Positions 1 to 64,000 of a stretch of DNA of 64,000 nucleotides are shown piece after piece. The DNA lies in IMG/VR virus record IMGVR_UViG_3300045988_182554, positions 1-64,000 of that record. The stretch is one strand, 5' to 3'. The notes below the pieces were generated by a model. The model was not told the DNA's origin. It did no database searches and saw only the letters and a list, made by a program, of their open reading frames with translations. The translations under genes were made by a program, and so were the position numbers. The DNA is from a virus. Each line of letters opens with the position of its first letter. Position 1 is the stretch's first letter.

Positions 1-1
1 G

Positions 2-1189
2 CAGGGAAAGCCGATTGCGGTATGTGGTGACCCGGAAAGGCGAAATGGCATCGTGTTGACTGCCTCGTATCCGGCCAAATGGATGGGCGTGAAAACCGGA
101 ATGGCTTTGTGGGAGGCTCAGCAGCATTGCCGCGACATTATCTTTGTTCCGGCTCATTATGATTTATATACACGATACAGCGGATACACCAGAGAGATAT
201 TCCTCAGATATTCCGACATGGTCGAGCCGTTTGGCTTAGATGAAGCATGGCTTGATTGTACCGCAAGCCAGTCTCTTTTTGGCAGCGGGCAAAAGATAGC
301 CAAGCAAATCTCCGACGCCGTGAAGGATGAGCTCGGCATCACCTGTTCTATCGGCGTGAGCTGGAATAAAGTCTTTGCAAAGCTGGGGTCCGACTATAAG
401 AAACCGGATGCCACCACCATCATATCAAGGTCAAACTGGAAGGATATCGTATTCCCGCTGCCTGCCACGGACCTTTTGTATGTTGGGTCCAGAACGGGGA
501 AAAAGCTGTCAAACTACTGTATCCATACAATCGGTGACTTGGCGACCACCAATCCAAGCTTTCTGAAAGAGAAACTCGGAAAAATCGGTCCCATGCTATG
601 GGGATTCGCCAACGGGCTTGATACGGGAGCAGTGGCGAAATATGAAGGCAGAGAAGCTCAGGCACCTATCAAAAGCATTGGCAACAGTTGGACTACACCA
701 AGAGACTTGTTCACGGATGAAGATGTCTGGATAGTTCTCTACCTGCTTTCAGAAAGCGTGGCAGCAAGGCTCAGAGAGAATCATTTCCGATGTCGAGGGG
801 TAGAAGTGAGCCTCCGAGATTCCAGCCTTTTCAGCTTTGAACGGCAAGTTAAGTTATCTCAGCCAACGATGCAGGAAAAGGATATTGCGGAGGCAGCATA
901 CCAGCTATATAAGAAGAACTACCGATGGAGTGAGCATCTCCGCTCGGTCGGCGTAAGAGCCATCGACCTTCGGCCAGATACGGAACCAAACCAGATATCA
1001 TTTGAGTATAGCGCTGAAAAGCAGGAAGAGATAGAGAAGCTCGAATCGGCTATCGACAGCGTTCGCAATCGATTCGGATACTATTCTGTACAAAGGGCTG
1101 TCATGTACAAGGACCGCTTTCTCTCTCATTGTGATGCAAAGGGAGACCATATGATTCACCCACATGGGTATTTGCAGGAGAGTATCTAA
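2..1189 (+). CDS. Y-family translesion DNA polymerase (DinB/UmuC-like), 5' end truncated by window edge
   Basis: Frame continues upstream of the ORF Met with IAVCGDPERRNGIVLTASY; GLDEAWLD catalytic motif; SIGVSWNKVFAKLGS; little-finger-like C-terminus. Confidence 0.85.
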   Translation, partial: QGKPIAVCGDPERRNGIVLTASYPAKWMGVKTGMALWEAQQHCRDIIFVPAHYDLYTRYSGYTREIFLRYSDMVEPFGLDEAWLDCTASQSLFGSGQKIAKQISDAVKDELGITCSIGVSWNKVFAKLGSDYKKPDATTIISRSNWKDIVFPLPATDLLYVGSRTGKKLSNYCIHTIGDLATTNPSFLKEKLGKIGPMLWGFANGLDTGAVAKYEGREAQAPIKSIGNSWTTPRDLFTDEDVWIVLYLLSESVAARLRENHFRCRGVEVSLRDSSLFSFERQVKLSQPTMQEKDIAEAAYQLYKKNYRWSEHLRSVGVRAIDLRPDTEPNQISFEYSAEKQEEIEKLESAIDSVRNRFGYYSVQRAVMYKDRFLSHCDAKGDHMIHPHGYLQESI

Positions 1190-1192
1190 TCC

Positions 1193-1453
1193 ATGCCAGA
1201 ACAAAGAATTAAAAAATATGTGGAAGTCATTGCCGACTTCTCCCCTGAAGGTATTCTGACCCCTCAGACGGTCATCTGGGACACGGGCCAGAAATTTGAC
1301 ATCACCTGTATCTCGGAGGTGCTGCCACGCAAATACTCAAAGACTGGTGGTGTTGGGGTACGCTATAGCTGCCAGATAGGAAGAGCAAAGACATACCTAT
1401 ACTACGAAGTAGATAAATGGTTCGTCGAAGCAAAGGAGGGACAATGTGAATAA
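1193..1453 (+). CDS. small hypothetical protein downstream of polY (possible YolD-like accessory; unverified)
   Basis: ATG 4 nt after polY stop, preceded by AGGAGAG RBS; 86 aa. Confidence 0.5.
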   Translation: MPEQRIKKYVEVIADFSPEGILTPQTVIWDTGQKFDITCISEVLPRKYSKTGGVGVRYSCQIGRAKTYLYYEVDKWFVEAKEGQCE

Positions 1454-2000
1454 TAAATACCGAGAGCAAACTTGCTGCTTTGTCGGGCACAAAGATATTC
1501 CGCCAGGAGAACAGCTTAAAATATTAGTCAGGGTAGAGCATCGGCTCATTCCACTCATTCAGCAGGGGGTCACCTATTTTGGCATCGGCGGTTCCTTAGG
1601 CTTCGATACCCTCATGGCAGATATGCTGGTTTCCCTGAAAGCTGCGCATCCACGGATTCGGATTATTGAGGTTTTGCCATTTGAGGGATACCGTTCTAAA
1701 TGGAGCTTGGAACAGCAGCGGCACGCAGAGAAGATAGACAAACAGGTGGATAAGATTGTCTATGCGGCGAAAGAGCCAAGCAGGGGAGTATATCTTTTAA
1801 GAGACCGGCATTTAGTGGATTGTTCTGCCTATTGCATCTCCTATTGTACTAGAAATACTGGAGGCACAGCATATACGGTAAAATACGCTCTGGAACATGG
1901 CGTAACGGTGTATAACGCTTCCAGTTTCGATGTGAGCGCCTTGCTTCAGGCTCAGCCGCTTGGGAAGAACGAACAGGTAGTGTCTTCGCACAAAATATGA
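1446..2000 (+). CDS. SLOG-superfamily protein (DUF1273/YpsA-like)
   Basis: GTG start 8 nt after AAGGAGG; CCFVGHKD ... GIGGSLGFDT ... GGTAYTVKYALEHGVTV pattern typical of YpsA/DUF1273 SLOG fold. Confidence 0.6.
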   Translation: MNNKYREQTCCFVGHKDIPPGEQLKILVRVEHRLIPLIQQGVTYFGIGGSLGFDTLMADMLVSLKAAHPRIRIIEVLPFEGYRSKWSLEQQRHAEKIDKQVDKIVYAAKEPSRGVYLLRDRHLVDCSAYCISYCTRNTGGTAYTVKYALEHGVTVYNASSFDVSALLQAQPLGKNEQVVSSHKI

Positions 2001-2284
2001 GGGAGATTTCCTGGCGTTTGGAGAAAGCACCCCTATGACTTTGAGCTTTGCCGCACAAAAAGCGAGCCTCCGCTGCTTGGCGGGGGCTCTTCTTGTATTC
2101 TCAAAAACGTTGAATTCAATTTCACTGAATTCCGATTCAGCATTATTTGGCGTGGCTCAGCTTGGCTCGGCAGCACGATACCATGGCGGCCGAACGCAAT
2201 GATTCTCCAGAACGGAATTCTCGACATTCGGTGCGAATCGTATATAATCTAAATAGTAAACACCAAAAAGAGAGGAGAAAAGCC

Positions 2285-3247
2285 ATGAAGGTCTTAGTCA
2301 TTCCAGATTGCCATTTGAAACCCTGGATGTTTGCGCAGGCAGATGCCATCGTGAAGAAGGGCATTGCGGACAAGGCCGTCTGCCTTATGGACTTGGCAGA
2401 TGATTTCGGGGTACATGGTGATGCACAGTATCTGGAGACCTATGAAACCGCAATCACGTTTGCCAAGGGACATCCAGATACTCTCTGGTGCTACGGGAAC
2501 CATGACCTGAGCTACATTTGGGGAGAGCCGGAAACCGGATTCCATCCGGAAAAGAGAGGACTCGTGTGTCAAGAAATTAAAAAGTTGACAAATGCCTTGC
2601 CAAAGAAAAGCCAAATTGCCTATATCCACAAAATTGACAAAACACTTTTCATGCACGGCGGCCTTGCAAATCTCTTTGTTCAACTCCGGGTAGCACCACA
2701 GAACCGCAAAAATGTTCTCGCGGTTATCAAAGCTATCAACCAGATGGGCTGTGAGACAATGTGGGCAGCGGACTCTCCCATTTGGTATCGCCCGCAGCGG
2801 CTCGTCGCCACCATTGCCTTTCTTGCGATAATCGCGGGGCTTTCCGCCAATCATCAGACAACGAATCCCGAATGGAGCATCCGCGTGTGTCACAAACGAA
2901 GACCGGAACGACGCATCAGTGGGCAGGACATCCGGCAAATCACAGGCGAGAGAAGTGTACAGCCAGAGAATCAGATTCGTGACGCTGTCAACCAGCTCTG
3001 GAAATTGAGCTCGGTCAGTCAAAATATAAAACCACTCGGTGCTTGTGTTATAGTATCCGGCCAGGTCACCGAACTTGGTTACGATTTTATACAGACACAC
3101 AATCTCGTTGTCGCGGCAAGTCTCTTTCAGCTTAATTTCCTGTATCAGCTGGCAGACATCAAACTGAAACAATGCACCGTTGGCGGGAAGAGTTCTGCGG
3201 CGATGGTGCAGCGTATCTTTCAGAAACTCTGTTGTATATTTGGGTGA
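2285..3247 (+). CDS. calcineurin-like metallophosphoesterase (3' extent uncertain)
   Basis: AGAGGAG RBS then ATG; motifs VIPDCHL (DxH), DLADDFG, GNHD, MHGG; region after about 2800 lacks further motifs and is in exact antisense register with the minus ORF. Confidence 0.5.
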   Translation: MKVLVIPDCHLKPWMFAQADAIVKKGIADKAVCLMDLADDFGVHGDAQYLETYETAITFAKGHPDTLWCYGNHDLSYIWGEPETGFHPEKRGLVCQEIKKLTNALPKKSQIAYIHKIDKTLFMHGGLANLFVQLRVAPQNRKNVLAVIKAINQMGCETMWAADSPIWYRPQRLVATIAFLAIIAGLSANHQTTNPEWSIRVCHKRRPERRISGQDIRQITGERSVQPENQIRDAVNQLWKLSSVSQNIKPLGACVIVSGQVTELGYDFIQTHNLVVAASLFQLNFLYQLADIKLKQCTVGGKSSAAMVQRIFQKLCCIFG

Positions 3248-4126
3248 GATGGGCTTTGGCCACCAGGACCACATGTTCGGAGTATTCTCAATCAGCGGCT
3301 TGTCCGGCAGCATGTCCACGGTATACTCGTTCACATAGGTGGCCATCGAAAGAACTGTGTTTGTATACAAATGCGAGAGCAAAGCGAGGTCGTTGATGCT
3401 ATCGAAATCTGCTACATTCTCATAGCCATAACGCTTGTAGTACGAAAAGACCATATCCAGGCGTCTATCTTCAGAAATCTGAAAATCGCATTTATCGTAT
3501 GGCCGATTATTGAAAAGGGCTTCACTATAATAGACTGGAACATCCGCAAGGGGATAGGGGTCCCGAATGATAATAGGCTCATTCTCAGTCGAAATGCCAA
3601 CAATGTTGTTCACAATGTCAAATTCCTGAGGCTTGAGGTATTCGCTTCCCTGCATCAGCATATCGATTACCGCGTACAAGACAGAATCATTACGTTCCAC
3701 ATTTTCGTCAATGGATAATCCTGAATGAACACATTCCTGCGCATAGGCAATAGCCTTGAAATACAGAGCATAGTCCTTATTCTTCTTGATGGGCTTTGTG
3801 AGCCCCTGCAAAAACTGATGATAGCCTTTAATGAAGTTGTCGGGGTTTGCCATGGCAAGCTCTACCTGAGAGCTGACGGCCTCAATGATGGGTTTGCACT
3901 CCTCAGCTTCACGGACCAGGTGAAAGAGGAAAGTAGATGCTTTCGCAAAATCCATGTCATGCAATGTCGTCGCAACCTGGCAAGCGCTGGACAGGGTTCT
4001 TCTCTGAAATACCCAGATAGACTCGCCCTTGCTCCGGTATTTCTTATCCCATATGGGAACGTATTTATCGACTAAGGCATTACCGAAATCTTCCCGCACT
4101 GCCAAAACACCATTTTCGTTCTGCAC
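2294..4126 (-). CDS. hypothetical protein, second gene of HD-protein operon (3' extent uncertain)
   Basis: GTG start 5 nt after AGGAGG, overlapping stop of upstream HD gene; N-terminal about 440 aa read as natural protein; distal part overlaps phosphoesterase in same codon register. Confidence 0.5.
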   Translation of the reverse strand: MQNENGVLAVREDFGNALVDKYVPIWDKKYRSKGESIWVFQRRTLSSACQVATTLHDMDFAKASTFLFHLVREAEECKPIIEAVSSQVELAMANPDNFIKGYHQFLQGLTKPIKKNKDYALYFKAIAYAQECVHSGLSIDENVERNDSVLYAVIDMLMQGSEYLKPQEFDIVNNIVGISTENEPIIIRDPYPLADVPVYYSEALFNNRPYDKCDFQISEDRRLDMVFSYYKRYGYENVADFDSINDLALLSHLYTNTVLSMATYVNEYTVDMLPDKPLIENTPNMWSWWPKPISPKYTTEFLKDTLHHRRRTLPANGALFQFDVCQLIQEIKLKETCRDNEIVCLYKIVTKFGDLAGYYNTSTEWFYILTDRAQFPELVDSVTNLILWLYTSLACDLPDVLPTDASFRSSFVTHADAPFGIRCLMIGGKPRDYRKKGNGGDEPLRAIPNGRVRCPHCLTAHLVDSFDNRENIFAVLWCYPELNKEICKAAVHEKCFVNFVDIGNLAFLWQGICQLFNFLTHESSLFRMESGFRLSPNVAQVMVPVAPESIWMSLGKRDCGFIGLQILCITMYPEIICQVHKADGLVRNALLHDGICLRKHPGFQMAIWND

Positions 4127-4136
4127 AGTATCCTCC

Positions 4137-5597
4137 TCATAGTTTCAGCTGCCCTACACAGCTCTGCGCAGTGGGCAGTAGTTTGTGGGTTATCTCGTTA
4201 CGGAAATACTTAGGGTCCACGGCCCGCATTCCGAACCGCACACGGTCCAGGGCATCTGCATCCTTGAGAATCGTATATAGCAGCCACACCCGTTCTTTGT
4301 TTCGAATATTGGATGTTTTGAGGTCTGCAAGAGCCTTGCGGTCATCCAAGCAATGATACTCGATGAGGAAAGCAGTTGCCGAATTGCATTCGGGAACAGC
4401 ATCATGGTAAATGTCATTGGACTTTGCTCCGTGGCTGTCATCGACATCATCGTTTGTCCGCCCAATATCATGATAAAGAATCGCATCACATAGCTGGTGG
4501 GATTCATTTTTTGTTAAGGCAATGCCCTGAACCTGAACCAAAAGCAGCGCATCAAAGAGAACTCGCAGCGTATGCTCGGCGTCGTGCTCCTCATCATTAG
4601 CCCGGCCATAAGCATCATACAGAGTGGAAATGCGGCTCCGGTAGCGCTGGTAGAGAGGGTAGAGCGCCTGGATTTCGTCTGTCAGAGCGTTGATACCGAG
4701 AAGCACATCGACCTTTACATCTTTTACGGCAGCCGGTAGGACAAGGACCTCTTTTTCCTCATCGTCCGGAAAATACTCGATAATATCACTTTTGTTGATA
4801 TGGGCAGTGATGATTCTGCTGTTCTCGAGACTCGGAATGCGGCAGGCGAAGAAACAGGCTGCCTTGTAGCTCGTGGTCCAGGAAAAGGACTTTTTGTATG
4901 TAGTAGACTTGCTGCCTTCCCCACGATAAACAGTCACGGTATCCGGCAGGCTGGATAGCCTCTTTATAGTATCCTGCTTTTGTTTCTGAGATTTTCCGGC
5001 AAAGACTTTTTGGAGGTCATTCTCCCTGAGAGCAGAGAAGCCAAAGTCGCTGGTACGATAAAGGTCCAGAAAGAGTGAGTACAGGTCCTCGTCAGGGTTA
5101 GACAACTCAATGTACCTGGAAAGAACAGACACACGAAGGCTGTCTTCCAGGGAGAAAAGGTAACTGCGGATAAAGGGGGCATTTCCCGTTGAAATGTTTT
5201 CAGCTGCGCCTAAAACTCTCTGCTGGAATTTCTCATCTGATTCGCTGTTCACAGCCAGACGCTTGTCCCCGTAAATGTTCAGAGAGAGAACAATGGGAAC
5301 GGTCGTGCTATCGAACTCGCAATAATAAAGAGGAGCAAGCATATTGTGCGCAGCATAAATCTTGCCAACGGGGAGTCTCGGATACTTTTTAGCGAATTCA
5401 GTGGCCGTTATACCGATGCTGTAGCCTTCTTTGTAGTACCGTTCAATGTCAGCACTTGTCTGCACTGCAGTGAGGGGTAGCATCGTCTCGAGACTTGCTT
5501 GGTTGATGCTTACAAGAATATCCCCGACCGTCATTGTTTTTCGGACTTCCAACTTTTCACGGGTTGCCCCGTTACTCAGTATGGATTTCTGCTTCAT
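4137..5597 (-). CDS. HD-domain phosphohydrolase with about 300-aa N-terminal domain of unknown function
   Basis: C-terminal H..HD..H..D pattern (HDAEHTLRVL ... LYHDIGR ... LKDADALDR). Confidence 0.7.
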   Translation of the reverse strand: MKQKSILSNGATREKLEVRKTMTVGDILVSINQASLETMLPLTAVQTSADIERYYKEGYSIGITATEFAKKYPRLPVGKIYAAHNMLAPLYYCEFDSTTVPIVLSLNIYGDKRLAVNSESDEKFQQRVLGAAENISTGNAPFIRSYLFSLEDSLRVSVLSRYIELSNPDEDLYSLFLDLYRTSDFGFSALRENDLQKVFAGKSQKQKQDTIKRLSSLPDTVTVYRGEGSKSTTYKKSFSWTTSYKAACFFACRIPSLENSRIITAHINKSDIIEYFPDDEEKEVLVLPAAVKDVKVDVLLGINALTDEIQALYPLYQRYRSRISTLYDAYGRANDEEHDAEHTLRVLFDALLLVQVQGIALTKNESHQLCDAILYHDIGRTNDDVDDSHGAKSNDIYHDAVPECNSATAFLIEYHCLDDRKALADLKTSNIRNKERVWLLYTILKDADALDRVRFGMRAVDPKYFRNEITHKLLPTAQSCVGQLKL

Positions 5598-5599
5598 AG

Positions 5600-7040
5600 A
5601 GCGAGCTTACCGCAGGCCGCAGCCCTTGATAGAGGCTCACTCTCCACAGACTTTAAGATTCGGTCGTCCTGACCGTACTGTTCGCCTGTGGTTATGAGGT
5701 GGCTGGCATAGCCAGCATGTCCATTCCTTTCTTTAGAATATTTTCTGCTGCATTTTTATCCCTATCGTGTGATGTATTACACTTCGGGCAGACCCAATGC
5801 CGCACATTGAGGCTTTTAACCTCTTTGTTTTGGTATCCGCAGCAGGAACAGGTCTGGCTGCTTGGATAGAATGTTGGTACTTTGACAACTACTCTTCCTG
5901 CCCAACTGGATTTATAATCAAGTTGTCGAAAAAATTCTCCCCAAGAAGCGTCAGAAATACTTTTAGCAAGGTTACGATTACGAACCATACCCTTTACATT
6001 GAGGTCTTCTACACAGATGATTTGGTTTTCTTTCACCAGTGTGGACGACAACTTATGTAGGGTATCTTTTCGTTTGTTGGTTATTTTTTCGTGGCAGCGA
6101 GCCACCTTGATGCGCTGCTTTTCCCAGTTGGCAGAGCCTTTCTTCTTGCGTGACAGTTTTTTCTGCTCACGCTTTAGTTTAGCTTCCGCTTTCTGTAGAT
6201 ACTTATGGTTTGGATGTTCGTTTCCATTGCTGTCAACAGCAAAAGATTTGATGCCAACATCCAAGCCGATAGCGGCATTCTTAACAGGAAGCGGTGCTAC
6301 TTCTACTTCGCAAAGAATGCTTACATAGTATTTTCCGCTTGCTGAACGACGGATTGTTGCCTTGCAAATACGACCTTCAATGTTGCGGCTTTTGCGATAG
6401 CGCACCTTTCCAAGTGTAGGAAGCTGAATGTACTTATCGTCAACTTTAATGCTTTTTGCTTTAGTAGTTGTATAACTTTCTTCTCCTCTTTTTCGTTTGA
6501 ATTGAGGGAATCCTTTACCGTCTTTGAAAAAGCCTTTATAGGCATTATCTAACTGACGACAGCTATATTTGAGTGCTTGGCTATCCGCTTCTGCAAGCCA
6601 AGGAAGATAGGTCTTCATCTGAGGAAGTAGATTTTGCGTATCAATATAGCTCATGCTTTCGCCGCGCCGCCTATAGGCTTTTATTCGCCTATCTAATATA
6701 GAGTTATATATAAAGCGGCAGCAGCCGAGCGTTTTATTGATTTTTACTTCCTGCTCTTCTGTAGGCTCTAGCCGAAATTTATAGCCTTTATGTACTTTCA
6801 AGGTGATTCACCTCCTTTATGGATTTTTGTACTTGTGAATTGGTCAAACCACCGGAAAAAGTTGAATAGCCTGTTTTTCTCCTCCCACAATTCTTTCTAA
6901 CATAATTATATCATATTTTACAGATGGACGGGCCAAAATCGCAACTTTGTTCATGAATACTTAACCTTTATGCACGAGATTTATTGTTGCCTTAATATAT
7001 AAAACTAGAGCCCCGTCATCTTGGATGGGGCTCTTGAGTT
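5600..7040 (-). mobile_element. IS1341-type (tnpB-only) IS200/IS605 element, approximate extent including presumed ends and omega-RNA region
   Basis: tnpB plus upstream hairpin AGAGCCCC-N12-GGGGCTCT at 7007-7036 and hairpin GCTGGCATAGCCAGC at 5701-5717 near the tnpB 3' end; boundaries not determined. Confidence 0.45.
5692..6801 (-). CDS. tnpB: IS200/IS605-family TnpB (OrfB) RNA-guided endonuclease, apparently intact
   Basis: [11 protein letters not shown]-terminus; Ruv[13 protein letters not shown]; Ruv[10 protein letters not shown]; zinc finger CSCCGYQN...CPKCN; Ruv[15 protein letters not shown]. Confidence 0.9.
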
Positions 7041-7318
7041 GTAGCTGGAGGTGTATCTCATTTTGTGCCAGGGGTATTGTATGGTAGTTTTCGAAAATGA
7101 GTGCAAAAAAACAAACACCAGAAGTCAAACTCAAAAATATCTTAGTCTTGGCAAGTTTACCCTTGCGCTGCTGTGCGAACTTCGTACAATAAGAATTGTA
7201 CAAGAGAAACGGCAAGAGACATTTAGTTGGTCGCCACGAATCGATGCCGTGTCTGCTTGCGCATAATTACCTCTTTTCGAAGCCCACAGGTCATTCTCTC
7301 ACCTGTGGGTTTTGTTTA

Positions 7319-7346
7319 TTGCGGAATCGTGCGAATTGCAGACAAT
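7319..7346 (+). promoter_or_regulatory. island promoter-operator module copy 1 (TTGCGG-16-GACAAT; spacer operator CGTGCGAATTGCA)
   Basis: Member of a 16-copy family; upstream of flotillin operon. Confidence 0.6.
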
Positions 7347-7439
7347 TAAAGACAGAGCGATTGTGAGATGGGGCGATACCGATGCAGTAGGGATGAGAAT
7401 CTTAGCAGCTAAAAAACTGAATGTGGAGAAATAAAAATT

Positions 7440-9083
7440 ATGGTATACGTGATTGGAATTGTAGCAGCCCTGATTATTCTCTTTGGATTTCTCTGCTACA
7501 AGAAAGCTCCGCCCACGGAGGCTATCGTTGTGACCGGCTTTGGTCTGTCTAAGCCTAAAGTGGTTTGCGGAAAGGGTACATTTGTTCTGCCCGTTCTTCA
7601 ACGGGCTGACCGACTGAATATGCGCCTTCTGAAAATTGACGTCAAAACTCCTGAAACAGGTGTTAAGACGAAGAACGGCGTAAGTCTTTGGATTGACTCT
7701 GTTGTCACGATTCAAGTTTACAGCGAAAACTCTACCGTTCTGGATGAAGAAGTGAAGGCATCCGGTCTGAAAGACGCCAAGGCGTACATCATGTCCCGCC
7801 AGCAGGCAGCCATCTCGAACTTTCTCGGCATGAACGAGCAGGGCATCAATGAGAAAGTTAATGACGTTCTGCAGGGCAATTTGCGTGAGATTGTCTCTGA
7901 CATGACCGTTGACCAAATTCTGACGAACCGCAAGCAGATGGCTGTGAGCGTTATCGAGAATGCTCGCCCCGACCTTGCTAAGATGGGACTTGAGGTCGTG
8001 ACTTTTAATGTCCAGGACATCAGGGATGCAGTGGATGTTCAAGGCCACAATCACGGCGTTATCGAAGCTATCGGCATCGAACAGGAAGAGCTCGTAAAGA
8101 AACAGGCTGAAATTGCCCGTGCTCAGGCTGCCCGTGATGTAGCCTGCGCGAAGGCCGATGCTGAGATGGCTGCAAATGCCAAGGAAGTTGAAGCGCAGAC
8201 TGCGATTGCAAAACGCAACAATGAATTGCAGCTCGCCAAGGCAAAGCTGAAAGCTGAAGCTGATAAAGCTGCGGCTGACGCAGATGCTGCCGGTCAGATT
8301 CAGATGAATCTCCGCGCCAAAGAAATCAAAGAAGCGGAAGCGGATGCTGAAATCGCCAAGCAGAAGAAAATGGTAGACCTTGCCGCACAGGAAGCTGAGG
8401 TCCAGCAACGCAAACTGGATGCGGAAGTCCGCAAACAGGCAGATGCTGACCTGTACCGCCGCCAGAAAGAGGCAGAAGCCAAGAAATATGAGGCGGAACG
8501 TGCAGCTGAGGCACAGAAGTTCTCCAAGCAGCAGGAAGCAGAAGGCATTGAGCTTGTCGGTAAGGCAGAAGCTGAAGCGATTCGTCAGAAAGGCTTGGCT
8601 GAAGCGGAAGCCATGAAACAGAAAGCAGAGGCATATAAGCAGTATAACGATGCGGCTGTGGCTGAAATGCTCATCAAGGTTCTTCCTGACATTGCCAAGA
8701 GCGTGGCTCAGCCTTTGTCCAGCATTGATAAGGTTTCTATCATTGGCGGTGACGCCTCCGGCGTATCCGGCGTTTCCGGGAACGTTCCTATCCTGATGGC
8801 TCAAACCATGCAGACGGTGAAAGAAGCGACCGGCATTGACATGGGCGAAATTGTCCGTGCCAACAGCATCCAGGCAAAGACCGACCGCAACATCAACATT
8901 ATGACTCAATGTGAACAGCCTGAGAATAACAAAGAGAAAGGAGGTGCCAAGGCAATGGAACGCGTAGAAGGCGGCTATCTGATTCATGAGAAGAGTCTCA
9001 ACGGTGAGAAAGTCACTCATTTTCGACCGGATGTGACCGAAGAAGAGAAGGCTATCATGAAAGGCAAAAAGGCCAAAGATTAA
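7440..9083 (+). CDS. flotillin-like SPFH/band-7 protein
   Basis: N-terminal TM helix, SPFH domain, long Ala/Glu/Lys/Gln-rich coiled coil typical of FloT/YuaG. Confidence 0.85.
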   Translation: MVYVIGIVAALIILFGFLCYKKAPPTEAIVVTGFGLSKPKVVCGKGTFVLPVLQRADRLNMRLLKIDVKTPETGVKTKNGVSLWIDSVVTIQVYSENSTVLDEEVKASGLKDAKAYIMSRQQAAISNFLGMNEQGINEKVNDVLQGNLREIVSDMTVDQILTNRKQMAVSVIENARPDLAKMGLEVVTFNVQDIRDAVDVQGHNHGVIEAIGIEQEELVKKQAEIARAQAARDVACAKADAEMAANAKEVEAQTAIAKRNNELQLAKAKLKAEADKAAADADAAGQIQMNLRAKEIKEAEADAEIAKQKKMVDLAAQEAEVQQRKLDAEVRKQADADLYRRQKEAEAKKYEAERAAEAQKFSKQQEAEGIELVGKAEAEAIRQKGLAEAEAMKQKAEAYKQYNDAAVAEMLIKVLPDIAKSVAQPLSSIDKVSIIGGDASGVSGVSGNVPILMAQTMQTVKEATGIDMGEIVRANSIQAKTDRNINIMTQCEQPENNKEKGGAKAMERVEGGYLIHEKSLNGEKVTHFRPDVTEEEKAIMKGKKAKD

Positions 9084-9203
9084 AGACAACATGAAAAGAG
9101 GGTGACTCGAAAGAGCCATCCTTTTTTCTGTTGTGACGCAAACGAAAAGTTCATGGTGGCCATCCAATTTAGGTGACTGTCTTTTTTGCATGTTAAGACT
9201 TTG

Positions 9204-9231
9204 TTGCTGAATTGTGCGAATTGAAGATAAT
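9204..9231 (+). promoter_or_regulatory. promoter-operator copy 2 (TTGCTG-16-GATAAT)
   Basis: Spacer TGTGCGAATTGAA; upstream of 9286 gene. Confidence 0.6.
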
Positions 9232-9285
9232 TAAAAACAAAAGATGCTTTGTATCAAATCGATTGAAACCGAAGAGGTGAAGTTA

Positions 9286-10089
9286 ATGCTTGGCGTGAGT
9301 TTGATTATCATAGCAGCGGCTATAGTCTACATGGTCGAAACCTATATCAGCACCTATTACACTATCGAATACATGCACGGAACATCGCTGTTCCTTATCC
9401 TCCTTGCGAAATATGGCACGCCAGTCCTGTTCCTGCTGCTCTGCGCCTACATTGCATATCGCAATTTTCTCAAAAAGCAGAAAGCTGCGGCTTCTGCTGC
9501 ATCTGAACGGCCTACAAGCAAAGAAGAGCTGTATACCAACAAAATTCAAACGGCAGTAAAGACAAAAAGCGTCTTCTCAGAGCAGGCTGACCAAATGCTG
9601 TATCAGGTACGGCGCTTCGGGCAAAAAATGGCCGTTGCCTACAGCATGACCCAGGATAGCAAGACATCCGGGGAACAAGCCAAGTGCCTGACGTTATTGG
9701 AATCCGCAGAACGTATCTTCTATGACCGACTGGATGACGCGATTCGCTCGGCTTCAATGTTTGATGAAACGGAATACAAGGCTTTCTGTCAAGGCTCTAT
9801 CTCGTTTGGAAACAAAGAAGAAGCTCAGAAAAAGAAAGAAATCTACAATGGTATCGTAAGTACCGTGGATAAAGTAGTTCATGACAATGAACGCTTAATC
9901 CTCCGATTGGATTCTTTAGCATACGCTCTGAACCAACGTTCTGCCCAGAATCCGTGGGATACAGAGGTTGTGCTCGCAATGTCAAAGCTCGATGCTGTCA
10001 TTAACAAGACGACGCAGGATATTGAACAGGATGAAGATATCAGTCGTGAGGCTATGAAACGATATAACAACTTGAAAGGAGAAATTTAA
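9286..10089 (+). CDS. membrane protein (two N-terminal TM helices plus helical cytoplasmic domain)
   Basis: GAGGTG RBS then ATG; hydrophobic segments LGVSLIIIAAAIVYMV and SLFLILLAKYGTPVLFLLLCAYIAY. Confidence 0.55.
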   Translation: MLGVSLIIIAAAIVYMVETYISTYYTIEYMHGTSLFLILLAKYGTPVLFLLLCAYIAYRNFLKKQKAAASAASERPTSKEELYTNKIQTAVKTKSVFSEQADQMLYQVRRFGQKMAVAYSMTQDSKTSGEQAKCLTLLESAERIFYDRLDDAIRSASMFDETEYKAFCQGSISFGNKEEAQKKKEIYNGIVSTVDKVVHDNERLILRLDSLAYALNQRSAQNPWDTEVVLAMSKLDAVINKTTQDIEQDEDISREAMKRYNNLKGEI

Positions 10090-10090
10090 C

Positions 10091-11785
10091 GTGACAAAAA
10101 AGAACATTTTCCCTGTGGTTGCAACCATTGCTGTGGTAGGCGTTGTTCTCGGCGTGTTTTCGACGACTGTGCTGCGCGACTCGAATGTCAGCATCAGCAC
10201 GATGACTTCCGAGCAGGCATATGCCAACTTGAGCAGCAAGATGAAGCGCATCGGCGTGCAGGAGGTCAAGGTCAATCCTCAGCAGCTGGATGTCTCTGAA
10301 TTCCTTGATGCAAAGGATGAACTGCCCGACATTGAATCCTCCTACCCATTCGTGGTCGTAGGAAACGGAGATGTGAACATCGAAATCTTTTCCTCTGGCG
10401 AGAAAGCAGCAGAGTCCGGCTCAGATTCTTTCCTGACCGAAATGGCAAAGAAGTTCAACGCCCAGCACAACAAGACTTCCGGAGACAAGACTATGAGTGT
10501 CTCCCTGCGCTCCATTCCGTCCGGTACGGCGGCTGAGTACATCTCGACGGGAAAGTATCAGCCCGAGTGCTATACCCCCTCAAATACGCTCTTTGGCGAG
10601 CTGGTGAAGAACGAGGGCGTAGAATTGACCGTTGAGGCTGACCGTCTGGTCGGCAATGTGGCGGGTATTCTCGTATCAAAGAAGACAGGGGATATGCTTC
10701 GCTCTGAATACGGTGAAGCGTCTGTTTCTTCCGTTCTGAACGCAACCATCGATGGCAAACTCATGATGGGATACTCGAACCCCTACACAAGTGCTACGGG
10801 TCTTAATTTTCTGCTTGAGGCTCTTGCGAGCAGCGGCAGCGATACGATTGTCGATACGGCTGCTGTTGAGAATTTCCAGAAATTTCAAGCGAACGTCCCT
10901 CTCGTATCCTTCACGACCCAGCAGATGGTCCAGTCGGCAGACAAGGGCATCGTGGACGGCGTTGTCATGGAGTATCAGTCTTATCAGAATGACCCGACCT
11001 TACAGCGCAACTACGAGTTCATCCCGTTCGGTGTACGGCACGATAATCCTCTGTATTCCATCGGGAATGTCTCTGCGGAGAAGAAGGAAGTTATTGCTGC
11101 CTTCGTTTCCTTCTGCGCTCAGAACCAGGCAGAGGCGACCAAGGACGGATTCAATGGTCTTGACGACTATGCTTATACAGGCAAGGCATACGACGGCAAC
11201 ACCATCGCACAGGCTCAGAGTGTCTGGAAAGAAGAGAAGGATTCCGGTATTCCTATTGTGGCAGAGTTCGTTGTCGATACTTCCGGCTCAATGCGCGGCG
11301 AACCCCTGAATGCCCTGAAAACCGCGATGATAAACACCATCCAGTATATCAATGACGACAACTATATCGGCATCATTGGCTTTGATTCAGATGTCAGGGA
11401 ATACCTGCCCATTGACCAGTTCTCTCTGACCCAGAAAACTCTGTATAAGGGTGCCGTGAACTCCCTCGATGCGAACGGCAGCACCGCAATGTACAACGGT
11501 CTTTGCGTTGCTATGGACCGCATCTACCAGAAATCTCAGGAACTGGGTGGGAATTGCACGCCCATCATCTTTGTGCTCACGGACGGTGACAACAATACCG
11601 GATATGGCTTCTCCGATACGAAGAACATCATTGCCGGTATGGATATCCCCATTTACACCATCAGCTACAACTACGCAGCGGATAGTCTTTCGGAGCTCGC
11701 TTCCATCAACGAAGCGGCAGCTATCGTCGGCAACAGCGAGGATATCACCTACAAGCTCCGCAACCTGTTTAACGCAGAGATGTAA
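10091..11785 (+). CDS. membrane-anchored von Willebrand factor type A (VWA) domain protein
   Basis: GTG start after AAAGGAG; N-terminal TM; C-terminal VWA with MIDAS-like DTSGSM, TAMYNGL, IIFVLTDGDNN. Confidence 0.8.
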   Translation: MTKKNIFPVVATIAVVGVVLGVFSTTVLRDSNVSISTMTSEQAYANLSSKMKRIGVQEVKVNPQQLDVSEFLDAKDELPDIESSYPFVVVGNGDVNIEIFSSGEKAAESGSDSFLTEMAKKFNAQHNKTSGDKTMSVSLRSIPSGTAAEYISTGKYQPECYTPSNTLFGELVKNEGVELTVEADRLVGNVAGILVSKKTGDMLRSEYGEASVSSVLNATIDGKLMMGYSNPYTSATGLNFLLEALASSGSDTIVDTAAVENFQKFQANVPLVSFTTQQMVQSADKGIVDGVVMEYQSYQNDPTLQRNYEFIPFGVRHDNPLYSIGNVSAEKKEVIAAFVSFCAQNQAEATKDGFNGLDDYAYTGKAYDGNTIAQAQSVWKEEKDSGIPIVAEFVVDTSGSMRGEPLNALKTAMINTIQYINDDNYIGIIGFDSDVREYLPIDQFSLTQKTLYKGAVNSLDANGSTAMYNGLCVAMDRIYQKSQELGGNCTPIIFVLTDGDNNTGYGFSDTKNIIAGMDIPIYTISYNYAADSLSELASINEAAAIVGNSEDITYKLRNLFNAEM

Positions 11786-11823
11786 CTCAAAAGCGCGGTT
11801 TTGTCCGCGCAGCTGCTCCAAAA

Positions 11824-11855
11824 GACAGCCTCCACGCGGCGAGCAGCGGGCAACG
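11824..11855 (+). repeat. conserved leader motif copy 1 (ACAGCCTCCACGCGGCG-N-GGGCAAC)
   Basis: One of three related 30-nt elements (with 55152 and 56961), each embedded in a local stem. Confidence 0.5.
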
Positions 11856-11904
11856 GGAGACAGTTCCGGCAAATTGTCTTTGAGACGGAAGGAGGAAGTG
11901 CCCT

Positions 11905-12294
11905 ATGCGAGTACAACAGGTTCCGAACTCACCCTATTTCATCCATTACGACGATGAGGGCTTTTGCTGTATATCCAAAAGCAGAGAAAGCCAAGAACCT
12001 ATCCCGGAATCTGAGATGCAAGCGTTCCTTGATGCAGTAGCCAATGGCCTGCTTTATATCGAAAAGGAACGAAAGAGCAGATACCAGCGCATCGACGAGG
12101 CCGAAAAAGCAGCTTTTGCCAAAGGCGAAGCGAAAGGTAGGGAGGATGAGCTCCTTTCCACGGTTAGAGAACTGAAAGAAGTACAAGCGTCAAGAGCAGA
12201 GTATGAGCGCAAGCTGCAATATGAAGTATATGCTCATCATACTTCGCACACCACGAAAACCGAGTGGGTTCGCCTTGGTCGTGGAGGATGGTGA
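11905..12294 (+). CDS. hypothetical protein
   Basis: GGAAGGAGGAAG RBS; 129 aa. Confidence 0.5.
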   Translation: MRVQQVPNSPYFIHYDDEGFCCISKSRESQEPIPESEMQAFLDAVANGLLYIEKERKSRYQRIDEAEKAAFAKGEAKGREDELLSTVRELKEVQASRAEYERKLQYEVYAHHTSHTTKTEWVRLGRGGW

Positions 12295-12299
12295 TTGAC

Positions 12300-12560
12300 A
12301 TGATGGGAAGCATTCCGATTCCGAATACAAGATTTTATCTGACCAGCATCGATGGAAAAAAGTGGTTCGTAACAGAATACTACAGAACCGCACCATTTAA
12401 CCCCGACAAAGAGACCTATGACTTGTACAAGGAGTTTGCGGAAGCATTCAGAAAGAACGAGATGGAGGAACAGGAGTTTCAGGAGGAGCTCAAAAAGGCC
12501 GTCAATAAAGCTTACGGAAACGGCTTATACGCCGGACGGCATAGTATTGATTTCGGCTGA
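12300..12560 (+). CDS. hypothetical protein
   Basis: GGAGGA RBS 8 nt upstream of ATG. Confidence 0.45.
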   Translation: MMGSIPIPNTRFYLTSIDGKKWFVTEYYRTAPFNPDKETYDLYKEFAEAFRKNEMEEQEFQEELKKAVNKAYGNGLYAGRHSIDFG

Positions 12561-12606
12561 ACCGAACAAGAAAAGAAAAACGGCACAGGAAAGCGGCAGA
12601 ACGAAT

Positions 12607-12852
12607 ATGAGCATAGCAAAAATCGAAACTGCATCAGGCGTAACGCTGCTTCTCAACGGCAAAACAGTTTTCGCCTCAGATGATACCTCATACTGGATGC
12701 AGGGGTCTAAAATCATCGACGAAAACGGTTGGATTTGTGGTAACGCCGAGACTATCCGAGATGCCCTGTGCATAGTCTTGGCAAAGTACGGCGGGCTAAA
12801 GGGAAACAGCGCAAAACAAACAAAACCAGTAAAGGCGGTGAGAGCATGGTAG
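12607..12852 (+). CDS. small hypothetical protein, paralog 1 of a tandem triplet
   Basis: MSIAKIETASGVTLLLNGKTVFASDD...LAKYGG shares pattern with the next two ORFs. Confidence 0.5.
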   Translation: MSIAKIETASGVTLLLNGKTVFASDDTSYWMQGSKIIDENGWICGNAETIRDALCIVLAKYGGLKGNSAKQTKPVKAVRAW

Positions 12853-13037
12853 TATATACGAAATCAGGCGTGACGGTGAATTGCTGCGGTAATCTCTTCA
12901 TTGCATCGGACGGCAAAACCTACAACCTCTGCGGCAGGATGCTGACCTGCAGCGGCAAGGTCATTAGCTACAACTGTCAGTCGAAAGACGAAGCACTGGG
13001 TACGGTCGTGGGACTGTACGGCGGTCGAAGGTTCTAG
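12846..13037 (+). CDS. small hypothetical protein, paralog 2
   Basis: MVVYTKSGVTVNCCGNLFIASDGKTY...VVGLYGG. Confidence 0.5.
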   Translation: MVVYTKSGVTVNCCGNLFIASDGKTYNLCGRMLTCSGKVISYNCQSKDEALGTVVGLYGGRRF

Positions 13038-13047
13038 GAGGTACAAT

Positions 13048-13257
13048 ATGCAAACGGTCATGACAAACAGAGACGTAGAGCTACGTGTGGAAAGCAGCAT
13101 CATTTACACAACCGATTCGAAGGCGTTCTGGCGCAGCGGCAACATGCTGGTCGGAAACGGCACGGTCGTCAGCTACCAGTGCCACTCGATGGATGAGGCG
13201 GTCGATATGGTCGCCGCCTTGTACAATGGCAGAAAAACAGAAGCAGCGCAAGCATAA
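13048..13257 (+). CDS. small hypothetical protein, paralog 3
   Basis: TAGGAGG RBS; SSIIYTTDSKAFW...MVAALYNG. Confidence 0.55.
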   Translation: MQTVMTNRDVELRVESSIIYTTDSKAFWRSGNMLVGNGTVVSYQCHSMDEAVDMVAALYNGRKTEAAQA

Positions 13258-13407
13258 CCATCCTGCAAAAATATATGCCGTTCATCTTTTTGGGTGGACG
13301 GCTTTTTGTTTTGTGAATACAGCGATTCAGTGGCGAAGCGAGCCGATTTTACCAGCAGTTTGATATTCTGCGGCATGATTTCCAGCAGTTTGATACTCTG
13401 TGGGCAG

Positions 13408-13435
13408 TTGCACAGCCGTGCAAATTGCATACAAT
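13408..13435 (+). promoter_or_regulatory. promoter-operator copy 3 (TTGCAC-16-TACAAT), palindromic variant TGCAAATTGCA
   Basis: Upstream of the 13778 NTPase gene with about 340-nt leader. Confidence 0.55.
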
Positions 13436-13777
13436 GGGAATTGGAGAACAAAAAAAGCGATGCAAGGATGTATTTGCAATAAATATGGCGGCTGTTTTTG
13501 GTATTCACGAAACAACACGAAATTAAACGAAACGCGAAGAGGATACAAGAAAAGACGAATGAAATCCAGCTGAGGCGGATAATACTTGCGCCGAGTGGTT
13601 TGAAGTCCGGACAATGGGACAGCTAAAGTGGTAAAATAAAACTAGGAATACCTAAAATCAGATTTAACCGAAAAAACAAAAACCATGAATGAATAATTGG
13701 TTGCTAAAAAGTAACCGCTCGCTTTTATACCCAAACCAACAAATGACCCAAATCTGTTTAGGAAGGATAGGCACAAA

Positions 13778-15943
13778 ATGGCAAGAAGGAAAACAAACGA
13801 CTTGGAAAATCAGATGTCGCTCATGGACATGATGGCATCGAAAAGCCCCGAATATACCGAAGAAGGCCCGGAAGAACTCTTGGACCCCGGCGAGGACATG
13901 GAGGACAGTGAAGGGCAGACGGATAAGCCCTTCAAACTCGTGGCGAACAAGACCACGAAGGCAAAGGCGAGCATCTCCACGCAGGCGTTGAGTGTTGTGA
14001 AGGCGGTATATGCTGATACGGTCGAAACGAATTGGGAAGAATTGTTTGACGGGTTCGACAGACTCTATGCTATCACTTTTTCGTCCGGTATCGAGTTCGT
14101 GAATAAGGTCATCAACAAGTTCTCGTATGCGGAAGTCGTGTTCGGATGCGAGAAAATCATCGCCAACGACATTGCTGCCATCATGTCGGTGCAAATCGAC
14201 AGCGTGCAGCGGCTCGCTAAGTCTAAGTCGGCAGGAAACCTTGCGAACCGCCTCGATGACGGGTCCTTGCAGCTGTATGTATCGCGGGACACGAAATCGC
14301 ACGAGAAAATCTTTATCTTGGAGAGCGCTGACCATAAGCGTGTCCGAGTCATCACCGGCAGTGCGAATATGTCGGCATCGGCGTTTTGCGGCATTCAGCG
14401 AGAGAATATCGTCTGCTTCGATGACGAGGCGGCATTTTCGCATTACAAGGTTCTGTTCGAGACCTTCAAGGAGACCTGCTCCGACAATGTCTCCTATAAG
14501 GCAGTCGTGAACACCATGAACCAGGAAGATTATCTGAAAGAGAACATCAAAGAAGTGCCCGTCTTTCAGTCTATTGAAAAGCAGAAGCTTGTCTTTCTGG
14601 AACAGGCACAGCCTGAGGATGAGGTCGAATACGAGATAGTTGCCGATGTCAAGAAAATGCAGGAACTCGTCAAGCCAATCATGCCTAAGATGCCGGTACA
14701 GGCGAATCGTATTGTAGTGGCAGCGGAACCGATGCGCGTTTTCGGGAAACGATATACCGAGGTGCGGCGTGTGGCAGCTGAGGCAGTTAAGCAGCTCCCG
14801 AAATTACATATCGACTATGATGCCGGGACCATGACCTTCAACGACGAGAATATCGACCTCAATCCGAATCTCAGCGAGGTGGCAAAGAACATCAAGAGCA
14901 TCCAGAAGTTCTTCTCAGGCATGGACTACTTTTACGGCGATGTCGAACAGGCCAAGAAGGACTACTTCAAGTACATGACCTGGTATCTGGCTACTCCGTT
15001 CATGGCGTATCTGCGGTATTTCGCATCGAGGAACAACTACGATACGAAGCTGTTCCCGATGTACGGCGTTATATACGGCGACTCAAACGGCGGCAAGACG
15101 ACCTTTATAAAATTTCTTGTCAAACTCATGTGCGGTGAGACCGTTAAGATGAACACGACGGAGGATTTCACAGCCACAAGAATCGACGGCCTCAAACGAG
15201 TTTGTGAGGGACTGCCGCTGAACATCGACGACCTCGCCAAGACCCAGTTTCAGAACCATTCAGAACGGGTAATCAAGAACGATGAATGGGGTATCTCGGA
15301 CAGGCTCGTGAACTATCCTGCTGTATCTATCACATCGAATAAAATTACCTCGCTGACAAAAGACCTCTCGAAACGTGCTATCATCTGTCGAATTGGTGCT
15401 AAAATCGACAACGAGCGCGGTGCCAAGAACTCGAAGCGTGTGAATGAGAGTATGTCGGAGCTGACAACCGCGTTCTATGGCGAATATGTCCGCCGAATGC
15501 TTGTTTGCATCGATGAGATGACGACGGAAATGCGTGAAAATGCGAATGGCAAGGAATACTTCCCGGATATCTTCCACGCTTCGTCTAGTGTCATTGCAGA
15601 TATCTTCGAGGCATGCGGAATCGATTTGCCGGACTATGTGCGTATCCTGTACTATAACGACTATATGGGTGATGAGAGCATTGGTCGTGCTGCAATTGAG
15701 AAAATCGAACTGGCATGGCAGGCTGACCCGAGCAAGTTCCGGGTTGATAAGAAGCAGAACAGGCTCATTTACTCCTATCCGCCGGATGGACCGTGGTACG
15801 AACTGAAATACATTGCAGATGAGCTGCCGAACTCCCTCGAAGCAGAGATTTCTGGCGGCAACCAGCTTATCATGAACTACGAGCAGGCACAGGAATTGTT
15901 CGGCATCAAGTTTCGGCGCTGGCTGGGCATCTTTAACCTCTAA
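13778..15943 (+). CDS. large P-loop NTPase with N-terminal domain carrying a degenerate HKD/PLD-like motif
   Basis: Walker A GDSNGGKTTF, Walker B-like LNIDDL (helicase/primase-like); N-terminal ESADHKRVRVITGSANMS. Confidence 0.7.
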   Translation: MARRKTNDLENQMSLMDMMASKSPEYTEEGPEELLDPGEDMEDSEGQTDKPFKLVANKTTKAKASISTQALSVVKAVYADTVETNWEELFDGFDRLYAITFSSGIEFVNKVINKFSYAEVVFGCEKIIANDIAAIMSVQIDSVQRLAKSKSAGNLANRLDDGSLQLYVSRDTKSHEKIFILESADHKRVRVITGSANMSASAFCGIQRENIVCFDDEAAFSHYKVLFETFKETCSDNVSYKAVVNTMNQEDYLKENIKEVPVFQSIEKQKLVFLEQAQPEDEVEYEIVADVKKMQELVKPIMPKMPVQANRIVVAAEPMRVFGKRYTEVRRVAAEAVKQLPKLHIDYDAGTMTFNDENIDLNPNLSEVAKNIKSIQKFFSGMDYFYGDVEQAKKDYFKYMTWYLATPFMAYLRYFASRNNYDTKLFPMYGVIYGDSNGGKTTFIKFLVKLMCGETVKMNTTEDFTATRIDGLKRVCEGLPLNIDDLAKTQFQNHSERVIKNDEWGISDRLVNYPAVSITSNKITSLTKDLSKRAIICRIGAKIDNERGAKNSKRVNESMSELTTAFYGEYVRRMLVCIDEMTTEMRENANGKEYFPDIFHASSSVIADIFEACGIDLPDYVRILYYNDYMGDESIGRAAIEKIELAWQADPSKFRVDKKQNRLIYSYPPDGPWYELKYIADELPNSLEAEISGGNQLIMNYEQAQELFGIKFRRWLGIFNL

Positions 15944-15994
15944 TATGCATGGCAGGTTCTTTTCGGAGCCTGCCTTCTTATTTCGCAAAAATAG

Positions 15995-16022
15995 TTGCCC
16001 ATTTGTGCGAATTGCAGACAAT
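15995..16022 (+). promoter_or_regulatory. promoter-operator copy 4 (TTGCCC-16-GACAAT)
   Basis: Spacer TGTGCGAATTGCA. Confidence 0.6.
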
Positions 16023-16096
16023 CAGAAATAAAGCGTAAAGCAAAGGAGCTGAGTACCATCTCAAAATTTGCAAGCAAAAAGTTGATTGAGCGAAAT

Positions 16097-16549
16097 TGGA
16101 ATATCATGAAAGACTACGGCAACGGCTATTCCATTGAGGAGCTTGCCGCAAAATACAGGTTGAGCGTCCGTACATGCTATCGAGCGTTAGACGACGCGAA
16201 ACAGAAGGCCAGAATTCAGTTGGCGCAGGTAGAGGATGCCAGAAAAGCTGAAATCCTTGCGGCATACAAGAACAGTGTCCCTCTCAAGGAAATGATTGCG
16301 AAATTTAACGTGGCAGAAGGATATTGCAGCATGGTTGCCAACGATGCGGGCCTGACTGAAAACCGTAGAAATGAGCGCATCAAAATTCGGCAAAAACCCC
16401 GCAATGAGAATATCTTTCGAGAATACGAGAGTGGCGTGCCGGTGCAGAAACTATCCGAAAAATATCAGCTCTCGGTTCCGGGCATTTACAAAGTGATTCA
16501 AAGAGTCAGAAAGCAGAAGGAGGCGATGGAGTTTTGCAATGGATTGTGA
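16097..16549 (+). CDS. tandem HTH-repeat protein (3 repeats), start uncertain
   Basis: Three repeats of the pattern x-EELA-KY-LS-x-TCYR (sigma-70 region 4 / resolvase-type HTH-like). Confidence 0.6.
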   Translation, partial: WNIMKDYGNGYSIEELAAKYRLSVRTCYRALDDAKQKARIQLAQVEDARKAEILAAYKNSVPLKEMIAKFNVAEGYCSMVANDAGLTENRRNERIKIRQKPRNENIFREYESGVPVQKLSEKYQLSVPGIYKVIQRVRKQKEAMEFCNGL

Positions 16550-17172
16550 AGCAAACCAAATCGAAAGGATATGAGTTCACCTTCGATATCGTGAAAGGCA
16601 AGGCCGTTATCGGGCAGGCACACTATATCCCGAAATTGCTACGGCAGGGTTATGGCATCCGGCTGAATGATTCCAAGTTCCTGCTGCAATACATGCCAGC
16701 TGCTGACGCAAGGGCGTACATGCGCGGCATCAACACGAAAGATATTCTGAGACACCCTTTTGCTATCCGTGAGAACAACTGCACGGTAGGCGAGATTTCC
16801 GTCATCCATACAAAAACCGGATTCCTCCAAGGATACAATTCTATCGCCATGCAGCTGTATGGCGAGGAATACCAGAGCTACAAAATCGGCTTTGGAAAAG
16901 AAGGAGTATGCTGCCCTGTATTCCTTTGCGGTCAGCAAATCGCCCAAATCAATAAGAGCGCGGTGGTCAAGGACAATCTGGATGAATACCTGATTTACGC
17001 AGTGAATGAAAAGGCACTGATGCCGTCCGTCATGTTCGCCATTTATATCGATGGGATATACTACGCAAACCGAGGCATGTATGTGGATGACGCAACGACT
17101 ATCAACTGCGAATACAGCTTGAACGAGGAAGTCCTGTCCCACTACGACCCGAATTTTGTCAAGGGACTATGA
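16534..17172 (+). CDS. hypothetical protein (TTG or nearby GTG start)
   Basis: GAAGGAGG 10 nt upstream of TTG; 212 aa. Confidence 0.5.
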   Translation: MQWIVKQTKSKGYEFTFDIVKGKAVIGQAHYIPKLLRQGYGIRLNDSKFLLQYMPAADARAYMRGINTKDILRHPFAIRENNCTVGEISVIHTKTGFLQGYNSIAMQLYGEEYQSYKIGFGKEGVCCPVFLCGQQIAQINKSAVVKDNLDEYLIYAVNEKALMPSVMFAIYIDGIYYANRGMYVDDATTINCEYSLNEEVLSHYDPNFVKGL

Positions 17173-17205
17173 CTCCGATAACTGGTATTCACAGACAATA
17201 TCATG

Positions 17206-17233
17206 TTGCGAAACTGTGCGAATCGCAGACAAT
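17206..17233 (+). promoter_or_regulatory. promoter-operator copy 5 (TTGCGA-16-GACAAT), palindrome TGCGAATCGCA
   Basis: Upstream of 17273 gene. Confidence 0.6.
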
Positions 17234-17272
17234 TAAAAGTGAATGAATTACAAAAGCTACAGAGGATAAACA

Positions 17273-17869
17273 ATGAGCTATGAACCCATTATCACACCGG
17301 GCAGGAATTTCTTTCTTGTCTCGACGGAGTACAAAGAGAGCTGCTCTGCCTGGTGCCGCAAGCAAATTAGAGCGACACTGAGGACCTGTCAGGGACGAGT
17401 CATCATCATTGATGCAACGGGCGAGTACGCGGACTTGGCGCTTGAACATGACAGATTGATTCGAGAGAAAATCCCGTCCATCATTTATCGGTATAAGCTG
17501 GTGGACGGGAAACCGTATATTGCTCATGTCATTGAAGTTGATACGGAAGCAAATGAAGCACCGCACCTGATTGTATACGATATCAGCCGGACCATAATCA
17601 CCAGCTGGAAGGTCGGCGTAGAGGCAATTGATAAAATCCTGCAATCCTATGCCGTGATGCGGGACAGTGAAATCGCGTGGTTGTATGTTCCGCTGGACTT
17701 ATATACCAATGTCAAGCCTGAAACCGAATCCTGGAACATTCTGGAACGAACTATCAAGGGTAATGAAGGCAAGCTCATGACAGTACTGACGACTCGCAAA
17801 TTCACCATTGGGATGGTCCAGCGCTGTTTGCATATGACAAAAAATAAACTTTTGGAGGATAGCAAATGA
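17273..17869 (+). CDS. hypothetical protein
   Basis: AGAGGA RBS; 198 aa. Confidence 0.55.
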   Translation: MSYEPIITPGRNFFLVSTEYKESCSAWCRKQIRATLRTCQGRVIIIDATGEYADLALEHDRLIREKIPSIIYRYKLVDGKPYIAHVIEVDTEANEAPHLIVYDISRTIITSWKVGVEAIDKILQSYAVMRDSEIAWLYVPLDLYTNVKPETESWNILERTIKGNEGKLMTVLTTRKFTIGMVQRCLHMTKNKLLEDSK

Positions 17870-18753
17870 CCAATGAACAGCTGAGAATCGCATTGACGGC
17901 GAATGCCGTTACCAAACAAACCCGAAACCATTTTGGATTCAGTGACCCGTGTGGAAAAACGCTAGAAGAATACAACAAGTCCGCGATGCTGTGCTGCATG
18001 ACAGCGGCGCAGAGAATGAACACGCCGGGTTTTGAGCGTGTTTTGGCTGCGCAGATTTTTCCCTGCTTTACCATTGGCTGCTGGAATCAGACGAAGACGG
18101 TCTATGATTTTGACTACGAGTTTCAGAAAATGCTGATGGATACGGATGACGTGGCAATTCATCAGGATATCCTGCAGCGACTCCCGGTTCGTGATTTCTT
18201 TATCCCGGTGTATGACAGCTACGACTACAACGGTATGTTTGTGCATGTGGAATTCGACGAAAAAGAGAAAACCACAGCTTTCGGTATCGTTCTTGTCGGC
18301 CCCACTAAGGGCAGCCACGATGATTTCACGTTCCTGACTCTGCCTGCCTGGGCCAAAGAAAACCAGAGTTTGACGGAAGCAACCCGGAGTACGAAAGAAT
18401 ACCTGGAAAAGGCAGCAGGGCAGCGGCAAGTAAATGGTATCAGCGTACCGGCTGTGATGGAAGCAGTTCCTTCGGTCTTTGACGGCGGCACACCTTATGT
18501 CCGGCTGGCAATCCTGTGCGCCAACTATCTTGCCAGCAAGAACCCAGATGTCCGCCTTGAAACTTCCAAAAAGCGTGACCGCCCGGTATTCGTGTTTCAG
18601 GGAAAGGCACAGCGAATCAACGTCAAGACATATACCGTTGGTGAGAATGCGGCCAAAGAATACAAAAAGAATGGGGAAGGCAACCCCCCCCGCTGGCGGC
18701 ATTACTGGTGCGGCAATGGCCGGAAACGCCGGGAATGCAAGTTTATTTACTGA
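17866..18753 (+). CDS. hypothetical protein
   Basis: Overlaps previous stop by 4 nt (operonic); 295 aa. Confidence 0.55.
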   Translation: MTNEQLRIALTANAVTKQTRNHFGFSDPCGKTLEEYNKSAMLCCMTAAQRMNTPGFERVLAAQIFPCFTIGCWNQTKTVYDFDYEFQKMLMDTDDVAIHQDILQRLPVRDFFIPVYDSYDYNGMFVHVEFDEKEKTTAFGIVLVGPTKGSHDDFTFLTLPAWAKENQSLTEATRSTKEYLEKAAGQRQVNGISVPAVMEAVPSVFDGGTPYVRLAILCANYLASKNPDVRLETSKKRDRPVFVFQGKAQRINVKTYTVGENAAKEYKKNGEGNPPRWRHYWCGNGRKRRECKFIY

Positions 18754-18771
18754 TGGCGGTGAGGGTGAATC

Positions 18772-19479
18772 ATGGCTCCCCATACTTATCAGGACCCGAT
18801 TGGGTTCTATGAATGGTTCGATGACCTTCCTTATGCTATCCAGGATAGTATTCTGAAACACCTGCCGCATATGGAAGGCGAGGAATGGCTCATTGTCATT
18901 ATCCTTGCAGCTCTTCTTCTGATGATTCTGGTTTCAGCGTATCTGGGCTTTGCAAGACATAATGTCAAAAAAACGAGTGAACGACTCAACGCTTTGAAAG
19001 AGCTGAACAACACGACTGAATTCATGCCGGTCGAGGCGCAGTACCGCTACTATCTACGTTCTGATACGAAGCTGGAATACGAGGAGTTCTCGCTCCCGAA
19101 ATTCTTCCGCCGCGAAGTGAGAGAAAACTTTAAGCTGTTCAACACTCTTCTTGGCAATGCTCGGGCAAACACGGTATTGTATGAAACATACGGCCGCGAA
19201 ATCCAGGAACTCCCGGATTGGACAGAATCGGATGACGATTGCGGGCGGCATATCCCGTTCTTTCTCTACCACAACATCGAGAAAGAGTTGTACGATGAAA
19301 CTGTCCTGGACTGCCCTGTAACGAGCCCTGAGTTTGTCTGTACGAAAAGCTATCTGCCCAAAGATGCCAAAGAGCCGATTGAGACGGAAGAAACCTATAC
19401 ACTGGAGGAACTGGAAGAGTACATACGCCGCTTGAAGGTTGCAGCCGATGTCAAGAAGAACAGCCAGAACGCAGGCTGA
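18772..19479 (+). CDS. hypothetical protein with one TM helix
   Basis: RBS GGTGAGGGTGA; hydrophobic LIVIILAALLLMILVSAYLGF. Confidence 0.55.
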   Translation: MAPHTYQDPIGFYEWFDDLPYAIQDSILKHLPHMEGEEWLIVIILAALLLMILVSAYLGFARHNVKKTSERLNALKELNNTTEFMPVEAQYRYYLRSDTKLEYEEFSLPKFFRREVRENFKLFNTLLGNARANTVLYETYGREIQELPDWTESDDDCGRHIPFFLYHNIEKELYDETVLDCPVTSPEFVCTKSYLPKDAKEPIETEETYTLEELEEYIRRLKVAADVKKNSQNAG

Positions 19480-19619
19480 AAAAAAGTCAGCAGCCATAAG
19501 CAAGAGGCAGGGCCCTGTGTTTCATGGTTCCAGAACGTCTTCCCACCTGAACTTTAACAGCACTTTGATATTCTGCGGGTATTGACAAACAGCCAAAAAG
19601 GTGCTTGGGTCAAAAGCTC

Positions 19620-19647
19620 TTGCAAAAACGTACGATACCCGTACAAT
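19620..19647 (+). promoter_or_regulatory. promoter-operator copy 6, divergent spacer (TTGCAA-16-TACAAT; spacer CGTACGATACCCG)
   Basis: Upstream of 19688 gene. Confidence 0.45.
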
Positions 19648-19687
19648 AAGCACAAACAAAATAACGAATGAATAGGAGATACATACC

Positions 19688-20296
19688 ATGAGTGAACAGA
19701 ATACCAATGCTCAGCTCGAAGCTTATCGGAAGCTCGTTGACGATTTCAAGCGCTTCGTCAGTTCTGAAATTCGGGCAGAAGAGAACAGCTACAGGATTGT
19801 GGACATGACTTCCGAAGATGCCGAAATCGATGACCCGAGCGTTCCGGTGACTCAACTGGAGGACGAAAAAGCAGAGAAGCTTGCCGGTATTTGCATGGAC
19901 CTGTCCAATGCCACGCTGTGGCTCTACTACAACCGTGACAAATTTGCAAACGTCGAGTTTATGCCCCTGACTGATGAAACTCTGAAAGAATACCAGAAGC
20001 AGGCTCAGAATGCTCTGAATGAACCGAAGAGCCCTCTGTATCTGAAATCCTGGTATCAGCTCATTGAAATGTTGAGTCAGGAATGTATCCCGCAGCGCTA
20101 CGAGGACGACGGTCAGCGATATACAGACGTCTATGTGAACACCTATATGCTCATGTACCTGACCATGACCCGACTCAAGAACGGCGGAACCTTTACACGC
20201 CTTGCAAACGGGCAGGGAAGCGATGCTGTGAAAATCACGACCATCGCAATGTACTACTTCTCCAGCCTTTTGACGGTTCTCTGCACTGAATATTAA
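19688..20296 (+). CDS. hypothetical protein
   Basis: TAGGAGA RBS; 202 aa. Confidence 0.55.
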   Translation: MSEQNTNAQLEAYRKLVDDFKRFVSSEIRAEENSYRIVDMTSEDAEIDDPSVPVTQLEDEKAEKLAGICMDLSNATLWLYYNRDKFANVEFMPLTDETLKEYQKQAQNALNEPKSPLYLKSWYQLIEMLSQECIPQRYEDDGQRYTDVYVNTYMLMYLTMTRLKNGGTFTRLANGQGSDAVKITTIAMYYFSSLLTVLCTEY

Positions 20297-20354
20297 GAAA
20301 TTTTTTCCCGTGTGAGCAGCGACGCTCATGCGGGAATTTTTTTGTAATTTTCTA

Positions 20355-20382
20355 TTGTCAATCTGTGCGAATTACGTACAAT
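20355..20382 (+). promoter_or_regulatory. promoter-operator copy 7 (TTGTCA-16-TACAAT)
   Basis: Spacer TGTGCGAATTACG. Confidence 0.6.
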
Positions 20383-20469
20383 GAAAAATATAAACCAAAA
20401 ATATATCTTATCGTTGTCCCGCATGAGTTGTTTGTGCGGGACTTTTTTGTTTGCGGAAAGGAAATGCAC

Positions 20470-20668
20470 TATGTACGGTTTATCAGAAGAAAGCTTAACG
20501 ATTGTTGGTGTTATTTTGATTGTGGTTGGTGTCGCTATGATTGGTTGGGGATTTGAATGGAATCAGGACATTACCAATGATAAACGGGTCGGAACCGTTG
20601 TCAGAGACATTGGCGTTATGGTTTTGGCGACCGGCATTATATTTGTGATGCAGCGGGCAATGAACTAA
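20470..20668 (+). CDS. small membrane protein (2 TM)
   Basis: GGAAAGGAAA RBS; 66 aa, two hydrophobic helices. Confidence 0.45.
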
Positions 20669-20682
20669 ATTGGGAAAATGTA

Positions 20683-20716
20683 AGGCAGGCTCATTTCGGG
20701 CCTGCTTGTTTTTTGG
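20683..20716 (+). terminator. rho-independent terminator
   Basis: GGCAGGC-N8-GCCTGC hairpin plus T6. Confidence 0.6.
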
Positions 20717-20822
20717 GTGAAATATGATTACAACAAAGAAGATTGACCCACGGCCATATCAGCAGAAAGCTGCTGCGGCGATTCATAGAGAGTAGGATGC
20801 CGGGAATAAGAAAACGCTGGTT

Positions 20823-22919
20823 GTGATGCCGACCGGAACCGGCAAAACTATTGTGTTTGCAAGCATCGTGAACGACCAGGTGGCAAAGGGTGAACACGTT
20901 TTGATTCTTGCGCACCGGGAAGAGCTTTTACAGCAGGCAAGCGACAAGCTCAAGATGGTGACGGGGCTAGAGACCGCGTTAGAGAAAGCGCAAAGCTCGG
21001 CGCTCGATTCCGATAAGATGGTCGTGGTTGCCAGTGTTCAGACTCTCTCTAAGCAGAATCGGTTAATGAAGTATCCGCGTGATTATTTCGGGACTATCAT
21101 CATTGATGAAGCGCATCACACGGCAGCCAAAACTTACAAGGGAATTCTCGAGCATTTCATCGATGCCAAAGTGTTGGGCGTGACCGCAACACCCGACCGA
21201 AGCGACATGAAATCCCTATCTGATATCTTTGATAGTCTTGCATTTGAATATAAGCTCCCGGATGCAATTCGGGAAGGATATCTCTGCAAAATTAACACGA
21301 AGACAATTCCGGTCGAGGTAGACATCAGCAAGGTTCATATCAATGCCGGTGATTTCAGTGCTCAGGACCTCGGCAATGTTCTTGACCTGTATCTGGACAC
21401 GATTGCGGATGCCATTGTGCGAGAATGCCAGAACCGAAAGACTGTCATCTTTACGCCTCTGGTACGAATCAGCAAAAGACTGTGCAATATCCTCAATAAG
21501 CGAAACTTCAAGACCGCAGAAGTCAATGGCGCGTCTGCGGACCGGGAGGACGTTCTGAAAGGGTTTGACAATGGCGAGTACAAGGCGCTGACGAACGCGA
21601 TGCTCCTGACGGAAGGATGGGATTGCCCGACCGTTGACTGTATCATCTGCTTGCGTCCTACCAAGAGCCGTAGCCTGTATGCGCAGATTGTGGGACGCGG
21701 AACACGCCTATGTGAAGGGAAAAAGAATCTTCTCGTGCTGGATTTCCTGTGGCTGACAAAGAAACATAGTCTTTGCCATCCTGCTGATATTTTCTGTGAA
21801 GACCAGGAAGTGGCACAAAAGACCACCGATATGCTGGCGGATGCGGCACTCACCGGTTCGAATAGCCAGGAGAATTTCGGGAGTCCCGAATTGGGGCTGA
21901 TTGAGGCAATCGAGGAAGCACAGACTGAGCTGGACGAGGAAAAGCGGAAAGCACTGTGTGAACTCGAAAAGCAGGATACGATTCAGCGCAAGCTCAAGGC
22001 ACAGCGTCAAAAGCCGAGAGGATTGGTTGACCCGCTGCAGTATATCTTCAGCATCGAAGCGCCAGAACTCAACGATTATCAGCCGATGTTTGAGAATGAG
22101 AGGCAGGAGCCTTCCGATGACATCATCGATAGTATTTCGTGCTACGGCGTGAAAGGGGATGCCATCAAATCTCAGGGCCTTGCCGCTGCAATTCTCAAAC
22201 GACTCATTGCTCGCAGAGCCAGCGGAATGGCTACCCCGAAACAGATTCGGTGTCTTGAAAGTTTTGGGTTCGTCCATGTTGGGCGCTGGACATTGCGCTA
22301 TGCAAGCAGCTTTTTGGACATCATCAGTTCTCATGACTGGAAACTTCCGAATGGGTTCGACGCATCCACGCTGGACCCGGAAAAGAATACGGCAGAAGAC
22401 CTCGCCAAGCTGTATCCAGACTACAAGGAAGATGAGACGAAGAAAGCACCGCGTGGGGATGCTTTCATCTGCTGCTACTACGATGCAAGCTACAATTTGG
22501 CTCGCAAGAAGGTCTGCAACAGTGAAAAAGAAATGTTGAATCTGTATTATTCACTGTTCAATACTTGCGAAGCAAAGTACTTCTATTGTACGAAGGAAGC
22601 TGATGCCTGGATGGCAGAAAAGCAGAATCTAATTGCCAGAAAGACTGGAACACCGATTCCTGCCGCACAGCCGACTCAGGCAACACCCGCAGTACCTCCT
22701 CCCTTTGTCCCGACAGCTCCCGCTAAGAGCCACGAATATTATTGCTGCCTTGCACGCTGGGACGGGTCTTATATCGGCTATGAAACTTACAAGAGTGAGC
22801 AGGCGGCACAGAATGCCCGAAAGCAGATTGCCCGGCGCGGTGAGACGGCAGTGTATGCCACAGTAGAGGAAGCCGAAGCGTGGGTCGAACGGCAAAAGGC
22901 AGCGAGAACCAGGAGGTAA
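20823..22919 (+). CDS. SF2 DEAH-box helicase (type III restriction res-like), N-terminus separated by in-frame TAG
   Basis: MPTGTGKT Walker A, IIIDEAHH motif II, later helicase motifs; upstream in-frame 23-codon ORF (20724-20795) encodes the PRPYQ Q-motif and is followed by TAG. Confidence 0.7.
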   Translation: MMPTGTGKTIVFASIVNDQVAKGEHVLILAHREELLQQASDKLKMVTGLETALEKAQSSALDSDKMVVVASVQTLSKQNRLMKYPRDYFGTIIIDEAHHTAAKTYKGILEHFIDAKVLGVTATPDRSDMKSLSDIFDSLAFEYKLPDAIREGYLCKINTKTIPVEVDISKVHINAGDFSAQDLGNVLDLYLDTIADAIVRECQNRKTVIFTPLVRISKRLCNILNKRNFKTAEVNGASADREDVLKGFDNGEYKALTNAMLLTEGWDCPTVDCIICLRPTKSRSLYAQIVGRGTRLCEGKKNLLVLDFLWLTKKHSLCHPADIFCEDQEVAQKTTDMLADAALTGSNSQENFGSPELGLIEAIEEAQTELDEEKRKALCELEKQDTIQRKLKAQRQKPRGLVDPLQYIFSIEAPELNDYQPMFENERQEPSDDIIDSISCYGVKGDAIKSQGLAAAILKRLIARRASGMATPKQIRCLESFGFVHVGRWTLRYASSFLDIISSHDWKLPNGFDASTLDPEKNTAEDLAKLYPDYKEDETKKAPRGDAFICCYYDASYNLARKKVCNSEKEMLNLYYSLFNTCEAKYFYCTKEADAWMAEKQNLIARKTGTPIPAAQPTQATPAVPPPFVPTAPAKSHEYYCCLARWDGSYIGYETYKSEQAAQNARKQIARRGETAVYATVEEAEAWVERQKAARTRR

Positions 22920-22923
22920 TCAT

Positions 22924-23478
22924 ATGCGTACCAATAAGACAGTAAGCCATATTTACTACGAACTCGACCATGATGTGCAGGAATATGCGAAACGGCTTTT
23001 GGCTAAAAAGATTCTGCACGCGGCACAGCAGGACAATGCCGTTCCGTTTCCTGATGAAACGGCAAAGAGAATTGCCGAGACGGCGGTGTTTCTGACCGAA
23101 CGCCTCACGCTTTTGTATGAGGTCAGTTCTGGCTTTCGAGGCATTCGGTTCAGCGATTCCGGGAAACAACCCGCTGTTTATACTACCATGGTTCAGCGCA
23201 ATGCTCCTTTGTACGATGAGCCGATGCTTGGGCGGGCCTACAACCTCGCCAGCTTCCTTGCCGCTGAAAGTCCCGATATCAGAGAAGTGGTTTTGATGAA
23301 GCATGGGGTTTTGGCGGCAATTTATAATGCTGCTGCGCACATGAAAGAGCGGACTCCGGAGCCGGGAAAAATCTCGGTTCAGAGCCAGCTGTTTGTGTCT
23401 ACGGCAGTTGAGTTGTTTGATGGTCTTTTGAGTACAGCAGTAGAGAAAAAGAACAGCGGCAATAAAACCGCCGCATGA
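22924..23478 (+). CDS. hypothetical protein
   Basis: CAGGAGG RBS; 184 aa. Confidence 0.55.
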   Translation: MRTNKTVSHIYYELDHDVQEYAKRLLAKKILHAAQQDNAVPFPDETAKRIAETAVFLTERLTLLYEVSSGFRGIRFSDSGKQPAVYTTMVQRNAPLYDEPMLGRAYNLASFLAAESPDIREVVLMKHGVLAAIYNAAAHMKERTPEPGKISVQSQLFVSTAVELFDGLLSTAVEKKNSGNKTAA

Positions 23479-23499
23479 GATAGAGAATAGGAGATTCGT

Positions 23500-23952
23500 A
23501 TGATTCGATTCAGAAAAGATACCCCTCGCTACTGGTTTATGAGTAACTATTATTCTTGCGAATTTGTGATGAATGGGATTCGTTACAAGAATGCCGAAGC
23601 AGCGTTTCAGAGCCACAAGGTTCCGCTGGAAGAGCGCAAACAATTTTCAGACATGCCTCCGGCAACGGCTAAGCATTTTGGCCGTCATGTGGCTTTCCCT
23701 GCCAACTGGGACGAAACCCGGGACGATGTAATGCGCCGCGTGGTGATGGCTAAATTCGAACAGAATAAAGACCTCAAGCAGCGTCTCCTCGAAACGGGAA
23801 CGCAGCCAATCGAGGAAGATACCACCAGTTGGCACGATAACTACTGGGGAAACTGCCATTGCCCGAAATGCCGGAACATCCCGGGTCAGAACCGGCTTGG
23901 GATTATTCTGATGGAAACGAGGGACAAGCTAAAAAAACAAACGAGTAAATAA
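23500..23952 (+). CDS. NADAR / YbiA-family (DUF1768) ADP-ribose-processing hydrolase
   Basis: Aligns with E. coli YbiA blocks: FMSNYY...AEAAFQSHKV, MAKFEQNKDLKQRLLETG, YWGN...GQNRLGIILMETRDKL. Confidence 0.85.
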   Translation: MIRFRKDTPRYWFMSNYYSCEFVMNGIRYKNAEAAFQSHKVPLEERKQFSDMPPATAKHFGRHVAFPANWDETRDDVMRRVVMAKFEQNKDLKQRLLETGTQPIEEDTTSWHDNYWGNCHCPKCRNIPGQNRLGIILMETRDKLKKQTSK

Positions 23953-23983
23953 TATTTGCGAGTCATTTCCTTTTTTAAGACAA

Positions 23984-24021
23984 AAGGCTGCCGCCCATCA
24001 CGGGTAGCAGCCTTCTTTTTT
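23984..24021. terminator. bidirectional rho-independent terminator between convergent genes
   Basis: GGCTGC...GCAGCC hairpin with T-runs on both strands. Confidence 0.55.
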
Positions 24022-24024
24022 TGT

Positions 24025-24477
24025 TTAGTGGGTGTCGTGGCACACATGCTCGAAATCGACGAGCAGCTCATTTGCTGCCTTTTGCACACATGCTATGGCC
24101 GGTTCATCCTTGACTTTTTCAGGTAAAAGGATAAGGCACGGACGGTTAATATCAGTTGAGCTGCTATAGTGGCAGGAGAGCAACTCTTCTCCAAATTCGT
24201 GATTAAGGGCGGAGGCAAGACATTTACCGAGCAAAGCACAATCCTCATCTTTCGCCAAAAGCCTATCCGCCTCATCGTAGTTAATGCGGCCGTTATCGAG
24301 ACATATACGGTCAAGAAATGCACGAACAGAAGCAGATGCGCTCATGGCATCTATAGTCTGACGATGATTCTCAAGAAAAATGCAAAATATCGGCTTTTCG
24401 ATTTCATCCAAGTAAAAGCCAAGGCCGGTAATACGGGTATTGGTATCGGTTTGTGTCATAGGAAACACCTCATCCAT
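24025..24477 (-). CDS. hypothetical protein
   Basis: 150 aa minus-strand ORF convergent with NADAR gene, sharing a bidirectional terminator. Confidence 0.5.
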   Translation of the reverse strand: MDEVFPMTQTDTNTRITGLGFYLDEIEKPIFCIFLENHRQTIDAMSASASVRAFLDRICLDNGRINYDEADRLLAKDEDCALLGKCLASALNHEFGEELLSCHYSSSTDINRPCLILLPEKVKDEPAIACVQKAANELLVDFEHVCHDTH

Positions 24478-24513
24478 TATGGCAGCGAATCACCTTGCCG
24501 CATTCAGAACAAC

Positions 24514-26400
24514 TCACTGAACAACTTCGCCAAGGTCATTTGCGTATTTCGGGTCACACATCATGAAATAGTTGACGGGGCCGTACTCCAGACCGAGCTC
24601 CTGCGCGTATGCCTTGATGACTTCCAGAACGTCCTCTTTCTTGAGATTATACTTGGAATGCAGACGGGCAAACTCTTTGTCAGAGACAGAAACGCAAGAG
24701 CAATTTTCTGCATCGGTTTCTTTGCTGCCCAGCATCCCGTCAAAGATGTCCTGTCCTGCACAGAGAGTCGTCTCATTGTTCATCGCATAGGCGATAACGG
24801 AAGCCTTACAGTCAAAGTCGCTGGCTTCCACAAGGAAATCCTCAGGGCGGCCGTGACGTTCAACAACGTTTTCATAGATGTCCCGGAGTTCGATAGGGGC
24901 AGAAGGAGCGGTCAGCGCTGCTTTATGAAGGCGCATGAATTCCACAAACTTTTCATCCGAGAGGGTGTCGGTATAAAAGCCGATGCCGGAAACGCGAACC
25001 TTCACTTCGCTGGCAAAGTAATCGTCAATTTTGGAGACGATTTTCTGCTGGACCCGCTTGTATGCTTCCTGAACATTGGAAGCCGTGTAAAATACCGGGA
25101 ACTTCATGATGTCGATTCCCTCCGGCAGACTCGCGTCATAGGCCGCATCAATGCCGCCTCGCAGCGCCGGAACCGCGTCATGCAGCTCTTTCACAGAAGA
25201 AATGTATCCGGTAATGTACAGCTCATCGTTTTTGCTGTAATGCCCGATAAGTCCCACATAGAGGGTCTGCATCAGCATCCGCTTGAAGCTGAACCAACAA
25301 AGACGAATGGGTAGAATGACATTAGCAGCCGTACCTTCCGCACGATAGGTGCCGGGGGCAGAGACCTTTTCCAGCAGAATCTGGTCGTTCTTGTCACCGT
25401 ATTTTTCCTTGAAAAGAGCTTGAAGAATTTCAGTGGACGAAAGAGGAGTGGACATTGGAATCGTTTCATTCAGAAAAGAGAGGAATGCATCCACGTTGTC
25501 TTTCTGCCATGCGTCATCAGACATGCTTGCACGCTGCATAGAGAGCTTGTCTTTCCCGTCGTCAGGCAAGGGCTCATACCCACAGGCGATACGAAGCTCG
25601 TTCTCCGTGACAGCATCCGTTGCGCTTGCAATTTTCTTGATGGTATTCTCGGTCGGCTGAGCTTTTGCGTTGCCATTCACGAGGCTGCTGATATACCCAC
25701 GAGTCAGTCCTGCCTGAAACGCAAACTTACCCTGTGTGCGGGTTCCGATGGCTTTTTTGACCAACGATGCCAGCCTTTGAAAGTCGGGCTCTTTGGGAAA
25801 GGTGGCCTCCGTATCTTTATTGCTGTTCTTTTCAAGTACCGACTTGTCCCAACCGGTGACAAGAGAATACCCAATATCCTTCAAGGATTGATAGGCAACC
25901 CCGTTCTGGTCAAGAGCCGGGGAGAATGTACCGCTGTTATCTTCCAGCTGCTCTACTGCCTCACGCACCATCCTTGCTTCGTTCATCAGGATGACGTCCG
26001 GGGCCTCAAGCCGGGCAAGACTCTTGTACCGACTATTGAGGCGCTCGACTCGTGCGGCCAATGCAGTGATGTCATCAAGTTGGTCCTTCGTTGCATGGGC
26101 AGAGATATCTGCACCAAGTTCAAAATGGTTCAGTGCAGGAATATCCACGCCTTTGCTCTTGGCGAATTCCACAATGGCTTCCGCGCCATAAAAACGTTTC
26201 TCATGGGCTGCGACAACTTTCGTTATCGTGTCGGCCGAGTTGTCCAGCTCAAGCACTTCACCTTTTCCGGCATCCTCGACATAACACCTGGCGTTGGTGA
26301 GAAAGCCTTTCAAAAAATCAGCATCCACATCCAGCTTCTTAGCGATGCCGGGCAGCTGCTTATAGAAAATCACGCGCGTGGCGAGGTTAACAGAAATCAT
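24514..26400 (-). CDS. large protein with internal XRE-type HTH
   Basis: 628 aa; HTH-like FAFQAGLTRGYISSLVNGNAKAQPTENTIKKIA; overlapping plus-strand ORFs read as antisense junk. Confidence 0.6.
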   Translation of the reverse strand: MISVNLATRVIFYKQLPGIAKKLDVDADFLKGFLTNARCYVEDAGKGEVLELDNSADTITKVVAAHEKRFYGAEAIVEFAKSKGVDIPALNHFELGADISAHATKDQLDDITALAARVERLNSRYKSLARLEAPDVILMNEARMVREAVEQLEDNSGTFSPALDQNGVAYQSLKDIGYSLVTGWDKSVLEKNSNKDTEATFPKEPDFQRLASLVKKAIGTRTQGKFAFQAGLTRGYISSLVNGNAKAQPTENTIKKIASATDAVTENELRIACGYEPLPDDGKDKLSMQRASMSDDAWQKDNVDAFLSFLNETIPMSTPLSSTEILQALFKEKYGDKNDQILLEKVSAPGTYRAEGTAANVILPIRLCWFSFKRMLMQTLYVGLIGHYSKNDELYITGYISSVKELHDAVPALRGGIDAAYDASLPEGIDIMKFPVFYTASNVQEAYKRVQQKIVSKIDDYFASEVKVRVSGIGFYTDTLSDEKFVEFMRLHKAALTAPSAPIELRDIYENVVERHGRPEDFLVEASDFDCKASVIAYAMNNETTLCAGQDIFDGMLGSKETDAENCSCVSVSDKEFARLHSKYNLKKEDVLEVIKAYAQELGLEYGPVNYFMMCDPKYANDLGEVVQ

Positions 26401-26614
26401 GGTGTACTCCTTTCAAATATGTCATTAGCTGTACAATGCTGTCATCTTCTGTAATTATAATAGCACATCCCGCACCAAAAAGCAAGCATGAATTTACAAA
26501 AAATGACAAGAAAATACACAAGATGACATATTTGGGCAAAGCAATTGATTCTTGAGCTTTCCGGCTTGGTGACGGAACAAGCTCTATGCGCCTTGTCTTT
26601 ACCACAGTTTTGCC

Positions 26615-26642
26615 TTGTGCATCCGTGCGAATTAAATACAAT
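26615..26642 (+). promoter_or_regulatory. promoter-operator copy 8 (TTGTGC-16-TACAAT)
   Basis: Spacer CGTGCGAATTAAA; upstream of acidic protein gene. Confidence 0.6.
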
Positions 26643-26691
26643 TAAAGATGTCGAAAGATAAAGCACAACACACAAAAAAGGAAATTTCACT

Positions 26692-27012
26692 ATGAACACC
26701 AGTATTTTGAAACTCGAAGCCACTGTAATCCGTCCCAAAGATTTTGACGAACTCGACGGCCTCGCCGCTTCCATCAGCTTCCCTGTCGAATACGATGATG
26801 AAGCAATTGGTGAGGCCCTGGGCGACCAGGACCTGATGGCCTATGTCGTCGGAGAGCTGCACGACCTCGTTGTCCGTATGCGTCCCGAATGGCTGGATAA
26901 TGAGGATACTAGCCTGACCATCAAGGCATTCCTGGACGAAGCTGAGTACCAGACGTTCAAGGGCCTTGTCGCGATGAAAGAAGACAGCTACACCTTTGTT
27001 ATTGAGGGCTAA
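26692..27012 (+). CDS. small acidic hypothetical protein
   Basis: 106 aa, strongly D/E-rich. Confidence 0.55.
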   Translation: MNTSILKLEATVIRPKDFDELDGLAASISFPVEYDDEAIGEALGDQDLMAYVVGELHDLVVRMRPEWLDNEDTSLTIKAFLDEAEYQTFKGLVAMKEDSYTFVIEG

Positions 27013-27137
27013 ACACCACAGAGCAAAAAGCAAACCCTGCCTGCAGTAAAATGCGGGTAGGACTTTTTTGTTTGCGTAGCTGCATCCTTTTGTCCACAGA
27101 AACCGTAGGTGCCAGGATGCGTAGCTGCCGACACGGC

Positions 27138-27165
27138 TTGACCTGATGTGCGAGGCTCGTACAAT
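27138..27165 (+). promoter_or_regulatory. promoter-operator copy 9 (TTGACC-16-TACAAT); no ORF before next promoter, possible short transcript
   Basis: Spacer TGTGCGAGGCTCG. Confidence 0.45.
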
Positions 27166-27243
27166 CAGATTTGTACGACAGATATCAAACGCAAAATATG
27201 GTTTACATTGAGCTGCTCAGTGGCCTTATGGCTGTTGGGCGGC

Positions 27244-27271
27244 TTTTTCTTTTGTGCGAGTTGCGTACAAT
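27244..27271 (+). promoter_or_regulatory. promoter-operator copy 10 (weak -35; TGTGCGAGTTGCG-TACAAT)
   Basis: Upstream of lipoprotein-macrodomain operon. Confidence 0.5.
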
Positions 27272-27296
27272 AAAAATCAAGCGGAGGAAACAACCA

Positions 27297-27703
27297 TGAA
27301 AAAATTTATTGGAATTGTTTTAGTGTTGTGCAGCTTGGCCTTGCCTTTAGCTGGCTGCAAAGAAGCCATCAGCACCGTGACTTGTAACACAATATCTGAA
27401 CTCGAAGATATTCCGGGTCAGATATTGTCTACACCGGAAAGCGCTGAAACGGAACCGGAATACAATTACATCCATTTTCGTTACGACAACATCTGGACTG
27501 TATCTGCCCTCGTGAACTACGAAATCGTGGACAACGGCCAAAACATAAAATTTGAAATCAACGATAGTCGCTATCGAGACAAGGTTTTTTATACCAGCAT
27601 GTCGAATGTAGAGCTCGTATACCGAGACGATAGCGTTGATTATGGCACGGACTACACCATTTATCCAGGGAATGCTTCGAAATTCGGAAAGGGTGGTAAG
27701 TAA
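27297..27703 (+). CDS. lipoprotein, hypothetical
   Basis: Signal peptide MKKFIGIVLVLCSLALPLAGC with lipobox. Confidence 0.6.
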
Positions 27704-27704
27704 G

Positions 27705-28181
27705 ATGGGTATTAAATTTATCGACGGCAATATTTTTTCACGACTTTCTGCGAGTAAGCCAACTTACATTTGCCAGCAAGTAAATTGCAAAGGTGTAATG
27801 GGAGCTGGACTTGCCATGCAAATTTGCATCCAATGGCCGGTGGTATATCGGCGCTATCTGGAGTTTTGCCATGGAAACGACGGCAACAAGCTCGGTACTT
27901 ATCAGGAGGTTCTGGTAGAACCGAAGCTGTATGTCGTGAATCTGTTCGGGCAGAATGGTTATAGCCGAGGTGAAAGGCAGACGAATTATGCTGCACTGGC
28001 GGCTGCGCTGTTCTCGTTTTTTAGAGACTGCGCTCAAAAGTATCAGGACGTAACTATCCGGTTGCCATATGGTTTAGGCTGCGGACTTGCCGGAGGCGAC
28101 TGGGACACGGTTCTGGACATCATCAGCGATGCAGCAAAAGCCTGGAATCTGAATGTTGAGATTTGGGAACTCCAGAAATAA
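27705..28181 (+). CDS. standalone macrodomain protein of DarG/TARG1 type (ADP-ribosyl hydrolase)
   Basis: YICQQVNCKGVMGAGLAMQI matches NC-GVMG-G-A-Q signature of TARG1/DarG macrodomains. Confidence 0.8.
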   Translation: MGIKFIDGNIFSRLSASKPTYICQQVNCKGVMGAGLAMQICIQWPVVYRRYLEFCHGNDGNKLGTYQEVLVEPKLYVVNLFGQNGYSRGERQTNYAALAAALFSFFRDCAQKYQDVTIRLPYGLGCGLAGGDWDTVLDIISDAAKAWNLNVEIWELQK

Positions 28182-28188
28182 TAGCAAT

Positions 28189-28229
28189 AAGACCTTTACC
28201 GAAATTCGGTAAGGGTCTTTCTTTTTTTG
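28189..28229 (+). terminator. rho-independent terminator
   Basis: AAGACCTTTACC-GAAATTC-GGTAAGGGTCTT followed by T9. Confidence 0.75.
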
Positions 28230-28351
28230 TAGGGATGCAAATATGTACAGATTGCAAACAAATGGCACCTGCCGTTGCAGAAAAAGCACGATAGTGAGAT
28301 AATATTAGTAAAGAAACAACAACATCATCAGTAAAGTGAGTAAAAAAGCCT

Positions 28352-29359
28352 ATGACAAACGCAGAACTAAAAGCAATCGTCCAGCGTGAGGAATACGATT
28401 TCCTGCGCACCAACAAACACTTGGGGAGCAACATTTTATTCCTAACGCTTAGCGGCAGTCATGCCTACGGAACCAACGTCGAAGGCTCCGATATCGATAT
28501 ACGTGGCGTGGCAGGCTCACCCGAAATCTTAGGGTTTAACCACTTCGAGCAGGCCATTGACAACCGGACAGATACAGTCATCTACGCTGTGAACAAGTTT
28601 GTCAGCTTGCTTGCGCAGGGTAATCCCAACATTATCGAACTTCTTGGCAATGACCCGGAGCTATATGTGAACATGACGCCGGAAGGCCAAATGCTGCTTG
28701 ACAATAGGGAACTGTTCTTGACTCGGCGCATTGCCTACAGCTATGGCGGCTTTGCAAACGACCAGCTCAGACGTTTGCAGATGGGTTTGCTTCGCAACAG
28801 AGTCTCGCCGGAGGCGCTCAAAAACAAATTCGAGAAGAGGAGTCTGGAACGGGCGATTACCGGATGGGGCAAGGATGACATTTTTGAAATCTCCATCAGT
28901 AAGGATACAGATGAAGAAGGCAAACATCCGCTCCTGATTTCTTGCAGCTTGAACGATTATCCAGTCACCTCTCTAAAGCCGCTGCTAAAGAGTCTGACTA
29001 CGACCATCGACCAGTATGAGCAGCCGCAGCATCCGAAAGCACAAAAAGATGCTGCCCACATCAACAAACACGCGATGCACATTGTGCGGTTGTACTACAC
29101 GGCGTTCGATATTCTGGAAAAAGGCGAGATTATCACTCGCCGAGACAAGGAACGCGAGGAACTGTTGGCGATTCGCAACGGCAAGTACCTGCGTGAAGAC
29201 GGGTCGTACGCACCCGAATTCTTTGAGTTTGTTGATGCGCTTGAAAAGAAATTTCAGGATGACGTGAGGAAAACCTCTCTTCCTGCTAAGCCTGACTTTG
29301 GAAAAATTGAGGAGCTTCTGGTGGAAATCAACAAGGAATATTTGCGGCGCGTCATGTAA
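28352..29359 (+). CDS. Pol-beta-superfamily nucleotidyltransferase-domain protein
   Basis: LTLSGSHAYGTNVEGSDIDIRGV (GS...SDxD NTase motif) plus about 230-aa helical C-terminal region. Confidence 0.7.
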   Translation: MTNAELKAIVQREEYDFLRTNKHLGSNILFLTLSGSHAYGTNVEGSDIDIRGVAGSPEILGFNHFEQAIDNRTDTVIYAVNKFVSLLAQGNPNIIELLGNDPELYVNMTPEGQMLLDNRELFLTRRIAYSYGGFANDQLRRLQMGLLRNRVSPEALKNKFEKRSLERAITGWGKDDIFEISISKDTDEEGKHPLLISCSLNDYPVTSLKPLLKSLTTTIDQYEQPQHPKAQKDAAHINKHAMHIVRLYYTAFDILEKGEIITRRDKEREELLAIRNGKYLREDGSYAPEFFEFVDALEKKFQDDVRKTSLPAKPDFGKIEELLVEINKEYLRRVM

Positions 29360-29419
29360 TTGACATGCTATCAGCAACAAAATACTGCTCGTCCATTTGA
29401 ATATGGGCAGCAATTTTTG

Positions 29420-29447
29420 TTGCAAAACCGTGCGAATTGAAGATAAT
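29420..29447 (+). promoter_or_regulatory. promoter-operator copy 11 (TTGCAA-16-GATAAT) driving a short noncoding unit
   Basis: Followed by about 170 nt without ORF and a terminator at 29590-29632. Confidence 0.55.
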
Positions 29448-29589
29448 GAAAATGAAGTTAACGGAAGCAAAGGTGATGCCGATGCAGTAAAAAATATAAA
29501 TAGTGCAAGATTGAAATGTCACAAAGGACGGCCGACCTGTTACCGGCTACCGGTTGAAATAGCAGTCCTTGAGGCTGCGTAAGATTATA

Positions 29590-29632
29590 AAGAACTCCTA
29601 TTACTTTTTTGAGTAGTGGGGGTTCTTTTTTC
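29590..29632 (+). terminator. terminator ending the short noncoding unit upstream of the cas operon
   Basis: Imperfect hairpin GAACTCCTATTAC...GTAGTGGGGGTTC with internal and trailing T-runs. Confidence 0.45.
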
Positions 29633-29787
29633 CTCTAAAAACGAAAGCATACGCCAAGGTCAATATCTGCAGCCTTAGAAACATGAAACTGTACATCGAC
29701 TGCGGCTTGATGTTTAACGATATATCATAAAGTAATGCTATCTTTCTGCCGGAGGGGGAGTCAAGCAATTAAAATTATAATAAACAC

Positions 29788-29815
29788 TTGCCAACTTGTG
29801 CGATTCGCATACAAT
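29788..29815 (+). promoter_or_regulatory. promoter-operator copy 12 (TTGCCA-16-TACAAT), perfect palindrome TGCGATTCGCA; cas operon promoter
   Basis: About 70 nt upstream of cas5c. Confidence 0.6.
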
Positions 29816-29883
29816 CAAGGATAGAGACAGATAAAAGCAAATAACAACCATCCGGCAACATAGATGACAAGTGGAGACGTAAA

Positions 29884-30570
29884 ATGATTGAGCAGAAAGA
29901 CAGTGAAATTTTGGAGCTCGCGGGGTTTGCAGACCGGAACAGAAAGGCCAGGGAGGTTCATTCAGAGCCTATTTTCGTACAGGTGAACAGCAAGCTGGCA
30001 GCCTACACGATACCAGGAATGCGTTCGGAAGGAACGACCTATGATGTTCCGACTTACTCGGCACTGAAAGGTGCAATGGATTCCATCTACAAACATGTCG
30101 GTATGGAAGCGATTCCGACGGCGGTGTACATTCACTCTCCTATAAAAAAGACACGTATCCTGCTGCGAAATATTGAGAACATCGAAGGAATGCGCTCCCG
30201 CGAATGCTTAACGGATGTTTGCTACACGGTCGTTGTACGAATCGTAAGAATGGATAACATGGCTTTAGAAAGCGACCTCACAGTGCAGTACAGGAATTTC
30301 TTAGAGTATGCTTCCGACAGCTGTGGGATGGGATATCCGTATCTTGGCGTGATGGAAACACCCATGTATTTCCATCCTGTAACGGAAGCTGAAATCCTTC
30401 CGACGCTGCCCATCACATCTGATTTGTGCAACATGCCTCTGACGCCGGATTATACGAACGAATTTGAACCGGATTTGGTTTGCAGGCATCTTCGCATCGA
30501 GAATGGTGTCATCGATTTTACGAAGGGGGAGTATTTTCGCTGTTATGGATATTCTGAATGCGCTGGTTAA
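29884..30570 (+). CDS. cas5c: Cas5c (Cas5d) type I-C Cascade subunit
   Basis: TYDVPTYSALKGAMDSIYKH ... RNIEN resembles the Cas5c core SYDV-TPSAARGILEAIYWKP ... RRNEV; precedes and overlaps cas8c. Confidence 0.8.
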   Translation: MIEQKDSEILELAGFADRNRKAREVHSEPIFVQVNSKLAAYTIPGMRSEGTTYDVPTYSALKGAMDSIYKHVGMEAIPTAVYIHSPIKKTRILLRNIENIEGMRSRECLTDVCYTVVVRIVRMDNMALESDLTVQYRNFLEYASDSCGMGYPYLGVMETPMYFHPVTEAEILPTLPITSDLCNMPLTPDYTNEFEPDLVCRHLRIENGVIDFTKGEYFRCYGYSECAG

Positions 30571-32491
30571 GCACTATGATGCGATGGCAGCAGCTGGAAA
30601 TGCAACGCCTTTCGGCTGGACACACAAGTTTGCTCAATATGCCGTCGAACTAAACGATGACGGAGAAATCGATAGGATTTTCGCTCTCGGTGATTTATCC
30701 GATAAAAAGAACAAAGGCGAGGAATTCAAGATGCCAACACGCAGGCCACGGTCTGGCAAGCTGCCGATTCCGTATGTGTTCTGTGATGATGCGGAACATC
30801 TTCTCGGCAAAGTCGGTGAAGCGAGCAATCTTGTTCGATACACTATGATGCGCGACGCAGTCTTTATGCTGCGTGACCTGTTGGGACATTCTAAAGCCTT
30901 AGATGTCGTCTACAAGTTCTACGAAACGTGGGACCCAGAAAAGGCGCTTGACAATAAATGTGTCAGCGACGTAATGGAGGCGAAAGGCCAGGAAAAGAAA
31001 ACCTTTATCCTGTTCTACAATGGCGTTCCAGTTTTTGATGATGAGACATTTCGCAAAAGCTATGCGGCGATTGTCAATAAATATGGGGAAATGCCGATTG
31101 ATACACTCAAGGGCGGTGAAATTGCTCTGTTGCCGGAACCTATCAAGATTCGAAGCATGATAAGCGGCAATATCGGGTTTAAGGCTCGCTTGTTTCGAGC
31201 CATCACGGCATGGGGAAACAAAAAGAATGGCCCTGTCACAAACACTCTTTTGTCCAACAACAAAGCAAACACCGAGTATTTCGGACGTCAGCAGGGCAAC
31301 GCCATCCCCATCACAATGCAAGATGAACATAAGATTTACGAAGCGGCTACAGATTTGCTCGGCTCCAAACATCGGTTTCCGGTTCCGGCCACTTCACAGT
31401 CTCTTTATTCAAAGAATCAAATTATCTGGTCGGATGATATGCCAACAAAGCTGGAAGACGCGGTCATTGACCTATGCTGTTGCCGCAGTGATAAAGCTAA
31501 AACTATCTCTCAGGCAAATGAATCAGGTTCTGAAACCACTATCAGAATCCTTGAAAAAACAAAACTCTATCAGGGACGAATCACGGTTCTTTCGGACATT
31601 GAAAAGAACTTAGTCGTCAACGTCTGGAATCTTGATATGAATAATAAGGGATGTTCTGCATCCAGCTTTACGCAGATGACGCTTGACGAGCTGCTTGGAA
31701 ACTTTGCCAAGCATTACACTGACATGGAAATTGACCGAAGCCAGACTTGCCGAGATGCGGATGGAACCAGCCGAGATTTTGCAAGAGCCATCAACATCTA
31801 CAACTCACTTTTCGCCAAAAACAGTGATGGAAGCACGAGTTCTTTCAACAACGCTCTTTGGAAACAACTGAGTATCAGCATTTATTCCGGAACAAAGTAT
31901 CCGGAGCAAGTCCTTTCCCTGGCACTGCTTCGGTCCTGCCGTTTGCTTCAGCAAAATAAGAAAGGCAAAGAAAATCGCATCACGGCGTCTTTGGCCGGTA
32001 TCACAAAAGCGTTCTTAATTCGCAATTACGGAGAGAATATGACGATGGGACTCAACTCAAACAACACCAGCCCTGCTTATATCACAGGACGAATCTTCGC
32101 ACATATGGAAAGTGCGCAGAGAAAGATTGACCCCAACAACCAAACCACTTACGCTAAACGGTTCTTTGAGCGAGTTATGATGAACCCGGCCAAAACCATG
32201 CCGGAACTTCACAAGAGTTTCCTTCTTTTGAAGAACAAGGCTAAAGCAAATGGCATGAGAGGTCTTTATAATTCCAGCGACAAGAAAATTATGGCTCTTA
32301 TCGATATGCTGGATGGCAACTATCCCGACCATCTATCCGAAAAGCAAAAAGGTGAATATCTCGTCGGATACTATCAGCAGCGAAGCGCAAACATCAAGGA
32401 TGCCGAGGAGAAGAAAAACCGGAAAGCCGCCAAAATTGAAACTAATAATACGGATACTGCGACAACCGTTGCAACACAAAAGGAGAAGTAA
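30545..32491 (+). CDS. cas8c: Cas8c (Csd1) type I-C large subunit
   Basis: MDILNALVKHYDAMAAAG N-terminus (Csd1 MILQAL..YY pattern); about 650 aa; start overlaps cas5c by 26 nt. Confidence 0.85.
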   Translation: MDILNALVKHYDAMAAAGNATPFGWTHKFAQYAVELNDDGEIDRIFALGDLSDKKNKGEEFKMPTRRPRSGKLPIPYVFCDDAEHLLGKVGEASNLVRYTMMRDAVFMLRDLLGHSKALDVVYKFYETWDPEKALDNKCVSDVMEAKGQEKKTFILFYNGVPVFDDETFRKSYAAIVNKYGEMPIDTLKGGEIALLPEPIKIRSMISGNIGFKARLFRAITAWGNKKNGPVTNTLLSNNKANTEYFGRQQGNAIPITMQDEHKIYEAATDLLGSKHRFPVPATSQSLYSKNQIIWSDDMPTKLEDAVIDLCCCRSDKAKTISQANESGSETTIRILEKTKLYQGRITVLSDIEKNLVVNVWNLDMNNKGCSASSFTQMTLDELLGNFAKHYTDMEIDRSQTCRDADGTSRDFARAINIYNSLFAKNSDGSTSSFNNALWKQLSISIYSGTKYPEQVLSLALLRSCRLLQQNKKGKENRITASLAGITKAFLIRNYGENMTMGLNSNNTSPAYITGRIFAHMESAQRKIDPNNQTTYAKRFFERVMMNPAKTMPELHKSFLLLKNKAKANGMRGLYNSSDKKIMALIDMLDGNYPDHLSEKQKGEYLVGYYQQRSANIKDAEEKKNRKAAKIETNNTDTATTVATQKEK

Positions 32492-32493
32492 CA

Positions 32494-33456
32494 ATGTCTG
32501 AACTCGTTAAGAATCCTATCACCATTGTTCTAGCGTTTGATGCGCAGAACTGTAATCCCAATGGGGACCCCGACAACGACAACAACCCGCGTCAGTTTGA
32601 GGATGGAATCGGGTACATGTCGTCCGAAAGCATCAAATATAAGATTCGCAGCTACATCCGTGACAAGGTCTTGTTTGACGGTCTGGAAAAGAACAGCCAT
32701 GCACTATATTGCAGCCCCGATACTTTTTCCATTGAGCGCAGCGTTAAAGAGTGCCTGGAGCCTATCATCGGCAAAAAAACCAAAGGCATCCCCGATGACC
32801 AGCAGCTGGAGGCTTATAAGGAGCTGTGCCGGTACTACTATGATACTCGCATGTTTGGGCTTGTGAATACGAGTTATTCCAACTGCAGCCTTCTCAACCG
32901 CATCAAGGGTGCCTGCCAGGTATCTATGCCGATGTCCTATGACCCTATCGAAATCATCCCGATGACGATTACTCGCTGCTGCGTTGCTTCCGATGCTGAA
33001 CGCAAAGGCGAAGATAAAGGCGCCAAGAAGGGCGTCAGTATCGACGAAAGCGACGATGGAGCCGAAAAGAAGACGAAAGACCACATGATAGGCCGTCGAA
33101 GCATTATCAGATATGGGCTGTATCACATGAGCATTCAAATCAACAGTGCAATGGCACAGCGTAACGGTGTTACGATGGATGACGTTAATTTGTTGATTGA
33201 TGCGCTGCAGCATATGTTCGAGGAAGATATGAGCTCCAGCAGAGCCCTAACGCTGCGTAAGTTGTTTGTCGTTGAACACACCAAACCGATGGGAAATGCT
33301 TATCGGGACACCATTGAGCGGGCACTGGCGGCTCGACTGAAGCAACCTAATGATGCACCTACATCTTATGAGGATTACGAGGTGACTTATCACCGCGAAA
33401 TGCTGCCTGATGAGGTCAAGGTGACTGAGTATAATTATAACAGTCAAAGCGTTTGA
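32494..33456 (+). CDS. cas7c: Cas7c (Csd2) type I-C backbone subunit
   Basis: AFDAQNCNPNGDPDNDN hallmark NPNGDP motif; AAGGAGAAG RBS. Confidence 0.9.
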   Translation: MSELVKNPITIVLAFDAQNCNPNGDPDNDNNPRQFEDGIGYMSSESIKYKIRSYIRDKVLFDGLEKNSHALYCSPDTFSIERSVKECLEPIIGKKTKGIPDDQQLEAYKELCRYYYDTRMFGLVNTSYSNCSLLNRIKGACQVSMPMSYDPIEIIPMTITRCCVASDAERKGEDKGAKKGVSIDESDDGAEKKTKDHMIGRRSIIRYGLYHMSIQINSAMAQRNGVTMDDVNLLIDALQHMFEEDMSSSRALTLRKLFVVEHTKPMGNAYRDTIERALAARLKQPNDAPTSYEDYEVTYHREMLPDEVKVTEYNYNSQSV

Positions 33457-33753
33457 CAAAAACTAATAATTGCTGGTCAACAAAACTGTATAAGATTGAA
33501 AACACAATAGTCTGCCTCTTGTTAATACGTTGCAAGTGAGAACCTGCGGGACTACAAAAGTGATGCACTATGCCACATATGATTGAAACGATATTTTGCT
33601 ATGGTGCGGAAATGCAGCGGCTGCAGGTAACACAACTGCCGTAAGAAAGGCTACAAAGCGGCCCATGAGGTCGCGTAAGATTATGCGCCCATCTGCAAAC
33701 GCGGGTGGACGTTCTTTTTTTGCCAAAAATAAAAATAAAACGTGATAAAAACC

Positions 33754-33781
33754 TTGCACATCTGTGCGAATCAGATATAAT
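33754..33781 (+). promoter_or_regulatory. promoter-operator copy 13 (TTGCAC-16-TATAAT)
   Basis: Upstream of UvrD-like helicase gene. Confidence 0.6.
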
Positions 33782-33864
33782 AGCCCTAATAAGATAAAAA
33801 TTGTGCCCTGACGGCATCTGAATTGGATGCTGCCGGGGCATTTTTGTTGTTAGGAGATATAGCT

Positions 33865-36585
33865 ATGACGCTGAACGACTTGTCAAGCGAACAACAGGAA
33901 TTCGTACATTTGGCATTGTCGGGAAAAAACGTATTGTGTGACGCCTGCATTGGCAGCGGAAAGACATCGACCATCAACGTGCTCTGTGATGCGTACCCTC
34001 CAGAACGGCGTATCCTGTACTTGACCTATAACCGATTACTCAAACTTGACGCCAAAGACAAAATCAAAAATCATAATGTCTTGGTCCAGAACTATCACGG
34101 ATTTGCAAGCCTGCTGCTGAACAAAAAGAGAATCCGGAATTGCGGACAGGGCGAACAGCTTGCCATGGTATTGGAAAAGAAAATTCCGATTCCGCCAATT
34201 GATACTCTTATCATTGACGAGTATCAGGATATCAATGACGAGATTGCAGAACTGCTCAAATATATCCGTTCTAAGAATCCGGGCCTTCAAATCGTCGCAG
34301 TGGGCGATATGAAGCAGAAAATCTACGATGATACAGCGCTGGATGTCTGGGAGTTCATGCAGGATTTTCTCGGCCGCCATGAACAGGTGGTTTTCACGAA
34401 ATGCTTCCGTATTTCTCATGACTTGGCAGAACGACTCGGCAATATCTGGGGCAAGACCATCAACGGCGTAAATAGCTCCTGTATCGTGGAACAGATGTCG
34501 GTCGATGAAGTGACAGAGTTCCTGAATAAGCAGAACCCCAAAAATGTCCTTTGCCTGGGTGCTCGAATTGGAGCCATGACGAAGGTGCTCAATGACTTAG
34601 AGAATCGACCGGGGAACCTCTATGACAAGCATCATGTCTATGCAAGTATCGCAGACAATGATGGGAATAAGGCGGTAGCACCCTCCTCGGATGTTGGTAT
34701 CTTCACAACTTTTGACGGCAGCAAAGGTATGGAGCGGCCTATCTGCGTTGTGTTTGATTTCACGGAAGAATACTGGTCGTCTCGCACAAGCAAACCGATG
34801 GCACGATATGAGATTCTTCGGAATCTGTTTTGTGTCGCAGCAAGCCGAGGAAAGCAGCGGATTATCTTCGTAAACTCAGACCATCCGTTGAGCGATAAAT
34901 CTCTGATGACCCCAACTGAAACTCTTCGCGGATTTCCGCATCCGTTCGCATTTTCTGAGATGTTTGACCACAAATTCATCGAAGATGTGGATGCTTGCTA
35001 TAAGCTGCTGGAAGTCACACCGATTGAGCACAACGACAATACGACCATCGATGTGCAGGCAGCGGATGCCATGATTGACTTGTCTCCCTGCATCAGCATC
35101 TATATGCAGGCAGGGTTCTTCAACTCCTACGACATTGATGACGCACTTGCATATTATATGGACCTACACAAGGACATGCAGTATTTGAAAATCAAGAAGG
35201 GCGCAACGGTCGAGGATAAGGTTCTGCTGCTCACGGCGCTTGAAACGAATCAGTGCCGGTATGTAAAACAGGTCAAGCCTCCTTTTGTGAACGCAAAAGC
35301 CAAAATGTCGCTCAGTATGCGGCTTGGCACCGTGTTCACTCCCGATGAGTATGTTCAGGCACGCGGAGATATCGACATTCATACTAATGACCATAAAGTG
35401 ATTTATGCCTCGGGCCTTGCGGATGTCGTAAAGAACAGCACCGTCTACTGCATCAAGTTCATCAGCAGTCTGGCACACAAGCATTTTCTGCAGTGTGCGT
35501 GTTCTATGATTGCGCTGGGTCTTCCATATGGCGTTGTCTGGAACGTGAAAAGTAACCTGATGTACAGCGTAAAAATCAAGGATAAGGACGCTCTGATTGA
35601 CGCAATCCTCAAGTGCATCACGAAACGAGCTTACAACGGCGCGGATTATTACACCTGCCGAAAAGGCTTTGTACAGGATACGGCATCGATTATCGACCGC
35701 TGGACTGACGACGGATATGCGGAAGAACCCACCGCCATCACTTCTGGCGACGGTATCGCCATCATCAAGCAGGAAAGCCGCTATTTTGTGATGGATGGAG
35801 CACGCCGAAACACTCTGAACGATAATTTTGGGCTTGGTTTTGCCGATGTGAAAGACGCTTGTCTTGCTTATGCGAAGAGTTGCGAACTTCAAAAAACCGT
35901 GGACCATGATTCTCCTTATTCCGAAGTCGAGTTCTGGCTCGACCAGAACAAGGCGTTTGAAGAATACATGACTCAGGTAAGCCATGAAATCGAGCAGCAC
36001 GAAGAAGGACCGTATGCAAAATACAAGTCTTTCGCTACGCCTGCTGTCCGAAAGATGCTGGCGGAAAAGGGACTGACCATCACGTTCCCGGAAAAAGTCC
36101 TCATCAAGGTTTGGAAGATGCGCCGTGTCGAAGATGCCATGTATCAGAAAATCGAAGAAGCAAAGAAGCAGAACAGCTCCAATGTACCGCTTGATGAGGC
36201 GTTCTTTGACTCTGAACTGGTGGATTCCGTCGAAGGAAATACCGAAAACACCAAGGCAAAAGCCAAACCCCAAAAGGAATCCGCATTGCCGTTCTCCAAG
36301 TACGGTGTAGATGAGAAAAAGAGCTACCGTGTCGTGAAAAGCGATGAGCTCTCAAAGCCCAACCAGCCCCGTTATGTTGTGGTCGAGGCCGCAACTGATA
36401 AGGTCCTGGACAATGCTAACGGATATGGCTACCTTTCCTATCAGGCTGCCTGGAAAGGCTATTCGTACAAGAGCAAGCATCATCTGGACGGCACGAAGAA
36501 ACCGATGAGTAAGAGTGCAAAAGAGCAGGCAAAGAAAAAGGCGGCTTTCTTCTCGACCGATTCGGAGCAGCTCAGCTTTGGCTGA
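33865..36585 (+). CDS. UvrD/PcrA-like SF1 helicase with long C-terminal region (possible nuclease)
   Basis: CIGSGKTSTI Walker A; LIIDEYQDIND motif II; TAGGAGA RBS; C-terminal about 450 aa unassigned. Confidence 0.8.
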   Translation: MTLNDLSSEQQEFVHLALSGKNVLCDACIGSGKTSTINVLCDAYPPERRILYLTYNRLLKLDAKDKIKNHNVLVQNYHGFASLLLNKKRIRNCGQGEQLAMVLEKKIPIPPIDTLIIDEYQDINDEIAELLKYIRSKNPGLQIVAVGDMKQKIYDDTALDVWEFMQDFLGRHEQVVFTKCFRISHDLAERLGNIWGKTINGVNSSCIVEQMSVDEVTEFLNKQNPKNVLCLGARIGAMTKVLNDLENRPGNLYDKHHVYASIADNDGNKAVAPSSDVGIFTTFDGSKGMERPICVVFDFTEEYWSSRTSKPMARYEILRNLFCVAASRGKQRIIFVNSDHPLSDKSLMTPTETLRGFPHPFAFSEMFDHKFIEDVDACYKLLEVTPIEHNDNTTIDVQAADAMIDLSPCISIYMQAGFFNSYDIDDALAYYMDLHKDMQYLKIKKGATVEDKVLLLTALETNQCRYVKQVKPPFVNAKAKMSLSMRLGTVFTPDEYVQARGDIDIHTNDHKVIYASGLADVVKNSTVYCIKFISSLAHKHFLQCACSMIALGLPYGVVWNVKSNLMYSVKIKDKDALIDAILKCITKRAYNGADYYTCRKGFVQDTASIIDRWTDDGYAEEPTAITSGDGIAIIKQESRYFVMDGARRNTLNDNFGLGFADVKDACLAYAKSCELQKTVDHDSPYSEVEFWLDQNKAFEEYMTQVSHEIEQHEEGPYAKYKSFATPAVRKMLAEKGLTITFPEKVLIKVWKMRRVEDAMYQKIEEAKKQNSSNVPLDEAFFDSELVDSVEGNTENTKAKAKPQKESALPFSKYGVDEKKSYRVVKSDELSKPNQPRYVVVEAATDKVLDNANGYGYLSYQAAWKGYSYKSKHHLDGTKKPMSKSAKEQAKKKAAFFSTDSEQLSFG

Positions 36586-36632
36586 TTCAGAAAATCAACA
36601 ACAGATTTCACGATTAAAAGGAGGAGGAAATC

Positions 36633-37406
36633 ATGGCAGCCAAAAAGGATAAGATGATTCCGTCTGAGAAAGAACGGAAAAGAGCACTGAAATATGCGAC
36701 CCCGGCAGGTACGGGTCGGATGTGGGTAACAATGGGAATCGCCTTTATAATTTTCGGCATTATCTTGCTGCTGATTCCAATTGGCCTTGCTATCTCGGAG
36801 GCATCAGCGCAGAGATACGACCCCGAAAGCATCCATACAGCAACACTTGTATTCTATCTGCTTGGCGCATTTTTTGGTTTCTGCGGATGTTTCTGCGTTA
36901 TCTTTGGTAAGCTTGCCGTCAAAGCATTTGCGGAAATACTGTGCAAGGGTGAAATTAACTATCCGGTAGCGGAATACAAAACACCTAAGAAACTGCTGCT
37001 TCAAGAGGCAGCAACTATCAACCAGAGTCCTAATGCTCCATTGACAGCTTCCACATTCGGGAACTGGATTGATTTTGAAGCCGATTGGCAAAACTGCCTT
37101 TCCATTCATAATGGCATCTTGCAGAGTCATCAGATTTTCAAAAAACTGATTCTTGTACAAGACAATTTTACTTACAAAGAGCTGGACTACGAGAATAACT
37201 CGGAGCTCGGCGTCGGAGTCAAAACATTCGCCGCAGGAAGCACAACGACCATCGGCAAAATGAAAGGCCACAAGCTCATTTATAATATCGGCATGAATCT
37301 TTCCAATGGCAAACTGGGAGTTAACAGCTATTCCATCGATACATTGGACGTCACGAATGAAGTACATAAATGGTTAGCTGACCACGGATACACCCGCACA
37401 GACTAA
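36633..37406 (+). CDS. membrane protein (2-3 TM), operonic with helicase
   Basis: AAAGGAGGAGG RBS 48 nt after helicase stop; hydrophobic MWVTMGIAFIIFGIILLLIPIGLAI. Confidence 0.6.
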   Translation: MAAKKDKMIPSEKERKRALKYATPAGTGRMWVTMGIAFIIFGIILLLIPIGLAISEASAQRYDPESIHTATLVFYLLGAFFGFCGCFCVIFGKLAVKAFAEILCKGEINYPVAEYKTPKKLLLQEAATINQSPNAPLTASTFGNWIDFEADWQNCLSIHNGILQSHQIFKKLILVQDNFTYKELDYENNSELGVGVKTFAAGSTTTIGKMKGHKLIYNIGMNLSNGKLGVNSYSIDTLDVTNEVHKWLADHGYTRTD

Positions 37407-37417
37407 GAAATAGCTTT

Positions 37418-37563
37418 GTTCGTTGTCGATACTTCCGGTTCAATGCGCGGAGAACCTATCAATGCACTGAAAACGGCCATGATTAACACCATCCAGTATA
37501 TCAATGACGACAACTATATCGGCATCCTCGATGAGTTGCTGGATATTCTTAACGATAAATAAT
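37418..37563 (+). pseudogene. truncated VWA-domain gene fragment (near-copy of 11266-11392)
   Basis: About 120 bp about 85% identical to the MIDAS region of the VWA gene; encodes FVVDTSGSMRGEPINALKTAMINTIQYINDDNYIGI with no start codon. Confidence 0.7.
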
Positions 37564-37619
37564 TGATTTTTACACCTCCGATGTTACGGCATCGGGGGTT
37601 TTGTTTTTGGGAGGATACT

Positions 37620-39440
37620 ATGAGTAAGGGAATGCGTACAGAGGACGAGGTTCGTGACAGTGCCAAGCTGGTTCTTGGCTTTGATAAGACCGAAGATGGA
37701 GCGCAGCAGGGGACTGGGCAAATCACTACCTTCAATCAGTTGGGATTCCGTGGCTGTAATGATAAGCCGGATGGCTGGTATCTGCCGGATGACGCCAGCA
37801 AACCCGCCATCATTCTGGAGACGAAATCAGAAGCAGAAGGTGTTTCCAAGGAAAAGCATGTCAAGGAACTGTTCAAGAATATCGATGTTGTTGCCAAGAA
37901 ATACTCCAAGACCATCGGTATTCTTTATAGCGGCAGTGCTATCCGCGTATTCAGAAACAAAATCGAGCTGTCTGATGCGTCCAAGCACTTGGAAAACAAG
38001 GACTACTATATCCGCCTGTGTACGAGCCAGAAACTCGATAACAACTACATCTTCGAAATCACGCAGAAAATCAACAACAGCCTGCATTTCAAGTTCGGTA
38101 TGACGGACCTGCAGGACCGGATGATTTTCACGGCTTGTGCCCTTGTCGCCCAGCGCTACAACCCTCAGAACGGTCTTCAAAAACTGAAAGACATGGATTA
38201 CAGCACCTTCCATAACTGGATTTACAGTGCCCTGTCTAAGGCTCTGGAAGATGATAAGAAGCAGAATAGCAAGCTGGATGTACTCTTGGAGGAGTATGCC
38301 TCTGTCCGTATGTCTATTACGGAGAATCAGGAAGCCATCAACGATTTCATCGACAATGTCTGCCAGATTGCCGACCTCGTCAATTCCGATAACTGGAATG
38401 GTGAGGATGTCATGGCAATCTTCTTCAATGAATTCAACCGCTACCGTGGCAAGGCTCAGGCGGGACAGGTGTTTACCCCTGACCATATTGCATCCTTTAT
38501 GTACCGACTCATTGATGTGAATATGAATGACCGGGTTCTGGATGCCACCTGTGGTTCCGGCACCTTCCTCGTGAAGAGCATGTGCAATATGATTCGTGAG
38601 GCAGGCGGCAGCAATACCAGCAAGGCAAAGCAAATCAAGTCTGAGCAGTTGTTCGGCATCGAGATGTACCGGAAAGTCTACGCTTTGGCTTGTGCAAACA
38701 TGATGATTCACAAGGACGGTAAGACCAACCTTGTGCAGATGGATGCCACTTCGGCTGAGGCGACTGAATGGATTCGGAAACAAAAAATCACGAAGGCCCT
38801 GATGAATCCGCCTTACGAGAGACGATACGGTTGTGCAACAATCGTTGCTAATGTGTTGGATAGCGTTCCTGCAGGTACGAAGTGTGCCTTCATTCTCCCG
38901 GATAAGAAGATGGAGAAGGAATCCAAGTTGAAAGCCTTGCTGGAACGCCATACTCTGACCACCATCATCAAGCTGCCTGAGAACCTTTTCTTCGGTCTGG
39001 GCGTTACTACTTCTATCTTCATCTTCGAGACTGGCAAGCCTCAGAATGGGCGCAACATCAAGGGCTACTATGTGGCTGATGACGGTCTGGAGACTGTCAA
39101 GAACAAGGGTCGGCAGGATGTACACGACAAGTGGCCTGCGCTGGAAGATTACTGGGTTAAGGCGATTCAGGATGACAACGATGACCGCTACAATACCCGC
39201 CAGCTTATCAATCCGGCTGAACACCTGTCCTATCAGATGCCGGAGAAACCCTTTGAGTTGTACGAGGAGGATTTCATCAAGACCGTGATGGACTACGAAA
39301 TGTACAAGCGTGGCATCAACGCCAAGGAGTTCGGGGACAAACTGCTGCAGAAGGTGCTCTATGGTTCGACTGTGACCGGCACTGAGGAAGGCACGAACAT
39401 TCTGGTGGGGAAAGGAGAAAGCAATAATGGGGAAGATTGA
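37620..39440 (+). CDS. BcgI-A-like type IIB restriction-modification enzyme (PD-ExK nuclease + N6-adenine methyltransferase)
   Basis: N-terminal LPDD...IILETK (PD-ExK); DATCGSGTFL (motif I); LMNPPYE (motif IV). Confidence 0.8.
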   Translation: MSKGMRTEDEVRDSAKLVLGFDKTEDGAQQGTGQITTFNQLGFRGCNDKPDGWYLPDDASKPAIILETKSEAEGVSKEKHVKELFKNIDVVAKKYSKTIGILYSGSAIRVFRNKIELSDASKHLENKDYYIRLCTSQKLDNNYIFEITQKINNSLHFKFGMTDLQDRMIFTACALVAQRYNPQNGLQKLKDMDYSTFHNWIYSALSKALEDDKKQNSKLDVLLEEYASVRMSITENQEAINDFIDNVCQIADLVNSDNWNGEDVMAIFFNEFNRYRGKAQAGQVFTPDHIASFMYRLIDVNMNDRVLDATCGSGTFLVKSMCNMIREAGGSNTSKAKQIKSEQLFGIEMYRKVYALACANMMIHKDGKTNLVQMDATSAEATEWIRKQKITKALMNPPYERRYGCATIVANVLDSVPAGTKCAFILPDKKMEKESKLKALLERHTLTTIIKLPENLFFGLGVTTSIFIFETGKPQNGRNIKGYYVADDGLETVKNKGRQDVHDKWPALEDYWVKAIQDDNDDRYNTRQLINPAEHLSYQMPEKPFELYEEDFIKTVMDYEMYKRGINAKEFGDKLLQKVLYGSTVTGTEEGTNILVGKGESNNGED

Positions 39441-40494
39441 TACTTCCGGGTGGAAGGAATTCAAACTCGGATATATTATGGTTGAAAATAAGAAGCAAGG
39501 CCATGGTCTTTTCGAAATTGTCAATTCAGTTGCTTATCATGGCAAAGATGTTACCGAGACGGATTCGGATGATGGAATCAATTATATTACTCGGAGCAAG
39601 TTCAATAATGGATTAAAGGCAAGGGTCGTTTGCTTGGATAAATTCAAGGTGAATCCTGCAGGAACCATTTCTTTCGGCGCAGAAAACGCAGATTTTTTCT
39701 ACCAAACGGAGCCTTATATCACTGGCAACAAAATGTATTATATCAACACGACTGCATTATCGGAGCGTGCTTGCCGTTTCCTTAAAAGCATTTTGGAAGC
39801 GACATTTACAGCCAACTATTCTTTCTCCGACGGTATGATTCCGGCCAGAATTTATGATGAGTGCATCAAACTTCCCGCCACCCCTAACGGAGCCCCCGAT
39901 TGGGCTTATATGGAATCCTACATGGCAAACCTTGAAACCAAAGTCGCCGAGTTGCTGACCCTGCTACAGGCTGCGAAGGATGCGGAGAAGAAAAAGGTGG
40001 ATACGAGGGAGTGGGGAGAGTTCCGGGTGGGGGAATTGTTTGACGCGGAACGCGGAAAGGTGAAGAATATTCAGCCCTTAACCCCCGGAGCGACTCCAAT
40101 CATCGCAGCAGGCGCTTACAACCAAGGTATTGCTGGGATGTACGAGATTGACAGTGCCTATAAAAATCGAATTACCGTATCTTGTAATGGGGCAGGTTGT
40201 GGCAGTACGTTCTATCATCCATACGAGTTCAATGTGAATGGCGATGCTATTACACTTATTGAAAAGAAGTGTATGCCTGACAGAGCAAAGCAGTTTGTTG
40301 CATGCATCTTAAATGCCACTTTTACGCGCAAATTCAGTTATGAAGAAAAATGTTCCCCTCAAAAGGCTCTGGCTGAAGTAATGCGGTTGCCCATTGACAA
40401 GACCGGTCAGCCTGACTGGGCGTATATGGAGGAGTATATGAGGAAGGTGGAGAGAAAAACCGAAGGCATGCTCAATCAATTTGTCTCAACATAA
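39427..40494 (+). CDS. BcgI-B-like specificity (HsdS-like) subunit
   Basis: Two TRD halves each followed by repeated block ..PDWAYME(S/E)YM..; overlaps the A-subunit stop. Confidence 0.75.
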   Translation: MGKIDTSGWKEFKLGYIMVENKKQGHGLFEIVNSVAYHGKDVTETDSDDGINYITRSKFNNGLKARVVCLDKFKVNPAGTISFGAENADFFYQTEPYITGNKMYYINTTALSERACRFLKSILEATFTANYSFSDGMIPARIYDECIKLPATPNGAPDWAYMESYMANLETKVAELLTLLQAAKDAEKKKVDTREWGEFRVGELFDAERGKVKNIQPLTPGATPIIAAGAYNQGIAGMYEIDSAYKNRITVSCNGAGCGSTFYHPYEFNVNGDAITLIEKKCMPDRAKQFVACILNATFTRKFSYEEKCSPQKALAEVMRLPIDKTGQPDWAYMEEYMRKVERKTEGMLNQFVST

Positions 40495-40509
40495 AAGGAG
40501 GAACGGACG

Positions 40510-41271
40510 ATGTTTCTTGATAAAGAATTAGATGTAATTTGTCTTTTACAAGCTGAATTAAAACATTCAGAGCCCTTATTGTATAAAAGCAATTCTTTCT
40601 GCAAAAAGGTATCACGCTATATTAAAAGTATAAATTCATTCAGTGATAACAGTGGGCATGAAGCATTACCACCAGATTATTATTCTGATGAATTGAACTG
40701 TATGTTTGATGTAATGCGCGTAAATGATACAGAAATAAGGAAAACATATAATCCTGTAAAAATACGAGAACGCGAAATTGAACAAGAGCTAAAAGACAAA
40801 GGAATATTACAGCCGCACATGACACTAATTGTAAACTCAGAAAGTGATGATGTGCAAGAACACACATACAAAAACTACAAACGAAATTGCAAAAGAGTTT
40901 TAAATGAGCATATTGCTAAAATTGATATTTGGCAGAAAGAGCATCCTAGAATCCAGAATAAAGGTTTGCTTATATGTGATGAAACGGAATGCTATTTCGA
41001 TGGGCATGTTATATATACTGGAAACGAAACATTTGCCTATTTTGGAGAAAAAAATGTTATAGAATTACATAGACCGTGGATGGATTCAGAACTTGTAGAA
41101 AAAGCATACGATTCAAAACTGGACTTTATTATATGGTTTTCTCCATATAAACCACACAGCATTTTGCTTGAAAAATATGGTTTATCATATCCAAGTATCG
41201 TAGTTCTTGATACAAGATATAAAAGGACGGACTTTATAAATTATGACGAAGAAAAAATGTCTTCAATGTGA
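40510..41271 (+). CDS. hypothetical protein in AT-rich patch
   Basis: AAAGGAGG RBS; 253 aa; local GC far below neighbours. Confidence 0.55.
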   Translation: MFLDKELDVICLLQAELKHSEPLLYKSNSFCKKVSRYIKSINSFSDNSGHEALPPDYYSDELNCMFDVMRVNDTEIRKTYNPVKIREREIEQELKDKGILQPHMTLIVNSESDDVQEHTYKNYKRNCKRVLNEHIAKIDIWQKEHPRIQNKGLLICDETECYFDGHVIYTGNETFAYFGEKNVIELHRPWMDSELVEKAYDSKLDFIIWFSPYKPHSILLEKYGLSYPSIVVLDTRYKRTDFINYDEEKMSSM

Positions 41272-41331
41272 AATAAATATTAAGGGCAACCACGTTACTT
41301 ATTAGAACATAAATTTTAGAAGGTGATTTTT

Positions 41332-41727
41332 ATGGATTTAATGCATGTACTCTATTTTTTGGGATTTGCAATCCTTATCCTTATCGAAATTATTACATAT
41401 CCAAAAGTAAAAAAATGGAAACCAAAGTATAAAACAATTTCTGTAATGATAGCAGGTATAGTTTGTATTGGAGAATTGGCGTGTATCTTTATTGGAGAAA
41501 TACTAACTGTTGAAAAAGTAACACTAAAAATAATAGACTTACTTGAAAAAATACATGATTTTAGTAGCCCCACATTTTTGAATATTATCATACTTATTAT
41601 CACATCGATATTCTTGGTTTGGGGAGGAATGGATTTGGCATATAACAAACTAACAAGTAGCGTGAATAGGCTAACAAATTCAATGGATGAATTGCTTGGC
41701 AAAAACCATAACAACCACGCACACTGA
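41332..41727 (+). CDS. hypothetical membrane protein (AT-rich patch)
   Basis: Three hydrophobic helices; GAAGGTGA RBS. Confidence 0.5.
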   Translation: MDLMHVLYFLGFAILILIEIITYPKVKKWKPKYKTISVMIAGIVCIGELACIFIGEILTVEKVTLKIIDLLEKIHDFSSPTFLNIIILIITSIFLVWGGMDLAYNKLTSSVNRLTNSMDELLGKNHNNHAH

Positions 41728-41919
41728 CACCATCACAACTATTGCTCAAAAGACCATCGTGGTCTTTATCCTCGTTTGCAGAGGTAGCGAACTTGAACAA
41801 GCCCTTGTTGGAGCAGACAGCGACCCAAGAAAACTTGAAAAAGCTTTCGGTATGGACGAGAGATACCTTGTGGATAACCCGTATGTTGTACGAGTAGCTA
41901 ACATTAAAGGTGTGATTAT

Positions 41920-42447
41920 ATGAATGTTCTTAAAGAGTACAAAGGTTATCAGCTTGTTGAGCGTTATGATAAAACCTATATTCGTTTTTGGGGTGGTCGT
42001 GAGGAGGATATTCCTTGTGAATTTCCCATTTCAAAAACGGACGCAGAACGGGTTATCAACGAAGCGAGTGTGATTGACGAGCTGCTCTCAATTGCAAAGA
42101 CTCAAATAGAGTGGACAGCTAATTCTTTTTATAAGATTGGTATTACTGAATACATTCTGCATCGCATGAAGCTTTCTCAGACAAGAGCAGAAAAGTCTTA
42201 TGAAAAAATAGCTCGATACACTGATATTTGCAAAGAATTTTATCAGTACATCATGGATGATGAGGTGTTTACACCTAATCCAATTAAGGTTGAAGGGTTT
42301 ACAGCTCAGCATTTGGCTACCAACTATCCTCTTTCAGCTTTAGGTGCGTATAATTATTTGATTTATTTGCGTGAAATGCCCGAAAAAGCGTTGGCAGATT
42401 TGAAAGCAGGATTACCAACAAGAGAAAGGCATTTCCGTCACAGATAA
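41920..42447 (+). CDS. hypothetical protein
   Basis: 175 aa ORF overlapping the stop of the small upstream ORF (41687-41923). Confidence 0.5.
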   Translation: MNVLKEYKGYQLVERYDKTYIRFWGGREEDIPCEFPISKTDAERVINEASVIDELLSIAKTQIEWTANSFYKIGITEYILHRMKLSQTRAEKSYEKIARYTDICKEFYQYIMDDEVFTPNPIKVEGFTAQHLATNYPLSALGAYNYLIYLREMPEKALADLKAGLPTRERHFRHR

Positions 42448-42671
42448 CGACCTTCTTTTGCTTGATGACGACGAGGAAACAGAGGAATACGACTGGCAAA
42501 ACGAGCCTCCCGTAGAGGATTTCGGCAACTTAGATATTGACTGAGTTGTTGATAATGATAATTGCATATCAAGAAAATGAATGGTATAATGTAAATAATA
42601 CAAACCGCCATCCCGCACCAAATTCAAATACCAAAAACCCAAGCAAATCCCACAACGAAAGGAGCCATACC

Positions 42672-43136
42672 ATGTCCACTCTCAAAAACGGCGAGTTTGG
42701 CATCGACTTGGACAAGGAGAAAATTCTCTGGACCGACCGAAAACGCCACACCATCTTTTCTCTGCCGCTGTCCTTTACGAAGTATACCCTGACCGAGACC
42801 AAACTTATCATCCAACGTGGCTGCTTTAACCTGCGCGAGGATGAGATTCAGCTGTACCGCGTCCGGGACATTGCGTTCAAGCAGAACTTCTATGAGCGCC
42901 TTTGCCGTGTCGGCAGCATCCATCTCTGCTCTACGGATGCCATGACACCGGAAATTGATATCCGTCGTATCAAGAACCCGCGCGATGTCAAGGAAGTGCT
43001 TTCTAAGACCATCGAGGCTTGCCGGAAAGCGAACGGCATCCGTACTTCGGAAATCATCGGGGACCATGGTCACTTCCCCGAGCCTGCCCCGCATGGTATG
43101 CCGCCTGAACCCTGCCACGAACATCCCCATAACTAA
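42672..43136 (+). CDS. bacterial PH (bPH_2/YdbT-like) domain protein with His/Pro-rich tail
   Basis: AAAGGAG RBS; IDLDKEKILWTDRKRHTIFSLPLSFTKYTLTETKLIIQRG pattern. Confidence 0.55.
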   Translation: MSTLKNGEFGIDLDKEKILWTDRKRHTIFSLPLSFTKYTLTETKLIIQRGCFNLREDEIQLYRVRDIAFKQNFYERLCRVGSIHLCSTDAMTPEIDIRRIKNPRDVKEVLSKTIEACRKANGIRTSEIIGDHGHFPEPAPHGMPPEPCHEHPHN

Positions 43137-43140
43137 TAAT

Positions 43141-43178
43141 AGCCCGTACAGATTCGGTTCTGTGCGGGCTATTTTTTG
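43141..43178 (+). terminator. rho-independent terminator
   Basis: AGCCCGTACA-N10-TGTGCGGGCT plus T6. Confidence 0.65.
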
Positions 43179-43299
43179 TTTACAAAGAAATTTTTGGGTG
43201 GTGAGGCAGTTGACCAGCTATGCGAACGGCTTAGAATTATAAGTGCAATAAGCAAACACACATCGACACAGTCAACAACCCCGCCTAAACCGGTTCGCC

Positions 43300-43365
43300 G
43301 GTTATAATTGAGAGCCAGAAAACCTGCAGGTTTGCCTGTGGGATGAATGGCTCTCAATTATAACA
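43300..43365 (+). repeat. perfect 16-bp inverted repeat (GGTTATAATTGAGAGCC / GGCTCTCAATTATAAC) enclosing a 12-bp palindrome AACCTGCAGGTT
   Basis: Read directly; followed by GNRA hairpin CAGGGCGCAAGCCCTG at 43380-43395. Confidence 0.6.
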
Positions 43366-43495
43366 TTGGCGAAGTGGGCCACAGGGCGCAAGCCCTGACT
43401 TATAGTTTCATTACGCGTCACTTGGCGCACCGATATGTTTGCCAATTGCCCTTGCGGTGACATTTTTGCATCCGCAGCATAAAAGGAGAAATAAA

Positions 43496-43612
43496 TGAAG
43501 AAGTTTTTGAAAATCATCATTTTCGCTATCCTGGCCGGACTTGGTGCTTTCTGGTATACAGAAAACCAGAAGCGCCGGACCATGATTCCGCTCGAATTTC
43601 GAGGCGAGTGAA
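43496..43612 (+). CDS. tiny membrane peptide (38 aa)
   Basis: AAAAGGAGAAA RBS; MKKFLKIIIFAILAGLGAFWY. Confidence 0.35.
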
Positions 43613-43825
43613 ATGCAAAAAGACATCAAAATTGTGCTGGAAATCATCTGGTATCTGGTCCTGCCGGTTGTGGCTCTTGCGCTCTACATCAAATATTGGC
43701 ACTGGTATACCGCAAATCTCGGTTGGTCCTTGACTCATCCATCCTACATTGTTTTCGGATTTATTTTGAGCGCTGCACTGTGCTTTGAAATTGTATATAT
43801 CGACATTAAGTTTGGCGAAAAATAG
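43613..43825 (+). CDS. small membrane protein (70 aa, 2 TM)
   Basis: Start overlaps previous stop; hydrophobic helices. Confidence 0.45.
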   Translation: MQKDIKIVLEIIWYLVLPVVALALYIKYWHWYTANLGWSLTHPSYIVFGFILSAALCFEIVYIDIKFGEK

Positions 43826-43828
43826 CGC

Positions 43829-43856
43829 TTGCCAAAATATACGAACGCCGTACAAT
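43829..43856 (+). promoter_or_regulatory. promoter-operator copy 14, divergent spacer (TTGCCA-16-TACAAT; ATACGAACGCCG)
   Basis: Upstream of MBL lipoprotein gene. Confidence 0.45.
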
Positions 43857-43966
43857 GTAAAGTGTGAACAGATACTAAGCAATCAGTAGGATTCACAATC
43901 TGTATTTTAAGCGGACTTATCCCATAGCGGGGTAGGTCCGCTTTTTTTGTTGAAAGGAGAAAAAGT

Positions 43967-45127
43967 ATGAAACTCAAAAACAATCTATTCCGGAGCACGG
44001 CGGCAATCATCGCTACGCTCCTTGCACTCAGCTTCACCGGCTGCGGTCAGAATCCGATAATATCGGAAAGTCCATCCAGCACCGGGGTCGTCTCAGAAAG
44101 CACTGCAAGCAGTGAACAGACGGCTGGCGGTTCGGTGGACGGCAGCTTTACGATTCACTTTTTAGACGTAGGACAGGCGGATTCCGCCCTTATCACCTGC
44201 GACGGCCACTCAATGCTCATTGATGGCGGCAATGTCGATGATTCTAACGTTCTTTACTCTGTCATGCAGCGTGAAACCGATGAACACCTGGATTATGTCG
44301 TTGGAACCCACGCACACGAAGACCATATCGGCGGTTTGTCCGGTGCCTTTGAGGCCGTCACTGCGGACATGACTCTATGCCCTGTGACAGAATACGACAG
44401 CAAAGCATTTCGGGACTTTGCAAGCTACGCGGAGCAAAAAGGCGGAGGCATCACGATACCGGATGTGGGTGAAACCTACACTCTGGGGGAAGCGGAATTC
44501 ACGATAGTTGGTGTTAATTCTGTTCCCGATGACACGAACAATACTTCGATTGTTTTGCGTATTGTCTATGGAGACACCTCGTTCCTCTTTACCGGAGATG
44601 CGGAACAGGAAGCGGAAAACGTGATACTTGCATCGGGACAAGACATTCAGTCAACAGTTCTGAAAGTAGGGCACCATGGCTCAAGTACATCTACCTCAGA
44701 GGCTTTTCTGGATGCGGTAAATCCAACATATGCTGTGATTTCTTGTGGCACAGGGAACAGTTACGGTCATCCACATCAGGAAACACTCGACAAGTTGCAA
44801 AACAAAGGTGTCGAGGTTTATCGCACAGACCTGCTGGGCGATATTTACTGCACCTCGGATGGCAAAGAGGTAAGTTTCACTTCCGGTGAATATCATGATG
44901 AAAATCGGATTGAAGCCGGTAGTGCTGTAGGTTCCAAGGATGAACAGGACAAAGCTTCACTTGTCATAGACGAGACATACGTTCTGAACACGAGCACTAT
45001 GAAGTTTCACAAACCCGATTGCTCTGCAGTCGAATCGATGAGTCAAAAGAATCGAATCGACTATATGGGGCCCCGCGATGAGCTCATCCAGGAAGGGTAT
45101 TCGGCGTGTGGGATTTGCAAACCATAA
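43967..45127 (+). CDS. secreted lipoprotein with ComEC/Rec2-type metallo-beta-lactamase fold
   Basis: Lipobox LSFTGC; HAHEDHIGG (HxHxDH) motif; later GHHGS; Cys-rich C-terminus. Confidence 0.8.
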   Translation: MKLKNNLFRSTAAIIATLLALSFTGCGQNPIISESPSSTGVVSESTASSEQTAGGSVDGSFTIHFLDVGQADSALITCDGHSMLIDGGNVDDSNVLYSVMQRETDEHLDYVVGTHAHEDHIGGLSGAFEAVTADMTLCPVTEYDSKAFRDFASYAEQKGGGITIPDVGETYTLGEAEFTIVGVNSVPDDTNNTSIVLRIVYGDTSFLFTGDAEQEAENVILASGQDIQSTVLKVGHHGSSTSTSEAFLDAVNPTYAVISCGTGNSYGHPHQETLDKLQNKGVEVYRTDLLGDIYCTSDGKEVSFTSGEYHDENRIEAGSAVGSKDEQDKASLVIDETYVLNTSTMKFHKPDCSAVESMSQKNRIDYMGPRDELIQEGYSACGICKP

Positions 45128-45145
45128 AAATTGCACCTGATTTAC

Positions 45146-45173
45146 TCGACAAGCTGTGCGAACCGACTACAAT
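45146..45173 (+). promoter_or_regulatory. promoter-operator copy 15 (TCGACA-16-TACAAT; CTGTGCGAACCGAC)
   Basis: Upstream of the 45319-47527 gene group. Confidence 0.55.
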
Positions 45174-45318
45174 AAAAATTGTACGATAGATAACATTCCA
45201 TATCGAAAGGGTTTTATGCCTTTCGTACATTCACAATTCTGCAGACATAAGGCAGACTCACCGTCTTGGTGGGCCTGCCTTTTTTGTTTGCGCAACTATA
45301 AAAAAGGAGTATAACGCA

Positions 45319-46059
45319 ATGTTCAAAATTCACGATGACAAGGTCTACTTCGTCGCCGAAACCCCTAACATCAACAAAGTTATCGAAATCTTCCTACCTA
45401 AGGATGACCGTGGCACCATTATGGATTCACACGAAATCCGTGTGGACCTGTGCCGTGCCGTCATTCACATGGAGAAGAAGGGTGTCCGTGTCTTGAAGGT
45501 CCGCAACATTGAGGATACCAACAAGGCAAGCATCGACATCTGGCACATGCCGGAATATCAGGAGGCTGCAGAGTCTCCCGTAAGCAATGTGGTCAATGCC
45601 TGCATTGAGTCCTGCTTTGATTCCGGTGCAATGTTCAATCTGCCATGCAAAGCCAACCGCAAAACCCATGAAGTTTTTGCTGTCGAATGCTGCGCAAGCC
45701 CCGATGATGATGACTCGTTCAGCCATGCAGATGTCGAAATTGACGGGCAGTCCTACCCGCTCAATTTTGTCTCTGACATCATGGATGAGAACGATGTCAA
45801 CAACGCATTGGATGAGTTCTACCGAATCCAGCAGACCGGCGAATATTGGGAAGCGCACGACGGCAAATCGCTCACGGACGCTATCCATGAATGTCGGTGG
45901 GCTATCCTGAAGGATGCCATCCAAAAGCGTGGACATGAGGCTGTTGCTGATTTTGTCGGGACCGACATTTCCAGTGATACTTACGACCGTGTGATGGATG
46001 AAACCGAAGCCCAGATGCCGGACGAAGAGTTCGAGCGCTTCTGGGAAAAGTACATCTGA
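45319..46059 (+). CDS. acidic hypothetical protein
   Basis: 246 aa, D/E-rich. Confidence 0.55.
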   Translation: MFKIHDDKVYFVAETPNINKVIEIFLPKDDRGTIMDSHEIRVDLCRAVIHMEKKGVRVLKVRNIEDTNKASIDIWHMPEYQEAAESPVSNVVNACIESCFDSGAMFNLPCKANRKTHEVFAVECCASPDDDDSFSHADVEIDGQSYPLNFVSDIMDENDVNNALDEFYRIQQTGEYWEAHDGKSLTDAIHECRWAILKDAIQKRGHEAVADFVGTDISSDTYDRVMDETEAQMPDEEFERFWEKYI

Positions 46060-46098
46060 CAAAAAACATCTCATACAACAGAAAGGAAGTATACCGCT

Positions 46099-46425
46099 AT
46101 GGCTATCAACAATGTTAACGAATTTCTCCGCAAGACCTTTTCCAAAACCATCTTCGGCACCCCTGCGCTTCGGCCGATTGCAGTCTGTGCAGACGGCTTC
46201 AACCTGTCGATTCAGGCAAGCAGCATGCACTACTGCAGACCGAGTAAGGACCTGCAGGACGGCGATTACTCCAAGGTCGAGCTCGGCAATCTGTCTGAGA
46301 CGGTCGAGGAGTTTCTGCCGTATGCCGAGAACGAAGCCCGTCCGCTATTTACCGTCTATGGGTATGTCCCCGTTGAGACGGTGGATGCAGTGCTTGCCAA
46401 GCACGGCGGTATCGTCAACGCGTGA
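46099..46425 (+). CDS. hypothetical protein
   Basis: 108 aa. Confidence 0.5.
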   Translation: MAINNVNEFLRKTFSKTIFGTPALRPIAVCADGFNLSIQASSMHYCRPSKDLQDGDYSKVELGNLSETVEEFLPYAENEARPLFTVYGYVPVETVDAVLAKHGGIVNA

Positions 46426-46441
46426 GGGGAGGGAACTTACG

Positions 46442-46768
46442 ATGGAAGTATTCACTATCGTCGCCAATGAGGTCATTGGCTTATCCGCAACGGAATGCAC
46501 ACTGATGCAATTCAGCTACAATCCGGAGCAAATCCATGACCCCGAAACGGTCCTGCGCAGTGCTGTCATGGACTATCTCAAGACGGATGAAGGCAAACGA
46601 CAGCTGGAAATCAACTGTGGTTGCTGGAACTGGGGCGATGTCGATGACATTCCCGGCTCGTTCTTCTTGAACTATGGTCTGACTAAAATCGCTCCGCCGG
46701 ATGTGAATGTTGTCGTCGACCGCAACGAGAACTTCATGGACGACTACGAGGATTGCGAGGAAGAATAA
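46442..46768 (+). CDS. hypothetical protein
   Basis: GAGGGGAGGG RBS; acidic C-terminus. Confidence 0.5.
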   Translation: MEVFTIVANEVIGLSATECTLMQFSYNPEQIHDPETVLRSAVMDYLKTDEGKRQLEINCGCWNWGDVDDIPGSFFLNYGLTKIAPPDVNVVVDRNENFMDDYEDCEEE

Positions 46769-46786
46769 CAGAAAGGGCATGAAAAA

Positions 46787-47527
46787 ATGCGTATTTATAG
46801 CGCAAACAACGTATTCATAGAAGTTACGCGCCGATGCAATATGTGCTGTGCGCACTGCCTGCGCGGAGATGCCGAAAGCATCGATATTCAGGAGAAGTAC
46901 ATCGATGCTTTTCTCGACAACTTTGAGAAGGGAGCTTATATCAGCTCTCTTACCTTTACCGGTGGGGAAATCTCTCTGAATATACCGGCAATTCGATACA
47001 CCTTGAAAGCTGTCAAAGAGCGCGGTATCGCCGTTGGAAGCTTTTACATGGTCACTAACGGAAAAGCTGTCGATAAGATGGCTGACCTTGCTATGGCGAG
47101 TCTGGAGTGGTGGGCCTACTGCGATGAAAAAGATGACTATATGTGCGGTCTTTGCATCAGCAGTGATAACTTCCACGAAGCAATCCCATATGAAAGTGAA
47201 AGTATCCTTAGTGGCTTGAAATATAACCGTAACGATAAGGTAACGGACTTCCATCTGGCTTATTTACTGAACGAAGGGCGTGCTAAGAATCTCGATTCGA
47301 ATATCTATAAGAAGCGTGAACCTCATGTAGACAAGCTCGAATACGAATTCAACAAAACCGGCGATATCGACTTTTACAGCGGCGAGCTGTACTTGAACGC
47401 CATCGGTGATGTCGTTTCCGGCTGCGATTGGTCCTACAAGTCGCAGAAGAAATATCGTTTTGGTAATGTAATGAACAAAAACTGGCTGGAAAACATTTCC
47501 AACAGCGAGTTGTACATTGCAAGCTAA
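46787..47527 (+). CDS. radical SAM domain protein (QueE-like size; function unresolved)
   Basis: CNMCCAHC (CxxxCxxC) cluster near N-terminus; TFTGGE SAM-binding motif; 246 aa. Confidence 0.75.
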   Translation: MRIYSANNVFIEVTRRCNMCCAHCLRGDAESIDIQEKYIDAFLDNFEKGAYISSLTFTGGEISLNIPAIRYTLKAVKERGIAVGSFYMVTNGKAVDKMADLAMASLEWWAYCDEKDDYMCGLCISSDNFHEAIPYESESILSGLKYNRNDKVTDFHLAYLLNEGRAKNLDSNIYKKREPHVDKLEYEFNKTGDIDFYSGELYLNAIGDVVSGCDWSYKSQKKYRFGNVMNKNWLENISNSELYIAS

Positions 47528-47597
47528 ACCATATCACTTATACATTGCCACTGTTTTCCTACAGAAACGGTGGCTTTTTTAGAAAAGGAGACCACAA

Positions 47598-47855
47598 ATG
47601 ACTGAAGCAAAAGACATGTTTGAACAAATCAGCGCCATCTTAACCGATAAGAAAGATAAGCCGTTTTCTTATGAGGAGCTTGCAGCAATGCTCAAAACTG
47701 ACCCTGATGCCCTCAAAACCTTTGATGAGGTCTATAAGACACAGGTTCTTGAAAGCGGAGAGCTGCATGAAAATATGCTCCAGTGGGATACAGCTACAGT
47801 CAAAGCAATTCTCGACAAAAATGTTCTACTACAACATGTTCCGTCAAGGTCTTGA
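47598..47855 (+). CDS. hypothetical protein, possibly N-terminal part of a frameshifted gene
   Basis: 85-aa ORF ending just after an A5 run; the downstream ORF continues in another frame from the same run. Confidence 0.4.
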   Translation: MTEAKDMFEQISAILTDKKDKPFSYEELAAMLKTDPDALKTFDEVYKTQVLESGELHENMLQWDTATVKAILDKNVLLQHVPSRS

Positions 47856-48738
47856 CATCCTCGACCTTGATGACTTCACTTATCAGATGCTTGAGATGAA
47901 CCCCAACTCTATGGGCTTCTGGTTTCCTCCTCTGGTAGAGGGATTGTACGGCAGCGCATTTTTCAAGGTTCCGGACACAAAAATTCTTCGCGTACCTATC
48001 ACCATGCTGCAGCTTACCCGCCTTGGTTTCGAGACGTTGAATCCCGTTACAAAGGAAATCGTGAACCGTTATTGCCAGAAAGTCTTCCATCTTGATGGAT
48101 ACGAAGACTATTTTATCAAAACGGGCACGTATTCTTCCAAATACGAATTCCGCAACGCTCATATCCATAACCCGAAGGAAATCAATGAGATGGGCGAGTA
48201 TTTCTTGTTTTTGAATCATCTGACATGCTCGATGGCATCCCCTCTGAACAATCGCTGCTTCTACGGCGCGAACACCACGAACGAGTGGGTCGTCAGAGAA
48301 TACATCAAGGACAAAGAAAATAACCCCACCATCTACAACGGTTTGCCGCTGCACACTGAATATCGCGTGTTTGTGGATTTTGATACAAAGGAAATCCTTG
48401 GCGCAAGTCCTTATTGGCGCAGCGATGTTATGAAGAACGAATTCAAAAAAGTCAGCAGCCCACAGGAACGCCATGATTATGTTGTCTACAAGATGCATGA
48501 AGACATTCTGAACCAGCGTTACCACGAAAGCGTTCAAACTGTTCTGGCTGAACTGAAGAAGGTTATTCCTCGCATTGAGTTGACGGGGCAGTGGAGCGTC
48601 GATGTAATGCGCAACGGCAATGATTACTACATCATTGATATGGCGCTTGCTGAGAACTCTGCTCTGAATGACTGCGTGCCGAGTAACCGCCTTCGTGCTT
48701 ATCCGCAGCAGTGGCTGCCGGGTGAATCGAACAGCTGA
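47821..48738 (+). CDS. hypothetical protein, possibly C-terminal part of a frameshifted gene
   Basis: No RBS before ATG 47821; frame opens at GACAAAAATG; 305 aa. Confidence 0.5.
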   Translation: MFYYNMFRQGLDILDLDDFTYQMLEMNPNSMGFWFPPLVEGLYGSAFFKVPDTKILRVPITMLQLTRLGFETLNPVTKEIVNRYCQKVFHLDGYEDYFIKTGTYSSKYEFRNAHIHNPKEINEMGEYFLFLNHLTCSMASPLNNRCFYGANTTNEWVVREYIKDKENNPTIYNGLPLHTEYRVFVDFDTKEILGASPYWRSDVMKNEFKKVSSPQERHDYVVYKMHEDILNQRYHESVQTVLAELKKVIPRIELTGQWSVDVMRNGNDYYIIDMALAENSALNDCVPSNRLRAYPQQWLPGESNS

Positions 48739-48859
48739 TACTCCTAGAACGAAACTTTGATTCGGATTCTTTCAGCAGAAAGCGTAGGAACCAAAATCAT
48801 ACGAAATGATTGTGTTAACACATAAAAACAAGTATAATATATGCAAGGAAGTGATAATA

Positions 48860-49312
48860 ATGGTTCTGTATCATGGCAGCGATGTAATAGTCCGCAACCC
48901 TGAGGTCAGAAAAACAAGGTACGCCAAAGATTTTTCATGGGGATTCTATTGCACTAGCAACTACGAACAAGCCGCTCGCTGGTCAAAAAAAGGCAGGTCT
49001 CGTGGTATTGTCAACGTGTTTGAATATACAGAATCTCCCATGCTAAATATTAAGAAATTCCCCGAAATGAGTGATGAGTGGCTTGATTTTATTGCTATAT
49101 GTCGCTCGGGCAAACATCATGACTATGATATTGTGGAAGGACCCATGGCGGATGACACCATTTGGAACTACGTCAACGACTTTCTAAGCGGTGATATTAG
49201 CCGTGAAGCTTTTTGGGCGTTGGCAAAATTCAAGCATCCCACGCATCAAATCAGCTTTCACACGGAAGTCGCTTTGAAATGTCTCTCTTTTAAGGAGGCG
49301 ATTGAAGTATGA
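48860..49312 (+). CDS. DUF3990-family protein
   Basis: MVLYHGS...FSWGFYCTSNYEQAARWSKK matches the DUF3990 N-terminal signature from memory. Confidence 0.7.
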   Translation: MVLYHGSDVIVRNPEVRKTRYAKDFSWGFYCTSNYEQAARWSKKGRSRGIVNVFEYTESPMLNIKKFPEMSDEWLDFIAICRSGKHHDYDIVEGPMADDTIWNYVNDFLSGDISREAFWALAKFKHPTHQISFHTEVALKCLSFKEAIEV

Positions 49313-49758
49313 CTGAAACTGCAACCTACAGCAAAAACGATGTCTTTTATACCTGCAGCCTGATTGAATATATCGGCCGCGTTACGAGGAATCATCGCAA
49401 GGATGTGGTTTCTGCTCTTGGCACAAACGGAGTCAAGGCAATTCTCGACTCAGCGGATGCGTTTCACTGCCAGAGCTTTGAGCAATCTGCCGATGAAATT
49501 TGTGAGCTTTTTCCTGTGCCGGAAGGAACGTATGATACGGTGTCTAACTGCCACTACAAGGTTCCATCTTATACAGATATCGGAAAAGTGTACCAGCGCA
49601 TCATCTTTGACTGTACTAGCACTCCTGGTGTCCAGGATGTAATTGATGTATTTTCCTCGTTCATTAGCGATGACATCTCAGATTTTAATACTGCAACTTA
49701 CTATTGTAATCCGAGCTATTTGTACCACTCATACAAGGCCGGAAAACTACTGGATTGA
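49309..49758 (+). CDS. DUF3791-like protein (usual partner of DUF3990)
   Basis: FYTCSLIEYIGRVTRNHRKDVVSALG pattern; 4-nt overlap with upstream gene. Confidence 0.55.
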   Translation: MTETATYSKNDVFYTCSLIEYIGRVTRNHRKDVVSALGTNGVKAILDSADAFHCQSFEQSADEICELFPVPEGTYDTVSNCHYKVPSYTDIGKVYQRIIFDCTSTPGVQDVIDVFSSFISDDISDFNTATYYCNPSYLYHSYKAGKLLD

Positions 49759-49856
49759 TTTTCAAAAGCAATAGCAATCAAGACCACTGCCCCAAAAAGG
49801 GTGGTGGTCTTATTTTTTTGCACAATACTTACCATAAATTACCAGAAAGAAAAACA

Positions 49857-49884
49857 TTGTGCATCTGTGCGAATTGCATATAAT
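49857..49884 (+). promoter_or_regulatory. promoter-operator copy 16 (TTGTGC-16-TATAAT; TGTGCGAATTGCA)
   Basis: Upstream of HTH-repeat gene cluster. Confidence 0.6.
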
Positions 49885-49996
49885 GCAAAATATAGAACGA
49901 AAGGCATCAAAAAACATCGTTGGTCGGGCAAAATCCGACCGAAAGGCTAGGGCGGGCTCAGTTTTGAACCTGCTCTTTCTTTTTATCGGAGGCTTT

Positions 49997-50524
49997 ATGT
50001 CAAACAAAGAAGAACGCATGAACCGCAATAAAAGCATCATCGAAGATTACAAAAATGGAAAGCCGATTTTAGAAATCGCGAGGGAATATAATCTTTCAGA
50101 AACGATGTGCTACAAGATTCTAAAAGGTACGCAGGAGCCGCCTCGTTATTTTGAAAAAAAGAGGAAGAAACTTACCACTCGAAATGAGCAAATTGTTAAA
50201 CAGTATAAAGGCGGTATGACGGCCAGAGAATTGGGCAAGATGTACGGCATTTCCATGCAGCGTATTTATGCAATCTTGCATTCGAGCGGAGAGTACGAAA
50301 GCCAAAAATACAATCATATTGAAACGGCTCTCAAAAAAGAGAAAAAGATGCGGAACCAAACTTTTCTTGATGCTTACAAGAAAAATCCTCGAAAATCGAT
50401 TATTGAGTTGAGCAGGGAGGTAAATATCAGCCCTTCACTAGGTTACCTTATCCTTCATCAAAATGGGATTTACCAGTATAACGTAAAAGCCAGAGCTAAG
50501 GAGAATAGCGAAAATGCCGATTAA
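49997..50524 (+). CDS. tandem HTH-repeat protein (3 repeats)
   Basis: GGAGG RBS; repeats KPILEIAREYNLSETMCYKIL / MTARELGKMYGISMQRIYAIL / SIIELSREVNISPSLGYLIL. Confidence 0.6.
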   Translation: MSNKEERMNRNKSIIEDYKNGKPILEIAREYNLSETMCYKILKGTQEPPRYFEKKRKKLTTRNEQIVKQYKGGMTARELGKMYGISMQRIYAILHSSGEYESQKYNHIETALKKEKKMRNQTFLDAYKKNPRKSIIELSREVNISPSLGYLILHQNGIYQYNVKARAKENSENAD

Positions 50525-51032
50525 CAAGATTACCCACGTGTGTCTAACTCATGACAAAGTCAGGGCGCGAAATGAAAAGATGCTGGAGGATGCCAAGAAC
50601 GGTATGTCCCAGGAACAGCTGGCCGAAAAGTATCAAATTTGTGTTTCTACTGTCCGATATAGTCTGAAGGACTTTTACAAAGAACAGGCCCGGCAGAGGA
50701 AAGCAAAGAAGAAAGCCTGGCAAACCCAGATGATTCATGAATATGAGATGGGCGCAAAATCTCCGGAGCTCCAGGAAAAATACGGCATCAGTGGAACGCT
50801 CTTTTATCGGATTCTTCATGCGCACGGAAAGAATGGCCGACAAATCCACAGCCAAAACCGTATCGAGACTGGCAAGAAAAGAAACGCCGAGATGGTCAGG
50901 AAATACAAAAACGGCGTTTCTGTCAAAGAGCTTGCGGAAGAATACGGGCTCAAAAAGGGAAGCGTATATCGCGCCATGAAGCGGTATAGTCCAGGCCCAG
51001 GGAAAAGTAAAAGTTGTCAAAGTGAGGAATAA
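50514..51032 (+). CDS. tandem HTH-repeat protein (3 repeats)
   Basis: AAGGAGAAT RBS; repeats MSQEQLAEKYQICVSTVRYSL / KSPELQEKYGISGTLFYRIL / VSVKELAEEYGLKKGSVYRAM. Confidence 0.65.
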   Translation: MPINKITHVCLTHDKVRARNEKMLEDAKNGMSQEQLAEKYQICVSTVRYSLKDFYKEQARQRKAKKKAWQTQMIHEYEMGAKSPELQEKYGISGTLFYRILHAHGKNGRQIHSQNRIETGKKRNAEMVRKYKNGVSVKELAEEYGLKKGSVYRAMKRYSPGPGKSKSCQSEE

Positions 51033-51036
51033 TTGC

Positions 51037-51990
51037 ATGGCTGCATCAAAGAAAGATGTTGCGAAGCAGCAGGTCAAAGAAGACCGCGAAAAGGTTCGGG
51101 AAATGTATCTTTCTGGCAAAACTGTCAAGGAAATCGCCAAGGAAACGTATTTTTCAAGCTCTTATTGCTATGCCATGGTGAGAGACCTAGCAAAAGAAAA
51201 GAATCTTGCAAAGAAAGCAAAAAGAGCACCTCTCAACGAAGCTATGATTCAAGATGCGAAAGCCGGGATGACGGTTGCTGAAATCGCAAAGAAGCATGGC
51301 GTGACCTATCAGCAGTGCTACTATACTGTTTCCGAATACGCTCAAGCTACGATTAAGAAGAACAAGAAAAAGCAGTCTGCTGCCACGAAAGTTCGCAATG
51401 CGGCTATGTTGGAAGATGCGAAAGCCGGAATGACTGATAAGGAAATCGCCAAAAAATACTTTTTGTCTCGAAGCAGTGTCCGTACCGTCCTTGCAGGGCA
51501 TTTACATACAAATTCCAAAAAGTTGGATGAAAGGCGCAAGGCGATTCTTGCGGATTATGAGGCAGGAACGTCCTCAAAAGACATCTGTGAGAAATACGGT
51601 ATTTCAAAATCCACTCTTTACAAGGACATGCGCCAAATTGGAAAAACCTGTCAGGAATACTATCACAAGGCGCTGAAAGACAAGACCAATCAAAGGAATT
51701 CCGATATTCGAAGCAAAATCGAAAGAGGGGTCTCGGTCAGCACTATTGCCAAAGAATACGGAATCTCTAAAACGGCGATTTATGAAACGTTTCATCAGGA
51801 AAATGTCAGAGCTGGAATTTTACAGAAACGCGGCCGTCCGCGAAAAAACACGGAACGTAATGCACTGATTGCTAAACGCCACAGGGAAGGCGAGAAGGTG
51901 CAGGCGCTTGCCACTGAATATAATCTCTCTGTTTCGACGGTAAACACTATTTGCAGTAGAAACAAAAATCAGAATATTGCATCACATTAA
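51037..51990 (+). CDS. tandem HTH-repeat protein (5-6 repeats)
   Basis: Repeats of G-(M/K)-(T/S)-x-x-EIAKxYG(I/V)S-x-STVY pattern throughout. Confidence 0.65.
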   Translation: MAASKKDVAKQQVKEDREKVREMYLSGKTVKEIAKETYFSSSYCYAMVRDLAKEKNLAKKAKRAPLNEAMIQDAKAGMTVAEIAKKHGVTYQQCYYTVSEYAQATIKKNKKKQSAATKVRNAAMLEDAKAGMTDKEIAKKYFLSRSSVRTVLAGHLHTNSKKLDERRKAILADYEAGTSSKDICEKYGISKSTLYKDMRQIGKTCQEYYHKALKDKTNQRNSDIRSKIERGVSVSTIAKEYGISKTAIYETFHQENVRAGILQKRGRPRKNTERNALIAKRHREGEKVQALATEYNLSVSTVNTICSRNKNQNIASH

Positions 51991-52035
51991 CAGGCTGCCA
52001 TTTGGCGGCCTTTTCTTTTTTGGAGGAAAATAACA

Positions 52036-52950
52036 ATGACCGATGACGTATGGAATTTGATTCGATTTGTGGTGGATGGCGACATCCGAAATGCACAGAC
52101 TCAGTGCCGAATCATGCTTGAAAAGAATGTCCCTGAAAAAGATGCCCGGTTTAAGGAGGCTGAACTCAAAAAGCTGAATCTTTTGAAACCGGAACTCATT
52201 CAGCTGCCTGCCAACCTGGAAAGTCTCTTGATTGCGGAGGACGCTACAAATTTCCCGGAAAGCCGGTTCCTGCTCCGCGAGGAGGAAGAAACAGTCATCA
52301 ACAAGCTCTTGGCCACCAGAAAAGCAGCTTTAGCCATCAAGGAGCTTGGCATCCACTATACTTGCTCTTTGCTTTTGACGGGCCTTCCTGGTGTTGGTAA
52401 GACTGAATTGGCCCGCTACATTGCACACAAGGCGAATTTACCGTTTGTTTTCCTGAAATTCTCTGGCCTTGTCAATTCTGCTCTTGGCCGGACACAGCAG
52501 AACATCGGCAGAGTGTTCGATTACGCAAAGCGCACGCCTTGTGTTCTTTGTGTTGATGAAATTGATGCCATCGGAATGTGCCGTGGCAGCCGCGATGATG
52601 TCGCTGAAATGAGCCGCGTCACCATCGCATTGATGCAGGAACTTGACCGGCTCCCGAATGACGTCATTCTCATTGGCACTACAAACCGCGTCGATAACCT
52701 TGACGAAGCCCTCATTCGCCGATTCACTTTCAAACACCGCGTCAAGCCTTTAGGCGACGATGACATGAAAGAACTGTGCAAGAAGTTCCTTGCTTCGGCA
52801 GACTATCCCTTCACGGAATCCGAACTCGACGAACTCTGCCATTCGCTGCGTGAACAGCGGACGGCCAGCGCCGTTGTCAATGCCTGTACAGAACGTATCG
52901 TTGCACATATCGTATCGCAGCTGCCTAAAAATTCGGCAGATGCCGTGTAA
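52036..52950 (+). CDS. classic AAA+ ATPase
   Basis: Walker A LTGLPGVGKT, Walker B VLCVDEIDAI, sensor-1 IGTTNR, arginine-finger region LIRRF. Confidence 0.8.
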   Translation: MTDDVWNLIRFVVDGDIRNAQTQCRIMLEKNVPEKDARFKEAELKKLNLLKPELIQLPANLESLLIAEDATNFPESRFLLREEEETVINKLLATRKAALAIKELGIHYTCSLLLTGLPGVGKTELARYIAHKANLPFVFLKFSGLVNSALGRTQQNIGRVFDYAKRTPCVLCVDEIDAIGMCRGSRDDVAEMSRVTIALMQELDRLPNDVILIGTTNRVDNLDEALIRRFTFKHRVKPLGDDDMKELCKKFLASADYPFTESELDELCHSLREQRTASAVVNACTERIVAHIVSQLPKNSADAV

Positions 52951-52953
52951 AAG

Positions 52954-53653
52954 TATGATAGCCTGGGAAGAAAGCCCTCGTCAGTTTAAGATGTCAAAGC
53001 AGCTTGATGAGGGAAAATTCGGAGAAGACTTGGCTCGCAAATTCCTTAACGACCCGATTATCAAAGTGAATCATGGCATTAGCCATTACGATGACGTGAC
53101 TCAGGATAAATCATATCAAGACAAAGATACCGATTTCATTGTCTGGAAGAAGAATGGTAAGACCTTTGGCCTGGAAGCGAAAGTGGACAGTCACAATACC
53201 GGAAATTTCTACCTGGAAACCTCGGTGGACTACTTCTCCATGGTGCCTGACGCTCTGAACGAACAACGGGTGGCGCGGCGGTATCGGGATGGCATCGACC
53301 CTTTATGGCACACCCCGGGCTGGGTATACAGGAGTGGTGCGGACCAGATTCTCTATTATTTCAGAACCACGCAGCTGCTTTACATTTTCTCCCGCGTTGA
53401 TGTCTGGTTCTATGCTGAAAAGCTGATGCGCGGTGGAATCCATCTCGACCCCGGAATCAGAAAGCCAAAAATGTATTCTGCCGAAAATATCAGTGAACGC
53501 AATGGTTCCACTCTCTTCTTTGCCAACGGCTTATGCGTGAATGCTGAGCAGACATACAAGGCTTTAGGGGCGCAAAAAAGAGTCATTAAATACCAGGTTG
53601 AGAACCCTGATTCAGACGTTCCAACGTTCAGCTTTTGCCCTTTCAAATTATGA
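52954..53653 (+). CDS. PD-(D/E)xK-like nuclease-fold protein, operonic with AAA+ ATPase
   Basis: ATG 4 nt after ATPase stop; DTDFIVWKKNGKTFGLEAKVD (D...ExK). Confidence 0.5.
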
Positions 53654-53738
53654 ATTTTTCGCTAACAATCGTTAGAAAATCACACTTCAGTCTGACGGAA
53701 GAGTATAATTAAAGTATGGAAAGAGAGGACAAAAAATC

Positions 53739-54167
53739 ATGAACCAAATCAACGTTGTCACGATTGGAAAACTCATTGAAGCGCATCGAGACGGTGACGA
53801 GCAGAAGTTCAAAACCTACGTCGATTTTATTGTAAAAGCCTACGAAGAGCAGGAGAACGACCGTGCCGCACGAATCATTCGAAGCAGCTATACGGGTGAC
53901 TACGGTGAGCAGGGGAAAGTTGTTCTGGATGAAGCAGTCAAACAGACTGTGCATTATGAGACAGGTTGGTACGAACCCGAAATCTTAGGCTCTGGTGGTT
54001 CCTATCGCGGAGTTACAAAAACAAGCTCAGAGGAAGAAGCTCTGCAACAGCTACAAAAGCACACGGTGAACTATGCACAACGTATCACTGTATATAAGAA
54101 AGACGGCAAAACCGTAAAACGAGAAGTCGCTGAGTACGACCAGTGGGAAAAGAAGTGGATGAGTTAA
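53739..54167 (+). CDS. hypothetical protein
   Basis: 142 aa. Confidence 0.5.
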   Translation: MNQINVVTIGKLIEAHRDGDEQKFKTYVDFIVKAYEEQENDRAARIIRSSYTGDYGEQGKVVLDEAVKQTVHYETGWYEPEILGSGGSYRGVTKTSSEEEALQQLQKHTVNYAQRITVYKKDGKTVKREVAEYDQWEKKWMS

Positions 54168-54169
54168 TC

Positions 54170-54655
54170 ATGAAGCACAAAATCTCGGAAACCGGCGCTC
54201 GGATGCTTAAATATCAAGAGCAGCTTGCCGACGAATACAAGTACAAGCCCATCCCACGTACCTTTTTCAAGGATGTGCGGGTAGAATTTGAAGAAACTTT
54301 GCCGGAATGGTGCAATATGTCCGGCGATACGACCAAACTCGAAACCAGAAGCGGCACGGTCATTGCCAGCGGGTATAACCGAATCGTGATTGGCGACTAC
54401 GGCGCATTCGTTGAGTTTTCGCGTGCCCAAGCAAATGCACGTCATTTGAAAATCAAAGAGGGGCAGAGCTATCGTATCGAAGACCCGCGCTATGCCGAAC
54501 ATGTGAAATATCTTTGGCTCACAGCGGACGATAACTCTGACGTGAAAGTATACGACCAAAAACGCTCGGTTGAGTACGCTGACTACAAGCCGGGGATGCT
54601 GTATGTCAGCGTGTACGAGGTGTTTCCAGCGGAAACTGATGCCGGATTATCATGA
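54170..54655 (+). CDS. hypothetical protein
   Basis: ATG 3 nt after previous stop. Confidence 0.5.
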   Translation: MKHKISETGARMLKYQEQLADEYKYKPIPRTFFKDVRVEFEETLPEWCNMSGDTTKLETRSGTVIASGYNRIVIGDYGAFVEFSRAQANARHLKIKEGQSYRIEDPRYAEHVKYLWLTADDNSDVKVYDQKRSVEYADYKPGMLYVSVYEVFPAETDAGLS

Positions 54656-54930
54656 CGAGCACTGTGCTTTCGACAGCAAGCCAATCAAGCATACACAGTG
54701 GGTGCGTTTTCTTGGGAAGGACTAACCATAGGGGCAGGAAGATTCCATTGCCGACCTGTACGCGAAAAGTGGCGCTGTGGTTTCCATGGTAGGTTCGGCT
54801 AAAGATTTGCTGACTTTCCTGCAATCTGCCGGAACCACAAGGCATTTTTGATGCGTTAGCCCCAACCACTATATATAGTGGTATCTTAATGTTTGTTTAC
54901 AATTTAGACACTATATATTGTGTCTTTTCA

Positions 54931-54959
54931 TTGACCGGATACCACATATATGGTATAAT
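54931..54959 (+). promoter_or_regulatory. strong sigma-A-type promoter TTGACC-17-TATAAT with overlapping palindromic operator ACCACATATATGGT; two further TATATA palindromes upstream (54880-54920)
   Basis: Near-consensus hexamers; palindromes CACTATATATAGTG, GACACTATATATTGTGTC, ACCACATATATGGT; points toward the tRNA block. Confidence 0.55.
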
Positions 54960-55151
54960 ACAATTGTTCTCAGGAAGAGGAACGGCTCCTGAGACATCAA
55001 GGTTTTCCTTTCCCCAATCTTGGTCGCATGGCTTCATTTGAGCTGACACAGGTGAAGCGTGAAAATCATCCGTTTCATAGTAATATCCTTCCTTTCATAC
55101 CTCTTTATTTCCCATTTGGCGCGGGTAACTCCGCGCCAGCCGTCCAAGCAA

Positions 55152-55183
55152 ACAGCCTCCACGCGGCGGACGGTGGGCAACAG
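55152..55183 (+). repeat. conserved leader motif copy 2
   Basis: ACAGCCTCCACGCGGCGGACGGTGGGCAACAG, preceded by the same GCGCGG...CCGCGC hairpin as copy 1. Confidence 0.5.
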
Positions 55184-55223
55184 ATGTTTCCGTGTTCCGG
55201 GCATCTGGCTAATGTTTGTATTT

Positions 55224-55299
55224 GCTGGTTTAGCTCAGCTGGTAGAGCAACTGATTTGTAATCAGTCGGTCATCGGTTCAAGTCCGATTTCCAGCTCCA
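55224..55299 (+). tRNA. tRNA-Thr (anticodon TGT), two U-U mismatches at base of acceptor stem
   Basis: Hand-folded cloverleaf: GCTGGTT/TTCCAGC acceptor, GCTC/GAGC D-stem, ACTGA-TTTGTAA-TCAGT anticodon arm, ATCGG-TTCAAGT-CCGAT T-arm, CCA encoded. Confidence 0.6.
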
Positions 55300-55772
55300 G
55301 ACGCTATCCGTTGGATGTATCGAAGTCACATGATACGATGCTATACACAACATCTGGCGGACAGCATGCCACCCATTAAGGCGGCCTCCTCGTGGCGGGT
55401 GGCGGACAGCGGCTCTTGCGGCTGCTGACGAATGTCTTAGAAGCATGCAAACGTACGAGCATCCCCGTCAAGTCGGGGCGCATCCAGACGCGACACAGCC
55501 GTAAAGGCGAGATTGCTGCACGGCAACTGGTAAGTTTCGCCGCAGTCTCACACACAGCCCAACGACAACCGTTAACCCGATTTGACAGGGAATCAACGAC
55601 AGGGCTCAAAATTTGAAGTTGACCAACACCCAAGCGCTTTCTTGGATTCTCGCGTATCGTCAACGATGAGGTTCGCAAGATTGTCAGGTGGTGTGAAGAT
55701 GACATCCGGGGATGACGACCTACTAAACGGATGTCATGGCGGGGCTAAGTGAGGGTTCACCCGCAATCTTAT

Positions 55773-55847
55773 GCAGGTATCGTATAACGGCTAATACTCC
55801 GCCCCTCCAAGGCGGAGACGCGGGTTCGACCCCCGCTACTTGCTCCA
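55773..55847 (+). tRNA. tRNA-Gly (anticodon TCC), C at position 33
   Basis: GCAGGTA/TACTTGC acceptor with two G-U pairs, CCGCC-CCTCCAA-GGCGG anticodon arm, GCGGG-TTCGACC-CCCGC T-arm, CCA. Confidence 0.65.
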
Positions 55848-56119
55848 CACGTCGCAGTCACCGTACGCCACGACGTTAAACTTGGTGAGCATGGTCCACT
55901 TGTGGCCCGCAGTCCGAATGTCGATGAGACAGCCTCAAAAATAATAGACAAACAGGTGCTGTGCCTGAAAGTATTCGAAAGTCCCGGTGTTAGTCGCGAA
56001 TAAGACCGGAAAACGGTGAAGAGGGTACAATACAGAATCTATCGGCGTGGCTGCCGAATGGTGCTGGATGCGAGTTGGCTTCTCGCTCAAGGGGTGACCA
56101 GCATAAAACACCCTATCGT

Positions 56120-56195
56120 GCTCGATTAGCTCAGTTGGTAGAGCAGCGCATTCGTAACGCGCAGGTCGGCAGTTCGAACCTGCCATCAAGCCCCA
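56120..56195 (+). tRNA. tRNA-Thr (anticodon CGT)
   Basis: GCTCGAT/ATCAAGC acceptor (one mismatch), anticodon loop TTCGTAA, T-arm GGCAG-TTCGAAC-CTGCC, CCA. Confidence 0.65.
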
Positions 56196-56233
56196 TCACC
56201 AAATTAAGCGATAATAGGAAGGAGATGAATTCT

Positions 56234-56617
56234 ATGGAACAGGCAATTATCAATGTTGAAGGTACGACTACCATAGAAACCGCTGCAGCAGCAAAAAAGC
56301 TGATTGAAATGTTTGGCAACCGGAACATCCGCGCCATCGCTGTCAACCGTGTAAACGACAAGAGCGACGAGGTCATTGTTGAGCTCGATTTCGTACCGGG
56401 TTTGGCACCGCATCTGCACGGCTTCACGCTTCAGGTTAATGGCTTGACATGTGGTTATGCTGGTACTGGTCCTTCCAATCTGTATGAAGTCCTGCAGGCG
56501 GCTGGCGTGAGTGAAGCTCAGGTAGCACGCGAGGACATCACTCAGAAGAGCACAAAAACCATTCCTCTGCGCCTGGAACGCGCCGTGACTCAGTACGGCG
56601 ACTTCCAGTTTGCGTAA
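56234..56617 (+). CDS. hypothetical protein
   Basis: GGAAGGAG RBS then ATG; 127 aa. Confidence 0.5.
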   Translation: MEQAIINVEGTTTIETAAAAKKLIEMFGNRNIRAIAVNRVNDKSDEVIVELDFVPGLAPHLHGFTLQVNGLTCGYAGTGPSNLYEVLQAAGVSEAQVAREDITQKSTKTIPLRLERAVTQYGDFQFA

Positions 56618-56647
56618 CGCTATTTGGCGGGCTTGACCCGCCATCAT

Positions 56648-56723
56648 GGAGGGATAGCTTAGCTGGATAAAGCACCTGCCGCAAAGCAGGGTATCGATGG
56701 TTCGAGGCCATCTCCCTTCTCCA
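56648..56723 (+). tRNA. tRNA-like gene with 6-nt anticodon loop (possible pseudo or atypical tRNA)
   Basis: Good acceptor (GGAGGGA/TCCCTTC), D and T arms (GATGG-TTCGAGG-CCATC), CCA; anticodon arm CCTGC-CGCAAA-GCAGG has only 6 loop nt. Confidence 0.4.
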
Positions 56724-56960
56724 TCCAGACACCCTTTCGCTTCCTTTCGCCAAAGGTATCTGGGGTATTGTACTGCATTGCGTGTAGTACGGCCAATCAG
56801 GCGCGGAACTCCGAAACCATACCACGAAGAATTTTATCCTCTCCGCGCAGCATGGACATGCGATTTTACGGGGATAAATTCAAACCGAAATTGTGTCGAG
56901 TGGCGAAGACGGTTGCGACACTGGCGAAGCACATATCTGCTTCGTCAACCATCAATGAGA

Positions 56961-56991
56961 AAGCCTCCACGTGGCAGATGGTGGGCAACGC
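56961..56991 (+). repeat. conserved leader motif copy 3
   Basis: AAGCCTCCACGTGGCAGATGGTGGGCAACGC. Confidence 0.5.
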
Positions 56992-57082
56992 AGCAAAGCT
57001 GCGGCTGATTTCTTTCAAACCGGTATCTGAATAAATGCAGATAAATAGACGAAAAAATCAAAAAAGCAAAGGAGTACACAGC

Positions 57083-58153
57083 ATGAGTAATCAGAAAATC
57101 ATCAAAGCAATCGCAGGGATTGCAGCAGCCGGTATGATGGCAACTTGTCTGCCTGTCGCAGCGTTCGCAGCCACCGGTGACACCTACCATTTCTCTTTCA
57201 GCAATGGTTCTTCCCAGGACCTTGCTCCGGGCGGTTCTATGACGTTCCCGGCAAGTCAGTATGACTACGGCTACTGGATTACCCTGCAAGGCCATGGCGG
57301 GTATACCTACAAGTACTATCCCGGCGACACTCTGCCGTACGATGCAGTTGACCAGTGGTTCACCGCTGACGGCATCACTTCCTGTTATGCGGCTGAGGGT
57401 AATCCGCGTTCCATCACCATCAACTATCAGATTGACGGCAACACGGTGCTGACCGAAACTGACACCGCCACTTTCCCGGGCAGTGTTGATGGTCAGAGTG
57501 TTGAAGCCTGGACCACGGATTCCGGTGATACTTACACCGCATCCAGCAAGAGCCTGAACCATGACCGCCTGTTCTACTACCTGGGCGACGACATCCACGA
57601 CAACGTCCTGACCCTGAAAGCCACTTCTGCATCCACTCCCGATGACGGCAAGGATGACAATACCGGCGACAGCGGCACCACCACTCCTGATGACAAGGGC
57701 GACGTTGTGACTCCTGATAAGGACAACACCGGCGAAGACAACACTTCTACCGGCTCCAATAAGGGTAACGGTACTACCACCACTACTCCGACCGCTCCTC
57801 GCAAAAACGTTGAGGTTTCTGAACATGGTGAAATTGCCGCCGCTATTGCCAATGGCACCTGGGGCAATGAGTACACCGTCTGCACCAGCTGTGGCTATCA
57901 CAACTGGACCCGCAAGGGTAACGTTTACGTCTGTGACCATTGTGGTCATGAAGTCCTGACTGTTAAGGGCGCTGATGGCGTCAAGGGCTATGCTGGCACT
58001 CTGGCTGGCAACGAGCCCCAGTACGCTTCTACCTCTGAAGCTCAGGCTGCTGCTGAAAAGCGTGAAGCCGCTTATGCCGCTTCCATCGCTGCTCTGCAGG
58101 CACAGGTTGCCGCTCGTGAAGCTGCTTATGCCGCTTCCCTGGGCATCCACTAA
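57083..58153 (+). CDS. secreted Thr/Asp-rich protein with C-terminal Cys4 zinc-ribbon-like motif
   Basis: AAAGGAG RBS; signal peptide ...AAFAATG; CTSCGYHNW...CDHCGH. Confidence 0.65.
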   Translation: MSNQKIIKAIAGIAAAGMMATCLPVAAFAATGDTYHFSFSNGSSQDLAPGGSMTFPASQYDYGYWITLQGHGGYTYKYYPGDTLPYDAVDQWFTADGITSCYAAEGNPRSITINYQIDGNTVLTETDTATFPGSVDGQSVEAWTTDSGDTYTASSKSLNHDRLFYYLGDDIHDNVLTLKATSASTPDDGKDDNTGDSGTTTPDDKGDVVTPDKDNTGEDNTSTGSNKGNGTTTTTPTAPRKNVEVSEHGEIAAAIANGTWGNEYTVCTSCGYHNWTRKGNVYVCDHCGHEVLTVKGADGVKGYAGTLAGNEPQYASTSEAQAAAEKREAAYAASIAALQAQVAAREAAYAASLGIH

Positions 58154-58202
58154 TTTGCCATCCTCTAACTAACGGTAATCGATAGTTTTTCCTCCTTGCT
58201 GT

Positions 58203-58234
58203 GGGGCGGGATTTCGGTCCCGCCCCATCCTTTT
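58203..58234 (+). terminator. rho-independent terminator
   Basis: GGGGCGGGA-TTTCG-GTCCCGCCCC plus T4. Confidence 0.6.
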
Positions 58235-58236
58235 GT

Positions 58237-58325
58237 GGTCAGATGTCCGAGTGGTTTAAGGAACTGGTCTTGAAAACCAGCGATGCCGCAAACGTCCGTG
58301 GGTTCGAATCCCACTCTGGCCGCCA
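58237..58325 (+). tRNA. tRNA-Ser (anticodon TGA)
   Basis: Class II: 3-bp D-stem, CTGGT-CTTGAAA-ACCAG anticodon arm, long variable arm, GTGGG-TTCGAAT-CCCAC, CCA. Confidence 0.75.
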
Positions 58326-58438
58326 TGTTTGCCGGGACTTCCCAGCTTTTTTGTTTTTGTGAGCAGCACAAGGCAACAGATTGCTATATCGAATAGGGTT
58401 GTGTATACTAGAGAAAAAGCAGATTAAGAGGATACGCC

Positions 58439-59143
58439 ATGACAAAACAGTCTGACATTGAGATGGTTGCCAAAGCCAGAGCTTGGGCTGTTAAGGCTCA
58501 TGCCGGGCAAAAAGACAGGGCTGGGAAGGATTATTTCAAAGCGCACGTTACGGTTGTAGCAGAAGGCGTAAAAGGTGACCCAATAGCCGAGGCTGTAGCA
58601 TTTCTGCATGATACAGTCGAAGATACGTCCGTTACAATAGAAGACATCAGAACGGGGTTTCCAAAAGAGGTTGCTGACGCTGTGAGTGCGTTGACCCATA
58701 GCAAGGGTATATCGTATGCTGAATATCTTTGGTATATTCAGCAAAATTCGATTGCTGTCAAAGTAAAGCTCTCGGACCTTCGCAGCAATATGGACTTAAC
58801 CAGGCTCCCTCACACTCCAACTGAAAGGGACTTGGAAAGAACCAGAAAATACAAGCGGGCATATACGATACTGTCATCGAGAGAAGGTATAAGCGCAGTT
58901 AATCCGTATGCACTGTACGACTACTTGCTGGCAAACAACTGGAGCGTCAAAAGGAAAAGCACGAGGACTCCCGTTCTGGAAACAACGAATGGCTCAGCTG
59001 AAATCAAGGTGCCCATCGACCTGGCTTTGGCTGACTATGAGTCCAGGATGGCTGAGGCTTTAAGCGAGTTGTGTTCGTGTGAGGACATACCGTTCTCGAA
59101 TGCAATAGCGCGGATTACTGCTTGGAGACCGGTCAAACAATGA
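58439..59143 (+). CDS. small alarmone hydrolase (RelA/SpoT-type HD domain) fused to about 100-aa C-terminal domain
   Basis: HAGQKDRAGKDYFKAHVTVVA ... LHDTVEDT HD-domain signature of (p)ppGpp hydrolases. Confidence 0.75.
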   Translation: MTKQSDIEMVAKARAWAVKAHAGQKDRAGKDYFKAHVTVVAEGVKGDPIAEAVAFLHDTVEDTSVTIEDIRTGFPKEVADAVSALTHSKGISYAEYLWYIQQNSIAVKVKLSDLRSNMDLTRLPHTPTERDLERTRKYKRAYTILSSREGISAVNPYALYDYLLANNWSVKRKSTRTPVLETTNGSAEIKVPIDLALADYESRMAEALSELCSCEDIPFSNAIARITAWRPVKQ

Positions 59144-59573
59144 GCGCGGGCCTGCCATTATTTTTACGAAAAGCCTTGACTTTGGCTTTTACATATTGTA
59201 TAATTAAGACGCTGAATTTGATGAAAGGAAAATTGCACGATGTTTGCTGCTATGATAAACAAACAGAATAAATTGCAAAAGCTGTGGAGCAATTGGAATC
59301 TCTTCGGCTGTTTTGTGTTGTCTGTTTGTGCAAATCATAGTGCAGTGATGGTTGAATAAAATCATCCAAGTATCGGTTGTTTTCCATACTCTGCACGATA
59401 TGAGCACCTGTCAGACGCACAACGCCTGATGGGTGCTTTTTTGATGCAGAAAATCAGAATCAGGTCACTCTAATGCCGCTGGAGTGAATTCCAGCCAGGC
59501 TTATTAAAGTGTATGCTATTATACATAATGTATATTCGAGGATTCGCCAAGCGGTAAGGCACGGGAGATACCA

Positions 59574-59762
59574 ATGGCAACTCAGCGCAAAACTGCCGTT
59601 ATCTACGTCGAGGTCGGCGCAGACAAGAAGCAGGTCAAATTGGAGGACATCCAGAAGGCGGTCAAGGCTGTCGAAGGCACCAAGAATGCCTACGTCAACG
59701 CTGCCGACGCCGCAGTGTATTGTGTCGATGCTGACGGCAAGACCACGAAGGTCGAGCTGTAA
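59574..59762 (+). CDS. small hypothetical protein
   Basis: 62 aa with GGGAGAT RBS. Confidence 0.4.
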   Translation: MATQRKTAVIYVEVGADKKQVKLEDIQKAVKAVEGTKNAYVNAADAAVYCVDADGKTTKVEL

Positions 59763-59801
59763 AGCGTCTTTTCCCGTTGCCCGTTAAGCGGACGACTTCG
59801 T

Positions 59802-59877
59802 GGGAGTTTAGCTCAGCTGGGAGAGTATCTGCCTTACGAGCAGAGGGTCAGTGGTTCGAGTCCGCCAATTCCCACCA
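59802..59877 (+). tRNA. tRNA-Val (anticodon TAC)
   Basis: GGGAGTT/AATTCCC acceptor, TCTGC-CTTACGA-GCAGA anticodon arm, T-loop TTCGAGT, CCA. Confidence 0.65.
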
Positions 59878-59952
59878 AAGGTTCCTGGCTTCCTAGAAAA
59901 AGCCAGTGGTGGAGCTGATGGGTTAATACCATCACAAAACAGTGCATGTGCT

Positions 59953-60372
59953 GCCAATCACATGCCTTTCATGGGCCCGTAATGGTTTTCGACAGGGTAT
60001 GGAAGATTTCATGTCGCGGGTATGGTTCCGCCTCAAGGACCACCTTAAAAAGTAACTGACAACAATCGTTACGCTTCTCCTATCGCTGCTTAATTAAGCA
60101 GACGGAGACCAAAACAACGCACCATCTCGCGGGTAAGCGTGTGAGGTTCAAAGGTACGCAAGATATGTACGGCGCAGAATAAAACCGGAACCGTCTGAAG
60201 TCCAAGTACACCAAGACGTAAATCATGGTGAGCGTGGTCATCTGTCCGCTGCAAAAGGTTTGCCACACGACCAGACAAACAGTCCAAAGTTGTCAATCAT
60301 GTGACTATCGCGTAAGTAATCATGGAATTGGATATATGCTGGACACGAGTTCGACTCTCGTCGGGTCCACCA
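59953..60372 (+). ncRNA. ssrA: tmRNA (ssrA)
   Basis: 5' GGGCCCGTAATGGTTTTCGACAGGG pairs with 3' GGACACGAGTTCGACTCTCGTCGGGTCCACCA (tRNA-like domain, E. coli-like); internal tag frame GAC AAC AAT CGT TAC GCT TCT CCT ATC GCT GCT TAA. Confidence 0.8.
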
Positions 60373-60427
60373 GAATAGCGTATTTACGCTATATTTTAAT
60401 TTAGGGCGGTGCAAAAACCGCCATCAT

Positions 60428-60504
60428 GCTCCCGTAGCTCAGTTGGTTAGAGCATCTGACTGTTAATCAGAGGGTCGTCCGTTCGAACCGGACCGGAAGC
60501 GCCA
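60428..60504 (+). tRNA. tRNA-Asn (anticodon GTT)
   Basis: TCTGA-CTGTTAA-TCAGA anticodon arm, GTCCG-TTCGAAC-CGGAC T-arm, CCA. Confidence 0.7.
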
Positions 60505-60507
60505 TTT

Positions 60508-60584
60508 GCCGAATTAACTCAGTTGGCTAGAGTAGCTGACTCTTAATCAGAATGTCCGGGGTTCGAATCCCCGATTCGGCACCA
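60508..60584 (+). tRNA. tRNA-Lys (anticodon CTT)
   Basis: GCCGAAT/ATTCGGC acceptor, anticodon loop CTCTTAA, CGGGG-TTCGAAT-CCCCG, CCA. Confidence 0.7.
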
Positions 60585-60587
60585 TAA

Positions 60588-60663
60588 GGGCCATTAGCTC
60601 AACTGGCAGAGCGGGCGGCTCATAACCGCTTGGCTGGTGGTTCAATCCCACCATGGCCCACCA
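60588..60663 (+). tRNA. tRNA-Met or tRNA-Ile2 (anticodon CAT), elongator-type
   Basis: GGGCCAT/ATGGCCC acceptor (1-72 paired), anticodon loop CTCATAA, GGTGG-TTCAATC-CCACC, CCA. Confidence 0.75.
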
Positions 60664-60730
60664 AAATTTTGATGCAAAGCGTGCCGGTGTCAAAATAATC
60701 AATCCGCATTCCCGAGCACAATGTGGTAGA

Positions 60731-60806
60731 CGCGCAACAAGTGCTCGTAACTCAATCGGTAGAGTACCCGACTTTTAATCGGGGTGTTCGGGATTCGATT
60801 TCCCGC
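60731..60806 (+). tRNA. tRNA-Lys (anticodon TTT)
   Basis: CCCGA-CTTTTAA-TCGGG anticodon arm, CGGGA-TTCGATT-TCCCG, CCA. Confidence 0.7.
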
Positions 60807-60847
60807 GAGCGCACCATGCCCGGCAGAGCATTATCTGCCACTTTTGT

Positions 60848-60923
60848 GGGTGTATAGCTCAGTAGGCAGAGCGGCGGACCGTTAATCCGTTTGTCGCAGG
60901 TTCAAATCCTGCTACGCCCGCCA
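60848..60923 (+). tRNA. tRNA-Asn (anticodon GTT), C33 variant
   Basis: GCGGA-CCGTTAA-TCCGT anticodon arm, GCAGG-TTCAAAT-CCTGC, CCA. Confidence 0.6.
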
Positions 60924-60926
60924 TAA

Positions 60927-61004
60927 GCTCCTCTGGTGAAATTGGCAGACACAGTGCGTTCAAACCGCACCGTTTTGAGGGTTCGAATCCCTCGGGGAGT
61001 ACCA
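60927..61004 (+). tRNA. atypical tRNA with anticodon CAA (Leu codon UUG) but class I short variable arm; discriminator A73
   Basis: GTGCG-TTCAAAC-CGCAC anticodon arm, 6-nt variable region, GAGGG-TTCGAAT-CCCTC, CCA. Confidence 0.5.
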
Positions 61005-61033
61005 TGTCCGGCAGTACAACAACTGCCATTTAT

Positions 61034-61109
61034 GGGTTGTTAGCTCAGTTGGCAGAGCAACAGACCGTTAATCCGTAGGCCGCAGGTTCGAATCCTGCAC
61101 AACCCGCCA
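61034..61109 (+). tRNA. tRNA-Asn (anticodon GTT), third copy with anticodon-stem mismatch
   Basis: ACAGA-CCGTTAA-TCCGT, GCAGG-TTCGAAT-CCTGC, CCA. Confidence 0.55.
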
Positions 61110-61112
61110 TAT

Positions 61113-61187
61113 GCTCCAGTGGCGAAACTGGCAAACGCGGCGGCTTTAAGTCCCGTTTTATTCTGGGTTCAACTCCCAGCTGGAGTA
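61113..61187 (+). tRNA. atypical tRNA with anticodon TAA (Leu codon UUA), class I shape, no encoded CCA
   Basis: GCGGC-TTTAAGT-CCCGT anticodon arm with C-C mismatch, CTGGG-TTCAACT-CCCAG, discriminator A. Confidence 0.45.
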
Positions 61188-61195
61188 TCTATATA

Positions 61196-61271
61196 GGGGT
61201 GTAGCTCAAGTGGTAGAGCAGCGGTCTCCAAAACCGCTTGTTGCATGTTCGAGTCGTGTTACCCCTGCCAC
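61196..61271 (+). tRNA. tRNA-Trp (anticodon CCA)
   Basis: AGGGGTG/TACCCCT acceptor (A1-U72), GCGGT-CTCCAAA-ACCGC, CCA. Confidence 0.7.
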
Positions 61272-61640
61272 AATAAGAAAAGCCGTCCTCACATAAGAGG
61301 CAGCTTTTTGTTTTGGAGAGTATTCAGACCAAAAAAACTAAACCACAAGTTGATTGCGAACTTGCGAAAACATGGTATAATAATATCAGAACGAAACGAA
61401 AGGAGATACCCCAAAATGCTGTGCAACACTGTTAATGTCATGTCGTATGAGTATAGTTACGAATATTCTGAGTTCATGTCCTTTGAACGCAGTTTTATTT
61501 CTCATACTCCTCGACAGGCAAAAACAGACCATGTACAGATGCGGTGCGTCTTCTAAGCGATAACTGCATGTCATAGCTGCTTGTCGAGATTTCGGCAGGC
61601 AGCTTTTTTGTTGCCTGCAATACAGAAAGGCAGCAAGAAA

Positions 61641-61862
61641 ATGAACGTTCCTACTATCGATATTCAGAAAACCGGTGCCAACATTAAGACGCTGCGAAAA
61701 GCAGCAGGTATCAAGGTGAAAGATGTGGCAGATACACTCGGCGTATCCACGCAGGCAGTTGCCAAATGGCAAGCTGGAACCGCGCTTCCAACCATTGATA
61801 ACCTTGTGATATTAGCAGCGATGCTGGATACCAAGATAGATGACATCTTAGTCATCGCATAA
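61641..61862 (+). CDS. XRE-family HTH transcriptional regulator (74 aa)
   Basis: IKTLRKAAGIKVKDVADTLGVSTQAVAKWQAG classic XRE HTH. Confidence 0.65.
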   Translation: MNVPTIDIQKTGANIKTLRKAAGIKVKDVADTLGVSTQAVAKWQAGTALPTIDNLVILAAMLDTKIDDILVIA

Positions 61863-61891
61863 ACCCTCGCCGCAGGATTGCGGCTATATAT

Positions 61892-61971
61892 GGCCCGTTG
61901 GACGAATTGGTAGAGTTGCCGCCCTTTCAAGGCGGAGGTTATTGTGGGTTCGAAACCCACACGGGTCACCA
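61892..61971 (+). tRNA. tRNA-Glu (anticodon TTC), long (8-nt) variable region
   Basis: CCGCC-CTTTCAA-GGCGG anticodon arm, GTGGG-TTCGAAA-CCCAC, CCA. Confidence 0.6.
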
Positions 61972-61972
61972 T

Positions 61973-62048
61973 GCTTCTGTAGCTCAGTTGGTAGAGCAGC
62001 GGTCTGAAGAGCCACGTGCAGTTGGTTCAATTCCAACCGGAAGCACCA
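61973..62048 (+). tRNA. tRNA-Phe (anticodon GAA)
   Basis: GCTTCTG/CGGAAGC acceptor, anticodon loop CTGAAGA, GTTGG-TTCAATT-CCAAC, CCA. Confidence 0.7.
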
Positions 62049-62051
62049 CAT

Positions 62052-62136
62052 GTGTCGGTATGCAAGTGGATAAAGCAAGCAGTCTGTAAAACTGTTCCGT
62101 TACGGTTCGCTGGTTCGAATCCAGTCCGACACACCA
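62052..62136 (+). tRNA. tRNA-Tyr (anticodon GTA), class II
   Basis: GTGTCGG/CCGACAC acceptor, GCAGT-CTGTAAA-ACTGT, long variable arm, CCA. Confidence 0.7.
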
Positions 62137-62140
62137 ATAT

Positions 62141-62214
62141 GGCCCCTTCGACAAATTGGTCCAAGTCACCACGCTTTCACCGTGGAGTTAGCAGTTCGAG
62201 TCTGCTAGGGGTCA
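62141..62214 (+). tRNA. tRNA-Glu (anticodon TTC), second copy, no encoded CCA
   Basis: CCACG-CTTTCAC-CGTGG, AGCAG-TTCGAGT-CTGCT. Confidence 0.6.
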
Positions 62215-62246
62215 CTACGTCGCACCTACGTTAAAAGGTGCATTAT

Positions 62247-62336
62247 GCAGAGGTCGCCTAACGGTAGGGCAGCAGCTTGCTAAGCTGCCGTCGCGGAAAT
62301 CGCGGCATGTGAGTTCGAATCTCACCCTCTGCGCCA
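62247..62336 (+). tRNA. tRNA-Ser (anticodon GCT)
   Basis: GCAGAGG/CCTCTGC acceptor, GCAGC-TTGCTAA-GCTGC, long variable arm, GTGAG-TTCGAAT-CTCAC, CCA. Confidence 0.75.
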
Positions 62337-62339
62337 TCT

Positions 62340-62427
62340 GCTTGCTTGTTCGAGTGGTTGATGAAATCGGTCCAGAAAACCGACGATGGGAGACTGTCCG
62401 AAGGTTCGAATCCTTCAGCAAGCGCCA
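62340..62427 (+). tRNA. class II tRNA-like gene, anticodon ambiguous (AGA if 7-nt loop with C33; loop may be 9 nt)
   Basis: GCTTGCT/AGCAAGC acceptor, 3-bp D-stem, long variable arm, GAAGG-TTCGAAT-CCTTC, CCA. Confidence 0.5.
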
Positions 62428-62786
62428 CTGCCCTCATTCTGTGCGGTATCCGTGCAGGTGAGGGCTTTTTCTTTTGCTTTTCGCTTCGAATTTCGGACTC
62501 GAATGGCGTTAATGGTCGGATATTCTTGATTATACATGCCTTTGCTGTATGGCAAATAGCTCCAAACAGTATTGGTTTTTGCACCCAATTCTTCTGCAAT
62601 TTCAGGAACTGACATACCGTTCGCACGCAGCTTCCCGATTTTTTCTGATGTTTCATCTGACCAGGCCCCGGCTGTAATCAGTATTTTGCGCACTTTCTGC
62701 AATGAGATGCCTGCACGTTTGGCAATGGTTCTTCTAGGTATACCTTGCTCATGGAGCCGGAGAACCGTCTGCATTGTCGCGTCCAT
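62415..62786 (-). CDS. HTH-repeat protein (2 repeats), 3' end overlaps tRNA and terminator so stop uncertain
   Basis: GIPRRTIAKRAGISLQKVRKIL and GMSVPEIAEELGAKTNTVWSYL repeats of the same type as in the 50-52 kb cluster. Confidence 0.55.
   Translation of the reverse strand: MDATMQTVLRLHEQGIPRRTIAKRAGISLQKVRKILITAGAWSDETSEKIGKLRANGMSVPEIAEELGAKTNTVWSYLPYSKGMYNQEYPTINAIRVRNSKRKAKEKALTCTDTAQNEGSGAC
62430..62475 (+). terminator. terminator after tRNA array
   Basis: GCCCTCA...TGAGGGC hairpin plus TTTTTCTTTT. Confidence 0.55.
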
Positions 62787-63012
62787 TTGTCAGTACCTCG
62801 CCGTTATCGATTTTTGTATTGCCCTAATTGTTGTACTTTAATCATACAGCAAAGCAACAAAATTGTCCAGGAAGCAAAAGTGCCTTCATTTGCCACTGAT
62901 TCATCTATTGCAAAAGAATGTGTATAAACTGTTACCATTTAACGCTTTCCGTTGTGAGAAATTGCGAATCGCGGTATAATTAAAGTGTAGAAAATGAAAG
63001 GATTTTTGCCGT

Positions 63013-63684
63013 ATGTACATTGATTTCACGAGCAAGCAGTACTCTTTCATCCTGCACGCTCTTGCCATCATGATAACGTTTTATAGCAACGATTTTTCCT
63101 CTATCTGCAAAGAGGTTGGAGAGGCTTATGGAGCAAGCGAGGCAGACATTGCAAGTGCTTGCGCTACTCTGACGGCTATCAACGTAACGGCTCCTGTTAA
63201 AAGCTATTCCGACAAGTGCAGCGAAATACTGGAAGATATGCTGCATCATGCACGGGAACTGCCGGAAAAGGATGCTCCGTATAAATACAGTATCGGCTTA
63301 GATACTCCTTCCTGGAAAGTCGTTGCCAATGCGTTGGATACATACTCTCGCATTCTAATGGGTCAATTTGGTGTCATTTATGAAGCCCTCGATATTTCTG
63401 GTAACGATGAACAGCACTTTCAGGCGTATCATGATGCACGCTGGAACGGAACAGGCGTCATCGAAGCCCGTGACCTTCTAATTCCGCAGCTCAAAAGGAT
63501 GGGAATTGGCTGGAACGGAAACTTCGGTATTTCCAACGCAGGGCTTGCCTACAACAGCAAGCTGGCATACGAGATTCTTAAAACCATTCGATATACGACA
63601 GAGAAACGAGATAGCTCCGTTCTGAAAGTGACAAACGAGCCGCTGCCGCATGTCGAGGGCTCTTTCCAAATCAAAGCACTGTGA
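63013..63684 (+). CDS. hypothetical protein
   Basis: AAAGGA RBS; 223 aa. Confidence 0.55.
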   Translation: MYIDFTSKQYSFILHALAIMITFYSNDFSSICKEVGEAYGASEADIASACATLTAINVTAPVKSYSDKCSEILEDMLHHARELPEKDAPYKYSIGLDTPSWKVVANALDTYSRILMGQFGVIYEALDISGNDEQHFQAYHDARWNGTGVIEARDLLIPQLKRMGIGWNGNFGISNAGLAYNSKLAYEILKTIRYTTEKRDSSVLKVTNEPLPHVEGSFQIKAL

Positions 63685-63706
63685 ACAAGATTGGAGGTTT
63701 TCCAGG

Positions 63707-63919
63707 GTGGGCGACCACATTATTTCTTTTCTCGACATCTGCGCCATGCGCGGTCAGCTGGTTTTGGCAAAAGCACCGTCCATCCCGGCTATCAATAACA
63801 AAACTGTGTATTGTACCGGCGCTCACAAACACGGAGAGGACCGCTGCATCGTTCTTGACGGTGAGAAGTACAGCCAGATTCTCTTTGTTGACGGAACAAT
63901 AAAATTATGCTGGCAGTGA
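63707..63919 (+). CDS. small hypothetical protein (GTG start)
   Basis: GGAGG 9 nt upstream of GTG. Confidence 0.35.
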   Translation: MGDHIISFLDICAMRGQLVLAKAPSIPAINNKTVYCTGAHKHGEDRCIVLDGEKYSQILFVDGTIKLCWQ

Positions 63920-64000
63920 GGTGGCATTGTGGATAATATCATTGTGAACAGTGCTCTCTGGTATGCCGAGCAGAGCAGTCAATTTCTTGCGAATTCTGGG

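Follow-up and report, generated by a model that had tools for sequence, protein, structure and literature searches.

A very large tailed phage carries, in its tRNA-tmRNA island, structurally atypical tRNAs that are kept across its phage family

The region 55224-62427 of a 64,000-nucleotide stretch of viral DNA (here called the window) belongs to a very large tailed phage and forms its tRNA-tmRNA island. It contains 21 tRNA genes and one tmRNA gene, every one on the + strand, and among the tRNAs are four with C33, two leucine tRNAs that lack the long variable arm, and a Cys-like gene with an anticodon loop of only six bases. In the present work we establish the genes, structures, inheritance and conservation of these odd tRNAs. 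The explanation that we consider somewhat probable is that they are working variants in a translation back-up set which would have shed the recognition features used by host tRNA-targeting enzymes.

Results

The island and its phage

The genes were located with ARAGORN and Rfam; the tRNAs scored 46-68 bits in Rfam, where the gathering score is 29, and the E-values of single genes run from 1e-7 to 1e-13. The gene density is far above chance. The original prediction, made by folding the sequence by hand, listed about 21 tRNAs and a tmRNA, and the ARAGORN list matches it exactly, anticodons included. The hand-folded structures of the odd genes also proved correct, ARAGORN returning the same atypical loci rather than canonical ones. 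Reading errors are ruled out as the source of the odd tRNAs, which are heritable features common to dozens of related phages. An encoded CCA, predicted to be absent in some genes, is present in 19 of the 21 and missing only from tRNA-Leu(TAA) and the tRNA-Glu at 62141.

The assignment to a large phage with tRNAs and ssrA was likewise sustained. PHROG matches in the window include DNA polymerase and helicases, a type I-C-variant Cascade is followed by a helicase in the same window, and about 80 or more IMG/VR contigs of up to 389 kb, found with the HD-domain protein at 58439..59143 as anchor, are syntenic relatives of the array. A search of GTDB genomes gave no close relative that would identify the host.

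tRNAs of ordinary type

All the following genes were called by ARAGORN. The first, tRNA-Thr(UGU) (55224..55299; Rfam 63.5 bits), has an encoded CCA and the mismatches U6.U67 and U7.U66, and tRNA-Thr(CGU) (56120..56195) has C4.A69 and A31.C39. A terminator-like hairpin stands immediately 5' of the class II tRNA-Ser(UGA) (58237..58325). Further on are tRNA-Val(UAC) (59802..59877), a U33 version of tRNA-Asn(GUU) (60428..60504), tRNA-Lys(CUU) (60508..60584), and a tRNA with anticodon CAU (60588..60663), either elongator Met or Ile2 and not an initiator because its 1:72 pair is G-C. They are followed by tRNA-Lys(UUU) (60741..60816), tRNA-Trp(CCA) (61195..61270), a tRNA-Glu(UUC) with a variable region enlarged to 8-9 nt (61892..61971), and tRNA-Phe(GAA) (61973..62048), whose mismatch C28.A42 suggests a hybrid between two alleles of the family. 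The class II tRNA-Tyr(GUA) (62052..62136), a second tRNA-Glu(UUC) of canonical shape without encoded CCA (62141..62215) and the class II tRNA-Ser(GCU) (62247..62336) complete this group.

Codon supply

The decoding set of the array covers about 47% of phage codons, with a strong bias to boxes beginning with A or U: 11 of the 14 codons with A/U at both first positions are read, versus 2 of the 16 with G/C at both (Fisher p = 6e-4). This bias fits the back-up set that we favour, and it also suits a plainer explanation, which we regard as somewhat unlikely, namely that the island tops up codons poorly served by the host and that the oddities are drift, neutral or mildly harmful, tolerated because host tRNAs are available too. 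The stem mismatches in the window copies of the Thr, Asn, Phe and Leu(UAA) tRNAs are also in its favour. Against it, the tRNAs with U34 (Thr, Gly, Ser, Val) pair with A-ending codons, which are minor in the window. With UUA at only 5% of Leu codons in the window's genes, the need to serve the phage's own codons is no obvious reason for tRNA-Leu(UAA), a point against the explanation that we favour.

tRNAs with C33

C33 had been predicted in several copies and is found in four ARAGORN genes: tRNA-Gly(UCC), with C32-C33 and loop CCUCCAA (55773..55847), tRNA-Asn(GUU) with loop CCGUUAA (60848..60923), another tRNA-Asn(GUU) that has an A29.C41 mismatch in this genome (61034..61109), and the class II tRNA-Ser(AGA), with C33 and A34 in loop CCAGAAA (62340..62427). 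The suggestion that the odd genes are imperfect redundant copies was not upheld, as they are instead conserved throughout the phage family, their stems changing in compensatory fashion. C33 is present in 68 of 69 family copies of tRNA-Gly(UCC), where compensatory changes affect 10 of the 21 pairs, and the loop of tRNA-Ser(AGA) is invariant in 71 copies comprising 8 distinct sequences, with compensatory changes in 10 of 26 pairs. The three loops CCUCCAA, CCGUUAA and CCAGAAA are retained in diverged clades while the stems co-vary.

C33 was found in 33 of 181 tRNAs (18%) at the family's loci versus 36 of 1137 (3%) at loci of other tRNA-rich phages. The frequency of about 3% in unrelated phage tRNAs suggests a general tolerance, as plain codon supply with drift would have it, but drift predicts neither the six-fold enrichment in the family nor invariant C33 loops in clades whose stems have turned over. 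Two points count against evasion as the reason for C33: we know of no nuclease that requires U33, and C33 is tolerated by K. lactis gamma-toxin and colicin E5.

Short-arm leucine tRNAs

Two class-I-shaped leucine tRNAs with A73, CAA and TAA in anticodon, had been described as lacking a long variable arm, and both are indeed 78 nt long with a 6-nt variable region. Their shape is real, and among phages the two are not exceptional, both belonging to a tRNA class that is widespread there. tRNA-Leu(CAA) (60927..61004; ARAGORN) ends in A73-CCA and has G1.U72, C2-G71, a 3-bp D stem, A14, A15, G18, G19 and A20a, the last base of its variable region being U48. tRNA-Leu(UAA) (61112..61189; ARAGORN) has A73 without encoded CCA, G1.U72, a C31.C39 mismatch and G37. 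The short-arm cloverleaf is 98% paired, with both-sided changes in 13 of 20 pairs. The Leu determinants defined in E. coli (PMC9976931) are all invariant or nearly so, and both leucine tRNAs of the window retain each of them.

A pattern scan in which the anticodon was left unspecified gave 122 distinct short-arm Leu tRNAs, and at least 95 of the loci are on phage contigs unrelated to this family. A Leu anticodon is present in 122/122, A73 in 119/122 and U48 in 118/122. Such tRNAs also occur in cultured Vibrio and Acinetobacter phages; they are a large, widespread phage tRNA class. Drift in a mere supply set does not predict 122 distinct sequences that retain the determinants for LeuRS.

Some odd members might instead be dead genes carried along in a conserved module, the six-base-loop gene and possibly tRNA-Leu(UAA) among them, which we think unlikely. 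For tRNA-Leu(UAA), its C31.C39 and G37, the absence of CCA, and the anticodon UAU found at its position in 5 relatives speak for such decay, and compensatory changes between clades in its T and acceptor stems speak against it. The G37 is unusual in a reader of UUR codons and, together with C31.C39, counts against the explanation that we favour.

The UAU allele also bears on deliberate recoding or mistranslation, in which bodies charged without regard to the anticodon (a Leu body with UAU, a Gln-type body with UUC) would change proteins by their altered anticodons. In the relatives the same body does occur with UAA or UAU, and another with UUG or UUC, in each case one base apart. However, body and anticodon agree for every tRNA in the window, the standard code gives long ORFs, the array tRNAs include no suppressor anticodons, and the switched anticodons are minority alleles, so that we hold recoding to be very improbable indeed.

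The six-base-loop gene

The prediction of a gene with a 6-nt anticodon loop was borne out at 56648..56723, where ARAGORN called a 2-nt 'anticodon' and RNAfold gave the same hairpin, with loop CGCAAA on a 5-bp anticodon stem CCUGC/GCAGG; Rfam recovered the gene (46.4 bits) only in the more sensitive run. With G-C-A, U73 and encoded CCA it is Cys-like, the major Cys determinants being U73 and GCA (PMC9976931), and position 33 is missing. The cloverleaf and T-loop are intact. Matches were of equal span in 72 of 72 contigs carrying the gene, and the 6-nt loop length is therefore fixed.

The nucleotide diversity of the gene is 0.0034, versus 0.007-0.035 in the flanks, and it ranks second least variable among 17 segments (46 distinct haplotypes); this low variability, the intact cloverleaf and T-loop, U73 and CCA all argue against a pseudogene. 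The whole surrounding module is, however, 95-100% identical among relatives, so that the conservation of the gene is only modestly above background, and flanks nearly as conserved as the gene are what a dead passenger would show. A close relative, L001, has a damaged copy with a broken acceptor stem, the gene is absent from relative L036, and loops of 6 or 8 nt are sporadic in other phages (7 of 1137 tRNAs), all of which favour decay. We know of no case of normal decoding by a 6-nt anticodon loop, which also points to a pseudogene.

A tRNA body with a CCA end, a loop unlikely to decode and strong sequence conservation would also be expected of a tRNA mimic, acting outside translation as a decoy or regulator, for example by sequestering a nuclease or modification enzyme directed at tRNA-Cys, or by engaging a T-box leader with its U73-CCA end. 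The tRNA genes of phage T5 include 'tRNA-like stable RNAs with unknown functions', which lends this idea some precedent. A partner gene is not evident in the neighbourhood, and we consider a mimic quite improbable.

Ribozymes, open reading frames and tmRNA

The elements described here lie on the + strand. A sigma-70-like promoter candidate (54931..54959; TTGACC-17-TATAAT with TG, a consensus match only, at 11 of 12 positions) lies upstream of the first ribozyme/tRNA unit. The HDV-like self-cleaving ribozyme of this unit (55139..55219; Rfam RF02682, 50 bits against a gathering score of 44) follows a 7-bp hairpin located near 55118-55137 and ends 4 nt upstream of tRNA-Thr, an arrangement also found in relatives L003, L051 and L055. 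Two further HDV-like candidates score below the gathering score: 55368..55439 (34.1 bits, E 0.0023), whose homologue in L055 reaches 47.6 bits and lies 6 nt upstream of a tRNA, and 56948..57015 (39.1 bits, E 1.6e-4), upstream of the ORF at 57085. For these two candidates the nearest tRNA is 69 and 225 nt upstream, respectively. Relatives also have ribozymes 4-14 nt upstream of tRNAs, and only one, L068, has a ribozyme adjoining a tRNA 3' end.

Inside the array, an ORF of 127 aa read from the sequence (56234..56617), to which no function is assigned, is 78% identical in nucleotides to L068 and had no match in a Pfam search. Another of about 356 aa (57085..58153) has an N-terminal signal-like hydrophobic segment and gave no Pfam family. 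The embedded HD-domain protein (58439..59143; RelA/SpoT-type HD_4, PF13328, 3.6e-9) is possibly a small alarmone hydrolase.

The one-piece tmRNA (ssrA; 59973..60372; ARAGORN; Rfam RF00023, 84.6 bits against a gathering score of 47) has G3.U70, A73-CCA and the tag (A)DNNRYASPIAA*, which is identical in relatives L001, L027 and L066-L079. The only stretch that differs among relatives is the one with tmRNA, Val, Asn, Lys(CTT) and Met, and its small ORF-Val-tmRNA-Asn part looks as if recently swapped between clades. At 59530..59556, on the + strand, comparison with the relatives' Gln tRNAs identified a truncated 5' remnant of tRNA-Gln(UUG); the full gene stands at this position in relatives, and the remnant marks a recombination junction.

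Discussion

On the explanation that we favour, several transcription units would run along the + strand of the island. HDV-like ribozymes would cleave upstream of tRNAs and RNase P would trim the 5' ends, and host aminoacyl-tRNA synthetases would charge the products. This partial decoding set could then sustain phage translation when host tRNAs are scarce, cut or blocked, with tmRNA releasing ribosomes stalled on broken mRNA. The atypical tRNAs may evade host enzymes while retaining what charging and decoding require: the leucine tRNAs are without a long arm dispensable for bacterial LeuRS and keep A73, A14, A15-U48, G18G19 and A20a, C33 in tRNA-Asn abolishes the U33-G34-U35 motif needed by tRNA-guanine transglycosylase, and the Cys-like tRNA has no position 33 at all. 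Precedents are phage tRNAs whose altered anticodon stem-loops confer resistance to host nucleases, or are predicted to do so (PMC10264068, PMC11464382), and the array, read as a counter to tRNA-depleting defences, would fit the hypothesis published there.

Many tRNAs, a tmRNA, a large genome and a type I-C-variant CRISPR-Cas with a helicase replacing Cas3 are shared with the huge phages of Al-Shayeb et al. 2020 (PMC7162821), whose tRNAs are distinct from those of the host. That study gives no account of systematic U33 changes, a 6-nt loop or short-arm Leu tRNAs, all present in the window, and here, unlike there, the tmRNA stretch differs between relatives, its first part apparently swapped recently between clades. 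Phage T5 also has about two dozen co-oriented tRNA genes with small ORFs between them and 'tRNA-like stable RNAs', and its tRNA-Lys and tRNA-Tyr defeat PARIS and retron Eco7 (PMC11464382, PMC11555353), but its tRNA-Leu is a normal one of 85 nt and it has neither tmRNA nor HDV-like ribozymes.

The phage tRNAs of van den Berg et al. 2023 (PMC10264068) likewise have anticodon stem-loops off the norm, changes proposed to give insensitivity to host anticodon nucleases. Those cases are read against known host nucleases and their cleavage sites. In the window the recurrent change is at position 33, and the Leu tRNAs have lost their variable arm, a part of the molecule separate from the anticodon arm. 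Theta ribozymes (Kienbeck et al. 2024, PMC10879173) are also HDV-like self-cleaving ribozymes in phage tRNA arrays. Their cleavage site is at most 5 nt from the tRNA 3' end, and CCA is absent from most of those tRNAs, whereas the window's match is to RF02682, the first ribozyme ends 4 nt before a tRNA, most tRNAs encode CCA, and there are neither suppressor tRNAs nor recoding. Finally, animal mitochondrial tRNA-Leu also lacks the long variable arm and is recognized through A73 and A14 (PMC9976931); it is structurally degenerate, whereas in the phage short-arm tRNAs the bacterial-type D arm is complete (A14 A15 G18 G19 A20a), and a T loop and stable stems are kept.

Content of the tRNA island

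The 21 tRNA genes and the single tmRNA gene that ARAGORN found in the whole window all lie on the + strand and are confined to 55224-62427. Their anticodons agree exactly with the list obtained by hand folding in the original prediction. A cloverleaf was taken as canonical if it had a 7-bp acceptor stem, a D arm with G18G19, a 5-bp anticodon stem and, in its T arm, a GTTCRA-type loop, and if it exceeded the Rfam gathering threshold of RF00005. A cloverleaf was drawn by ARAGORN for all 21 genes, and all score between 46 and 68 bits against a threshold of 29. A 7-nt anticodon loop with U33 is present in 16 of the 21; the five exceptions are the gene at 56648-56723, with the 6-nt loop CGCAAA, and the genes starting at 55773, 60848, 61034 and 62340, with C33. 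Exactly two genes, Leu(UAA) 61112-61189 and the Glu gene at 62141, lack an encoded CCA, as had been predicted for some copies.

The tmRNA scores 84.6 bits (RF00023 gathering threshold, 47). A tmRNA was expected to have a G3.U70 pair with an ACCA end, an internal tag ORF with a stop codon and a score above that threshold, and the gene has these features: in its tRNA-Ala-like domain 5' GGGCCCG pairs with CGGGTCC, giving G3.U70, and ARAGORN reads the tag DNNRYASPIAA*.

The hand-made list did not include the variable region of 8-9 nt in Glu 61892, nor several stem mismatches in otherwise normal tRNAs: two U.U mismatches in Thr(UGU) 55224-55299, C4.A69 in both Thr(CGU) 56120-56195 and Asn 60428-60504, A29.C41 in Asn 61034-61109 and C28.A42 in Phe 61973-62048. 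The anticodon stem of the Phe gene resembles a hybrid of two alleles, each of which is perfectly paired in relatives.

An association of HDV-like ribozymes with recoded gut phages prompted us to consider misparsed suppressor tRNAs and stop-codon recoding. This was rejected, because the loops in question read CAA and UAA, no CUA, UCA or UUA anticodon is present in the island, standard-code ORFs are long, and stop usage is TAA 33, TGA 26 and TAG 2.

The island itself is of a known kind; its high load of U33 changes and its Cys-like tRNA without U33 are new. The phage origin proposed in the original prediction stands, and a counter-defence role is plausible; the odd tRNAs are not imperfect copies, as had been suggested, but conserved designs.

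tRNA-Leu without a long variable arm

Outside animal mitochondria, tRNA-Leu is by textbook rule always long-armed. Two class-I-shaped tRNA-Leu genes with A73 had been recognized by hand, and both are confirmed: Leu(CAA) 60927-61004 and Leu(UAA) 61112-61189 are 78 nt long, with a 3-bp D stem and a variable region of 6 nt, where a class II tRNA would have at least 10 nt. The Ser and Tyr genes of the phage retain long arms. The tRNA-Leu of bacteriophage T5 is a normal one of 85 nt.

When the two genes were aligned with their variants (anticodons CAA; UAA or UAU; AAG) in the family, that is, the IMG/VR relatives with a syntenic island, the alignment was gap-free except in the variable region, with the cloverleaf 98% paired and compensatory changes at 13 of 20 pairs. 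A73, A14, A15-U48, G18G19, A20a and C2-G71 are invariant or nearly so. By sequence the genes retain the determinants of the E. coli leucyl-tRNA synthetase (LeuRS), which requires these elements and neither the long arm nor the anticodon; an armless truncated tRNA-Leu is still charged, and C2-G71 works against SerRS (PMC9976931).

Viral contigs were then scanned for a Leu-type D loop followed by a T loop at class-I distance, with the anticodon unspecified. At least 120 matches were obtained, and ARAGORN analysis of 112 new loci found at least 153 tRNA-Leu of 74-78 nt (at least 124 distinct), which together carry all six Leu anticodons. Among the matches listed, 131 of these short tRNAs come from 95 loci unrelated to the family, where they stand beside 53 long-armed tRNA-Leu. 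The architecture is well kept in the 122 listed tRNAs that fit it, with A73 in 119, U48 in 118, and A14-A15 and GG in all; the variable region, U-rich in this class, is 5 or 6 nt in 120 of these 122 homologues from other phages. Pairing in their stems is 96-99%, each position showing 4-6 pair types, and G1.U72, present in both window genes, recurs in 47 of the 122. Cultured phages also carry such genes, annotated plainly as tRNA-Leu: Acinetobacter phage AM101 has one of 78 nt (MH165274.2, 77196-77273), and Vibrio phage vB_ValS_X1 has two of 77 nt (MT442039.1, 45867-45943 and 45981-46057). Since the same architecture is widespread in unrelated and cultured phages, the two Leu genes once listed as oddities are, on comparative sequence grounds, correct parses and members of a large class of phage tRNAs. 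The breadth of this class is the most useful by-product of the analysis.

C33 in the anticodon loop

C32-C33 was seen in Gly(UCC), Asn 60848, Asn 61034 and Ser(AGA), so that the several C33 copies noticed by hand are real. Family-wide, 114 of 144 Asn(GUU), 68 of 69 Gly(UCC) and 71 of 71 Ser(AGA) genes carry C33, and so, in relatives, do genes for Met(CAU), Glu(UUC) and Ser(GCU). Its frequency is 18% in family loci versus 3.2% in the 95 unrelated tRNA-rich phage loci among the matches listed; these phage loci served as background, bacterial loci having yielded 8 tRNAs only, too few for the purpose. Between clades, 10 of 21 stem pairs of Gly(UCC) and 10 of 26 of Ser(AGA) have changed on both sides while the loops are invariant, and this pattern of substitution indicates that the loop sequences of both are held by selection.

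A UGU motif is the minimal need of E. coli tRNA-guanine transglycosylase, as PMC1635277 reports from Nakanishi 1994. C33 in tRNA-Asn abolishes this motif, which leads to the simple prediction that C33 tRNA-Asn would escape queuosine modification. The window also retains one U33 tRNA-Asn, which lies inside an exchanged stretch described below.

A Cys-like tRNA with a six-base anticodon loop

The tRNA with a 6-nt anticodon loop, also first detected by hand, is located at 56648-56723 and has a 5-bp stem closing CGCAAA, U73 and CCA; RNAfold gives an identical hairpin. We searched IMG/VR with a pattern that was fixed for the D arm and the first part of the T arm and free in the anticodon arm. A 7-nt-loop version was not among the 72 viral contigs that matched this pattern. 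All 72 have the same 16-nt spacing, and they come from at least 10 metagenome identifiers, which rules out a sequencing or assembly error as the origin of the short loop.

We take the loop CGCAAA to be the bacterial tRNA-Cys loop CUGCAAA minus U33. The gene has U73 and the bases G-C-A, the latter set within the 6-nt loop; U73 and a GCA anticodon are the major determinants of tRNA-Cys (PMC9976931). We therefore rate it, from these sequence features, as a putative Cys-type tRNA without U33, and predict its decoding neither way.

Raw identity of the gene is of little use as evidence because the whole module around it is 95-100% identical among relatives. In an alignment of 46 distinct haplotypes its nucleotide diversity (0.0034) was the second lowest of 17 segments, against 0.007-0.012 in the adjacent spacers and 0.018-0.035 in the adjacent ORFs. 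Two observations speak against a function: the acceptor stem is damaged in the copy of one close relative, and the gene is missing from another relative. The tRNA-Ala(UGC) found at the same position in the divergent clade was considered as a possible origin of the gene; it has a shared anticodon stem and different acceptor and T arms, and no simple mutational path was found from its loop to that of 56648-56723.

Decoding and possible evasion of host enzymes

The anticodons of the island cover about 47% of the window's codons. Where both first positions are A or U, 11 of 14 codons are read, versus 2 of 16 where both are G or C (p = 6e-4). Lys, Asn, Thr, Tyr, Glu, Leu, Ser and Met tRNAs, the most often reported nuclease targets, are all in the island, and toxins preferring class II tRNAs, AbiEii and MenT3, have been described. 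Phage tRNA islands are now regarded as weapons against bacterial tRNA-cutting defences; to our knowledge, few concrete resistant tRNA designs are available. In the reading we favour, the altered tRNAs of the island would evade host tRNA-targeting enzymes; a weakness of this reading is that UUA is rare, at 5% of the Leu codons in the window's genes.

We tentatively propose, as a reading we hold rather improbable at present, that a dedicated repertoire of toxin-proof tRNAs arose in phages, either repeatedly or very long ago. Its clearest member would be the class-I-shaped tRNA-Leu, the sole class II tRNA able to drop its long arm and yet keep its synthetase; the contribution of this family would be the exchange or loss of the near-universal U33. 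If this were true, bacterial defences recognizing the long variable arm or U33 would be common and largely undiscovered, and the long-arm rule for tRNA-Leu would fail in viruses.

The locus and its relatives offer three directly testable designs, each with natural sequence variation behind it: a tRNA-Leu lacking the variable arm, C in place of U33, and U33 deleted. Because cultured Vibrio and Acinetobacter phages with known hosts carry short-armed tRNA-Leu, LeuRS charging and resistance to class-II-specific toxins (AbiEii or MenT-type) can be tested now. Even if the odd tRNAs were inert they would matter for annotation, since such genes are routinely called normal tRNAs. In the literature searched we found no description of phage tRNA-Leu without a long arm, of C33 in phage tRNAs or of a 6-nt anticodon loop, which is not proof of absence.

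Inheritance and mosaicism of the array

Gene order in the island was constant throughout the family in ARAGORN calls on all loci fetched. The stretch 59564-60505, comprising a small ORF, Val, the tmRNA and the first Asn, shares 95% identity with the most divergent clade (L068), versus 70-83% for its flanks. In most close relatives this stretch, together with Lys(CUU) and Met, gives way to one tRNA-Gln or to a Glu-anticodon version of it, and a truncated 5' remnant of that tRNA-Gln marks the junction in the window at 59530-59556. On this evidence the tmRNA-bearing stretch was probably acquired by recombination between phage clades, and the pattern suggests that recombination within the island is recent.

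Single-base anticodon switches are seen in relatives on otherwise identical tRNA bodies: UAA to UAU on a short-armed Leu body, giving a reader of an Ile codon (L036, L043, L044, L050 and L087), and UUG to UUC on a Gln-type body, giving a reader of a Glu codon (L002, L011, L022, L024, L030, L035, L040 and L062). The anticodon of the two Glu genes of relatives alternates between UUC and CUC. In L055 a HEARO RNA (RF02033, 92.5 bits; Rfam's HNH endonuclease-associated RNA and ORF family) occupies 7976-8234, the site of tRNA-Ser(UGA) in other relatives.

HDV-like ribozymes and possible processing signals

HDV-like ribozymes were identified with RF02682 by a nested double-pseudoknot fold and a score above the gathering threshold of 44. 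Two sequences exceed it, 55139-55219 (50 bits) and 11812-11881 (58 bits), and two candidates, 55368-55439 (34.1 bits) and 56948-57015 (39.1 bits), fall below it. Three of these four, both candidates included, are inside the tRNA island. The ribozyme at 55139-55219 is preceded by a hairpin and followed, 4 nt after its end, by tRNA-Thr; the other two have their 5' ends 69 nt and 225 nt after the closest tRNA. Relatives have ribozymes placed 4-14 nt before tRNAs, and in one case a ribozyme immediately follows a degenerate Leu(AAG)-like tRNA. A strong promoter-like site is present at 54931-54959.

HDV-type ribozymes cleave at their own 5' end, so predicted self-cleavage would detach the tRNA precursor from the upstream RNA, and RNase P would then trim off the ribozyme leader. 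Theta ribozymes, in contrast, act at tRNA 3' ends, with a cleavage site no more than 5 nt from the end (PMC10879173), a placement that the ribozymes of the window do not have.

Most tRNA leaders have U at position -1. Before the first tRNA after each spacer, a GC-rich hairpin leads into a few A/U-rich nucleotides with U at -1 (for example ...CCGCCAUCAU, followed by the tRNA), at 56620-56647, 60405-60427, 60822-60847, 61016-61033, 61869-61891 and 62222-62246. With its 'CCA'-like tail the hairpin looks like the 3' terminus of a preceding tRNA, and it is a possible signal for processing.

Genome setting and relatives

Large ORFs of the window match phage DNA polymerase, helicase and methyltransferase families, and 53 of 61 genes called with a codon model are on the + strand. 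An INPHARED megablast gave tRNA-sized matches only and no close deposited phage, and a search of GTDB genomes with the HD-domain protein of the island gave no close relative, with nothing above 44% identity. The same gene matched 80 IMG/VR contigs at 61-99% protein identity. A huge phage was defined by the presence of viral hallmark genes and by a genome size of more than 200 kb; the source of the window is a candidate on this definition, with phage replication genes in the window and lengths of 222-389 kb in some related contigs. The HD-domain protein, at 58439-59143 inside the island, is of the RelA/SpoT type (HD_4), is kept in all relatives (61-99% identity), and is a possible small alarmone hydrolase.

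The region 29884-36585 encodes Cas5 (29884-30570), Cas8c/Csd1 (30464-32491) and Cas7 (32494-33456). After these genes a UvrD-like helicase of 920 aa takes the place of Cas3. Cas1, Cas2 and a CRISPR array were not found within 26-44 kb. This gene order matches the type I-C variant with a helicase that has been reported, along with many tRNAs and tmRNAs, for some huge phages (PMC7162821).

The ORF at 28352-29359 matches RlaP, an 'RNA repair pathway DNA polymerase beta family' nucleotidyltransferase (PF10127, 4.9e-21), and is possibly an RNA-repair component in this tRNA-bearing phage. A TnpB / IS605 OrfB-type gene (OrfB_IS605, Cas12f1-like TNB and HTH domains) lies on the - strand at 5692-6801. 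Encoded at 37563-40494 are a methyltransferase and a specificity subunit resembling those of type I restriction-modification systems (PHROG methyltransferase; Pfam Methylase_S), after which 2 kb (40001-42000) are low in G+C, 36% versus about 47%. Three consecutive ORFs at 49859-51990 consist almost wholly of repeated helix-turn-helix modules (HTH_23, HTH_28, HTH_7, Mor-like); after them, shortly before the tRNA island begins, comes an AAA ATPase (52036-52950).
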